A DNA stretch of 64,000 nucleotides from Antedon mediterranea (lineage: Eukaryota > Animalia > Echinodermata): contig NC_092673.1 of the NCBI RefSeq assembly GCF_964355755.1, forward strand, positions 8,742,001 through 8,806,000, given 5' to 3'. Below are positions 1 to 64,000 of this stretch, piece after piece. Made by a program: the position numbers and the translations under genes. Position 1 is the first letter of the stretch; each line of letters opens with the position of its first letter. The notes beneath the pieces are model-generated. The model was not told the DNA's origin. It ran no database searches and saw only the letters and a program-made list of their open reading frames with translations.

Positions 1-1117
1 ATTGCAATCAGAACAGAACAGTTCATAGTTCAACTGGTACGTCTAGAATATGTATATACCAACCTTAGTTATAGATAATAGATAAATCTGGAACCCATGT
101 CCATGAATGATTTTCTGGACTATCCAAACTAGCCGGTTCATTAAAATGATTCTAAAATAGATGATTAACTCTGACTTTCGTTGTAGAGCGCACATGTTTC
201 ACAACTTCAAGACACTATTCTGTGAAGATTTCGGTCATTTGGTCTAGTTCTGCAAAACATTTGTGATCTATCTCTATACGTGACCACCAGGATTGATTTC
301 TGATTTCTCGTTCGAAAAAAGGAAGAGACATAATCATTTACACTCAAAGCATTGCTTTTTTATATTAGTTGACATTGACTTGGTTCGTTTAGTCTCCGAC
401 CCTTGTCGGTGAAGTTAACCTACTTTTGCATTGTCGAAAATAAAGGTGGGGATGGGGTTGACTGGGCTGGACCAACCTGGATCTGTCTATGCCCTATCCT
501 GTGGATGAATTGATATTCTCTGATTCTGATGAATAGTAGTTTATTGTCCAAATAAGAATATTGTAGCCCTAATAAATGCAACTGTGTAGTGGCAAATCAT
601 TGAAGGTCAGCGTAACATTTTAACATCAAAGCATTTTAACAGTCATAATATTATTATTTATTTTACAGTATTATAATATTAAAATAATGCGCACTAGAAA
701 AATACCATAACTTCCACTGATCAAATAACGTGATTACATTTATAGACCATCGATCTCATAGTTTGAATAACTTTGCATTATATACTTATATAATAATAAT
801 ATACGGTATTTAGTATATCACTTGTTAACATGTTGACCTAGTCAACTGGTGTAATGATGAATGTGCTCTTTTGATTGTGTATGATTGATTGATGTCTTAA
901 CAGAATTATAAAACATTTTGTCTTAAATGTTAGTTCTTATTTGGTTTTATAGGTAAATATTGACCTTTAATTGCAAAGGATTTTTTTTCATAAGTTGATT
1001 GAATAGACACCTATAACATGACCTTTTAAATTTTAAGCTCCGCCTTCTAATTTGCATGTTAAAACGTTCTGTAGGCCTACGACGCTTGGGTAGGCTCAGC
1101 TCACAAAAAATTTTTTT

Positions 1118-1370
1118 CGACACAAATAATTCAGTCCACGCGAATTGAATTTTGTCGACACAAACTGAATTCTGTAGACACAAAATGAATTCTGGTAACA
1201 CAAAAATGGATTTTGTCAACACAAAATGAATTCTGTCGACACAAAATGAATTCTGTTATCACAAAATGAATTCTGTTGACACAAAATGGAATAAATTCTG
1301 TCTACATAGAATTCATTTTGTTGTGACACAGAATGAATTCTGTCCCTACAAAAGTAATTCTGTTCACGAC
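1118..1370. repeat. Degenerate 21-bp minisatellite (GACACAAAATGAATTCTGT..)
   Basis: About 10 diverged units. Confidence 0.8.
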
Positions 1371-1781
1371 ATAACCAAAGTATGTCTTTTTCTAAGAACA
1401 TAATTAATTTTGTATGGTCAGAATTAATATTCTGATTAAACAGAATTAATTATGTATCACATAATTGTATTTTGTCGACAAAATTAGCAATGGCCCGAAC
1501 GGCGCCCCGTACACCACAGCCGCTCTCTCTCCTCTCTCTGCTGCTGTATGTTGGTGGTTCTGTTGTTTCGTCGTCGAGACTTTGTACTTGACTGGATCCC
1601 GCTGTGAAAACGGTAGTTGGGCCCGTACAGTAGTAGGCCTAGGGACATTATTTATGAAAATAAAACATTATAAAAAGTAAGGTAAGTGACATTATCCAAT
1701 TAATAATATACAATAGGCTTAGGGTTATGCTAGCCTAGACCTGGCTGTTGCCTACCTAGAATCCTATCACTGCATCTAGGC

Positions 1782-3587
1782 CGGGATATGACTGTTTCGG
1801 CCACAGACAGTTTCGGCCACAACAACCGTGCTATTGTTTTTGCTATTAGTTATCGCATCTGATGCTTTGTTGTATAGTATTTTTTTTTTGGATTTATTAG
1901 ATTTGTTGTTTCCATTCCAGTTTAGTTGTATCATGGAGTCTTGGCGAAAGACAATTTCAACTGTCAGTGACACAGTTAAATACTCTCTTAGTACAGACGT
2001 ATTAAAGTTTGGCTATGAAAAAAGAAATGCTAAGAAAAAAAAAGAAATTTAATTACTTTTGCTTAGGTGACCTAAGGAACAAAGAGGAATATCAGAAACT
2101 CACACATCAATACAAGCAGAATCAAGAAGAAAATTAGTGATAAAAAAAATAAATTTAATAAAACTTTGTCGTCTTCATATGATTGGTTTTTAATACAACA
2201 CAGGAGTAATTAAATGTTTTATCATGGAGCTCAGGTCATGTCTTAAGAACACAGGTGCATAAATAAAACGAACATATCAGACCCAACATAAAAATAATAA
2301 TTGAGTAATTTGCGGCGATATGCATTTAACATATTTTAACATGTCAAAATGCAAACAAAATGAGTAATAATTCGGATAAAAATGCGACTAAGGATAACAT
2401 TTGTTGTGTTCAATGCGAACGTCAGAGGAAGTCCCCAAACTAATTACTAGGCCTATTATCAATTAATAATTGCTGCTATAAATATATTGAGCAAAACGTT
2501 GAATTGTATTATTTTTCAATAAATGCTATAAAGTAAGTCAGTAAAACAACAATTTAAAAAATTCATTTTCATTTATCCACTAAACTGTACAAGTGTTGCT
2601 TAAACCACACTCAAGAAAAGAAAATATGAAAGAAATTTGCAGAAAGAAGCAATCAAACACTGTTATTTCAAAGTTCAGAACATCTTTAATTACTACGGAA
2701 ATTAGGCCCAATATTTCGGACGTAGGGAAATGAAGACAAATAGGGTACTACAGAAATGATGGGGAATCCCCGGCAAAATGCAATGACTACGTACAAATCA
2801 ACGACCCATATGACGGGGTTTTCCACGTACCTTCTCATGACGCACACAGTCAGAAATTTATTCCGAGCCTGTTCAGAAACATCTAAAAAAAATTCTTCAA
2901 TGTCTTCGCATAATTCCTCTTGGGTAGTGGTGTTTTACTAATATTTCAAGTTCATTTTATTATGTAAAATTTTACACACAAAAACAACGCACGCATTTCT
3001 ATTAACATTTATTTACCAGTGTTTCATTTACATCTTACAACATATTAATTCTTAATAATTATATACTTTCTTCAATTGTTTCTTCCGATAAAATAAATCG
3101 TATTCTTAACCACTTTGTTCTTCCGTTTCTTATTCCTTCAAAGTTATATTTGTTGTACACAATAAAATTAGTATATATCCCTACGTACTTCAATTCGTTT
3201 TATATTTATAGAAAAATGTACATACAATTAGTATCACTTAGGCCTCATTCAATTCATTTCTTTTATTTGTAAAAACTATACATTTTAATTTCAACCGTAT
3301 TGTATTTTTTGTACTCTGAAATATCGGTATCTACGTAATTCTTCGTTTCTTATCTCATCATGCCACCTAGCTACAAAATACGTGTTTGTATTTTATATTC
3401 ATTATTAATTAATTAATTAATTGCCAAGTTTGTCTGTGTCCGTGTTTTCAAAAACAAAAGTAAAACGCAATGAAATCGATAATCCTGTATTACATTGTCG
3501 TGTCTCATTGTTCCCCTATCAATGGCACTATGGGCGTTCCATAGATATGGTAGTAATATTGTCTGTGGCCGAAGTTTGCCTAATCCG
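1782..3587. mobile_element. Putative non-autonomous TIR element
   Basis: Ends CGGGATATGACTGTTTCGGCCACAGACA / CGGATTAGGCAAACTTCGGCCACAGACA (rc). CTAGGC on both flanks, although this motif is common here. Confidence 0.5.
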
Positions 3588-4173
3588 CTAGGCCTAGTAG
3601 GCCTACTAAGCTAGGCCTACCATGGAGTAAAGAATAATTATTCTTTACTCCATGGGCCTACTATACTTGGCTACTACTAGTTACAGTAGTACATGGAGGT
3701 ATAATAGTACTACTAATAATACTATACTAGGCCTACTTCAGTACTGTACACAATGTATTTTATTGACTTTATTAAACATATATATATATCAGTTAGAACG
3801 GTTAAAGTAAGTAATCATCGATTCGCCATTTCGTTTAAAAGAACGTAGGCCTATCACATTCAATCTGTTTAAAAAGAGAATAAATTACATAATAATGTAG
3901 ATTGTTATTTACTTCCGAGGTAAAGAAAACCTGTCGAAACAATGACAATCAAAGATTACAAAACAACGACAATCAAAGCCCACACGGCGTTCCATACAGA
4001 TTACCGTTATTGAACTAGCGGCCGCTTTGGTTGGCGGCCGCTTCGACCGTAATCCGTACTAGTATGCATGTTCCCCATACTGTACCTCCATGATAAATCA
4101 TCATATTGTTGTGATTTTCAGTCAGCACTGTGATGGCCTAATAAGTACAGCAACTAGGCTTACCTTATTAGTC

Positions 4174-6206
4174 GAGTGTTGACAAAGTGCGAGGCAAGCG
4201 AGGCATGCCAAATATTTGTGCGAGGCATCATTTTATCATTTCCAAAAGTGCGAGGCATATAGTTTACAATTTCAAAAAGGTGCGAGGCATATCTTAACGT
4301 GCTATTATGATATATTATAGGCCTAATAATCAATCGATACAAGCGTATCTAAAAAGATTCGTGTATACACTCATCATGTTGTTTATTTTTATGTAACGAT
4401 TGTTTTTTCATTCAAGTCATATCGTGTCAAATTTTACTTTTACAAAAGTGCCCAAACTACGGTTCAAAAATCTGAACGACAGTCTTCAACTTTCGATAAA
4501 CAATAATTGTTATAGCGACACACTCATCAAATGACTGCAATGTTTGTTGGCATTTCGAGCGTGTTCACTCACATGTCTCTCGAACATAGCAGAGTGAAAA
4601 TAATATTTTGTCACACCCCTGCGCCTAGATCCGGTAGACCCGAGAGATGGACAATCCCTCTTTACTATTTAGCAGGTAGCGGAATGATTCAGCCCTCAGC
4701 TCAGAGGATTGTGGTGCATTCCCCTCCTATAGCACGTGGTTTCAGCAGCAACGCACAGACTTCTCTCTGAGCGGCGTGCCAAAGACATTTTTGACATTCC
4801 ATTCTCTAGGAACAACACGTGTACCTCTCTCGCAAATAAGGTGAACAGCGATTGCCAGGACAAGTTCAATAACTGGCGGTGAATAAAAGGTAACTGATAT
4901 GCCGATCCAATAACATGCCGCAAAGAAAAAAATTGCGACAGAATTCTGGAGCGCGTGTGAAAAAAGACTTACGTCCGACAATTGTAATACTAGGCCTAAA
5001 ATTAAACTTTAGCTAATATGCTTAGCCCTAACCTAGATAAGAGGCCTATGTAGAAAATAATTTAATCAATTTTGATAAAATAATAATTGGTGTAATATTT
5101 AATAATGATACACTATTCCTGTTTTAGTAAGCTAGGTATATTACGAACGATTTTTATTTATTGTTGTCCATGTACGTACTAATAAACCTGGCGCTAGTTT
5201 CCTTCGCTTGTATTTTTACTCCAAATTTGATAACTAACTTTATCGTGTGAATACCACACCTTAGAAGTATACCTCATAAGTACTTTAATGAAAGAATCAC
5301 ATAAAAAGTAACAAATAAATCCTTAAATTAATGATTTTACAGGCGTGTTTCTCGCACACTGTTCGCGAATTTCACTTATTTAATGTTCAATATTTTTGTT
5401 TCTATGGAGCGCCAAAAGAGCAACGATAATAGAGGACTAAAACTCAGTGGAATGCGTCAATTTCTCATGCATTTATTGGTGAAAAACACGTTTTATTTCA
5501 ATATATTTGTTAATTTGTCAATAAAAATGTTGTAATATGTTACTGCTGATACTGTTCTGTTTTCAAAGAATAATAATCGATCCTAAATCAACATCACTAC
5601 CTAGTCTAGACATAGGACATCCTACTAAGGATATTATGATGAATTTTTCTATTTTATTCTTTAAAAGGTTAACGAAACCGTGTACATTATCAACAGTAAC
5701 ATTTTTCCTTACTGACAGTGACAAAATCTATTGAAATTGTACTTGATTTTCACCAAATAATGCGTTAAATATAAATGGATTCCACAGAGTTTTTAGCCCT
5801 CTAATTAATTTTGCTCTTTTGGCGTTCCATAGAAACCAAAATATTGAACATTGAGTGTGCGAAATGCGAGAAAAACAACGTCTGTAAAATCACCAATTTA
5901 ATGGATTTATTGTTACTTTTATGTGATTTTTCTTCATTAAAGTAGGCCTACTAATTCTAAGCTGTGGTATTCAGGATAAAGCCTTGGTTAAATTACAAGG
6001 CAGGTGCAAAAGGAAACTAGCCTAGCGGGCCTAGGCCTAGGCTACTTCAATTTCGGTGATTTCCTGCCTTGCAATTTTGAGAAATGATAAAATGATGCCT
6101 CGCATTTTTTGATGATGGTAAAACGATGCCTCGCATAAATTTCTGACTTGCCTCGCATGCCTTCCCTGCCTCGCGTGCCTCGCTGCCTCGCACTTTGTTA
6201 CTACCC
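4174..6206. mobile_element. Non-autonomous MULE-like TIR element inserted in 3' LTR of element B
   Basis: 9-bp TSD TTATTAGTC (4165-4173, 6207-6215). Imperfect TIRs GAGTGTTGACAAAGTGCGAGGCA / GGGTAGTAACAAAGTGCGAGGCA with subterminal GCGAGGCA repeats. No transposase ORF. Confidence 0.8.
5190..6020. repeat. Foldback/MITE module (long imperfect inverted repeat)
   Basis: ~5190-5490 is inverted at ~5745-6020 (e.g. TTTCTATGGAGCGCCAAAAGAGCA vs TGCTCTTTTGGCGTTCCATAGAAA). The same module recurs at ~27385-27997. Confidence 0.7.
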
Positions 6207-6506
6207 TTATTAGTCCCACTTTACTGTAAATCACACACAGTGTAGATGAGCAAGTCCAGGTGAATATATATAATCGGTATCTTATTTATTTAATTTATTT
6301 ATTCGGTATATAAAAATATATTACAAAACAACAGTCAAGGACTGAAATGAATTGTATTACAAATAACTAAAAATTAGTTAAAATTGCTATAAAAATAGAA
6401 ACATCTTATTAAAATTAGATATCGTACCATAAAATTACAAACATACATGAATAAAAAACCTTAAAACATTCACTTATTACATATCTAAAAAAGAACTAGT
6501 GGTGCC

Positions 6507-6683
6507 TATTATGTTTTGTTTGTTGTCGCTACACTGTACTCAAACAGACGTACATAGGACTACCGTTAAACACAATCCAAATAACATTTATTCAACATAT
6601 CAACTATCGTGACTCGCGTCCATGTTAAAACCCTCCCTCGATCCCCGCTAGGTGGCGCTAGATCGATATTGCATACTACCACA
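6507..6683 (-). repeat. 3' LTR of element A
   Basis: 177 bp, identical to 11236-11412. Confidence 0.96.
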
Positions 6684-6904
6684 TCTCCCTTTTTCTTAGA
6701 GATTGATTAATCAGCTTTATAATTTTAAGTCGCGCAGCAACTAAACTTTAATTTTAAACACAAATTAACATTTAGAGTAAGATCATGTCAATCATTGAAT
6801 TTCCATCTGTGTTTCAATAAAGGTCCGATATTGTTCATTATCAATCAGTGTTCAGTGTTTTTATTTTTGGTGAGTGATTATAGATCAGTGTTCATTATAT
6901 GAAA

Positions 6905-9900
6905 TTAGGATGTTACATATTCATCCAAATAACGTGGTCTTCGCCGGTTCCGTTGTGGTCTGGTATTTGATGGTGTTGATGCTTCCGGTGGCTTCGGGTT
7001 GTTGCGGATGTCCGCTTCAGTTGGCGTTCCCGCATCGCTGGATTGATCGTGATTGGTTGGAGTTTGGTTTTCCTTCACCTCACCATCTCTCTCCTTTGGT
7101 TGTTCTTGCATCATCACATCGTTGTTAGTGAGCTTCCGTGTCATTGCACGATTTCTTCTCACTGTTTTTCCATCCGTATCGATGTACACGGACCTGGGTG
7201 CCTTGTGGTATCCCGTGATTGTTCCGTGACGTTTCAAGTCCGGTATATATACTTTGTCACCCGGACTTAGTTGTTCCGCATCTGCAGCTCTGTGACGGTT
7301 GTCAAAGTTTCTCTTCATTTCACGTCTATATCTCTCCTCTTTCTGTCTAAGGTCAGTCTGGTCTGGTAGTTTTGGTCGGAGCTCTTCTGGGTGACATGGC
7401 ACTCTTGTCTTTAGTCTCCGACTCATATTCAACTGTGTTGGTGAATACCCATTATGAAGTGGTGTGTTACGGTACTGTAGCATTGCCAAATACTCATCGT
7501 CACACTTGTTCATGAAGGATTTGATGGTTTGTACTGCTCGTTCCGCCTCGCCGTTTGACTGTGGGAAATGAGGGGATGATGTTACATGTTCAAATCTCCA
7601 GCTCTGTGCAAATGCTTTGAATTCGTCAGAGCTGTATTGTGGTCCATTGTCTGAGAACAGGACGTCTGGTATGCCTTGACGACTGAATATTTTCTTCAAT
7701 TTGGCAACAGTTTCTTTCGTATCTACATTCTTTGTGACAATGCAGACCTCAATGTCTCTTGAGTAATAATCTACAGCAAGTAGATAGTTACGTCCATTGT
7801 AATGGAAAAAGTCGGTACCAACTCTAGACCATGGTCGGTTTGGGAACTCTGTTCCTCGCATTGGTTCTGCTTGACTTCTCCTGTATCTTGCGCACATCTC
7901 GCAGTTCCTCACAACTTTCTCTATGTCTCTCGATATCCCTGGCCACCATACTGAAGACATTGCATTTGCTCTCATCTTTGTAATTCCTTGGTGACTGTCA
8001 TGTAGACAACGTAGAATATCTGTTCTGAGTTTTGGAGGGATTACTAGACGTTTGCTCTTTAGGAGGAGGCCTTCATGTACAGAAAGGCTACCTCTTTCTT
8101 TCCAGTAGCTGTGCAGATAGCCGGATGCCTCTGATTTCTCGTTCCATCCTTCTTGAACATGGTACATCACCATTTTTAGAGTGTCATCTTTTCGCAGTTC
8201 TGACCTTATCTCCTCCAGTCTCTTGTCTGATGCTGGTAGAGTCACCATCACGCTGTTTACGAAACATTCTACCTCATTCCTTAACTTTTCTTCACGGTCG
8301 ATCTCTTCGTTTGCACGTCTTTCTTTGTGCCTCGGCGATCTTGACAGTGCATCGGCTGTGTATAATAACTTCCCGGGCACATGGTTTATATCAAAGTTAA
8401 ACCTCATCAGACGCATTCGGAATCTCTGAACTCGTATAGGGAGTTCGTCAATGTTCTTGGTAGAGAAAAGTGGAACCAATGGTTTGTGGTCGGTTTGGAC
8501 TCTAAACTTGAGTCCCACTAACAGATCGGCCCAATGTTCAAGTGACCATGTGGTGGCAAGTGCTTCTTTTTCTATTTGTGCATATCTGCGTTCCGTTGCC
8601 GTCATGGATCTACTTGCATAGGCTACTGGTCTCAGCTCGCCATTTTCTTGTTTCTGTAGAAGCACAGCACCTAGTCCAAAACTGCTCGCATCGGCTGATA
8701 TAACGGTTTCTTTTGTGGTGCTGTAGAGTTTCAGTACTCTGTCTGAGCTTAGTTCATTCTGTATCTTGACGAATGTTTCTTGTTGAGCTTGGTCCCAAAC
8801 CCATTCATTTTCCTTCTTCATGAGATCCCGTAATGGTTTGGTGGTCTCTGCCAGGTTAGGAACGAATTTCATCTGTTGGTTTACCATTCCTAGGAACTGT
8901 CTGAGTTCCGTGACATTGGTGGGTGGTTGCATTTTCATAATTGCTTCGATTTTCTTTGGGTCTTTTCTCAATCCTTCACCATCGATTATCTGGCCCAAGT
9001 AATCCAGTTTCGTCTGAGAGAATTTGCATTTCGCACTATTTAGAGTTAGACCACTTTTGTCTAATCTCTTCAGTACTGCATTGAGCCTATTGTCGTGCTC
9101 TGTCTGATTGCTGCCAGTGATCAGAATGTCGTCCATATGACATACAACACCTTCTAGACCTCTCAGCTCTCGGTCCATCTGCTTTTGGAAGTACTCCGGT
9201 GCTGACGATATCCCATAAGGAAGACGTTTAAACACATACCTCCCAAAAGGTGTAATGAAGGTAGTTAATTTTGTGCTTTCTAGGCTCAGCTTCACCTGGT
9301 GAAACCCTGAGTTTGCATCGAGTTTTGAGAACACTGTTCCATTCGCCACCTTACCAAGTGTCTCTTCTACCTTTGGCATATGATATAGTTCTCTTCGTAC
9401 TGACTGATTCAGCTTCGTTAAGTCAACACAAATTCGTACATCTCCATTTTGCTTCGGCACCACAACTATAGGTGCGCACCAGTCGGTTGGTTCATCGATT
9501 GGTTCGATAACTTCAAGTTGCACCATCCTCTCTAACTCTGCCTTTGTCTTTTCAAGCAGTGGTAGGGCAATTCTTCTTGGTGTTGTAAGGCAAAATGGTT
9601 TGGTATCTTCTTTCAGTTTGATGGTGTATTCACCGTCTAATTTACCAAGGCCTCTGAATAGTCCTGGGTATTCTTCCTTTATTTTCTCCTTTGTAATTGG
9701 AGAATTGACGTCAACTGCTTTCACACTATAGGTTCCTGGTATCTCATGGATCAGTCCAAGGTTGCGAATTGCTGGAACTCCTAGCAGTAGTGTTGTTGCG
9801 TTCTCGACTATATATACTCTTTCTTCTATCTCCGAGTTGTTTCCATGTTGTTGTTTCAGCTTCATGTCCACAAATCCTCGTGTTTTCAGTGGTGTATCGC

Positions 9901-10987
9901 CTGTACCCACTAGCGTCTTGTCGGTTGGGAACATTTCTCCGAATCGGTTTTGATACACTATATTTGGCATCACTGAAACTTGTGCACCGGTATCAATACA
10001 CCATGACAGTTCTTGATCGGCTGCTCTGAGTTTGATGTGCCATCCAAGTTGTTTGTGTGCGTCTTTCAACTGTGACCTGTTAACTTGTTGGACACTAACA
10101 CCACTTATCAGGAAAGGGTGTTCGTCATCGACTTGGTTGACTCTGCTTGATCGGCTTGCAGTTGATCTACACACTACCTTATAGTGACCAGTTTTTCCGC
10201 ATGCATTACAAGTTGCTGATTTTGCTGGACAGTTCTGTTTTCCATATGGGTGAGACTTTCCACAATATCCACATTTCTGACATTTCCCCTCATTCGTTTG
10301 TGGGCGGGCTGCCTTGTTGTGTGAGTATTGTTTCTTGGTTTGCCCCTGCGTTGCTGGTCTCGGCTTTGTTTTAGGTCGGACTTGGTCAATGGTTGCGGTT
10401 TTAGACTTCTGGAGTTCTTGACTAGTTGCCTCTTTCAGTGCAAGGATTCTAGTAGTTTTAGTCAAGGATAACTTTGCACCCTCGTCGTATAATTTCAGCT
10501 TGTAGCTGTCGTTAGTACAAGAAAATGTTAATTTGTCTCTAACTGCTTCTTCTTGAAATTCCTTTGGGAATTTACACTCTGCCGCCCTTTCTTTCACAGT
10601 CGTGACCCATGAATCAAATGACTGGCCTGGTTCTCGCTGTAAGTGATGCCAGAACCGTTGCCGTAACATTAGTTGTGGGTCGCGCCGAGAAAAGTGTTCG
10701 TCAAATTTGTTCATTATGACTGTGTAGTCGTTCGGATCCTCAGCTGGGATTTCTTCTTCATTTTCTGGATTTTGCATTGCAGGCTTGAATTTAAAATTTG
10801 TGTAGATGTCAATGCTGTTATCGCCTATACAGTTTAGCAACAGACCTACTTTGATTTCGGTTTCTTTCTTTGAGTTCCCTGTTGCTTTGAGGTAAATCTC
10901 AAATTTCCTCTTCCACTTGTTCCATGCGTGTGATGGATTACTGCCATCTACAATTAATGTTTCAGGTGGCTTTATGAACGTTGCCAT
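6905..10987 (-). CDS. Gag-Pol polyprotein of element A (1360 aa from the first ATG)
   Basis: Uninterrupted ORF: Zn knuckles (CGYCGKSH..C, CNACGKTGHYKVVC), protease IDTGA, RT (LPYG, HMDD), RNase H (ADAS...TDHKPL), integrase HHCC plus DDE core (DFF, SDNGPQY, SNGEAER). Confidence 0.96.
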   Translation of the reverse strand: MATFIKPPETLIVDGSNPSHAWNKWKRKFEIYLKATGNSKKETEIKVGLLLNCIGDNSIDIYTNFKFKPAMQNPENEEEIPAEDPNDYTVIMNKFDEHFSRRDPQLMLRQRFWHHLQREPGQSFDSWVTTVKERAAECKFPKEFQEEAVRDKLTFSCTNDSYKLKLYDEGAKLSLTKTTRILALKEATSQELQKSKTATIDQVRPKTKPRPATQGQTKKQYSHNKAARPQTNEGKCQKCGYCGKSHPYGKQNCPAKSATCNACGKTGHYKVVCRSTASRSSRVNQVDDEHPFLISGVSVQQVNRSQLKDAHKQLGWHIKLRAADQELSWCIDTGAQVSVMPNIVYQNRFGEMFPTDKTLVGTGDTPLKTRGFVDMKLKQQHGNNSEIEERVYIVENATTLLLGVPAIRNLGLIHEIPGTYSVKAVDVNSPITKEKIKEEYPGLFRGLGKLDGEYTIKLKEDTKPFCLTTPRRIALPLLEKTKAELERMVQLEVIEPIDEPTDWCAPIVVVPKQNGDVRICVDLTKLNQSVRRELYHMPKVEETLGKVANGTVFSKLDANSGFHQVKLSLESTKLTTFITPFGRYVFKRLPYGISSAPEYFQKQMDRELRGLEGVVCHMDDILITGSNQTEHDNRLNAVLKRLDKSGLTLNSAKCKFSQTKLDYLGQIIDGEGLRKDPKKIEAIMKMQPPTNVTELRQFLGMVNQQMKFVPNLAETTKPLRDLMKKENEWVWDQAQQETFVKIQNELSSDRVLKLYSTTKETVISADASSFGLGAVLLQKQENGELRPVAYASRSMTATERRYAQIEKEALATTWSLEHWADLLVGLKFRVQTDHKPLVPLFSTKNIDELPIRVQRFRMRLMRFNFDINHVPGKLLYTADALSRSPRHKERRANEEIDREEKLRNEVECFVNSVMVTLPASDKRLEEIRSELRKDDTLKMVMYHVQEGWNEKSEASGYLHSYWKERGSLSVHEGLLLKSKRLVIPPKLRTDILRCLHDSHQGITKMRANAMSSVWWPGISRDIEKVVRNCEMCARYRRSQAEPMRGTEFPNRPWSRVGTDFFHYNGRNYLLAVDYYSRDIEVCIVTKNVDTKETVAKLKKIFSRQGIPDVLFSDNGPQYSSDEFKAFAQSWRFEHVTSSPHFPQSNGEAERAVQTIKSFMNKCDDEYLAMLQYRNTPLHNGYSPTQLNMSRRLKTRVPCHPEELRPKLPDQTDLRQKEERYRREMKRNFDNRHRAADAEQLSPGDKVYIPDLKRHGTITGYHKAPRSVYIDTDGKTVRRNRAMTRKLTNNDVMMQEQPKERDGEVKENQTPTNHDQSSDAGTPTEADIRNNPKPPEASTPSNTRPQRNRRRPRYLDEYVTS

Positions 10988-11235
10988 AATTATTCTTATA
11001 ATTACTGAATAACTTACGGAGTTCAAATCTCTTTAATTCCTAGGCTAGGCTGTGCGGTTTACTGCGTAGCAACCTGTTTACAATCGTCCGCTGTCGTGCG
11101 TCGTTGTGTGAGCGTTCAACCGCTCTCGCTATTCTCGCTAGGCTAGGCTACCGCTGGGGTAGGTATCTCGGAAATCGATCGTTACTGACCTTTCTGAGCG
11201 TTGGATGAGTCGATCCAGACACACTTCTGACACTA

Positions 11236-11412
11236 TATTATGTTTTGTTTGTTGTCGCTACACTGTACTCAAACAGACGTACATAGGACTACCGTTAAAC
11301 ACAATCCAAATAACATTTATTCAACATATCAACTATCGTGACTCGCGTCCATGTTAAAACCCTCCCTCGATCCCCGCTAGGTGGCGCTAGATCGATATTG
11401 CATACTACCACA
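11236..11412 (-). repeat. 5' LTR of element A
   Basis: 177 bp, identical to 6507-6683, adjacent to the PBS. Confidence 0.96.
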
Positions 11413-12211
11413 GTGCCTATTATTATATCCACCATGGTGGGAACTGGAGACAACCTAAGTCTGCTGGTTTTACAATGAGGTACTTCTAGAAAGCGGTTGA
11501 ACCTGAGAGACCGAGCTGGCTTATGAAGAGAGGGAAGTATTTCTCTAAACAGCTCGGATTTTAATAAGCCTTCCCCGAAAGACAACACAAGTTTGTTTCT
11601 TCTCTCAACAAGAGTTGGTAAACCAGTAACAGACAATGCATGATCATAGCACAAATAGTTGTTACCTAGCATGATTCGCAAAGCTCTCTTTTGTACCTTT
11701 TCAATAGACTTGGACATGTCCTTAGTGATAGCGCCATGCCAAACAGGGGCAGCATATTCTAAAATAGGTCTTATATACGCCATATAAACAGTCAACAGAT
11801 CATTAATTAAGATTCCTGCTTTCTTCAAAATGCACAAGGAAAATAAATGTCTAGAAGCTCTAGACACAATAGGCCGTCTTGTTTGCTTGGTTCCCTGCTT
11901 CGAATAGACCGGTTCGGGTGGCGTTGAGGTCCCACATTAACATTTGCATACACCCTGTATGCAAATCAAGGTCGGAGGGTGGTCTGTTTACCCAGCGGGC
12001 GCCGTTCACAACACTCCCGTGTTTGAAAAGCGGGCACCCTGTCCTGGATCCACCTCGGAGGTGAACCGGGTGATTTTCGTACGTGAAAAATACCCGATAC
12101 CCGTAGCTATGTAGACCGCTCCCAACGATCTCTTCAGGTGGTCAATGGCCATGGAACATACCAGTAGCACAGTCCTCCGCTTCCCTGGATACCTGAAAGA
12201 TATAAATGAAA

Positions 12212-13433
12212 ACTAGACTTGAACTCGTCACTTTGACGAGTTCGGGTTATCCGCGCAAACGCAACATGCAGATACTTTAAACTATATGAACCTCGACAAT
12301 TATTATGCCATCCTATGACATGAAATAAATATGTTTACAGTGCTGAATTGTACCTATTATGTAGCATATATCATACTACAGTATTTTACAGAATAAACTG
12401 TATATGTTATATACAGTGTAGCATAGACAAAATTACGAGACCCATCCTTTAAATCCAATTATTAACACGATGACGTCATCAAATCTACATAATATAAAGA
12501 TAACAATTTTAGAAGATAATTATCTAAATAATTACATTAAAACAAATTTGAAGAATTTTGGGCACGTAAAAGTGAGATGCGCTCTATTTAATGTGATGAG
12601 CAATAACGAAAGAGTAAAAAACCCTATATTTTACATTCGTGTGGCCATACGATGACGTTATAACATCCTAGGGGTAAAGATTCTGCATGAATTCATATCT
12701 ACAACATATCTACTTACATATACAATTTAAAAAATTGGGGGTCGTGGATGATCCTGAGGAGCTATAATAGATTCAAAATTGGCATTATTTTGACAATATT
12801 TTCAACTAAAACGCGCGCAAATGGTATAAATCAACGTGTTCGTATGACGTTATTTTAATTTCAAATGATGTCAATCTTTTTAAAATGACTAGGAAAGGTT
12901 GGAAAATCATAATTCAAGAGAAAAAAACATGATTTTTATGCTCCGTGCGCACCATATGCGTAAATTTGTTCGCGCGCGCGGGAATTTTTGACATGCTCAA
13001 AATGTCATGATCAGCGTAGAAAGTTGATTAGAAATTAATTTTGCGCATTTTGAAACTTTAAATGCGCGTGCGCGCGTAACTTCTTGTGAAACATGCCATT
13101 TTTAATCCATAGAAAGTTTGCCCTTGATATGACTTAAATTTTCACCAAGTGTCAATACAAAATGACTTTTGGTTTATAATCTATGACCAATCATTGAAAT
13201 TCATTAAATCGCGCGTAACTTACGCTACGCGACTCTAACGTCATATAACAAAGTTTCCTGCACATCTACAGCTACAGGTCAATCTTATGACAAAGTTATA
13301 CAAAGTTATGTCTACAAACATTTGAGATATAGCTGCAACAAAAATCCGGGAAAGAAAGAAGAATAAAGATGAAGAAAAAGAAACGTGACAATAACAAGGG
13401 TTATCCGCAACTTACTAGTTGCGGATAACCAAT
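12212..13433 (-). mobile_element. Helentron/HINE (DINE-1-like) non-autonomous element in 3' UTR of element B
   Basis: On -: 5' GGTTATCCGC followed by its inverted copy (13399-13430). 3' subterminal GCGGATAACC, then hairpin GAACTCGTCA-AAG-TGACGAGTTC and a CTAGT end, within T-runs. No TSD. Confidence 0.72.
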
Positions 13434-13516
13434 AAATGTAAAACGGAACTATTCTCTTTTCAAACTGAAAATTTCTGGGAAAACTGAAAACTTCTGGTTG
13501 TGGGTGAGCCAGGGGC

Positions 13517-14347
13517 TCAAAGGAGATCTCGACCGTTCTTTCATGTCAGATCAATGACCTGCATGGGGCTCCGGTCAAGCACCTGTCCCACGGCGACGGT
13601 GGTCGCCCACAACAGATGAGGTGCTCCGACTGGATATCCGGCAGGAGGATAGTCCGGTCCGTTGGACCCCATCAGCAGTCGCTGATCTTCGTTTGTGGTG
13701 ATGAAACGCAGGCCCTTGCGTTGATCGGCTGTAAAGCCCGTCACTCTGCTGGTCACACTAAAGTATGTCCTGGGGAAATGCCGGAGGTAAGCGGTTGCTA
13801 TGTCTTCCGTAGATGCGTAGTCTGCCAGAAGCAGCCGCTGTTCCTTCGAAACGCGACTTAGACGTAAGATGTCAAAGACGCGGTAGTAGCACTCCTTCCC
13901 AGTGACATCGCCTTGAATTCCAGTAATTTCCAGGCACAGGATGCGGTGGTGGCGGGCGTCCAAGCAACGACCCAACACCCTCTTTAGCAGCTGATCTGGT
14001 CTTGGCCATTGCATAGGCGGGGCCGAATGGTCCAATACCACTCTCCCGATTACTCGAACATCTCGAGATCGGGCTAAGGCCAGAAGCCTATCGAATTGGA
14101 TCGTTGTCGGCGAGTAGCCAGGAGCCACTCCCATGCCTACCATACAGCCGTTCCTCGCCAATCCGACAATCTCCCGCTCGGTGGGGTAAGTGGTTAGATC
14201 GGCAAATAGAGCAATCCCGCCTACCACTTCCACAGGCCGAGTTCCACTTTTCACCCACACCACTTGCACTACGTCCCAGAGGTCCGCCCGTCGAGAAAGT
14301 TGCAGGTCCCTCTGCAGCCGATCCAGATGGAAACAGGCGTGAAACAC
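13517..14347 (-). pseudogene. TatD-like TIM-barrel (metallo-hydrolase fold) accessory ORF of element B
   Basis: Colinear degenerate TatD motifs: VFHACFHLDRL (DxHxHLD), GMGVAP (GxHP), VIGRVVLDH (IGExGLD), YFSVT, RLLMGSNGPDY (RLLxETDxPY), C-terminal T*KNGRDLL (TxxNAxxLF) with a premature TGA at 13541. Confidence 0.72.
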
Positions 14348-14419
14348 TTTGGGCGCCGAACCAAGCGAGGCCGATGTTTCCTGCACAATCGGTGGCGCCG
14401 CCACTGATTTACCATCCTT

Positions 14420-14547
14420 AGGTGCCAGGGCAGGACAGATGGTGCAATATTCACACATGCACCGTGGTACCACACCTCGCAATAGTCACATTGTATCATA
14501 AATGAGCCGGCCCAGGGCTGGCGACATAAACAATCCTGCATCATCAT
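14420..14547 (-). pseudogene. PHD finger following integrase of element B (frameshifted)
   Basis: CLCRQPWAGSFMIQCDYCEVWYHGACVNI matches the C4HC3 PHD pattern; the last Cys pair is disrupted. Confidence 0.85.
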
Positions 14548-17500
14548 CTGTAGGTGAAGGAAAAGAAGGTAAATTAAAATAAGCCAGCCATTTAGGAAGT
14601 TGTCGATCCCGACAGGGCTTCAGCTTGTCATGATTTAAAACCACCGTCTTATTTCTCAGCTGCACCTGAAATAAACAAGAACTAATAACCTTACTAATAA
14701 TAATACCGGGCCCCTTCCAGGGGGGACACAGTTTCTTGCACTTCCCCGAGGGGTAGCGTTGTCAAGAACGTAGACTTTGTCCCCACATTGGTATGGACGT
14801 TCCAGTACTCGAAGATCATAGTCCCGTTTCATTCTCTTCTGAGTTTGCTTTAGCGTTTCCCTAGCGATGCCATGGGCATCCCAAATCGCTTTTACCAAAT
14901 CTACAATGTAGGTGGTGGCTTCCTGCTCATCAGTGGGCCGGCATTCTCCGAACATGAGATCAGCTGGTTAGTTAACCTCTCGGCCCAGCATCAGCATGTT
15001 TGGAGTAAAACAAGTTGAGCGGTTCACCGTGGCGCGTAGTGCACCAGCAATCTGCGGCAGATAGACATCCCAGTCTCGCTGTCTCTTCCCAACGAAGCAT
15101 CGTACAGCATCCATTAGTGTGCGATTAAATCGCTCTACTTGACCATTAGCCGCCGGTCGGTAGCTTGTCGTTCGGGTCTTGAGACGGGAGCGGGCTGATT
15201 TGAACCCATTTTGTGAATTGGTCGACCATCATCAAAATGTAGATGTTTCCCGGTTCAGTTTTTGGTAACGGGCCGAGGAAATCGATATTTACGCGGGCTG
15301 GAATTCGGTCGACCTTGGCAAGTGGCCTTCTTGCTACCATTACAAATATTGCAAGTCTGTACATACCTCTGTATATCCCCGCTCATACCATACCAGAAAA
15401 ACTTCTCCTTCAGTCGAAACTTGGTCCGGGCGACCCCTTGATGACCCGCCGATGGCAAATCATGATGTAGCTTGAGAGCTACGGCGTGTAGCTCCTTGGG
15501 CAACACAAGTAGTCGTCCGGTACCATCTGCTTGGTTGATGAACAGTATACCTGCTTCCTTGGCCTGTTCAGCCAGTAGTGTTTGGTGGCAACGCTGAAGA
15601 TAAACATCTGATTCTCGGAGGGTTCCCCATTCTGCAACCAGTCCAGAACAGGTGCCAAGTCAGGACCGCTCGTTTGATGTCGCCTTAGCTCGTCCAGTGA
15701 GTAACCCCAACACTCGGCTCCCTTCGGCCGTAGCTGTACTGCAGCCACTCGTCCACCGTCGTCCTGTAGAAAAGAAAACTGAATTGTACCATTAGTAGCA
15801 GTCCGTGATACCTTTATACTTACCTGTCCACCGGGGTCCCCTGGTAGGGTACCCTCCGGGTGGTCCACGGCTACCTGGTGTACGTGGGCTATGGCCACAA
15901 CGTTGTCTACTTCATCCTGGAACGCTGACCATCTTGCATTCGCTCGTTGACAGTACGAACAGCCCCCACAGGGAAGCACCTCAAGCGCAGGCCGTTTCGC
16001 AGTTTCTGGTCGGCGAGAAAGAGCATCGGCGTTGCCATGGTGTTGTCCTCGGCGGGGTTCAATCAGTAGGTGGTACTGGCTCAGCTCAATCCACCGAGCG
16101 AGTTGCCCCTGTGGTTGCTTGAAGTTGAGGAGCCCGGTCAGGCTGTTGTGATCGGTCTGCACTCTAAAAAGGTCTGCCTAGAAGGTAGTGCCTAAAATGC
16201 CTTGTCATGAACACAATTGCAAGCAACTCCTTGCGTGTAGTGCAATAGTTCCGTTGTTCATGAGTTAGACGGGCACTTGCATATGCAATTACCTTCTCTT
16301 TACCTTCTTGTACCTGGAGCAGCTCGCCTCCTAGCGCTTGATCTGAAGCATCGACATCCAGAATAAATTCATCAGTCCTGTTCGGCAAGGCGAGTAGAGA
16401 AGGTTGAACGAGAGCAGCTTTCAGGCCGGTGAACGCTTCAACGTTCATCATCCCAGTGAAACTTCACCTCTTTTTTAGTTATTTCATATAAAGGTGCAGC
16501 TAAACCAGCAAAGTTCTCAATGAACTCTCTATGGTAGTTAGCCAACCCCAAGAACTGCTGTACTTCTCTCAGATTGGTAGGTGTCGCCCAGTCCTAAACA
16601 ACCTTTATATCCGAATAGGACACCGCCACAGTATCCTCACCAACGATTCGCCCTAAAAATTCAACCTGTTTCTGAAAGAAAATACACTTTTTAGGTTTAA
16701 GTTTAAAGTTGTTAATACGAAATCGTTGCAGAACCTGAGAGAGGTTGCTGAGATGATCTTCCACGTCAATCCCCGGAGCACCAAACCATGGCACGGGAGA
16801 AAGTTGCAGGACAATTGGTACGGCCAAATGGCATTTTAACGAATTCATATAGGCCATGCTTGGTGATAAACGCTGTCTTCTTACGGTCTTCATCTTTCAT
16901 CCTAATCTGCCAGTACCCCCAAATCGCGTCCAGTTTAGAAAACCAGATATTCCCCAACAGTGTGTCAAGGCAATCACTAATCAGAGGTAATGGATACCCA
17001 TCTTTAGTAGTGATGTTGTTGAGAGCCCTATAGTCAATGCAAAAGCGCACAGAACCATCGCGCTTCCGGACCAACACAGGAGGTAATGCCCACTCGGACA
17101 TGGATGGTTGAATAACACCAGCCTCCAACAACTTCTTTATCTCCTTCCCTTCTTCCCCCGCAAAGCGCAGAGGAGTATGGCGGAGCCGTTGCCTGATTGG
17201 TGAGGCATCTCCAGTGTCGATGCTGTGTTCAATATCACCAAAGGTGCCAATGTCGAATTGATGAGTGGCGAAGACATCCTGGTAATCAACCAATAGCTTA
17301 GTGAGCGCATCAGTCTCTTCAATTGAGAGGTTAGATCTTAAAGAGTCCAACATGCCCACTAGGTGCACCGGCACCCCCTCGGGCTGGTTACCTTGGTTCG
17401 ACAAAGCATCATCGGTCGGAGTCGCCTCCGTCTTGAACACACTCACCCCTGCAGCTTCCTTCCCTTGCCGTACCTAATTGCCTACCCTTTTTCATAGTGA

Positions 17501-18228
17501 GGTAGTGGTCAGATGTGTTGATGACACAGATGCATGGCGCATCAGTGCGTAGATGTAAAGTTGCCGGTATCGCCACATCGTCAGTAGTTGAAACTGGCTC
17601 TATAAAGAAATCAGGCATAGACAAATTGTTAGTCACAAGTTTACATTTAACATGAGCGGCTGAGTGAAGAGGAATTACTCTCCGTTTAGCCACTGTTACC
17701 TGGACAACCTTAGGTTCCACCGGTGAATCCCCTCTTAGAGATATGGTACTGCCCCCAATTGCCAGAAGCAAATTTCCACAATCGATAACGGCTCCCTGTG
17801 GATGAAGAAAATCACCACCCAGGAGCATATCATCATTGATGGGGGCAACATAAAAGAATTCATGGTACTCTTTGGTTCCCAATGTAAACTATAGAGGCCC
17901 CACCCTCGAAACCTGGCATCGATGTCCCCCTCCCTGCCAAAGTAAAGGACAGGGTGGACACCACAGGTGGTGCTGGATCTAGACTTTTATAAACCTTATC
18001 GGATAGTATAGTAAATCCGTCAATTTTTGTACCATTTACAAAAGTAGTTGCAGGCAGCGCATTCAACGATTTTACCCTGTTGATAACAATCCGAGTTTGA
18101 TTCTCTTCAGTTTTGGTTGTCGTCGGTGTAGATGATTCAATCAGCCCTGAGCTAATTGTAGACGGCTCGATGATCGTCACAGGATCCGGTGCTACCTCCT
18201 CCGTATTTACAGGCTTAGGCTTGGCCAT
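14548..18228 (-). pseudogene. Degenerate pol of element B (PR-RT-RH-IN)
   Basis: Frameshifted fragments: RT (VRFCIDYRALN, SKLDAIWGYWQI, MPFG), RNase H (DASDQALG, TRKELLA, TDHNSL), integrase HHCC (HDLPSAGHQG..CNIC), core (IDFLGPL, VDQFTKW), GPY/F (WKGP...HDKLKP). Confidence 0.92.
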
Positions 18229-18229
18229 C

Positions 18230-20189
18230 GGGCCTAGCTTGGAGGTAGTTGACGAGCCATCTTCTTCCTGGCCAGCTTCCGGAACTGGGTTAGGTCGTCG
18301 GCCATCTGACCCAACCCCTAATCGTTTAACCGATCCTGCTCATTGCCACTAACCTGACGCAGACGGCTTGCTAATCTCGGACAATCCCTGCAGAAATGTC
18401 CCACCTCCTTATATTCAAAGCAAGCTACTTCGCTTGGTCACATGAAACGCATGAGCTGATCCAGTTGATTCCGCATGGCGGCAATCTCCGTGTTCGTCCC
18501 AGATTGGTGTTCAACGTCTGGAAATTACTCTCCACAGCGTCCAAATGGGCCTCCGTAGTAGGAGTATTGTTGGTGGGTGGCACCAATGTCACAGTTCGAG
18601 GCTGGTTCTGGCCGTCAGTAGGTGCGGGTTCCGGAGGAACCCGAGCTGGTGCTGGCCTCTGGAACGTTACACGGTTTCCCCTCATAGGCCTTCCTCGCAC
18701 CTGCTTAATGGACACCTCATCGCCACCTCATCAACCTCGTTATCGTCCTGGTCTTCTGAAGGTAGCTGAAAAGATAGTAGGGGTGCAAAAGAAGTACGGA
18801 CCATGGACCTAACATGAGGTTTCACGGTATCCTTAACCTTACTCTTACGTTTACTATAGTCCCCTATAACTATCATATTTTTCAAACTCCCTAATAGCTC
18901 TGGGGATACTAGAACAGTGCTTGTGCATGGCGTGCCTATCTACTTCTGCGTCCCTGCACCTAATACAAAACCTAACTACAGCCTGCTCCTGGATCCACTC
19001 CTTGGGTAAATCCTTAAACGCCTTTCTAGTCAGGGTTAGCACTCTATCTCCCCATTCCTCTATAGTCTCTCCCTCATATTGCGTAGCGGTCTCTAATTTA
19101 GCTTGGAGGACTGCGGGGAGCTAGTCCTCATTAAAGCGTCTGTTGAAAGCTTTAATGATTTGCCTAAAGCCCATATCAACATCCATTTCTATTAGATTCA
19201 CATAGAACTCAGCCACCGCTCCGTCTAAACACCAAGTAAGGACGTCCTTACTTTCACGGTTTATGAGTTCCTGCTCATCTATAAATGAAGCCAATCGTCG
19301 CTTTAAAAAAAGACCAGTTGTCTCCCCTACCCCTAAACGTTAGAGACCTAGTATCTTTTATTATGCATCCTTCTACGTTCTAAAAGACATTGTCGGCCTT
19401 CATAGTGCCTGGTTCTCGGGGTAGTCCTAAGACACTCCACTGCTGTCCTAGCCCATGCACTATGTCTATCAGACTCTCAACTCCTGCTAAGATCAGTATC
19501 AGTTACCATCTCTACTAAGGTCACTATCGCTGGTCGATGGAGATCGACAGCGAGCCCTAGTTTTAGACCTAGCGGTTTTAGATAGTCTCCTGGGGAGTCT
19601 TTCCTCCTCGTCCTCCCTAGAGCTAAAACACGAATCTAAGGTTATTGGAGATGGCTTTTTGATGTAGCTCCTCCGTTGTGTTGACCTACTCTTACTTCTA
19701 TCCTGGTCAGAACGCCCAGCGGAGGTGGACGGCATATAAGCCCTAAGCCCACCTTCGAGATGCCGAGGATCACTAGCAGGTCCTGCAGTATAATACGTAC
19801 CTGGTACGTCTAATAAAGGAGTAGCCTGGGGCGATGAGAGGACGTGATATCGACGACTATGGCCCCTGTCATTTTGCACCAGGTATGCCCCTTCCATATC
19901 TGCAGGTTGTGAGACCTGCGACCCCCTTCTGGCAGCTCACCAGAGGTGACACATTATCAATCATCTGGCCTACGCCTCCACCTAAACTCGGATTCGGTTG
20001 AAAATCCAGGTAGTCGACTAACCTGGCAGTACCGGCTACTCCGTGTATCTGGTGAATAATAGAAGACGTAGTATTGCCGTGGGTAGACCGCCATTTAATT
20101 ATTCTATTTGCTCGTTTCTTCCCTACATTAGGGACTCCATAAAGGTCTTGCACTGGGCAAAAGTTAACTAGAATCTTAATAGACAACAT
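18230..20189 (-). pseudogene. Degenerate gag of element B with N-terminal ComEA-like HhH motif
   Basis: N-terminal VNFCPVQDLYGVPNVGKKRANRIIKWRSTHG, then an SR-rich linker, capsid-like fragments, and a degenerate knuckle CFEYKEVGHFCRDC (~18380-18423). Confidence 0.78.
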
Positions 20190-21107
20190 GATCTCAAAAT
20201 GGTCTCTCTTCTATTGGGTTGTTATGCTTCTAAATCTAGTTACAGTGTATGACAGGAGTGTACGATACAAATTAAAATACTGCTAGACGTAATGAAAATT
20301 ACAGGCCCAACAGTATAGTCAAATATCGTCAATGCAGTACACACACACAATATTGCAAAATGACTGTTGGAGATACAAATATAATTAAAATATTTCACCA
20401 GCAAACCTGCAATGAAAAGCAACTAGATTATTTAAAAAGACCTCAATCAATCAATGAATCAATCAGATTTATATAGCGCCAGTATCCATAGTAATGTTCA
20501 AGGGCGCTTGACAAAAGTTAAGCAGGAAATGCCTCTGTGTAAAAATGGGTCGTCAATACAGTTAACAACACTTACCACTAAACCTTCCCCCGATGCAAAG
20601 AAAGGAGAGCGATAATGCCACTGTGAGGTTAACACAATATAATACGTACAGTCAGTATACTTTTTCAAGGTGAAAAACCTGACTAACGGACGAAAAGATG
20701 TTATCAATAAAAAAACAATCAAGATAAACATTAGTGGTGCCACTCAGTTCGCCGGCCACGCCTAGTATCCCACTAGGTGATACGGCTTAATAAACTGCCC
20801 ACTAATACTTCAACTATAGCCAAAAAATACAACTCCTGGTACGTATCGACTAACCCTGTCGATACGCTAATCAGTAAGTATCCAAATGCCACAATACTGC
20901 GTGATTAACTTTACCGGTATGTTATACCTTCAATAAATATACCAACTTCAATAAACTATTACAAATGCACCGTATGTACAATAAGTTAATAGGTTTCGGA
21001 GGACGAAATACCTCGCGATCGACCCAATCACGTTAACAATTCCCAGCAATCAAGGTTCCCGCCTCTCCAAAAAAAAAAATATTCCGAGCTTTTGCTCGCA
21101 GCGCCAA

Positions 21108-21404
21108 TGTTGTGATTTTCAGTCAGCACTCTGATGGTCTAATAAGTACAGCAACTAGGCTTACCTTATTAGTCCCGCTTTACTGTAATCACACAGTGTA
21201 GATGAGCAAGTCCAAGTCAATATATATAATCGGTATCTTCCGTCTTGTTTGCTTGGTTCCCTGTTTTGAATAGACCGGTTCGGGTGGCGTCGAGGTCCCA
21301 CATTAACATTTGCATACGCCCTATATGCAAATCAAGCTATCGGGGCGACGCCCTCGTTCGGTCGGAGGGGTGGTCTGTTTACCCAGCGGGCGCCGTTCAC
21401 AACA
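21108..21404 (-). repeat. 5' LTR of element B (297 bp)
   Basis: Matches the three left-LTR pieces with several substitutions and a ~24-bp indel; TG...CA ends. Confidence 0.92.
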
Positions 21405-21571
21405 ATATTTATACAGAGCCATATATATATATATTATTATTATAAATCCAAAGGCAAATTACTGAAAAAATGACAATGCTGTGGGTATCAGTGGCTGGAT
21501 CTCAATGGAGATACAAAAATAAAAAGCGAAAAGCTAAATCAAAACGATAAAGTAAACAGCCAGAAAAGTTA

Positions 21572-21608
21572 GCAGAGCTTTCGGGCAACACTAGCCCTTC
21601 ATCAGTGC
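21572..21608 (-). ncRNA. Minimal type I hammerhead ribozyme (Penelope-like element remnant)
   Basis: On -: GCA CTGATGA A GGGC-tagtgtt-GCCC GAAA GCTC TGC. Conserved core with stems I and II. Confidence 0.7.
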
Positions 21609-21634
21609 AGTGCAATATTATTATTATACAAATA

Positions 21635-21830
21635 ATAATATTTATGAGTGTAACGGAACAATCAGGGAGGTGTTTTCACCTCCCTGGAACAATTAATGGC
21701 ATGAGGTGAATGATGAACGGTTATATATCAACGAGGCAACAGCCGAGTTGATATATAACCTTTCATCATTCACCAAATGCCATTATTTGTACCATTACAC
21801 GAATATAAAACATTCATTGTTTTATATAAC
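21635..21830. repeat. Hairpin interspersed repeat (family copies at ~49630-49890)
   Basis: TAATGGCAT..GTGAATGATGAA.GGTTATAT inverted around GAGGC..AGCCGAG; recurs at 49630-49890. Confidence 0.65.
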
Positions 21831-24336
21831 AATAATATCTAAATAGATTCCTGTCATTTGAATCAAATAAAAGGTAGGCCTAGCCAAGGCCTACATTTGA
21901 TTCACATTGATTAAAACAGTAACATTTGGTTTTTAATACTTATATTAAAGCTTATTATTTATATGGATGATTTTATAAATGCACCTACTGTTAGTGTTAT
22001 TTATGTCAACAAACGACCAAACAATCCTAGGCCTAGCAAGGCTAAAACGCCTACTACTAGGCCTAGCTAGGCTGAAAGACAGCAATACGAAACTTCGACA
22101 GGCAAATGGAACTCATCTAGGCTAAAATTATGTTTTTTCCAGCGATTGTAGAGATGTTCCCATTAATTAATCAAAATCCTAAAAATGATCTAAGTTAATT
22201 TAAATGCCTTTTTGATCTAAATTAGTACATAATATTTCTCAAAAAATTTACTTCCATCGCTAAACCAGTCATAAAAATAACATTGGGCGACGAAAGTAAA
22301 AAATAGGTGTCGCTGTTGTATTTCAAAAGTAATAGAATAAAAAAAATATTTTCCAAACGCAAACAGATTTTTTTTTTCGTACACGAAAAAAAAGTACTAT
22401 TAAACGATCGTTATTAGTGCGTACTATTATTGCACGCCATGTGACCAAGAATCATCCAATCAAATAACAGGAATTTATTTAGGTGTTATATAAAAAGAGT
22501 TGTACTTGCGGCAACAAAATATTGCGCGTGCATGCGCTAGTACATTATAAAGTTTGATTGATTGATTTTGGAACAAAACATCCCATAACTACATCTTATA
22601 AATAACAATTACAGTATGTAATATTTTAAATTCATAATGCAGGGCTCGAAATCTACTTTTTTTTCGACTAGCAAACTTTGCTAGTTGTAAAAAATTTAAC
22701 TAGCAAAATCTGTAGCATAACTAGCAATCACAATTTTTTTGGTAAAATAGTTAAATTCTATAAAAAGCTGAATTTAGGTGTAGGCATAATATAGTTAGGT
22801 CAAGTTAGTAGTAGTAGTAGTATCTTTTTTACTCGACAACCGGATGCTTTTTTAGCCAAAGTAAAAAAAACGTTAAAATTATCAAAATTAAAGTGTTAAA
22901 CTTTTAAAATTTTAAGCAGAACAAAAGTGTATGTATAAAATATTATTGCCAATGACAAAACTGAGTTTTAAATTGTTTATATCCAGACGTAATTAAAACA
23001 TTACATTTAATTGCCACCGAGCAAAATTCTAGGCCCTAACTAATCCGTCCAGACTACTGCCACCCGCTTCACTCATCAGCCATGGCGTGTAAATGAAACA
23101 AATGATGTACCGTATATGTTTATTGTGTTTTTGAATAATTTTGTATATAATTTGCAATCAGAAAACAGTTTATTTGATCACTAAATAATTCTTTATTAAA
23201 TATTATTAATAAAATTTGTTAGTATTACCTTATAATAAGAGTAAAGATATAAGGAAGAATATCAAAGAGATTATGAAACAGCTGTTCAAGAATATACTGT
23301 TCAACACCAAGTATTGTAAATTTTAAATGTTAAAACTGTAGCCAATCTTGTCAAAGGTCAAGCGCCTTTAGCCTGTCACGTTTAGATATTCAATATTGAA
23401 CTTGACCTGACGTGATTTCACAATATCTTTATATGGTAGAGTGGATAGAAAATAATTAATTAATTTAAAAATTACCTTTAAAGTTGGTTTTGAACTGAAT
23501 TGATGGATGTGTAGGCCTACTGTTGTTTAAAAGTATGTTTGATAAAAGTTTAGAATGAAATACTTGCGTTCAATGTTCGTGATGTCTAGTTGTGTAGTGT
23601 GATAAGTGTATGATTAAAAGTGTATTGTACATTATACGTAGATCGAAAAATAACGTGGGTTATGGTAGATAGATATAAATAAGTAGTAAAACATCCAAAA
23701 TATATAGTTTGGTATTAATACTTTCATTAGTGTCCGCGCGCATCATCTAATTTCGACTAGCACCATGTGTACTTTTTTGTGTTTATTTCAAGTCCATAAG
23801 GAGCTGCAGTTTTATCATTCCAATACAGTACTAACTGCTAGTACTTAATTAATATGAAATTATATATGTCTCCAGAACCAGCCCCACCATGGCTGGAGCT
23901 GAACTAAGATAATTTCGAATCTAAAATAGCTGCTAGGTCCTCATAAATTGTGGACCTACCTTTTTGGTGGGGTACAGGACATACAAATAAAGAAGGAGGT
24001 GGGGATACAGGATTTCTAAAACGGGGAAGTGCTACTGTAATTAAGAGTGCACATGCATGATTATATTAATACAAATTATCATTTCTGGCTCTCAAGAGAT
24101 CTTCTCCAGTTTATTTAGATCTGGTTAGCTCTCTTGGTGCCAGACACTTTATACTGGTATAATAGAACTAAATGTTACCAATATTTACTATACTGTAGGC
24201 CTACTGTTGTAATAAAAAATTATGAAGAATATTTACTGTTTTAATAGCCTTTTCACTTCACTCAACATTACACTATTTTGTACCACATACACACTAATCC
24301 AATCAACAGTTCAATAATTTAATTGTAGCCAGTAAG

Positions 24337-24585
24337 ATGTGTGGAATTTGGGCAATATTTGGAAGTGAAGAAGATTTGCAAACACATTTTGAAAAGGCAT
24401 GCAAGATATCGCACCGTGGACCCGATTCATTCTGTATGCAAAATATTAATCATTTTACCAACTGCTTATTTGGGTTTCATCAACTTGCCATAATGGATGA
24501 TGCACTAGGAATGCAGCCAATGAGAATAAAGGAATTCCCTCATGTCATCATGATGTACAATGGTGAAATTTACAATTATAAGAAG
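24337..24585 (+). CDS. ASNS: ASNS-like coding exon 1
   Basis: MCGIWAIFG...YNYKK followed by GTAAG. Confidence 0.93.
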
Positions 24586-25600
24586 GTAAGATAAGTACTG
24601 TCGGCTAGAGCATCTTTACCATGGTTTAACAAAACCTTGTACTTTTTATTAAAAATATAACGATAAACATGATTTAACCATAGTTTTTTCTTTAATTAAA
24701 TTCACAAGGAATTTTGGAATTTACTTTTTACTTTCCTCAGCTGCGTGACCATTATGGATTCAACTTCACAAGTGACTGTGATGGTGAAGTTTTAATTCAC
24801 TTGTACGGTCGTGGCGGAATTGACTTTATGGCCAAGATGCTAGATGGAGTTTTTGCCTTTTGTATTCTTGACACAAAAACTAAAAAGGTAAATATGTAGG
24901 TCTGGCCTACACAGTGGCATAACGTTTATGAGCGCTCACTGTCTAAACAAATTTAAAAAGAAATTAAAACGGCTGAAACGGCCTTAAAACGCCTGAAACC
25001 TCCAGCATTAGAGGGCCACTTAGCATCCCAATCAGGGGCCTCAGTCCTCTGCGTCTTCTTGTGGTGCAAATTTGTATGATTGGTGTATTTGTAGATTTAA
25101 TAGATAGATAGATAGATAGATAAAAACTTTATTGCAATTTATAAAAAAAAATTGAAATACAAATTGAAGTTGAACAATTCAACAAATTAGGAAAATATAT
25201 ACAAAACTAGAAAGCCACTCCGAGAGGGCATACCTCCGCCTACTGTAAAATTCTCCTACATAAGATTTCTCCGGTAAAAAATATATATATATATATATAT
25301 ATATAAATCAAAGAGCTGCATAGGCAGGATATATAAAAAAATCAAGATCAAATAAGTTAAAACTGCCTCAATATAGATTTATTTTAACGACATGTTTCGG
25401 GCATAGCCCATCATCAGGTGAAAAGAATTGTAACAAAGGATAACATATATAAGTCACAAAATTACATAATATTATGTAATTTTGTGACTTATATATGTTA
25501 TCCTTTGTTACAATTCTTTTCACCTGATGATGGGCTATGCCCGAAACATGTCGTTAAAATAAATCTATATTGAGGCAGTTTTAACTTATTTGATCTTGAT

Positions 25601-25674
<74 letters not shown>

Positions 25675-28600
25675 GTATGTCTTAATGCTGTTTGTGATTT
25701 AGGCTAATTTCATTACAAGCATGTGTATGCGAGTTTGGTGCAATGGTTATGTAACAAGCCTTTCAATTAACAATAGCTTCAGTTGACTAACAATAGAACA
25801 GCAACGCGAAAATCAAACGAGTGAATTTGAAAAGAAATAGGTTTTTTAAACTACTCGCATAAAAAAACGTGCACATTAAATCAAATTATGTTTTAAAATT
25901 ACAAATCACAAATTATAACTCTTGCCTCTTGTTAAAAAATGAAGTATTTTGGACAGTAATTCTCGAGAAAATGGAATTTCACTTTACTTGTTACTTTAAG
26001 ACTGCTCGCCGGCTTTTGAAAAATTCTGTCCTATCTTTTAACACTAGCAGGTCTAAAAAAGTATACTAAAAAGTGGTCCAGAATTGGGACTGTGGTCCCA
26101 AATGGTCCCAAAATTTAATGGAATGGTCCTTGACCACATATCTATCTGTCTATTCATTTTGGTAAAGATCTTGTAATTACTTTTTGAGTAATCCTGCTAA
26201 CAAACAAACAAAAAACAAACAAACAAACAAACACACGCTACCGATTATATATACCTCCTTGGCGGAGGTAAATTATGAATTATATTAGTTATAAATAAGG
26301 GAAACAATCAATATAAATCTAAGAATAAATCTTAGTACCCGACTGCTCAAGGAAAACCATCTACCAACCATTAAAAATACCGGTGTTAATAATGAAGTTC
26401 TATTGCATTTTGGTACAGGAAATTCATTGACTGATCTTAACTTATATGGTACGTGACGTGGTTGTGGAAGTAGGTTGTGAAGAATATGGCTCGGAATTTT
26501 CAGTTTTCGAAAGTATTCCTTGCACAGTTGTGTACATCGGTCCTCAAGCAAAGGTATAATTGTACGAAAACCATGGGAGTATAACTCTAAAAGCCCTTCT
26601 CTGAATTTGTTCAATAGCATTGACTTGTAAGCGGGTCAAACAAGTAGCCCACACTGGCGCAGCATATTCAACTACAGACAATACTACAATAAAAACAACT
26701 TAAATCGTGAACCGGCTTTACGCATCCCTACCAATGCGCTCATAGACAGTGGTGTCGTCCATGTATTAAATACATAGCACCCCCACCATAAGATCATAAG
26801 CAAAGAGAATGGGCCCCAGCTACGAGCCTTAGGGGATACCACCATTTACACCCTTCCATGAAGAGAAGGCGTTGCCTATCTTTACACGTTGTTGACGATG
26901 GCAAAGGAAAGCTCTAATCCAAGATAGAAGGTAGGAATCTACCCCAAATTTCCTAATTCCATGATCTATTAGATTGTACGCTTTCCAAAAGTCTTCTTGT
27001 TTTTTTTCCGTTGTGGAAAAACATTCATTAAAAAATTTTATAAGGGCATCAACAGTGGGTGTCACAAAACCTAAGACCACGAAAGCTAAGACCCCCTAAG
27101 ACCTAACATCATGAAAGCTAAGACCCAAGACCTAAGATTACAAATTCTAAGATATACTACAGCTTAAAAACAATACTTGTTTATCCATACATAATTTTAA
27201 ACACAGTAGGTTTCATTTATTACCATAAATATAATTAAATACTACCGCAAAACATAGATAAACTCACATTATTTTCGCCCGTTGAGTAAATGTATATTTT
27301 TTTCTTTACAACAAACAAACTTGACGGGTTGTTTGTTGGTATATATTTACTCCATTGTGTTGGTTCAGAGGATGCTTTTCTTACGCACCTGCCTTTCTTG
27401 TATTTTGACTCCAAATTTGTTGACTAACTTTATCCTGAATACCACACTTTAAAATTAGGATTTATAAGTACTTTCAGACGGAGAAACACATAAAAACAAA
27501 TAAATAAATCCTTTAAATTGATGATTTTACAGACATGTTTCTTTGTATACTGTAACTCCTCGAGCTCCCCCCATGCTCAATGTTTTTGTTTCTATGGAGC
27601 GCCAAAAGAGCAACAATAATAGTACAAGTATAAAAACAGAAAGAAAACGAAACAAATCATGATTTTTAAATTAAAATTTATTTGCCAGTATTTATTTCTT
27701 CGTACTTGCATGATTATACTATTATCATTACAATTTTAATTTTACATTGTTCCATCCACACTGTAGATGGACTCCACAGAGTTTTCAGCCCTCTATATAA
27801 TTTTTGCACTTTTGACGTTCCATAGAAACAAAAACATTGAACATGAATTCGCAAACAGTGCGAGAAAAACGTCTGTAAAATCATCAATTTAAAAATGTAT
27901 TTGTTACTTTTTATGTGATTCTTTTTCATAAAAGTGCCAATTTTAAGGTGTGGTATTCAGAATAAATGTTGGGAGTTAAAATACAAGGCAGGTGCGAAAG
28001 ATAAATATTTGTAATCTTAGGTCTTGGGTCTTAGCTTTCGTGATCTTAGGTCTTAGGGGGTCTTAGCTTTCGTGGTCTTAGGTTTCGTGACACCCCATCA
28101 ACAGTTGACACTCCTTTGCTGCATCCAAACTGATTAGGTTATATGCATTATCATGCATATAACTTACTTACTTGCTTGGGTTTAGAGGCTGGAAGCGCTG
28201 CTTGTTTGCCCATTAATACTTCTCCAGTGCATCTGATGTAAGGGTTGTACTTCATTGGGTGGTTTGTCCAATATTTTTCCAATGCTGATTTTAATCGGTT
28301 TATTGTATTGGCTTCAACAGCATGCCCAGGTAGAGAATTCCAATTATTTATGGCTCTGAATGAAAAAGTGGTTTGTCTGGTCCTAGTTCAGCAAAGTTTT
28401 TAAAAAAATATGTCCTCTTCTTGAGTTCTCGTCCATATCAAAAAACATGTTGGCATCAAGGTTATCAAATCCTTTTATAATTTTGAAAATTTGTATGACA
28501 TCTGACCTTTCTCGGTAGGCTAAAGTAGGAAGATTCAGATCTTTCAATCTGTCTGGGTAGAATAAATGCCTTATAGGAATAAGTCGTGTGGCTCGTTGTT

Positions 28601-31600
28601 GCACTTTTTCTAATAGATCTTCATCTTTCTTATACAATGGATACCAAGCTGTATTGCAGTATTCCAATGTTGGTCTAATACCCTTTTTACACTATCGACT
28701 GGGAGAGGAACACGAGTTGAACTTGGAGGCATTTTCCATTTACACTAGCCAAAAAAACTGCGAGATGAACTCGAGTTGCGCCCATTTACACTACATCGAT
28801 CACCCCAGTGCTGTCAATCAAATCACTATTGCGAGCGCACACGTGGAACTTAACTGACTATTGTTTAAACACTGGAACATATCGACAAATCTCATATCAA
28901 AACATAATAATCCGAATTTACACACAATTTATTTAATTTTGAGTGTTAAAGTTTCTTTGTGGCTATTAAGATTATCATTTATTATTTTAAACATTAACAA
29001 TTATTTTTCTTTTTAAAATGACTGCATTTCCGCCTTGTAGACTGTACAGGCCTTAAATTGTTAGGTTGGCGTAAAAATTAATTATTGTATGGTACTTTTT
29101 CAGTTCCTAAAACTGGAAGATCGTTAATAAATATGATAAACAATGTTGGGTTCAACATGCTTCCTTGGGGGATTTCGCTTGTGATATTTACACTTTGTGA
29201 TAGATTACCATATACTGTAACTTTCTGTGATCCTCCAGTCAAATATTTCTCTATCCATCGATACAGGTTACCTTCAATGCCATATGATTTGAGCTTGCTA
29301 AGTAAACGTTGATGCGGTACACTGTCGAAAGCCTTTTGATAATCTAAATATAAACAATCAATAGAGTGACCATCATCAATATCCTCTGTCCATTTCTCCA
29401 AGACTTCCAGGAATTGCGTTGTACAGGACCTGCCACTACGGAAACCATGCTACTCATCGCTTAACAAGTTATTTTGATTTAGATGATTTGTAAGTGCCTT
29501 TGGTATAATTTTTTCCATAATCTTGCATACCACCGACATCAAGCTTACAGACCTATAGTTGTTTGGGTCATCCTTCCTTCCTTTTTTGAAGATTGGTACC
29601 ACTGTAGCTTTTTTCCAGCTTGTTGGAACATCACCCTCATTCATCAGCTTGGTAACAATCATCTGCAATGTTTGTGCACTCATGGGTTTCCTTCAAAATA
29701 CGAGAGTGCAGTCCATCTGGTCCCGGTGATTTATTAATGTTTAAATTGATGAGAAGGCTATCGATATCGTGTACTGTAAAGTCGATATAATTTTAGATTA
29801 GGTTTTATTTTCCAAGTAAGGTACTGTTGATAAATCTTCTGGTGTAGACACTTTCAAAAAATGTGTTGAGAGTTTCAGCTTTATCCTGGTCAGATGTAGC
29901 CAATTTTCCTTCTGGTGTCTTTAGATCTGGAATGCCCAATTTTGTTCTTGTTTTCGCTTTGACATATTTCCAAAAACCTTTGTTATTATCCTTAACTTCT
30001 TCTGCCAGTCTATTTTCAAAATCAGATTTAGTCTTCCTAATATTAGTGTGGTAGCTTCATTTCTTGCTTCACAGTACTGGTCCCAATACTGTAGTACGAT
30101 TCTTTTGATGGATCCCTTTTCTTGATTTTTAAGTATTTATTTCAGCATTTGCGTTTCCTCTTTACAGCTTCCAGTGCGGCTTTATTCATCCACTGTGGTT
30201 TATTGTGTATTTCCTTCGCATGGGTATAAAGTCATCTATACGTTTTTGCATTATATTTTCAAAGATGTCCCACGCTTCTGGTCCGGATAAATTTGGTAAT
30301 AGATTAAACCATTCAATGTATTGTAATTGGTTTCTTGCCATATCATAGTCTCCATTGTAGTAGCTTTTCGCAAGTATATCTTCATTACAAACTTTAAGCC
30401 CAACCAGCGTATTGAATTTAATAGTCACAAGGTCACTCTTGCCAATAGGGGATCCAATGGTTACATCACTAATCAAGTCTTCTTGGTTGGTAAAAATAAG
30501 ATCCAGTATATTTGGTGTTTGTCCGGTTCTAAATCTAGTTGGTTCTTGTGTTGGTATAAAAACAGATCGTTGATACATTCCAAGAATTTGCAAATGTTGT
30601 TAGCATCATTTCCGTATACTACATTCTGTTGCAAATCAATGTCTCGGTAGTTAAAATCTCTCTCTCTAAAACCTTCTCTAGCATAACACATAGCTGTTGG
30701 TTGTTTCCATAGAACTTGGGCTTATGTATACACAACCGAATAGTAAATTAAATCCTCTGTCTTTTATTTGTATCCAAACAGACTCCTCAAATGATTAATT
30801 TTCAAGGGTTATCAGGGTACCAGAGATTCCTTCTTTCAAGTAGATTAATACTCCTCGCTTGATATCTTTTTTTGTGGGCAGGAACATCTGGTATCCTTCA
30901 AGTTGAAGCTCGCATTGTTGAATCTGTTGGTCATTCTGTAATGATTTTGGGTAGATTTCAGTCAAAGCCACCACATATGGTTTGTCAACTAAAACTTGTG
31001 CCTTTAATTCTTCTCGTTTATTCATAGGTGAATCACAGTTCGTGTATAAAAAATTAAAAGTTGATTGGGTATTATTTTGCTGCAAATTTGTTTGCGGCCA
31101 AATTAAAGTATATGCATCATTATTTACATTCATAGGTAAAACATTAGGTGCTTTGTTCCGTACTGTGTCTACAATTATTCTGTGGAGATGTTCTTTTAGG
31201 CAGATCTGTCGTCACTCCGAAAGCTGTGACGAACTATCTTTCCATTTCTGATAACAAGATTGTCTTCTCCCCTGCTTGTTCTTTCTTTCAGTTTCAATCG
31301 AAGTGCTTTGTACGCTTCTCTTTCTGTTCTTGTCCTATCCTTAGAAACTTGCACTGACTCCGGCTTTAAAGTTCAGCATTTTTTTAATACTCTATCACAC
31401 GAGCTAGCTTGTTCCATAACTACTTTCAGTGGCTTTGGTTTATCCACATAACCTTATTGATTTTGTCAAGATGTTTATTTATTTATTTATTCTTTCCTTA
31501 GCACTATTTTGTCCGTCAATTATCTTGAGATCAATTTCATCTACCTACATCAATCCTTATGGCCACGAATCGATGTGTTATCTTTTCACGGTGCACAATC

Positions 31601-34600
31601 AAAAATTACACGGTCTACACACGATTTAACGAAATCATGTTTGGAATAATATCTTCACAAGCATGTATCATAATTAAACCAAATTTGGTACTCATAAATT
31701 TCAGGTCATATTTCATCATTCAGCATTAAAGCACATGCGTACGCGTGCTTAAAATTTTCACAATTGATTTTCGATGAAATTAGAGTTTGTTTCAGGCAAT
31801 TATAAGCGTTTAAAAAATTGCCATGAGTGCACAGATTTTTACACGCGCACTGCGGGTTAAACGTTATTACACACACTTTTTGTCCGATTTCTGTTTTACA
31901 ACCTTTCTTTAATATCTTCATCATATTTTATTCACCTTTCAACTCGAAATTGCGTTCTACGAGCACGTCAAAAGGACAGGCTACGCATGTGTAAGTTAAT
32001 AAAATGGTAACAAAATGGTGAAAATATGCTAAAATTTTAAAATCAATATAGATGTCAGAATGCTCAGGAACTCCTATTTTGCATTTCATTTTGTATCATA
32101 TGTATGATTTATTATGAAATTAAAAGAAAAAATTAAGTCATCATTAATTGCATATTAAATTTTTTTAAATTAATTTTGACAATAAAACAAACTATTACAT
32201 TTTCTTGGGCCGAAATAACAAACTTAACATTAACTTTTTTCTTTAAAATGTTCATATATAAAGTTAAACATTTGTTTATAATAACAATTCATTGCGGTAT
32301 GTAATAATCTATCTGCACCAAAGTGGTTACTGCATGTAGTAAATACTTCAACTTTTAGTCAGTTGTGTATGGCTTGGTGGTGTGCTCGTGTCTATAGCAC
32401 AAGGTACCGAGTCTCACTTTGGGAAACAAAACGAAATAAGATTTTTTTTTATTATCCATATTGTTTGTTCAATTTTATTTATTTATTTATTATTATTTAT
32501 TTTGTATTTGCATTAGCAAGATCCTATCTTCATATATTATAAATAATTAAAGATTCTGACAAAATCAATCAATCAATATATCTTTTAAAAATCAATTATC
32601 TTTATTTAAATCAATGCATATAGCCTATAATTCCTCATAGTGACGAATTAAATCTAGTTAAGATTAATTTTTTATTTAATTTGGGCCCAAATTTGTTCTC
32701 CAATTAAACTTTCAAAAACTTTCATTGTTGTAAAAGTAAGTGAAATAGGGAAAATATCATTCTCGATACTTCTAGGTGGACTAGCTTTCAGGATAGGCAC
32801 TACATTTGCGCATTTCCAAATATCAGATATAACCCCTTCCCTGAGACTAGAATTAAAGATAGCACATAGAGGACCTGCAATTATGCTACTGTTATCTTTC
32901 AGAATCCATGGGGGAATCATGTCTGGTCCAGGTGCTTTATTTCATTTAATCTGATTGAGTTTGTTCCATAGTGCAGGGTTTAGGTAAATGATTGAGTTTG
33001 GCACATAGTGCAGGGTTTAGGTAAATCATTTAATGTGATTGAGTTTGTTCCATAGTGCAGGGTTTAGGTAAATCATAACAAAGCTAATTCTTCCTTCTTG
33101 ACTGTTTTACTAGGTGTATATTGGACGGGATACAATTGGCGTTCGACCATTGTTTCGTCTTTACAAGGAAAAACAAAGAGTGCTTGCCATATGTTCAGAA
33201 GCAAAGGGACTATTAGGAATTGAGAAAGTAGAGGAGGCTAATGGTATATCCCAGTTACTACCCGGTCATTACGAAGAATACAATTTGGGAAATGACGGAA
33301 AAGCTGTATTTGTTTGCCAAAATCAGTTTCATTCAATAACTGTTGTACCAAAATGGGCTTTGGAAACATCATGTCAAATACCAAGTAAGGTCATTTTCTA
33401 AAGGATAATGACTCCTACTTAATCCAGAAAAAACAGATCATAAGGTAGTGGGATGATTCGGCCCAGGGACAATTTGGCACATTTAAGCAACTGTGCAATG
33501 CAGATGCAAAAAAAAATCAATTATTTAATTACGTTTAATGTTTGGTTTTGTTTCCTTTTACAAAAAAACAAGGCCATATACATGGCTGCAGTCGCATGCT
33601 CAAGGTAGTGTTTACCGACCGACATAGTGAGCTGTAAAGTCACGTTGCACGCGACTAAAAATTACATTTTTTAGAATCAACATTGGAAATATCAACAAAA
33701 TACAACTGGACTGTATATATAGTAGCAGCAAGTTTTCACAACCTATCCATGTTTATACGACCTGGATAGGTTGTAAGACGTCATTATATACAAGTACAGT
33801 AAATCCAGTTGACTAGATTTAATTGTTTTCTAAACTTAATACTACCAGGATGAATGATAATATCCATACCTGTATCAACAAAATATGTTATTAAATATTT
33901 AGTTCAAACACTTGATATCAAAATTTTATAAATACCACAAAAAGGTACAATCATTATTGGTTTGGTCTAAAAAAAGTGGCAAAAGTGGCTAAATCATCTT
34001 TGGAAGGGCCGAATCGTCCTGAATTTGATCATAAAGTGTGTGATAGTACAAAAGCATAATTACTATGCTGTATAAAAATAAATTAATGCAAAAAATAACA
34101 TTGAATTCTATAATAAATATTATTTATTTGCGAGGAGCAAGTTTTCACATTATATATACTTTGAAATTTTACTCTTAATTTCAGATGCAGATCATGCAGC
34201 TAATATTCAATTCTTGTTTACCGAGGCTGTTACAAAAAGATTTATGGCAAACAGAAGAGTAGGTTGCTTCTTATCAGGTAACATATGAAAAGTCTGAATC
34301 TTACCAAACTATTAATTGTGGAACAGATTCTTTTTTGTTCACATTTGTGAAATTTGGTGGTATATGAGGGGTGTAATATTTGGATGTGGTGGTTCTAAAA
34401 CAACAACAATTTTCTTTGGTGTATTATATTATAATACTTGATTTAATGGATGTTCAAATAATTGTTAATAATTTTTAGTCGCATGGACGCGACTCAATAG
34501 TTCATTATGTCTGTCGGTCTGTCTGTCGGTCGGGTATCACTATGCGTTTTATCGCTTTTCTGTACTTTTTGAACTGTTTTGATGTACAGAAAAGTTTTAA

Positions 34601-37600
34601 AGTACATTACTTTTTGAAAGTTCATTTTTTTCTGAGAGCATGCGACTTATGGCTGTTGGCCTTGTTTTATTATCTATTTTGACTAGATTGCATTTTCAAT
34701 AACGTTAGTACTGCTTTTTAAAATTGTCCAGTTACAATGTTTGAAAGTAAAGAAAAGTTATAACATATGTAGTGAATTTATCTTAGTTGGTTCCGAGCTT
34801 TCTCAGGCGTATATATTTCCACGCGACGTACACAGCTGTCACTGAATGATAACTCATACAAAAAGTATATTTAACTCAACTAGAACTTTTATTCCTTGTA
34901 ATTCGATTAATACATCTTTCTACCACTACCAGTCAAGCCTTAATATATTCTTTATCATCTTTCCGTTTATCTACTCTGATCTTATTCTCTCTTCTCCTCT
35001 AATATCTATTACATTCCACTTTTATACTGAATATGCAAATTTTAGGCTTCAGAGGAGGATAACATTTTCCCTCCAAAATTTATGCGATTTTGATTGGCTA
35101 ATTAAGGCGGACCTGGTCTAAAGCATCCTTCTCTAAACACAGAGAATCACAACATTTATAATATGACATTCCCCTTTTTGGGAAAAAGATTGTGTCAATC
35201 TTTCCAAAAATTTAACATTTAAAACCATTTTACTTTAAACTATCTACTAATAACACCTCTATAATATTATTATGCACGGCTTAATCCATCTGCATTTCCA
35301 TTTAATGATCCTTTCTTGTAAATAACTTTAAATTTACATCCTTGTAAAAACAGAGCCCATCTCATAAGTCTAACATTGGCACCCTTCATTGAGTCCATCC
35401 ATCTCAATGCCTGGTGGTCAGTATGAACTTGAAATTCACAACCATACAGATAGTACTTAAGTTTATTGATAGCCCAAACAATAGAGAGGCACTCTTTTTC
35501 TGGCACAGAATATCTCTGCTCAGAATATCTCTGCTCATGTACAGATAACTTTCTACTTAAGTACACAATGGGATAATCATTACCCTCACCATCTATTTGG
35601 CTCAGCACTGCACCTATGCCATAATTTGAGGCATCGGTTTGCAATATAAACATCTTATCAAAATTTGGGGCTTTTAATACATTATCATCAGTAAGTCGTT
35701 TCTTTAAGGTTACAAAGGCATTTTCACATTGTTCATTCCACTTAACGGTATTACTTTTACTCTTTAAAGTTAAATCAATCAATGGCTTAGCAATATCGGC
35801 ATAGTTCTGTACAAATTTTCTGTAATAGCCAGTTAATCCGAGAAATGATCGGACTTGTTTCTTAGACAAAGGTCTGGGGAACTTTTCCACAGCCTCAACC
35901 TTATCAATCATGGGTCTAATTTCTCCATTACCAATCTTATGCCCCAGAAATTCTACCTGTGCATAGGCAATTTTACATTTCAAAGGCTTTGCTGTCAATC
36001 CAGCACTACTTAATCATTCATTCAAATGAAAAATATGATCTTTCCAAGTTTGACTATAAATACATATGTCATCTATATATGCCTTAGCATATCCCTCAGT
36101 ACCTTGTAATACCTTATCCATTAATCTTTGGAAAGTACTAGAGCTATTTTGCATACCAAATGGAAGTACATTGTAACAATACTGTCCAAATTGTGTAATA
36201 AATGCTGATTTGTCTTTGGTCTTAGGATCCAGAGGCACCTGGTAAAATCCTTTAGTTAGATCTAACGTAGTTATGTATATTGCGGATGATACCTCATCCA
36301 ACATTTCGTCTATGCGAGGCATAACATAAGGGTCAAATTGTGTAGTCTTATTTAGTGATCTAAAATCTGTCACCATTCTAATTTGATTCTGGCCTTTCTT
36401 CAGGGCAATAATAGGTGCAGCATAGGCACTAACAGTAGGTTCTATTATACCCATAGCCAACATACTATCTAATTCCTCTTTCAATTTACCCTTTAATGCT
36501 TGGGGCGTTCTATATGCCCTATGCCTTATAGGCATTTCACCATTAGTCTTAATTTCATGTGTCACCAAGTGAGTTCTACCTGGTACATCCGAGAATACAT
36601 TCTGTTGGTACTTTAACAATTCTGTTAATTGTTTAGTTTGTGTATCATTTAAATTACTACTAACGTTAACATCTCTCCATGTTTGTGATTGATGATAAGA
36701 CAATCCTATGTCTATTTCACTATCTAACTCATTGTTATGGACTGTTTCATTTAAGTCTACTTCTTCTATCGACTGAACATTTGTTACTACATAATAACCA
36801 TCTTTACTTATTTCTACTTTATCATACCATCTCTTTAACATATTAATATGTAGAATTTGTTTTTCTTTTCTTCTACCTCCTATGTATATTTCATAATTTA
36901 CATCATTGACCTTTTTTGTAACAGTGAAGGGGCCTTGCCATTTACTGTCTAACTTACTATTTCCTACTGGAAGGAATATCAACACTTTGTCCCCTTCTAC
37001 AAATTCTCTATCAATAGCATTCTTGTTATAATTGTGGGACATAATTTCTTGTTGTTCAAGTTTGTTTACATTAGCATCTTTCATTAATTCCTCCATTTTT
37101 TCTCTTATGTCTAACATGTATTTGATAACATCAGTAGATGTTTCTTCATCTTCTACCCAATTACTTTTGAGTAAACTCAAGGGTCCCCTCACCTCTCTAC
37201 CATAAAGCAATTTAAAAGGTGAATGGCCCGTCGCTTTACTAGGAACTTCTCTGTATGCAAACAGAAAGGGGGGTATGTAGTTATCCCAATTTTTGCTTTG
37301 GTTAACTGTAAGTGTCCTTATCATATTTTTCAATGTACCGTGAAATCTTTCAACAAGCCCATTGCTTTGGGGGTGGTACACTGTAGTCTTTAATTGATTA
37401 ATCCCCAACATACTACATATAGATTGCATAATTGAAGACATGAAATTAGTTCCTTGATCATGTACAATCTCTTCGGGTAATCCTACTCTAGTAAAGACTT
37501 CTATTAGAGCCCTGGCTACTGTTTCAGCTCTAACATTGGGTAACGGGATAGCATCCGGATATCTCGTAGCATAGTCAATTATAGTAAGCATATATTTGTT

Positions 37601-40600
37601 ATTACGGCTTGTTCTAGATAAGGGTCCAACAATGTCTATCGCTATACGTTTAAATGGTGTACTTATAATCGGTAACGGTATCAAAGTATGTTTCCTTTTA
37701 CTTTTACCCTTATCTACCTTTTGGCATTCCTTACAGACTTTACAATAGACTACCACATCTTTAAATATACCTGGCCAATAGAATTGGTTCAGGATCCTAC
37801 TTTTAGTTTTCTCAACACCCATGTGACCTGCAAATATCAATATCATTTCGTCTTGTATTCTAACATCATTTTCTATTCTGGCTTGCTCCCTAGTTAGGAC
37901 GAACATTTCTTTAGCCATTGTTTCCCCACAATTCTGGTCCAAATCATGACCCAATAACATGTCCCTCTGTAATCCTTCGATTACGGCTACAATCACTTTT
38001 CCTGTCACTATCTTACTTTCTATAGCTACCTCAGCTAAGGGGACGGTAATATCGCCTCCTATACCTCTTAACGTAACCCATTTTCCTGGCAAGTAACATT
38101 TGTTAGGCACTAGACTTTCCTTAACAGCTGACTGGGTACATCCTGAGTCTCTAAGCATAGTTATATCCTGTCCTTCTAATTTTCCTGGTATTGTACATTT
38201 CTCCATTTTATTTTCTACACTATCTATAACTACTTGGGGTCTATCTGATTTTAGTCCTTCACATCTTAAAATGGATATGAAAGGATTTTAAAATTTCACA
38301 AAAATGACTTTTTATGAATCCTTTTAATGTTAATAAACAGCACACAAAAAATTAGATTCAAATACCTAGTAGAACTTGAGAAATAAATAAATTAAATTTT
38401 GGTATAAAACGTCCGCAAAATGGCCGACCAACTGGCACGCCATCTTAATTTTTATGAACGTTCTATACGCACGTACGAGATCGTCAAATTTAGAGTTTGA
38501 AACACCCGGGGTTGTAGCCACGGCAGCAGTCGTTTTGTGATTGGTTAATGAATTTTAATACAGTCCAATCACCGCCTTGTTTCGTTCGCGGTCTGTGTGG
38601 TGTAAACAAAATAAACAAACCCATCCTCTCACGTGTTGCAAGCTCCCTGTTGCTGCAGTCGTAGAAAATATTGATATTTCACAAATCAATAAAAAGTTAT
38701 GTCTGCAAAGATTGTACGTGAAAAGAAGAAAGGGTGTATTTGTACATCTCACACTAAACCACTCACGCAGACTACAAATTAGGCTAGGTCTAGTAGTAGA
38801 CTATATTTTCTTCTAAATTCGCTAGTACTATACTAGGCTAGGCTAGGCCTACACATGGAGTTACTCCATGGTCTACAGTACAAGAGAGTAGTAGTCGCCG
38901 GTCCACCGACGAACCTCCAGGAAGTGGACAAGGCGCGGGCGTAGACGTATGTAAAAGGCGACGTAAATAAAAAAGGTAAGCTTGTGTTGAACTTGTTTTT
39001 GGCTCTGACTTTTGTTATTGACTAATATAATATCATAATACTAATAATTAAAGTAGAGCAGAGGTGAGGCAGAGAGGATTATTATAGTTTAGTTAGTAAC
39101 TGTAATTAAATAATAACCTCTTTCTGTTTGTTACCAAGTCATAAAATATAATACTATAGGGCCTAGGTAGGATTGAATAAAAATAATAGTACATTTCCAT
39201 CCATTTATTGGTCTTATCTTTGCAGATTTATGGAATCAACAGTACATGAGATGGCTTTGAAGAACTGTAATAGTACTAGTAATAAAATTGTAAACATCAA
39301 CAAATTATATGGCAGAAATAGTGTGTGGAATGAATTTTATTGAACAAATGTATCATAATGAGTTTGGAACAAGCAGGATTTTTCAAACGGGACATAAATT
39401 ACTTTTGAGACCTGAGTGATACATTTTAATTCTAAAAAACACCAGCCAGCTCCATCATATTCAAGAGATGGATTCTTTCATAAATGTCCATTGTACATAG
39501 TATTTGGCTAAATAAATAAAAAAAAAAGAAGTACAGTAGTGATTTATTTGTTTATATACCCAGACCCATTTAGATGGTTAAAAACAAACACTATATGATG
39601 CACTGCTACTAGTGTACTGTCGTAGTACATTACCATAGTTACAGTATGACTGTAACCCTAGCACTCACGTCTAAAGAATTCTATTAAAAATGCATATTTT
39701 ACTATTCTTCATAAATATTTAGTTCTGTAATTGTAATTGTCTGCGCTCATTCTATACTTGGTGTCTTAGTATACTGCATATGTATCGTGCAAGCATGATC
39801 CAAGTAGCATCTATTATAAAGTACGCTGGGCATCTTTCTATTCACCTGAAAAAAAGGAAAATGAATGAGCACATGTTTATCTGCCCTCAAAACAAAATAA
39901 TAATTTAGTATAATTTATTATGTAGGTTTGATCAACAGTTTAAAATAGCAATGCTCAGTACTGTTACCTTAATATTATAATTTGACTCTAACATTTGCGC
40001 TTCCATTCCAATCAATAAATACATTTGCTTATCCCGTCCATCAATTATCATAGTTGCACTCCAATTATAGACCTGTAGGTAGGTAAAAATACAAATGAAT
40101 TGTTTATTTACTGTATTAATAATATATGATACAAGCTCAAATACCCCTAACTAGGCCTGGCCTGTTATAACCTTTATTACTACATTAGAGAAAATCCACC
40201 TCTATTCATTTTATTGGGAATCCTATATTTAGTATTCAGTGTTGCCTAGCCTAGGGCGGCATGTAATAACAAAAAAATATTTTAATAATGCGTTAGTCAG
40301 GACACTACAGCACACACCAATATTAATAAACGTACTTATAAATAATGTGTATATACATAATACAGTAACACAATTGTGCCTACCATTAACACCCTCAACG
40401 ATACATCAAGGAGCATACGCTCTCAGCTCACCTCTGGCCGGCCGACTAAACACCGTATCCAGCAGTCATCGCTACTAAAAAGGCCTAGCTAGCTCCAGGC
40501 CATGGCATTGTCAAACACCATTTGCTCGTCCAACTGTTTCTTCAAAACGATGTTAACACCCGTGTTAACAAGACGATGTGGACGAATTTCCATCAATTTC

Positions 40601-43600
40601 AGTTAATTACAATGAAATAATAATAAAATGAATGTTTCAATAATACGTGTATAATAAATAGCGAAATAAACATCGCTCGCGAGAGAGGAGGGTCGAGAGA
40701 GAGAGGCCAAGGAGATCGACTCTGTGATTCTCACGCATGCGCAAAATAACTCCGTGTACCCAGCAAGATAGGCATTTGGCTATGAATTTCGTAAAAGGTG
40801 GCCTTGAAAAACGAAATTAAAATCCGTTTAAAAAAAAACATGGTTGATAATATGAATTAATTTTATTCGATTAGGCTAACATACTTATCCAAGAATAAAA
40901 ATATCAAAGCGATAAGTAATTACTACCATGCTTTTGCATCAATCAATGATTTACTGCTAAATTCCTATCTCTGTAATACAAAAATAACTTTTAGTGACGT
41001 CACAAAAAGTTTTTCACAGGTTTCTCAGGGGCGTTTTGAGGGCGTTGTCGTCCTCCAAAACATTAAGTATGACTATGGCAAGCTTAAAACTGATTGATCT
41101 ACACGTTGAGCCAATAAAATGATATTGCTAGGAACCCTTTCATATCCATTTTAAGCCATCTTTCACATTCGGGCCCTTCTTAGTGTCACTAGTCTTTCCT
41201 TTTGCTACCATCTTAGGACAATCCCCTATTTTATGTCCCTTCTCCTTACAATTAAAGCATAGGCCATTAATCCATTCATTTGAAGGTTCTCTCTGTTGGA
41301 AATTTCTACCATAGTTATGGAATTTGCCTCCCCTTCCGCGATACCTATTGTATCCTTGCTGCCTAGCTCCAGGGTTATTCTGAGTCGTACTATTCTTAGG
41401 TTTACTATTTTCTTGGCCCTTATAATACGTAGGCTTATTTTCAGAATTTACGGCATTCAAATAGCCACGGCCACCTCTATTAGCTATATAATCATCGGCT
41501 AGCATAGCCATATCATAGCTCTTATTTACTTGTTTATCTCTAAGATAAAGCCTCAGATCTTCAGGCATTTTATCAAGTGCCTGTTCCATTATAATCATTT
41601 CAATAATGCCTGCAGCATCATCTTCTTTTACATTAGCACATTTCATCCAACATTTTAAATAATGGGAGAGCTCATTCAGCCATTCCCTGATGGACATATC
41701 TTTAACTCTGTTCGAATTTCTAAATTTAAATCTGTAGGTCTCTGCGGACACATCATACTTTTCTAAGATTGCCTTCTTTAAGGTATCATAATCTACACAT
41801 TCTTTTACGGTTAAGGATGCATATGCTGTCCTAGCTTTACCAGACAGTTCAGGTGCTAACCTAGCGGACCACGTATTCTTATCCCAACCTGTGGCTTCTG
41901 CCAAGTGTTCAAATGTTCTAAAATATATATCAATATCATCTGATTCCTTCAAAGTAGGAACCTTTACCTTCATTTCATCTACTATTTTCCTAGCATTACT
42001 GTAGCTAGACCTATTTTCTAATTCCATCATTTTCATTCTTTCTTGTGATTCAATTTTTCTTTTCTCTATATCTGCTTCTAATCTTAATTGGTCTTGTTGG
42101 TATTGTAATTCTAACTTTTTGTTTTCGGCCTCGAACTTCATTCGAAAATATTCGAGCATCATATCTTTAGGCATACCGCCGGGTATTTCGGGCAAATCAA
42201 TATCCCTAGCCATGTTATCATACATTTCATTGACTTGGTCAACCTCTTCTTGGTCAACCATATCTTCCCTAGTATCTTTTTCTGACATAGTCTTCTATAT
42301 TTTTACCCGATCTTAAAGTTGTCATGCTAATAACAATTTTACTAATGAAATATGTAAACTTATGTATACAAAATATGTTATAAAAGTATTTGTATTACCT
42401 TGATTCCATTCAGATATGTAAAAATATGAAATCCACATAAATTTTTAAATGCAATACAATATAAGACATTAATTTACTTCAAAGTCACAAACAACGTTCC
42501 AAGTTCGCTCCATACAAAAATTTACTTTCGAAATAAAAAATAGTTTACAAAGTCAGCTTTGCAAATCTTCTCAAAATTTTCTGGGCTTCCTTCTGTTACT
42601 TCAGTCTTCTTCTTTCAGACCTCGGTGAATATATACAGTATCTCCGATGAATATCCAGCAGTCTTGAGTAGGTACCTTGAGCTCAACAGTACTTCTTCTT
42701 CGTTGTAATATCCAAACAACGCACGGTATAAAAACTGTCAGGAATACAGATCTTCGTAACCATTTAACTTTTTGGTTACTGATTTAACAGGCCCGTAGAG
42801 TAGGCACTGTCACTTCTTCTTCTTCTTCTTGATACTTAAATCATGTAAACAAAAATTTTCACCGCTGCCACCATGTAGTGAATTTATCTTAGTTGGTTCC
42901 GAGCTTTCTCAGGCGTATATATTTCCACGCGACGTACACAGCTGTCACTGAATGATAACTCATACAAAAAGTATATTTAACTCAACTAGAACTTTTATTC
43001 CTTGTAATTCGATTAATACATCTTTCTACCACTACCAGTCAAGCCTTAATATATTCTTTATCATCTTTCCGTTTATCTACTCTGATCTTATTCTCTCTTC
43101 TCCCCTAATATCTATTACATTCCACTTTTATACTGAATATGCAAATTTTAGGCTTCAGAGGAGGATAACATTTTCCCTCCAAAATTTATGCGATTTTGAT
43201 TGGCTAATTAAGGCGGACCTGGTCTAAAGCATCCTTCTCTAAACACAGAGAATCACAACATTTATAATATGACAACATATAACAAATAAAAGCATACATA
43301 ATTTGAAAGATATACAGAAAATTTTGATAAAAAACATACATATACAAAGTTAAATGAAAAGTAAAAAATAGAGAGGTTTCGCAATCTTACGAATACGATA
43401 ACGAAAACGGATACGTCACGCAAACGTATTCGTTTTCGTAAGCCAGTAAAAATCTGTTTCGCATGGCAACGAAATATTGAGAGCATCGTGCAAAATATGA
43501 CTGCGGTAAATTTGAGCGAAGCACAGGTACGTGTTGATTGGCTGCTAAAGCCTAGCGTCAAATCGAGTGAGGACTTTAAAAACTGCTATTTATCAAAATT

Positions 43601-46600
43601 GACCTGGCATTTTAGTAAATTACTTTAGTAAATTACTTTCAATATCTCTAATTATATTATAATCATGAATCATTGATTCAAATGCAAAATGTGCAAAATA
43701 TATCAAAAACTATACTTATTTTGTAGTTACGAATATGACTGTTGATATTCGTCAACATGAATACGCTTTACGAATATGAAATGGGGATAACCTTAAAAGT
43801 TTCACAAATGTGTGACGTATCCATTTTCGTTATCGTATTCGTAAGGTTGCGAAACCTCCCTAATAAAAAAGCAGGATCTCTTTAGCTAGCCATGACTTTA
43901 TATATATATATTATTTATATTTTTTTCAGTTACATTTTTTTAGTTCCATTCTTTTTTTCTCTGTATTTAAAGGTTCTTTTACCGTTTAGTATCCCTATTT
44001 TCCACTTTCTCTGGGAAAAAATTAGAAACATGTGTTTCTCAACTGATTTGTGTCATATGGGGTCTATATATCCACCAAAAATAAGTTCCAACTCATCTGG
44101 CATGGGAAGCCGCCAATTTGGATTTTTAAAATAGCAACCATAAAATACAGGTTTCCACTTTTATATCTCCTCTTCTACATCATGTATGGTAGTGAAGTGG
44201 TGTTTTGAGGGTCAAGGAATCAAAATACAGCATTTCAAAGTTCACCTAATGGCCACCATTTTGTTTTTTAAAATGGCTGGCATAACATTTACAGATTTTA
44301 CCTTATACCTCAAGCTTATACATCATGTATGGAAGTGATTTTGTTGGCAAAGTGTATGTTTTGAGGGTCAAGGAATCTAAATACAGCTTTTTGAAGTTCA
44401 TGTAATGGCTGCCATTTTTATTTTAAAAATTGCAACCATAAGGTACAGGTTTTTGCTAATTTAATCTTTTTATGATTTTGATTAGCCTATGTTTTTTAAG
44501 GTTACAGAAAAAAACAAAATTCAGCTTCTGAAATAAATTGGAAAGTGATCACGAGAATACGTCAAGCATTGCTAGTGTAGATAGCCTCCCACTGCTGCTG
44601 CAATTATGAAAGCATACCTGTGTACAATCGTGCTTAACAAGTTATACCATCTAATGATATACAGCCACAGCTTAGATGTTTTCAATACCTTTTTGACTTT
44701 CCCAGCTCTTGAGAATCCTCCAAGTCTGATAACTAATCTGCATTACTTTAACCCCCAGTGGTTGACTGAAGGTTATTATGACAGATGATACTGTAGATAG
44801 TGGATGAACAGGTAGATAGGGTGACTAGTGTTGATCTTCAAATGTATTACTATGCATTCAGTCGCATAAGATAAGCTGAATTGCTTTATCCATACATTGT
44901 TTATACTTTAAGTACTGAAAGTTTCCCATGCTTCTCTTTACGATTTGGAAAATAACTTAAAATTTCCATGTCTAACTTACTTGTTTGAGGTTTGATGTCA
45001 AGCAGGCGGGGGAAAACACAATCATTGGAAGGGCATTTTCTTACGTTGCGTCGGTTCCGTTGCGTCGCTAGTGGAAACTACACTTGAGCAAAAATTTGTA
45101 TTTTATGGCAGCTTTTCCCAGGCCAGATGAGCTGGAATTTTTTTTGGATATTTAGACCCCATATAACACAAATCAGTTGAGAAACAATTTTTTTAAATTA
45201 ATTAATAATTTCAATATAAAATTTAATGACAAAAAGAGAGATCGACGTTTCAAAGCTAAATTGTTTATCTAACTCAGTAGGAGGAGCTAATTACTTTAAT
45301 TAGCCCTCAATTAGCATTTCCTGTCACCAACTTTGGTGCTTAGTGCACATAATTATTATTGTTTTGTATTCACTTGATCTTGAAAATGGTTCTATGATGG
45401 TACCGAAACGTCGATCTCTCTTTTTGTCATTAAATTTTATATTAAAATTATTTAGTAAACGTCTTTTAATTCGTAATTAATAATTAATTAATTTTAATTT
45501 TTTCACAGATTGGCCCTTTTTAGACTTATAATAGGGATACTATTACTAGTGAACATTTGTTAAAATTTGTTGTTTAATTATTGTTTTACAACTTTGACTA
45601 CAGGTAAATAAATATGAAAATGAATTTAAAAGTTGTAATTAGTAGATGTTCCCTCCATCTTTCATTTAGTGTAATCGAATTAAGTGTCAAAATATTATTT
45701 GTTGGTTTATATATATATCACTGTATCAGCAGACAACAGAACTTATTTAAATAATATTTGAAGCCTATTTAAATTCAGTGTAGAGAAATTTTAATTTGTA
45801 TGTGCTTACACTACAGTAATATATGTGATATACAAAGATTTACTAGAATAGGCATTTGACAGAAAGTTGAATGTGTGTTCATGATAATGTATCGAACCCT
45901 AACAATATTATGTATCTTATTTTAGGAGGATTGGATTCAAGTCTAGTTTCAGCATTAGCATCCAAATTTGCTCAAGAGAATGGAGTTGATTATCTTTTTC
46001 AGACTTTTGCAATCGGAATGAGTACAGAGAGCACTGATCTTTCTGCTGCACGGAAAGTAGCTGCACACATTGGAAGTGAGCACCACGAGATTGTTTTTAC
46101 TCCAGAACAAGGCTTTGAAGTTATTGAAGACGTTATATATGCTCTTGAATCATATGATGTTGCTACTATACAATCTGCAATTGGTAGGTGATCTGAAAAT
46201 AAACTGTAGTCAGATAATCAGAGGTTTTCTTTATTGCAAAATCCAGTTTCAGAACAATACTAAAAAGAATACTAAAAATCCAATGGAACAGACCAAACCA
46301 AAAAAAGTTAAAAATGATGATGTTAATGTTGGAATTGAATGTAAAATTATTACCCTTACCATATTTATTTAAGTAAATGCCCCTACATCATGTTAATCAA
46401 TGAATTCTACTACTGTACAAATGAGAATGTGTTGTAATATGTCAATATTATGTATTATGCGAGAAGATATAAATATATGCCCCGTGGCTTTTATTCGAGG
46501 AGGGTGTTTATTCCAAATGATGTTCTATGGATGCCATTTATTAGAACAAATACGATATGCATTTGTTGCAGTAAATGGTAATTTATCCACAAGGTCAAAC

Positions 46601-48593
46601 AAGGTCAATAACAACTTCATTGTTTTTCTTCTGAAGCTAAAATAGTTCCATTCAACAATCTCCATTATTTTTTGTTTTTTTACAACCTCACATTTAGGCA
46701 TGTACCTTGTTTCAAAGTATATTAAAGAAAAAACAGATACTGTAGTGGTTTATTCAGGAGAAGGTGCTGATGAACTCTGCCAAGGTTATGGCTATTTTCA
46801 TTTTGCTCCAAATTCTAAAGAAGCAGAAATGGAGAGCCACCGACTACTCAACACAATGTACTTGTTCTGTGGCCTAAGAGCTGATAGAATTACAGCTGCT
46901 CATGGGTTAGAAAAACATTTATTTTTATGATTACTAATTGGCAATAAGTTTATAATCTTAGGGGATCTAGGGGAGGGAGTGCTAGGTGGGTGGAAAGACT
47001 GTACACACAGGAAAAGCCTAACCTACTTTTTAATCATATCAACTTCTTGCATAAATTTACCAGATTTATGCACCCATAAACTGATTGAAACAACCTAAAT
47101 TACTCTAGAATGCTTGGCAGCACCTCAGCCCCAAGCCTGGTTTGTCCGCTTCGCTTGTAAGGCAACCACCCCCCAATCTGCCCCTGAATCTAATATCAAT
47201 TTCCATATAGAATATGTGACAATAATTGCAAAATAAAATTACCAATGATATAGAATGCTCATATTTATGAAGTATATCACCCGTCTAAATGACGACAGTT
47301 CTACTGGTTATATATATATATATTTTTTTTTTTTTAGGCTTGAAATCCGAGTACCATTTTTAGATCATCACTTAGTGTCCTACATTTTGTCAATACCTCC
47401 AAATCTTCGTACACCCAAAGGTGGAATAGAAAAGGAGCTCTTGCGCAAGGCATTTGATGGAACCGATCTTTTACCAGAGCAAGTTTTATGGAGAAAGAAA
47501 GAAGAATTTAGTGACGGAGTGTCATCTGTTGAAAAGACATGGAAAGCAATTTTGCAAGAACACATAGAAAATTTGGTAACTATTTTATTCACTAAATATA
47601 TTTGTAAAGACAAGCATTTTGGTATCCATGAGGAGGGATTCTGGAAAGCGGCTCTTGAATCTAATCATAATACAAAAGGGCTGTGGCTAATGAACCTTTT
47701 TGATACCAGAAAAAATACTCTTCTAAACAACATGGAGGAAATAAATATTTCAGTAGCCTATTAACTCAACCACATGTTTTCTTTTTCTTCTCTAATTGAG
47801 GAAAATTTTTATCCTGTTCACATATACACAGTGACAAAATGCTCTATATAAACAAAGTCTTTTTACAAGTCTTCGGGAGTGGAGTTGTAATTGTCAGTGG
47901 AAAAATCCTGACATGACTGACAGGCCTTGAACCGAGGATCCTTGGAATGGTAGTGAAGCTCATGTATACAGTAAATTATTCATGAGCACTGTCCTGAGGC
48001 TTTCCGTACCTAGTAATAATAATACAATAGTAGTATACTAATAGGACAAATTTTATTTCATTGTATTCTTGGACTGTTTTTATTTTTGTTAGTTCGTCTT
48101 TTTAGCCAGTAGTTTTTCTATTTTATATTACACGGATGCTCAGGGTAAGCTGCACGCAACCTGGGATTTTATGTACATGTGTACATTATGTACAAAAAAT
48201 GATTTTATAATATTGATGGCAGCTCATCATCAAGCACCAGTTCCACTATGAAGGGAATTATGGTTCAAATCACCTGTAAACACACAATGATGGTCTTCAT
48301 TCAGATTCAAGTGTTGAAAATGCAATGGTTTAACAAACATTGATCAATATTGGGAAAATTAGAAAACAAATAAAATTCAGTAAGCGGTGTATATTGATTT
48401 TTAATAATATACATGTAAAAATTATCTATTTTTGTAGGTAACTGATAAAGATATGAAGGATGCCCCGGAAGTGTACAAATTTAATACGCCACAATCAAAG
48501 GAAGCTTTCTATTACAGAAAGATATTTGAGCGACTATTTCCAAACCGTTCCTCTTTAATTCCGTACACATGGTTACGAAAGTGGATGAACTAA
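24337..48593 (+). CDS. ASNS: Asparagine synthetase (glutamine-hydrolysing)-family protein, divergent; 8 coding exons, 539 aa
   Basis: Exons 24337-24585, 24741-24887, 33114-33384, 34185-34277, 45926-46183, 46698-46905, 47338-47575, 48438-48593. All GT-AG with consistent phases, total 1620 nt. Motifs [55 protein letters not shown]. Confidence 0.93.
24741..24887 (+). CDS. ASNS: ASNS-like coding exon 2
   Basis: ttcctcAG acceptor; DCDGEVL...LDGVFAF; GTAAAT donor. Confidence 0.92.
25329..25612. repeat. Perfect spacerless 284-bp palindrome (Penelope-like pLTR, inverted duplication)
   Basis: Centre ATTACATAAT|ATTATGTAAT at 25470/25471. 142-bp arms, flanked by (TA)n. Confidence 0.95.
25517..25559 (+). 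ncRNA. Minimal type I hammerhead ribozyme (mirror copy on - at ~25382-25424)
   Basis: CTGATGA (25524-30), stem II GGGC-TAT-GCCC, GAAAC, palindromic ACATGT stem III, GTC cleavage triplet at 25550-52. Confidence 0.78.
27057..28095. mobile_element. MULE-like MITE
   Basis: ~80-bp TIRs GGGTGTCAC(A/G)AAACCTAAGACCACGAAAGCTAAGACC. 10-bp TSD CATCAACAGT (27047-27056, 28096-28105). Confidence 0.88.
28162..31560 (-). mobile_element. Degenerate near-full-length CR1-like LINE (ORF1 remnant, APE, RT, tail)
   Basis: APE ([29 protein letters not shown]), RT ([18 protein letters not shown]), C-terminal [19 protein letters not shown], (AAGT)n tail at ~28162-28175. Confidence 0.88.
33114..33384 (+). CDS. ASNS: ASNS-like coding exon 3
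   Basis: [14 protein letters not shown]...CSEAKGL; GTAAG donor. Confidence 0.9.
34185..34277 (+). CDS. ASNS: ASNS-like coding exon 4
   Basis: tttcAG acceptor; [17 protein letters not shown]; GTAAC donor. Too short for the ORF track. Confidence 0.9.
34768..35168 (-). repeat. 3' LTR of element C
   Basis: TG...CA, 401 bp. Confidence 0.95.
35270..38265 (-). pseudogene. pol of element C (PR, IN, RT, RNase H) with in-frame stop at 36014
   Basis: LRDSGC protease; [29 protein letters not shown] integrase; LPFG, YIDD RT; QTDAS, HTDHQAL RNase H. Confidence 0.92.
38270..41150. mobile_element. Kolobok-type non-autonomous DNA transposon (2881 bp)
   Basis: TTAA TSD (38266-69, 41151-54). 15-bp perfect TIR AATGGATATGAAAGG. 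Purine termini fit Kolobok rather than piggyBac. Confidence 0.85.
41151..42288 (-). CDS. gag of element C (SCAN-related capsid region, CCHC knuckle), truncated by DNA transposon
   Basis: YFRTFEHLA...W...LSGKA; [18 protein letters not shown]; [14 protein letters not shown]. In frame with pol once the insertion is removed. Confidence 0.88.
42874..43274 (-). repeat. 5' LTR of element C
   Basis: TG...CA, 401 bp, adjacent to the PBS. Confidence 0.95.
43371..43860. mobile_element. MITE (possibly PIF/Harbinger type)
   Basis: ~48-bp TIRs G(A/G)GAGGTTTCGCAA(T/C)CTTACGAATACGATAACGAAAA. Confidence 0.8.
43985..45545. mobile_element. Degenerate TIR element with internal repeats
   Basis: TTTCTCAACTGATTTGTGT..ATATGGGGTCTA (44035) is inverted at ~45152-45185. 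AGTATCCCTATT / AATAGGGATACT ends. Confidence 0.55.
45926..46183 (+). CDS. ASNS: ASNS-like coding exon 5
   Basis: GGLDSSLV...EHHE...[12 protein letters not shown]. Confidence 0.92.
46698..46905 (+). CDS. ASNS: ASNS-like coding exon 6
   Basis: MYLVSKYI...SGEGADE...LRADR. Confidence 0.92.
47338..47575 (+). CDS. ASNS: ASNS-like coding exon 7
   Basis: LEIRVPFLD...EKELLRKAF...[10 protein letters not shown]. Confidence 0.92.
47836..47960 (-). mobile_element. tRNA-derived SINE, degenerate copy
   Basis: Similar to 60110-60260 (AAGTCTT.GGGAGTGGAGTTGTAA...CCTGACAT). Confidence 0.6.
48438..48593 (+). CDS. ASNS: ASNS-like coding exon 8 (last)
   Basis: VTDKDM...[16 protein letters not shown]...WLRKWMN*. 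Confidence 0.9.
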   Translation, partial: VTDKDMKDAPEVYKFNTPQSKEAFYYRKIFERLFPNRSSLIPYTWLRKWMN

Positions 48594-50831
48594 TGTACAG
48601 TCAAAGGTTTGAAAAGCTATGTTCACACATGCAAGTTAACAGCATTATCCACATAGAAAACCAGGCCAATATACTGCAGCCACCATGACCGAAACACTAT
48701 TTTTAATACTGATTTTAAACTAATAAATTAATACTAATACTTGGTGGTTATATGAAGGTTAAATTTCAACAATTTTATTTATTTTGAATAATACAATATG
48801 TAAATGGGAGCAAATATCTATGCAATTGTAGAAATGAACTTGAACTTCTATTAGTTTATTATGCATACAAAGCAAATGTCAAACAGCTTAATATATGGAA
48901 AACTCCTCAATTATTTCATTCAATACATGAAATCACTGTAATGTACAATAATGAAGTAAAAAAGAAATATTTTAAAAGAAATATTTTATAATTGTAATAT
49001 TGGGTTATTGTATGAATAAATTTAAAGTATATAACAATAAATATAGTAAATTTATATAAGTGTTTTTTATTATTATTTTACCATGAATGTTATATCAATA
49101 TTTTTAATATGAAAATACATTTATGTATGAAATTAAACATTTGAATTAATAATTCAATCAATGCAACTACACAAGTTTTTAAATTCTTATCTAAACATAT
49201 AATTATAATGCAAATCCAGCCACCCAGAGCAGATTTTTTCAGTAATTTCATTTTGATTTAAAATTATACTATAAAGAACATTTGACATTGAGTAATTAAT
49301 CAATTGTATGTAATGTGATATACCCACCAGTATCTTAGTACAGTAGTAATGTGTTGTGAAGCTGACTCAAAGAAACATGTACAGTATTCTACTACTTTTT
49401 AACAACTCTTTTATTCACAATTATACTATCTACAGTACATGACTCAATACTAATTGGTACAGGTGGTATAAAACCAGCTTATAGTACTGATAACAAATGT
49501 ATCATCTTCCTACTTTAAGTTTAAGTTTTACATAAATATACAAAGAATTAAACAATAGAACTTATTACAATACATCCTGCCTGCCAATTTATTTTCATAT
49601 AAGATTCTATGTATTAAGTAATAATTGTTTGTATGATGAAATGTTATATTTAAACTCGGCTTCACCTCGTTGAAATATACCTTTCATCATTCACCTCATG
49701 CCATTATTTGTACCATTACAATCATAAACATTTATTATTTGTTGGATATTTAATATATAATAAAAAATTATATATTTACAATGTATAATGGTACAAATAA
49801 TGGCATTCAGTGAATGATGAAAGGTTATATTTCACCTCATGCCATTATTTGTACATTTACACTCATAAACATTTATTATTTGTATAATAAACATTGATCC
49901 GGTCCAACTTTCTTAAATTAACATTCAAAGTAAACCGCAATAGCCAATCACAAATGAATCAGCAAAGAAATTGACAACAGATTGTATTGTATGGACCTAA
50001 TTTATAGGTCCATGTAAGACTAAAGTACAGTACAAAATTCTAATTATTTTTTAAAATGTGCTTGCAGTTGGTCAATTTCTTTTAGATGTTGAAAATTTGT
50101 ATATTATAATTAACTCGTGATTTGTCTGTTTTGGGTTGACCAACTAGCATAGTTGACCTCGTCTTTTTCCTTGTCCAATTTTTACTTGGCAGAAACAGTG
50201 GCGTAACGCACGGAGGCCCTGGTTTAAGGACCATAAGTGGCCTTCCAAATCTGGAGGCCTTGGGAGTTATTAGCCTTTTTAGACATTTTATTTTAATGCC
50301 TGTTGTTTTCTCTGGGCCCTGCTGGGGACCCTGGGGTTTGCCAGTGAGGGCTAATAACCGTTCAACTGAATAAATAAAATAAATATATTTACTACTCTAC
50401 TACAACATATAAAGAAAACATTAAATTTATAATTCTTGATTCTATTTATTATGAGAATAAAAACAATTTTAAAATGTCATTATAAAAATGCTTATTTTAC
50501 CGTGAATCATAATCTGATCAGCATAAAAGGAAACAATTCCCAAAACTTAAGTCATATTTTGAATATCTGAAAATAATAAAATATACACAAATTTAATTAG
50601 TATGGAAAGTCAATGCTGAGGCTGACTTCTGAAGCCACACCAATTTGGTCCTAATACATTTTAGCAGGACAGGGCTGTGAAAATATAATATCCAGTCAGT
50701 AGTAGTACATCTGACCTCAACAATGAAATTATGATCCTGTATGCATAAGCAAATATTTGTCTTATATAGGAGATGTATCGCTAAACCAATCTAAACATTA
50801 CATATTACCAAAATACAAACATTTTAATTAA

Positions 50832-51655
50832 AGCCACAAGACCTACATTTTTTTCCACCTACCTATAAATACTATATAGACCTATTGCAAATAATTGTTT
50901 TTGTCTTTAAATGGTTAAAAATGTAAAAAATATTCTAATAATTTAAGCGGCCGACTATAAATACCAGAATGCATCGCACGGATTGATTTTTCATATTGTG
51001 ATGTGATGCACCCACTTCGATCAAAGACAATTAATTCAGCAACGAGTCGGACTAGGCCTATATCTAGCGTATCATGTTCCTATGTTACTGCGGTTTACCA
51101 GCTAGGCCTACACTAAGCCTTAGCTGAGGTAGGCCTAAGACTGTCCACGAGAGGACATTCAATGCGAGCTACTTACTGTAGGTAGTGCATTGTTTCTCTC
51201 TTTTTATCAGTAATTAACCATAAAACATACTATTAAGATAAGGAATGACCTAGTTTAATGTTTTTTAAGGGCCTGTTTCTGCTGCATATCCTCAAAATAC
51301 GCCTTTCGATCCTCCAAAATGAGGTCAAGTTATTCCTTTCTTGCCCCAATTATAATTTGTTATCTTTGGCGATGTTGTAGCCTCTGCTTTCACAGTGTCC
51401 GTTTGTTTTGTTACTGACTAGTTTCAAAGACAAGTTCGCACCCCCATACTCTCATTTAATATTTGCTAAATTAAATCTGGCTCTTCTGTTTGAACTATAC
51501 GGTATACAAAATACGGTATATTTTTTATGGGCGCCGTTTCCGCTGACAAAAATATACCGTATATATACAGTATTTAAAAAAATCCAGTAGAAATAGGGAT
51601 CATGTAATATATACATTATTTTTACAAAACGTCAAAAATTGTAGGTCTTGTGTCT
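50832..51655. mobile_element. Kolobok-type MITE
   Basis: TTAA flanks; TIR AG(C/A)CACAAGACCTACA. Confidence 0.8.
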
Positions 51656-51676
51656 TTAAATGTTGCCCACCTTATT

Positions 51677-51781
51677 TCAGTTATCTTCATCTTTAAATTC
51701 TGCTTTTTTTTTGTAATATAATTTATAATTTGATTCCAATGTTCTGTGCTTAGTTTGTTCTTTAGCCGCAGCATCTCCATT
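51677..51781 (-). CDS. OS9: OS9 exon 7 (stop)
   Basis: NGDAAAKEQTKHRTLESNYKLYY...EDN*. Confidence 0.75.
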   Translation of the reverse strand, partial: NGDAAAKEQTKHRTLESNYKLYYKKKAEFKDEDN

Positions 51782-54700
51782 CTGTGGAAATATAATTTTA
51801 AAGAAACATATTGATTTCCCCATGCAAACCTTCAAACAATATACAGTATAACTTAATTTGGATACTGGTGGTAAAAACCTTTACCCTTACTGTTTCATTA
51901 AGATCATCAGTTCTATATTCTACAAGGTGTACTATCATTGTTCCATCATACCATGCCAAGAGATTAAAGGTTCTGGATGTCAATAGACCAGGCAGCCAAT
52001 ATTTAGATATGGTCAAGATTCGATAATCAAAATTTACACCAAACGCGAGGGGTAAAAATGGATTTAATCATGTGAAAAGAACCGATAAAAGTTGTTGGAC
52101 ATTGTCCTCATGTGTATACAATGTTAAAACAGCAATGGACAGTATCCCAATGTGTAACAGTTACAATGCAAAAGAAATATAGCCGTGTGGTACTTCGAAC
52201 GATTAAATCTTTTATGGCCCAACAGGCATTTTTGGGCTACTGTCTGGGGCAACTTACAGGATAAAGTAGCTGTCATTGCTCTTTTAACATTGTCTAAATA
52301 TATGGGACAATGTCCAACAACTTTTATCCATGTGTCTTCACATGATTAAATCCATTTTGTATCCCTCCTATTTGGTGTTCCCAGGGTAAATTTACAGGAT
52401 ATGACCTGGCACCAATTATGATTATTAAATCTTGGCCATATATCTACAAAATCATCCCATCAAACCTTTTGTGGCTTTCCGAATGAATAAACTATCTGGG
52501 CGGCCGGTCTATACAAATTTGACTTGACTGCATTATGACCAATCATAATATGTTCACCTCATGGCAGTAACATTTTATTTAATATAATGATAAATAAAAT
52601 GAATAACATACAAGGAGTACTTACTAATATTCCAAATATCATATTTTTAAAGTAAGTGCTTTCTTCTTCTGACAAAACTGTCATGCCATCATCCTCATTT
52701 TCTTCCTCATTGTCTTCAATTCTCAGAATATCTTCTCGTGGGTCAAAATTTAAAATTTTGATCTCAACATTTCCTTTAATAAACATAGATTAATTTTACA
52801 GTATATTATCATCATTTATATTTAAATTTTCAGGACAAAGGAGAATTAAAGACAATGAATGCAAATTTTGCAACAAAATAACATTCTCCCTATAGGGTTG
52901 TTATTACTATCATGTGCCAAATTCCATTCAATTCAACATTTATGCATAGAGGGAATCACAGAAAAGGGGTTAGGTTTAAGAGAAAAGAAATATCAAGTAG
53001 GAAGAAATACTCTCTATGGGTTGAAAGGACAATAACTAGTACTACTGTAGCATTACCATCATTATTATTTCATCATGTTATTATTACTATCATTATCAAC
53101 ATCTTTACTATCATAATTATACTCCTATCTGCTACATAAAGTGGAAGGATAGACATGGTTAGGTTCAAAACAGATGAATTAAGGCGGAATTATACCGACT
53201 CCCAAATACTACAGAATTTCCCTTTTAAGCATGTAATTATTATTATCAGCTTAACTACTATTATTAGTATCATTATTATTAGCTAATAACAACTGTACCA
53301 TCTGTTGATATGCCTTCGTTTTCAAGTTGTTCTTGAACAGCATCTTCTATTTTACGATGATCGCTATCATAAACCTCAGTCTGAGATTCCACATTAGATT
53401 TCTTGCCAACATCAATCTTAGTAACTTTGACTTTTATTTTGTTATTTGGAATTTGAAGGACTGTTTCATCGACATCTAGAATACAAAAAAAATAATAAAA
53501 CATAATTGAAGTAAAGAGGTTGAAACCATGTAGTGGATTTCAGAAAGATCTGGGATTTATGGTAGAAAATCTTTGCTATAGTTTTCCACAGTGAGGGATG
53601 ATGAATAAAGTTTTACTTTGATTAATTAATTTTGCTAGAATGTTCTATCTAGTAAATTTTGAGGCTGTTATAATTTATTTAAATGAGGTGATAGTTTTAT
53701 TGGATCATTTTATCGAGGACATGTGTGACACTGGGCCATAGTTGCCATTTCTGACATTATTATGTTTTTTGGCATTGTTTGGAGGCCGACGGCATCTGGC
53801 AGAATGCCGCATTATTAAGGTATTTTTTCAGTTACATAATTGCAGTACTGGTATCAGTCATTTTCACTTGGAACCATATAGTCCACTACAAAGTAAAACA
53901 ATTTCTATTCACTCTATTATCTAGCAACCCATTGCTATTGAGTTTGAGTTAATAAATATATGCATGGAGAAATATATGTGGCTACCGAACCCACAAAAAA
54001 AATGAAAAAAGGTTCACTTTTTTTGTACATTACTAAGAAATATATAATATAATATTTTTTATTCGTAAATGTTTCATTCGTGTGTTTTTTTACTCTCAAC
54101 GGCGAATATAAATTTCCCACAATGTAAACGTAGAGACACGATCCAACACAATGAACTATGCCAACTAATAAAAATAATATAGCGAACGTCCAGTCGATCC
54201 AAAAACATGCATCGTAAACAATTCATTCTAAATATAGTATCAGAACGTTCAATTGGTCGCTCAAAAAGACTGCCGACAGAAGACCGTAATTAATACAGAC
54301 CTAGTTTTTTGGTCACATGTCATGAAACGCGATACTCTGTTTTACCACCGCAAACCTCTCGCGTGGCTACAAAAAAACAGAGTACTTGTACCTGAATTTT
54401 GCGTCTCATGAAACGTAATACAGCTCTAAACTGTTCCCACTATTCGCACGTTTTCCCCCTCCAAATTCTGGTCGGGCCTTTTATCGTAATAATAATTTAC
54501 AAAGGCCTATGTTAAATCTTAACATGGAATATATATTTATTTTGCATATATTTTGTTGGTGTGCTAGCCAAGGTGTTGTTTTTATAATTCGCTAAACCAA
54601 GGTAGAATTGAATGGCCGGATTGAATCATGTAGGCCGCCGAAACTCTCTCTGCGTGAGTTGAGGGCCTCGGGCCCGATTTCGTCTCGTCGGCGGATGTCC

Positions 54701-57700
54701 TGCCAAATTAGGACAACCAATGTGTAGGGCGGCTACAAAAATTAACGTCTTCTAGGATTTTAATTAGCCAACAATACATGCTTGTTTCCATTGTTCATGC
54801 TCCTAAAGGCGATGACATTGGTGTATCGACGCGTAGATATTATCATAAACAATACATCGTAGGCAACGAACAATACTTTGTAAATTGCAGGATAAGTTTA
54901 GAGAACAATGACCTACGATCTATTTACGCGTAGGCTACGAAAGGTAAGTAAAGTATATACAAACCAGTAATTTCTTTCTGTACCGTAAAAAAAATAGATC
55001 TTGCTTGAATATAAGTGGCGCATCAGGACCAGTGCCCCTAAAATGTGCATAACCCAATGCCCAATAACCCAACCTATAATTACTTAAAAAGCCCCCCCCC
55101 CCCCCCCATTTTTATACATGAAAATGTGCTACTAAAACAATTGGTGGTGCTACCAAAAATTATTATGAGCCATCATACAAATTTGATAGTGCTACCAAGT
55201 AAAAAAGTTAATTTGCAGCCCTGTTCTGTAAAGCCCAACATTTCTGTGGCCCTAAATATTCGCGATTTTACATTTACAATTTGGCGAACCAAATTGGCAA
55301 ATGTATTGTGTAATTGTCAAACAATTGAATTAGCGTCAGTAAAATGACTGAATATGCAATTGTAAATTAGGGATGTAAATAAATGTTTTGACTACACAGT
55401 GGTTGAGGCTCTCCCCTAAAATTAATGTACTCTACCAAGTTTTTGTTTGTTTCTACAATTCAACAACGAACGACGATAGCCGGATCATGGACGGAGGAAT
55501 CTCAACACAAACACGATGTGTGTGGGGCGATGTAATTTTTGCGAACATGGGATAATTACTTTACGGACACAATACAGCATATTAAATGATTTAATGGAGA
55601 AAGGATTCATCAACCAAGTAAATTATACATTTAATAAAAAATTACCTTACGTTGTAAGCTTTTTTATTCCAATTCCTCTCGACCGCTGAGGAATTTCATC
55701 TCATTCTGGAGATTTTATACTTATTTTACTCTTTGCATTTTAATAATTTTGGTCAATATTTTATATAGGCTATGTCATTATCTTACCTTCTTTCTTTGTA
55801 ATACTTTCTGTGTACTGCATCTGACCAAGTGCAGGAAAGCAAAGTATAGATCGAGCCTTTAGGCTTGGAGGAGGGCGGAGATATGGATGGTGACAAATTC
55901 TTGTTGTTTGCACAGTTACAATATAAACACAAGACTCTGGTTCATTTACTCGTATAACTGCATCGCCCTCGCCCTCTGAACAAACAAACTGAAAATGAAT
56001 GAGGATTTATACATAATACATTACACTTTTGTGTAGTAATGTCAGTGTTCCATGAGGCTGGCTGAGCTCTGTCTGCATATTGTCTTTTTTAATTACAGTA
56101 AGTATGATTTAATAGTAGTTGAAAAAATGGGCATAATGTGATTTATAATTTAATAACACTATGTTAGATTTTGTGTATTTTTGCGATTAACCAACACATT
56201 TTTATTTTGTTACACGTTTCCATGGTAAAAAAAACATATTTTCCATTAATTATTAAAAATTGTGTATTTATAGTATACAATTAACTAGTGAAAAAATGGG
56301 CATAATGTGATTCATAATTAAAGAACTATCTTTGATTTGTATGTATTTTTGCGATTAAAGGACATCTTTTTAACAATTAATCATAAATATATCTGAAGAA
56401 AGAACAATGATTAATTTTAAAATGTCAAGCGGCGTTTTTTGTAAGAAATATTTCTTGTTTTATATACTGTATCTTACTTTAGAGATTTTGTGTACCGATT
56501 ATTTTTTTCATAATGTAACTTATTTCATAATGATCACTAGTGATCACTAATCCGTGACATCATTTATACGCCAGTTTGTGAAATCACATTATCAATCATA
56601 TCGCCATAACTCATCATCACATGTCTATCAAATTCACTATACATAAATTTAGGTCAAGCGAAAAAAAAATATTAGCAATTAAAAAAGTATCACATGTTAA
56701 AAATTTAAAATACTCAAAATGAAGTTTTGATCAATTTAAAGCATGAATTAGGGAATTTGCGCAGATTTTCTCTCACATTTTAATATGTGCTTACTCAACC
56801 AATTATCTTTCTCATGAATTGCAACGATTTTCATTTTGATGAATTGAGTACGTAGGTCGTATAAATTCAACTACGCCATTTGACCCTGTAATTGTTGTTT
56901 AAATAATAAAACACTCTTGAATACTTAAACGATTTTCAATTATCATTATGAAGTACATATAATGGCTTGAAAATTTACATTTATTTTCATACCACTGGGT
57001 TTAGACAATATTACTAAAGTGGGAGAAAAACAAAAATATTAATTTACTGTAAAAGAACACTTTAAATACTTACCCTGACTTCAGCCATTCTGGCCTTTCC
57101 ATTTAGATCACATTCTGTACCATTGACATAAGTATGGCTATGATAACGATTTAATTTGTGGCGTTTTGCATCCTTATGTGTACTATTACTCCAATCCATC
57201 TGTGATTCATAATGTCCTAAGTATATTATTTCTCCTTGTATCAAATCGTTTTCCATGTGATACTGTTTGACATCTTTGCCATAGCAAAATTCATATGACC
57301 ACCATCCTTGTGTCTAAAAATAAGACCAGTTATGACCCAAAATATTATTATTATTATCGTTATGTATATATGTATGATACAGATGGACACAATTGAAATG
57401 AAATGGAATCCATGAACACACACATAAGGCAGAGGAAGAAATATAACCAGATGCATATTCCCTGTATATTTCCAGCATACCAGTTCTGTGAGAAAAGGGC
57501 TAAAGAGTTTAAAAAATGTAAAATACCATTTTTATGCAAGGTGCATCTTCCATTGGTTTCAGTAACTCAGATATACCTATTTCAGATGCAACTCGTTCTT
57601 CTTCTTGGCTCTTTTCAAAATCTGATAAATCCGGCAGTTGGCATTCATAGCTTTGTCCAAACTTTGAATTCACATATAAAACTTCTTTTTCCAATGGCTA

Positions 57701-60700
57701 GTAAAAACAAAATATATTTTAAAATATTTAGATGTTTTATATCATGATTTATCTATTAATTTAGTTTAATAGGAGTATTAGCAAACTCAAAGTACAAGTT
57801 GATTCCTAAACGAGAGTGGTGACCCAGTCCCATTAGACCGCCTTGAATCCTGCACACATAAATCCAAATAAATTATATTTTAAGAAGTCTTACTGTATAG
57901 AGGCAACCAAAATGTATGTAAATTGTAAGGCAACTAAAAATTAAAAGGGTCGGTCTTGATGAGCAACCAGGTAAATCAAATTACAAAAAATGTTGTGGAT
58001 TACAACAATATAATACAGTCCAGATCTCGATCAGAAAAAAATTGAGAAATTGAATCTAAAACGATTGAGTCCAATGAATAAGACAATCTGGCCCATTGGC
58101 CTACTGATGTACAGAACAAAAATATAATCTTAAAGTAAACTACTGTATACAGTAGTACGCAAGTATAGTATAGAAATAGTAGTATTCAAATCCCCTTTCC
58201 CGGGGATTGTATAGTCATAGTGACACATCCATACAATTGACAAGTACATTTGGCGAAAGCACTCTATTTAATTAATTTACATACAAATTTAAGCAGTACA
58301 GCAACCGAATTGATTGAGTACCTTTAGCTAGCCTAGGCCTACTAGTCTGACTCCGATCATCCATGGGCCCGATCATTTGACAATATAGCCTATACGGATT
58401 CCAGTCAAAGTCCGTCCTTACAGAGTCTCCCCATCGCAAAGTCACCCCAAAACAAAGTCGCCCCGGCAAAGTCACCCCATCGCAAAGTCGCCCCTTATGT
58501 TAAAATAGTTTTAAATTAAAATATAGTTATTTATTTATTTTTTATTGGTAATGGAAAATATTTTACAAAGAAGTAGTAATAGTAGTTTTGCAAGGTTCTA
58601 AAAGATTACCAGTGATTTAATGTTTTGAAAATGTTAATTAATTTAAGAGCCTGCCTAATACGTATTTTTAAACCACAATTTGCACAAACAGCTCTATAGT
58701 AGTTTTAGGATAAATTTGAGTGTACAAATCTTAGTTCATACTTAATTTTGCATGCAAAGTGTTATCACAAAGAGTTTCAAAAGAGAAAATCATATCAGTT
58801 TGTAACATTATTTTAGTATATTATCTCCATTAAGAATGCGTTTTGTGATGCAGATTGCATATTATATAAATTTATCTCCATGTCTGTCTTCTACAGGTAG
58901 CCCTACAGCTCTTTCCCTAACTACAGTATGCAGCCATATGTCTACACTAGGACTTTCTATAAACACTAGCATCCAACAGAAAAAGAAATAATGACAAATC
59001 TTTGCAATTTGTTTGTTTCATCACACAATTTATTAATCATAATCTCAAATTTATTTACTCTGTTGTTCCTTTGTACATTTTTGATTTAATTAAGTTTAAC
59101 CGTGACCAGCTTTCATTTAATTACAGGTGTCGACTTCGCTCCTCTAATGGTCCCACCCGACTTTTCGTTCCACGATCTAATCAGAAAAAGCTGGTGACAA
59201 TGCGTTTTCTGTCGCTGCTCCGCAGATCTGGAACGCGCTACCTGTCGATTTGAGAGGAGCGAATTCGGCACCTCTATTTAAACGTCAACTTTTCTTTTTA
59301 ATTAATTACTAAGTATTGTTAGGCGCTCTGTTCTTTGTAGGGCGCCATATAAAAACCTGTATAGAATAGAATAGAATAATCGGTACTGAAAGTTGAAACT
59401 ATCATTCCAAAAATGTATGTTATAATCAGCTGAATATATGGTAGTAGTAGTAATGCACTACGGCATTTCCTAGATTTATTTATACAGTATATTACTCTAT
59501 AATTAGGCATAGCCTAGGCCTACACGAAAATAAATAAATAAATAAATGTTTTAGCTGATCAAATCTACTATGACGATAGCTAGCTAGTTAGTAGTACTAG
59601 TAGCCTAAACCACAGTACAGTAGGCCTATCAGTAATAATATTCTACACCAAATAAAATTGGGAAAAAAACTTTAAAACAATAGTGCACATTGTAATAAAA
59701 TAAAGTATGCATTACTAGCATTGCATGCAAAATAGGCTAGAAAGATGTTTCATGCATATGGTAATAAAGCTAGGCTAGTATTTATTAAAAACCTACACAC
59801 TATTCACTTGAGCGGACTTTATACAGTATACGGTCATCGTGGTGAAACATCCTTTGTTTACACACGTCGTACGCTAGAAGCATTTATATTCAGGCAGAGA
59901 AAACATTGAAAATGAACAGTTCTAACTTTACTAGCCTACACAGTGTATTACTAAAACAATTTCAGCATATAAAACCGATCTGATTTATAAAATGATTTTA
60001 TTTTATTTTATTTTATTTCATACTCATCCAACTGTTCCAACAGCGAGTAACCCGCCAATTACAGGATGGATAAACTATTTAATAATTTCACAAGACAAAC
60101 ATATACACAAGATGCTCTACATAAAGAAAGACTTATTATTAAGTCTTTGGGAGTGGAGTTGTAAATTGTCATGAGAAAAAAAACCCTGACATATGACAGG
60201 ACTTGAACCCAGGACCCTTAGATTGGTAGCCAAGCATCATAACCACCAAGCCACAGCTCCACTCAATTTTCACATATTACGTGAATAAAGTTAACAGCAA
60301 CAAAGTCTTTTTTAATTCAACTTTACTCTATTGTCTAAATTTGTATTATTATGATTAAATTCGGCTTTCAAAAATCAACATTTTCAGATTCAGATAAAAT
60401 TTATTCAGATAATAATGAATGATCATATACAAAATAGAAAAAAAAATATTAAAGTGAACATAGATAAAGCAGTAATTGGTAGTGATTAATATCTTGGATC
60501 CCTTCTAGAAGTTTAAAACTTGTTTTGCAGGGACCCACAAACAAAACACATTACAAAAAAAATAAAAATAAACCTAGAGTATATAATTATATAATTCAAA
60601 ATAAAAATTAATAACATAACTAACATCTTCTTTATCAAAATTAATTAAAATTATATTTCTATATTTTCATGATATAAATGAGTACCGACTTCGGTAAATG

Positions 60701-62638
60701 AAGAAAATATATACACATATAAATACATACACATATACATATGGTTACAATAAGTAAATGGAGTAAGTAAAGATTAAAGATTGCAATAATAAACAACTAA
60801 TATTTTATGTGTAAACTTAAATAGGAGTGTAAATAATGATAATAAGCGTATTAACTAAGCTGTATAATATTTAGATATATAATGATTCTTAAATTTTTTC
60901 GGAAAGTAAATAATGATATTGACGTTTTGATATTTGGCGGGATATGGTTCCACAAAAAGTCTGTTAATAATACTAATAGATCTTGATATTTTTTTCGAAA
61001 TGTAATTTTGATGACTGGTCCATTTGAGGTTTTCATGAATATTATACACCTTAAAAAAGTGTTTCAGTTTTACGTTCAATTTGAATTCCATCAAAAAGTA
61101 TATTGAGGTTATCAACTTTCAGTTTATGTTGAGAATTTTGAAAAATTAAATAATTTGTTTTAATTTAATGAATAAGTAATTTGTTTGAAATAAACCAGTC
61201 AAAAAATTGTGTTAATTCATCATTGAATGAAGTAAATATTAAATCAATATTAGAATTAGAATAAAATAAGGTGGTTGTCATCGGCGAAGGATATTACCTG
61301 CATTTTGTCACGGACATTAGCCAGATCATAAACATGAAGAGCAATGGCCCAAGCACAGATCCCTGTGGCACTCCACAAGTAATATCCATCGTTGACGATG
61401 TACAAGATCCTAATGCAACATTATTGTTTTCTATCTTTAAAATAACCAATTCAATGAAATCCCTCTAATTCCATAGCACTCAAGTTTTTTAATTAAATTA
61501 TCGTGATTAATAAAATCGAAGGCTATATCTTTAAAATAATAAAAAGCCCTCCACATCAGTCCGAACAACAACCAGGTTTGTAATTTACATCACAAAATGC
61601 ATTAGAAAAAGTTAGTTTAGAACATTTTTCAGCAATGTGACACCTGCCTCCAGATCCGACTGGTCTAGCCTAGAGTAGCCTACTAGGGCCTCTAACTAGA
61701 TAGGCCTATGCCGAGAACTCAATTATAAACTAGGCCTAGGCCTCCCTATACGCTTGCTTATCTGGCTCAATGTTAATACTATCGGGCCCAACAATTAAGA
61801 CAATCGGGCCCAACGCCTAACTAACAGGATCGGGCACATACAAAAAATGAGCCCGATCATCTTTTCACCGCCCTCATCATACATAGATAGCCGAGATTGT
61901 CGGCGGCCGAGATTGTCGGCGGCCGAGATTGTCGGCGGCCGAGATTGTCGGCGGCCGAGATTGTCGGCGGCCGAGATTGTCGGCGGCCGAGATTGTCGGC
62001 GGCCGAGATTGTCGGCGGCCGAGATTGTCGGCGGCCGAGATTGTCGGCGGCCGAGATTGTCGGCGGCCGAGATTGTCGGCGGCCGAGATTGTCGGCGGCC
62101 GAGATTGTCGGCGGCCGAGATTGTCGGCGGCCGAGATTGTCGGCGGCCGAGATTGTCGGCGGCCGAGATTGTCGGCGGCCGAGATTGTCGGCGGCCGAGA
62201 TTGTCGGCGGCCGAGATTGTCGGCGGCCGAGATTGTCGGCGGCCGAGATTGTCGGCGGCCGAGATTGTCGGCGGCCGAGATTGTCGGCGGCCGAGATTGT
62301 CGGCGGCCGAGATTGTCGGCGGCCGAGATTGTCGGCGGCCGAGATGGATCTAACCCGATAGCCTCTACTAGCTAGGCCTAGGGCCAGGCTAGGCCTAGGC
62401 CCTATCTAACTAGGCCTAGGCCTCTAGGCCTAGGCCTAGGCTAGTTAGTAGGCTAGGCTAGGCCTAACTAAGATGTTGTTAATATAGTAAAATATGCTAG
62501 GCTACTCACTCTTCCTAATAAAACAGGTACATTATGAATACTTAAATCAAAATGTAAATTTTGCAATTCTTCAAGATCCACCATTGCAACACAACATTGA
62601 AATAATAACAAAAATATGCTGAAAAATGCATTCGCCAT
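51677..62638 (-). CDS. OS9: Protein OS-9 (ER lectin, MRH/PRKCSH domain), 7 coding exons, ~390 aa
   Basis: Exons 62638-62510 (signal peptide, VDLEELQNLHFDL), 57697-57527 (SKFGQSYECQLP), 57313-57074 (GWWSYEFCYG..QYH..NGTECDL), 55988-55787 (EPESCVY..ICHHP), 53475-53299, 52773-52625 (GNVEIKI), 51781-51677 (LESNY). All GT-AG with consistent phases. Extra low-complexity exons cannot be excluded. Confidence 0.88.
51975..52520. mobile_element. Foldback MITE in OS9 intron
   Basis: AAAATGGATTTAATCATGTGAA..GATAAAAGTTGTTGGACATTGTCC is inverted at ~52305-52360; the outer arms also match. Confidence 0.7.
52625..52773 (-). CDS. OS9: OS9 exon 6
   Basis: NVEIKIL...LSEEESTYFKNMIFGIL followed by GTAAGT. Confidence 0.78.
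53299..53475 (-). CDS. OS9: OS9 exon 5
   Basis: Acidic exon ...VQEQLENEGISTD; phase-compatible splice sites. Confidence 0.75.
55787..55988 (-). CDS. OS9: OS9 exon 4
   Basis: FVCSEGEGDAVIRVNEPESCVYIVTV...CFPAL. Confidence 0.88.
57074..57313 (-). CDS. OS9: OS9 exon 3 (MRH domain)
   Basis: TQGWWSYEFCYGKDVKQYH...ARMAEVR. Confidence 0.9.
57527..57697 (-). CDS. OS9: OS9 exon 2
   Basis: PLEKEVLYVNSKFGQSYEC...APCIKM. Confidence 0.88.
59040..59378 (+). mobile_element. L2-group LINE 3' fragment
   Basis: GDNAFSVAAPQIWNALPVDLR-type terminus and (TAGAA)n tail. Confidence 0.7.
60085..60260 (-). mobile_element. tRNA-derived SINE
   Basis: On -: GGAGCTGTGGCTTGGTGG (A box) ... GGTTCAAGTCC (B box), followed by a non-tRNA body shared with the 47836 copy. 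Confidence 0.7.
60400..61560 (-). mobile_element. Degenerate LINE RT fragment
   Basis: CGVPQGSVLGPLLF at ~61335-61378, FADDN, and WNHIPPNIK C-terminus. Confidence 0.72.
61890..62345. repeat. Perfect 16-bp tandem array (GCCGAGATTGTCGGCG) x ~28.5
   Basis: Directly visible; no variant units seen. Confidence 0.98.
62510..62638 (-). CDS. OS9: OS9 exon 1
   Basis: MANAFFSIFLLLFQCCVAMVDLEELQ...LLGR followed by GTGAGT. Confidence 0.85.
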
Positions 62639-63231
62639 ATTCCCCAGTAGCTGCTATATTATGGTGTGCTGCTGCGCTCTGCTGGGGGATTTGGTAAGCC
62701 GAAGATTAAATAGCCGAAGGCTAGATTGCAATGACCAATGTTATAGCAGTTCAAAAAGTGATTCTCCATGGAGAGGAAACCAACAAGATGGCGGCTGCAA
62801 ATCGACCAGTCAGATATGCCCTACGCGGGTACGCACTACTACGCCTGTGTTGAGCCTCCTGCGTGTGAGAACGATACGCAACGCAGCGCGTTAAGCGTAT
62901 AAACGCGATCAAACGCATTATATATGATCCTCGTATACAAAAAATGCTAGATTTATACCAAGAAATTATTCATTCTATTGCGATTAAGAATTAATTTTAT
63001 AAAAATTTTACTGTGCTTTTACAAGAATATGTGTTGTAATTTATATTAAATAATGTTTTTGAACACATTTTTACCATTTACGGCCGCCATCTTGTTGGTT
63101 CCCCTCCTGCATGTTGGAATCACTTTTCAGTCTGGAGTACGCCCTCTAGCTTTTGGCTTACAGCTCACTGGTAAGAACTCAATATGGGACGCGGGCATAT
63201 GGAACGCCTCTTCTGCCTTCAGTTCACATTT

Positions 63232-63650
63232 ATCATGCAGTACACACCAATCGTCATGCAGTACACACCAATGGTCATGCAGTACACAATAGTCATGCAG
63301 TACAAACCAATGGTCATGCAGTACACACCAATCGTCATGCAGTACACACCAATGGTCATGCAGTACACACCAATGGTCATGCAGTACACACCAAACATCA
63401 TGCAGTACACACCAAACATCATGCAGTACACACCAATCGTCATGCAGTACACACCAATGGTCATGCAGTACACATCAATCATCATGCAGTACACACCAAA
63501 CATCATGCAGTACACACCAAACATCATGCAGTACACACCAATCGTCATGCATGCAGTAGCCTACACACCAATGGTCAAGCAGTACACACCAATGGTCATG
63601 CAGTACACACACCAATCGTCATGCAGTAGGCCTACGCACCAATCGTCATG
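63232..63650. repeat. 21-bp minisatellite (TCATGCAGTACACACCAATGG/ATCG/AACA) x ~19
   Basis: Directly visible; explains the repetitive ORFs. Confidence 0.95.
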
Positions 63651-64000
63651 GAGTCAAATATTGCGTAATTTATACCGATACCTATAGACAAAATCGATTG
63701 TCACGTGACGTTTATTAGACAGCTGTAAAACTAAGGCTATTCAAACTTTATACTACAACAACTCCGCTGTCTACTACTACACCGCACGTGCTTTACGTCC
63801 TATAGATTCCAAGATTTCTTTAATAGTTTTGCCAGCCATTTCATTCATAAAGCACGTGCGGTGTAGTAGTATACAATAGTATACCTATAGGCTACTTGAC
63901 TATGCTTCATCAGCTTGGTTTCATGGAATTAGTCAAGAGTTTAAAAACAAATTACTAACCACCCAAAACAAATTAGTTAGATTTATTTCAATCCTTGAAG

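Follow-up and report, generated by a model that had tools for sequence, protein, structure and literature searches.

A TatD-fold third gene in a Ty3/Gypsy retrotransposon lineage and its ligand-depleted form in the crinoid Antedon mediterranea

Closest described systems

The closest published case to the locus described here is found in the bdelloid LTR retrotransposons Juno and Vesta, which carry DEDDy exonuclease and GDSL esterase ORF3s (PMC5408684, in part). As in those elements, a non-env enzymatic ORF3 of 3'-5' exonuclease type follows pol, with its function unproven, and some GDSL derivatives in the bdelloid Athena elements lack catalytic residues as our frame does (both PMC5408684, in part). 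Unlike Juno and Vesta, the ORF3 studied here carries a TatD TIM barrel and an extra N-terminal domain without a match, the gag has an HhH region and the integrase a PHD finger. The hosts are also different, being echinoderms and molluscs instead of bdelloids.

As for the nuclease, the group II TatDs, that include E. coli YcfH and YjjV and human TATDN2 and TATDN3, have the same fold and the HxH motif (PMC10085689 and PMC10711561, both in part). The long N-terminal extension of the family ORF3 has a parallel in TATDN2 (PMC10711561, in part). Unlike these proteins, the family is element-borne and multi-copy, and the form studied here is without the bridging Glu, the Glu and Asp of the ETD motif and four His.

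Two further groups share parts of the layout. Chromoviruses and CopiaMBD have a reader domain at the integrase C-terminus, here a PHD, but show no TatD ORF3 in the available part of PMC6673714. The env ORF3 of errantiviruses likewise lies between pol and the 3' LTR (PMC13524379, in part), but we found no homology to fusion glycoproteins. An env fusion glycoprotein was rejected as an identity for this ORF3, which is a predicted TatD-fold protein. The errantivirus survey, in its available part, has no env-carrying elements in echinoderms (PMC13524379).

The term TatD appears nowhere in PMC6238403, PMC13524379, PMC6338049, PMC5408684 or PMC10294476, the second and fourth of these being available in part. 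PHD, DNase and nuclease likewise have 0 occurrences in PMC10294476, and TATDN2 in PMC6962438 is merely a gene label in a Hox cluster. No report of TatD in retrotransposons came up in literature searches, as judged from their listings; supplements, Repbase and GyDB may annotate such ORFs. The sequence-only reading did not know the architecture to be described. The locus extends the few known non-env third genes of LTR retrotransposons by one nuclease family.

Host element and TatD-fold frame

The window, meaning the whole 64,000-nucleotide stretch of Antedon mediterranea DNA that was analysed, holds a decayed Gypsy element at 4107-21404 on the minus strand, with the TatD frame between integrase-PHD and the 3' LTR. 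The features below are in window coordinates; L001 is an intact relative described in the next section.

4103..4106, target-site duplication ATAT, left copy (from the sequence)
4107..4173, minus strand, outer piece of the 3' LTR (match to the 5' LTR)
6205..6283, minus strand, middle piece of the 3' LTR, split from the other pieces by nested insertions
11874..12013, minus strand, inner piece of the 3' LTR (match to the 5' LTR)
12014-12018, minus strand, short purine run preceding the inner piece (from the sequence)
13541..14350, minus strand, predicted TatD-fold barrel forming the C-terminal domain of ORF3, substituted at 8 of 9 active-site residues, with a premature stop at 13541-13543
14432..14436, deletion junction, with loss of the PHD end and the ORF3 N-terminal part
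14436..14532, minus strand, truncated PHD finger at the integrase C-terminus (Pfam PF00628, 3.5e-9, profile positions 1-33 of 47)
14440..16171, minus strand, integrase region and linker, with stops, frameshifts and an internal gap at ~15180
16167..17903, minus strand, frameshifted RNase H and reverse transcriptase with the stretch upstream of RT (identity to L001 pol 42-60%)
18300..19339, minus strand, gag remnants, a capsid-like part and a zinc-knuckle region (tblastn with L001 gag, E 8e-19 and 0.009)
19950..20210, minus strand, weak HhH-like gag N-terminus (Pfam HHH_3 1.1e-4, under the cut-off; HhH of KIF22/ComEA, E 0.011-0.6)
21094..21106, minus strand, primer-binding site, its first 11 bases identical to those of L001
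21108..21404, minus strand, 5' LTR, TG...CA (LTR match)
21405..21408, target-site duplication ATAT, right copy (from the sequence)

The element has the marks of a Ty3/Gypsy LTR retrotransposon: TG...CA LTRs, target-site duplication and primer-binding site are all present, and Pfam and tblastn recover the pol order RT-RNase H-integrase. We take the primer-binding sites of this element and of L001 to be of tRNA-Ser type. The pieces of the 3' LTR have 11 mismatches to the 5' LTR in 283 aligned bases. The bounds hold as first read, with the frame between integrase and 3' LTR on the same strand, and the target-site duplication is ATAT. An Rfam search of window 4000-22000 gave no match.

The 3' LTR is split by two insertions, at 4174-6204 and 6284-11873. 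One has inverted ends (78% match) and is probably a DNA transposon, and the other is a LINE-like 3' fragment, labelled by eye and without a Pfam match. Nested in the LINE-like fragment sits a young LTR element (6507-11412, minus strand) whose 177-bp repeats match at 100%; its 1375-aa gag-pol, with RT, RNase H and integrase, is intact. The TatD frame is separated from the 3' LTR by an AT-rich block (12200-13460). Contig depth at 13300-13433 is ~100x that of the element in run X2, and a high-copy repeat is therefore inserted there. Elsewhere in the window, 34767-43274 on the minus strand is an LTR element with 402-bp LTRs at 99.75% identity. Its gag has a SCAN domain and its domains run protease-integrase-RT-RNase H, an order that we take to be Gmr1-like. 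Tandem arrays are found at 61778-62465 (16-bp units) and 63191-63607 (21-bp units).

From stop to stop, the TatD-like frame covers window 13541-14485 on the minus strand and has 314 aa (P0001). It has no start of its own, consisting of the cut PHD fused to the barrel at ~14432-14436. All the TatD motifs that had been read in order in a ~275-aa frame were located in that order at codon level, on the minus strand of the P0001 frame:

14327-14341, minus strand, HACFH
14120-14131, minus strand, GVAP
14042-14047, minus strand, GR
13928-13933, minus strand, LE
13820-13825, minus strand, AD
13661-13669, minus strand, GSN

P0001 by itself has no match in Pfam and no sequence match in the PDB; the Pfam evidence comes through its homologues. 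Three were found among 2571 candidates, an Antedon mediterranea protein 86% identical to P0001 (P0002) and two Anneissia japonica proteins with 51% and 48% identity (P0003 and P0004). All three match PF01026 (E 7e-7 to 6e-27), with 29.3 bits for P0002 against a cut-off of 27, and 95 bits for P0003. A four-sequence profile matches E. coli YcfH with E 6.5e-5.

In the fold comparison TatD structures rank first. The AlphaFold (AF2) model of the P0001 barrel reaches pLDDT 95 with a 71-sequence alignment, and leans on the ligand-intact relatives aligned. The first 16 rows listed by Foldseek for this model are TatD-type entries. With VIA-align, the best TatD structure gives Z 25.2 and rmsd 2.8 with 238 aligned, and nine TatD-type entries lie at Z 21.8-25.2, the next member of the fold reaching 16.8. 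The barrel shares 11-18% identity with solved TatDs. The homologues' PF01026 matches, the profile match to YcfH and the fold model confirm the prediction of a TatD-type TIM barrel at 13541-14350 on the minus strand.

Judged by sequence comparison, what survives as the 275-aa frame is the C-terminal part of a far longer ORF3. On both sides of 14432-14436 the contigs of other copies part from the window and run into unlike sequence. The Pfam match of the window PHD ends at profile position 33 of 47, and the pol of L001 ends in a full PHD. Therefore, a deletion fused PHD to barrel. A natural PHD-TatD fusion was rejected because the junction is a deletion and L001 has two separate ORFs. A six-frame search of the window for the ORF3 N-terminal domain gave no match.

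The frame stops at 13541-13543, ~8 codons short of the ends of its relatives, and all compared contigs of run X2 differ from the window at this stop codon. Differences private to the window copy are 11 nonsynonymous versus 4 synonymous, as expected for neutral decay; this genomic copy is itself decaying, truncated and dead. Many related copies are present in contigs of four public runs (641 contigs aligned in X2). A one-off insertion was rejected on this multi-copy presence and on the same layout in L001.

Intact relative and family

L001 is a metagenome contig of 9035 bases whose ends overlap by 99 bases, and contains a complete element. Its order is an HhH-like gag start, gag with a zinc knuckle, a 1415-aa PR-RT-RH-IN-PHD frame and a separate 712-codon ORF3, which ends in a TatD with all ligands intact. 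The pol is 35-60% identical to the window pol pieces. The HhH regions of the two elements do not align to each other by BLASTP; each weakly matches HhH proteins separately, and both are in the same place. L001, the sole relative whose genomic context was seen, is an independent element and by its gene order confirms the HhH-gag / pol-PHD / TatD-ORF3 architecture. The layout proposed for the window is thus repeated, but in most relatives (102 of 119) the nuclease is intact.

Full-length relatives have ~700-900 aa. Their N-terminus is of low complexity and is followed by a conserved 145-aa Cys/His and helical domain and then by the barrel. The 145-aa domain precedes the barrel in 74 of 75 family proteins of at least 450 aa, a count that is partly circular with the profile built from 40 family members. 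In L001 it is placed as follows:

L001 6241-6675, conserved ORF3 N-terminal domain, zinc-finger-like, with Cys-x4-Cys, His-x4-His and helices

The model of this domain is confident (pLDDT 93). It has no Foldseek match at E<=0.001 and a best Z of 3.5 against solved structures, which is not proof of a new fold. In 12 full-length relatives, TatD is the only convincing Pfam family.

At E<=0.001 the profile search recovered 631 clusters. Among the best 150 of these, the named hosts are crinoids, the sea star Patiria, scallops, clams, pearl oyster and abalone. Many genes that carry a TATDN2-, TATDN3- or YcfH-like annotation in molluscs and echinoderms are probably transposon cargo.

Among solved TatDs, the family profile is nearest to YcfH (1e-37); it matches TATDN3 at 7e-17, with TATDN2 absent from the matches. 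Of 153 family proteins, 114 carry a Cys-Asp-Pro motif, versus 2 of 82 other TatDs from the loci. TATDN2 would also carry this motif, which makes a TATDN2 donor a lead only. The spacing of the motif's Cys fits C538 of TATDN2 relative to E593 (PMC10711561, in part).

A metagenome scan with P0005 gave no match. With the profile, 80 metagenome loci were found, where only L001 and a fragment, L002, scored like family members and the remaining ones looked like ordinary cellular TatDs. A viral scan gave 5 weak TatD loci. Four family members (P0027, P0078, P0192, P0227) are on 1.6-7.5 kb contigs labelled as Candidatus Thiodiazotropha MAGs, which probably represent DNA of the clam host that was binned together with its symbiont.

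Ligand loss and its interpretation

The sequence-only reading described nearly every ligand as replaced. Eight of the nine active-site residues are indeed gone, but the second His of the conserved HxH motif (His53) is kept. The Antedon-type barrel is without the bridging Glu (now Arg), the Glu and Asp of ETD and four His, and retains the scaffold. For 5 of the 8 substitutions the minimum codon distance is 2, which agrees with the claim that several need at least two nucleotide changes.

Most relatives are different. Of 153 aligned proteins, 119 have residues in all six metal-ligand columns, and the other 34 were removed because of gaps. All six ligands are present in 102 of the 119, five in 5, and four or fewer in 12. 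The dead form is therefore a trait of a derived sub-lineage. Considering only columns at least 80% conserved (n=47), the window keeps 1/9 at the active site versus 25/38 elsewhere (Fisher p=0.006), as expected if the scaffold was kept while ligands were lost. The Anneissia protein P0003 keeps 9/9 and 31/38 in the same columns. Other family members with ligand losses are P0037, P0039, P0078, P0115, P0140 and P0006, the first three forming a supported clade with a long stem.

The losses are not a product of post-insertion decay, which was rejected as their cause and had already been doubted in the first reading. P0002 has the window's residues at all six active-site positions it covers (its N-terminus differs, leaving DxHxH uncovered), and the losses common to both are therefore older than the window insertion. 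The 99 contigs of run X2 that are at least 80% alike show 51 differences reaching 30%; among the 40 of 51 listed, none is in the nine active-site codons, and no indel reaches 30%. A ligand-intact Antedon subfamily may exist below 80% likeness or among the 11 unlisted differences. The tree places the Antedon pair with ligand-intact Anneissia proteins in a crinoid clade (SH-aLRT 100, stem 0.58). This was a quick tree of 26 of the 153 family proteins and L001, with 16 other metagenome-loci TatDs, presumed prokaryotic, as outgroup and host TATDN proteins not included. The nesting of the pair among ligand-intact proteins indicates that the loss is derived. Intact and disarmed forms in related crinoid elements make a natural pair, in which the function of an enzymatic ORF3 becomes testable.

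In TATDN1 and TATDN3, Ala at the bridging Glu lowers both activities (PMC10085689, in part), and E593A or E705A abolishes the R-loop activity of TATDN2 (PMC10711561, in part). Since the window replacements include such activity-critical positions, we strongly infer that the Antedon barrel is catalytically dead. An active group II TatD nuclease was rejected as an identity for it, the HxH, the bridging Glu, and the two His and Asp ligands being absent except for the second HxH His.

Selection on the barrel was assessed from the listed differences, scored one by one with an assumed transition weight. Differences not private to the window copy are 16 nonsynonymous and 11 synonymous in one set of X2 rows (pN/pS 0.67, p=0.20), and 19 and 17 in pooled rows (pN/pS 0.51, p=0.034). 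These values point to purifying selection among copies, a signal that is modest, since the ratios cover the listed differences and the transition weight is assumed. Where the two Antedon sequences share a residue, their identity to P0003 declines as columns become less conserved in the family (29/37, 25/46, 61/123), which argues that the scaffold stayed constrained. This gradient along the Antedon stem is better evidence of a kept fold than pN/pS. Furthermore, covered active-site positions changed in 6 of 6 cases versus about half of the variable positions (1/64, by hand). The barrel has a net charge of +7, the family mean being -2 (SD 6) and intact P0003 having +5; the charge, similar to that of P0003, is uninformative.

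We consider it probable that the barrel of the Antedon lineage is retained, free of metal, as a module that binds without cutting within a larger ORF3 protein. The ancestral ORF3 would have been captured from a group II TatD (TATDN2/YcfH-like). Going by TatD biochemistry, it would have acted as an accessory 3' exonuclease or hybrid-processing nuclease, trimming or clearing the RNA:DNA hybrids and 3' ends that the element itself produces, or R-loops where the element is transcribed. This activity may have become dispensable or harmful in the Antedon lineage, and the barrel with the N-terminal domain would be kept to hold intermediates or partner proteins without cutting. The human TATDN2 barrel alone has no detectable R-loop binding and its E593A mutant binds weakly (PMC10711561, in part), which counts against a stand-alone binding domain.

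A bolder extension is possible but doubtful. It sees an undescribed Gypsy lineage, widespread in marine invertebrates, with a captured TATDN2-like nuclease and a zinc-binding domain of new fold. Sub-lineages (Antedon; P0037/P0039/P0078; P0115/P0140) would repeatedly and actively have turned the nuclease into a metal-free clamp shielding reverse-transcription or R-loop intermediates from host nucleases.

The strongest rival to a retained binding module is relaxed selection, which we find rather unlikely. Catalysis would simply have been lost, with the barrel a stable passenger of an ORF3 that works through its N-terminal domain, or slowly eroding in a still-copying element. The long Antedon stem (0.58), a pN/pS of only ~0.5-0.7, the 12 of 119 relatives with four or fewer ligands and the poor binding of the dead TATDN2 barrel (PMC10711561, in part) would all suit it. 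It sits less well with a near-complete active-site loss beside kept scaffold columns (p=0.006), with the two base changes required at 5 of 8 positions, with the lack of common indels in the X2 contigs, and with the same residues in a second Antedon sequence 86% identical.

A rewired site is improbable. Here Cys51, His53, Glu186, Asp222 and Arg148 would bind a metal or small ligand by a new mode and support a different chemistry. Several replacements are polar or potential ligands, His53 is kept, and amidohydrolase barrels, which are among the structure matches, host many chemistries; yet Arg takes the place of the bridging carboxylate and three positions are Ala or Gly.

Lastly, the decoy suggested in the first reading, in which host TATDN nucleases would restrict the element and the dead barrel would titrate their partners or substrates, is very improbable: pseudo-nucleases with kept binding roles are known in Maelstrom and EXD1 (PMC5408684, in part), and the family's Cys-Asp-Pro motif, which TATDN2 would share, has a Cys spacing that fits TATDN2 C538, but the literature consulted gave no link of TATDN to retrotransposon restriction, the 11-18% identity to solved TatDs is low for mimicry, and most relatives are intact enzymes.
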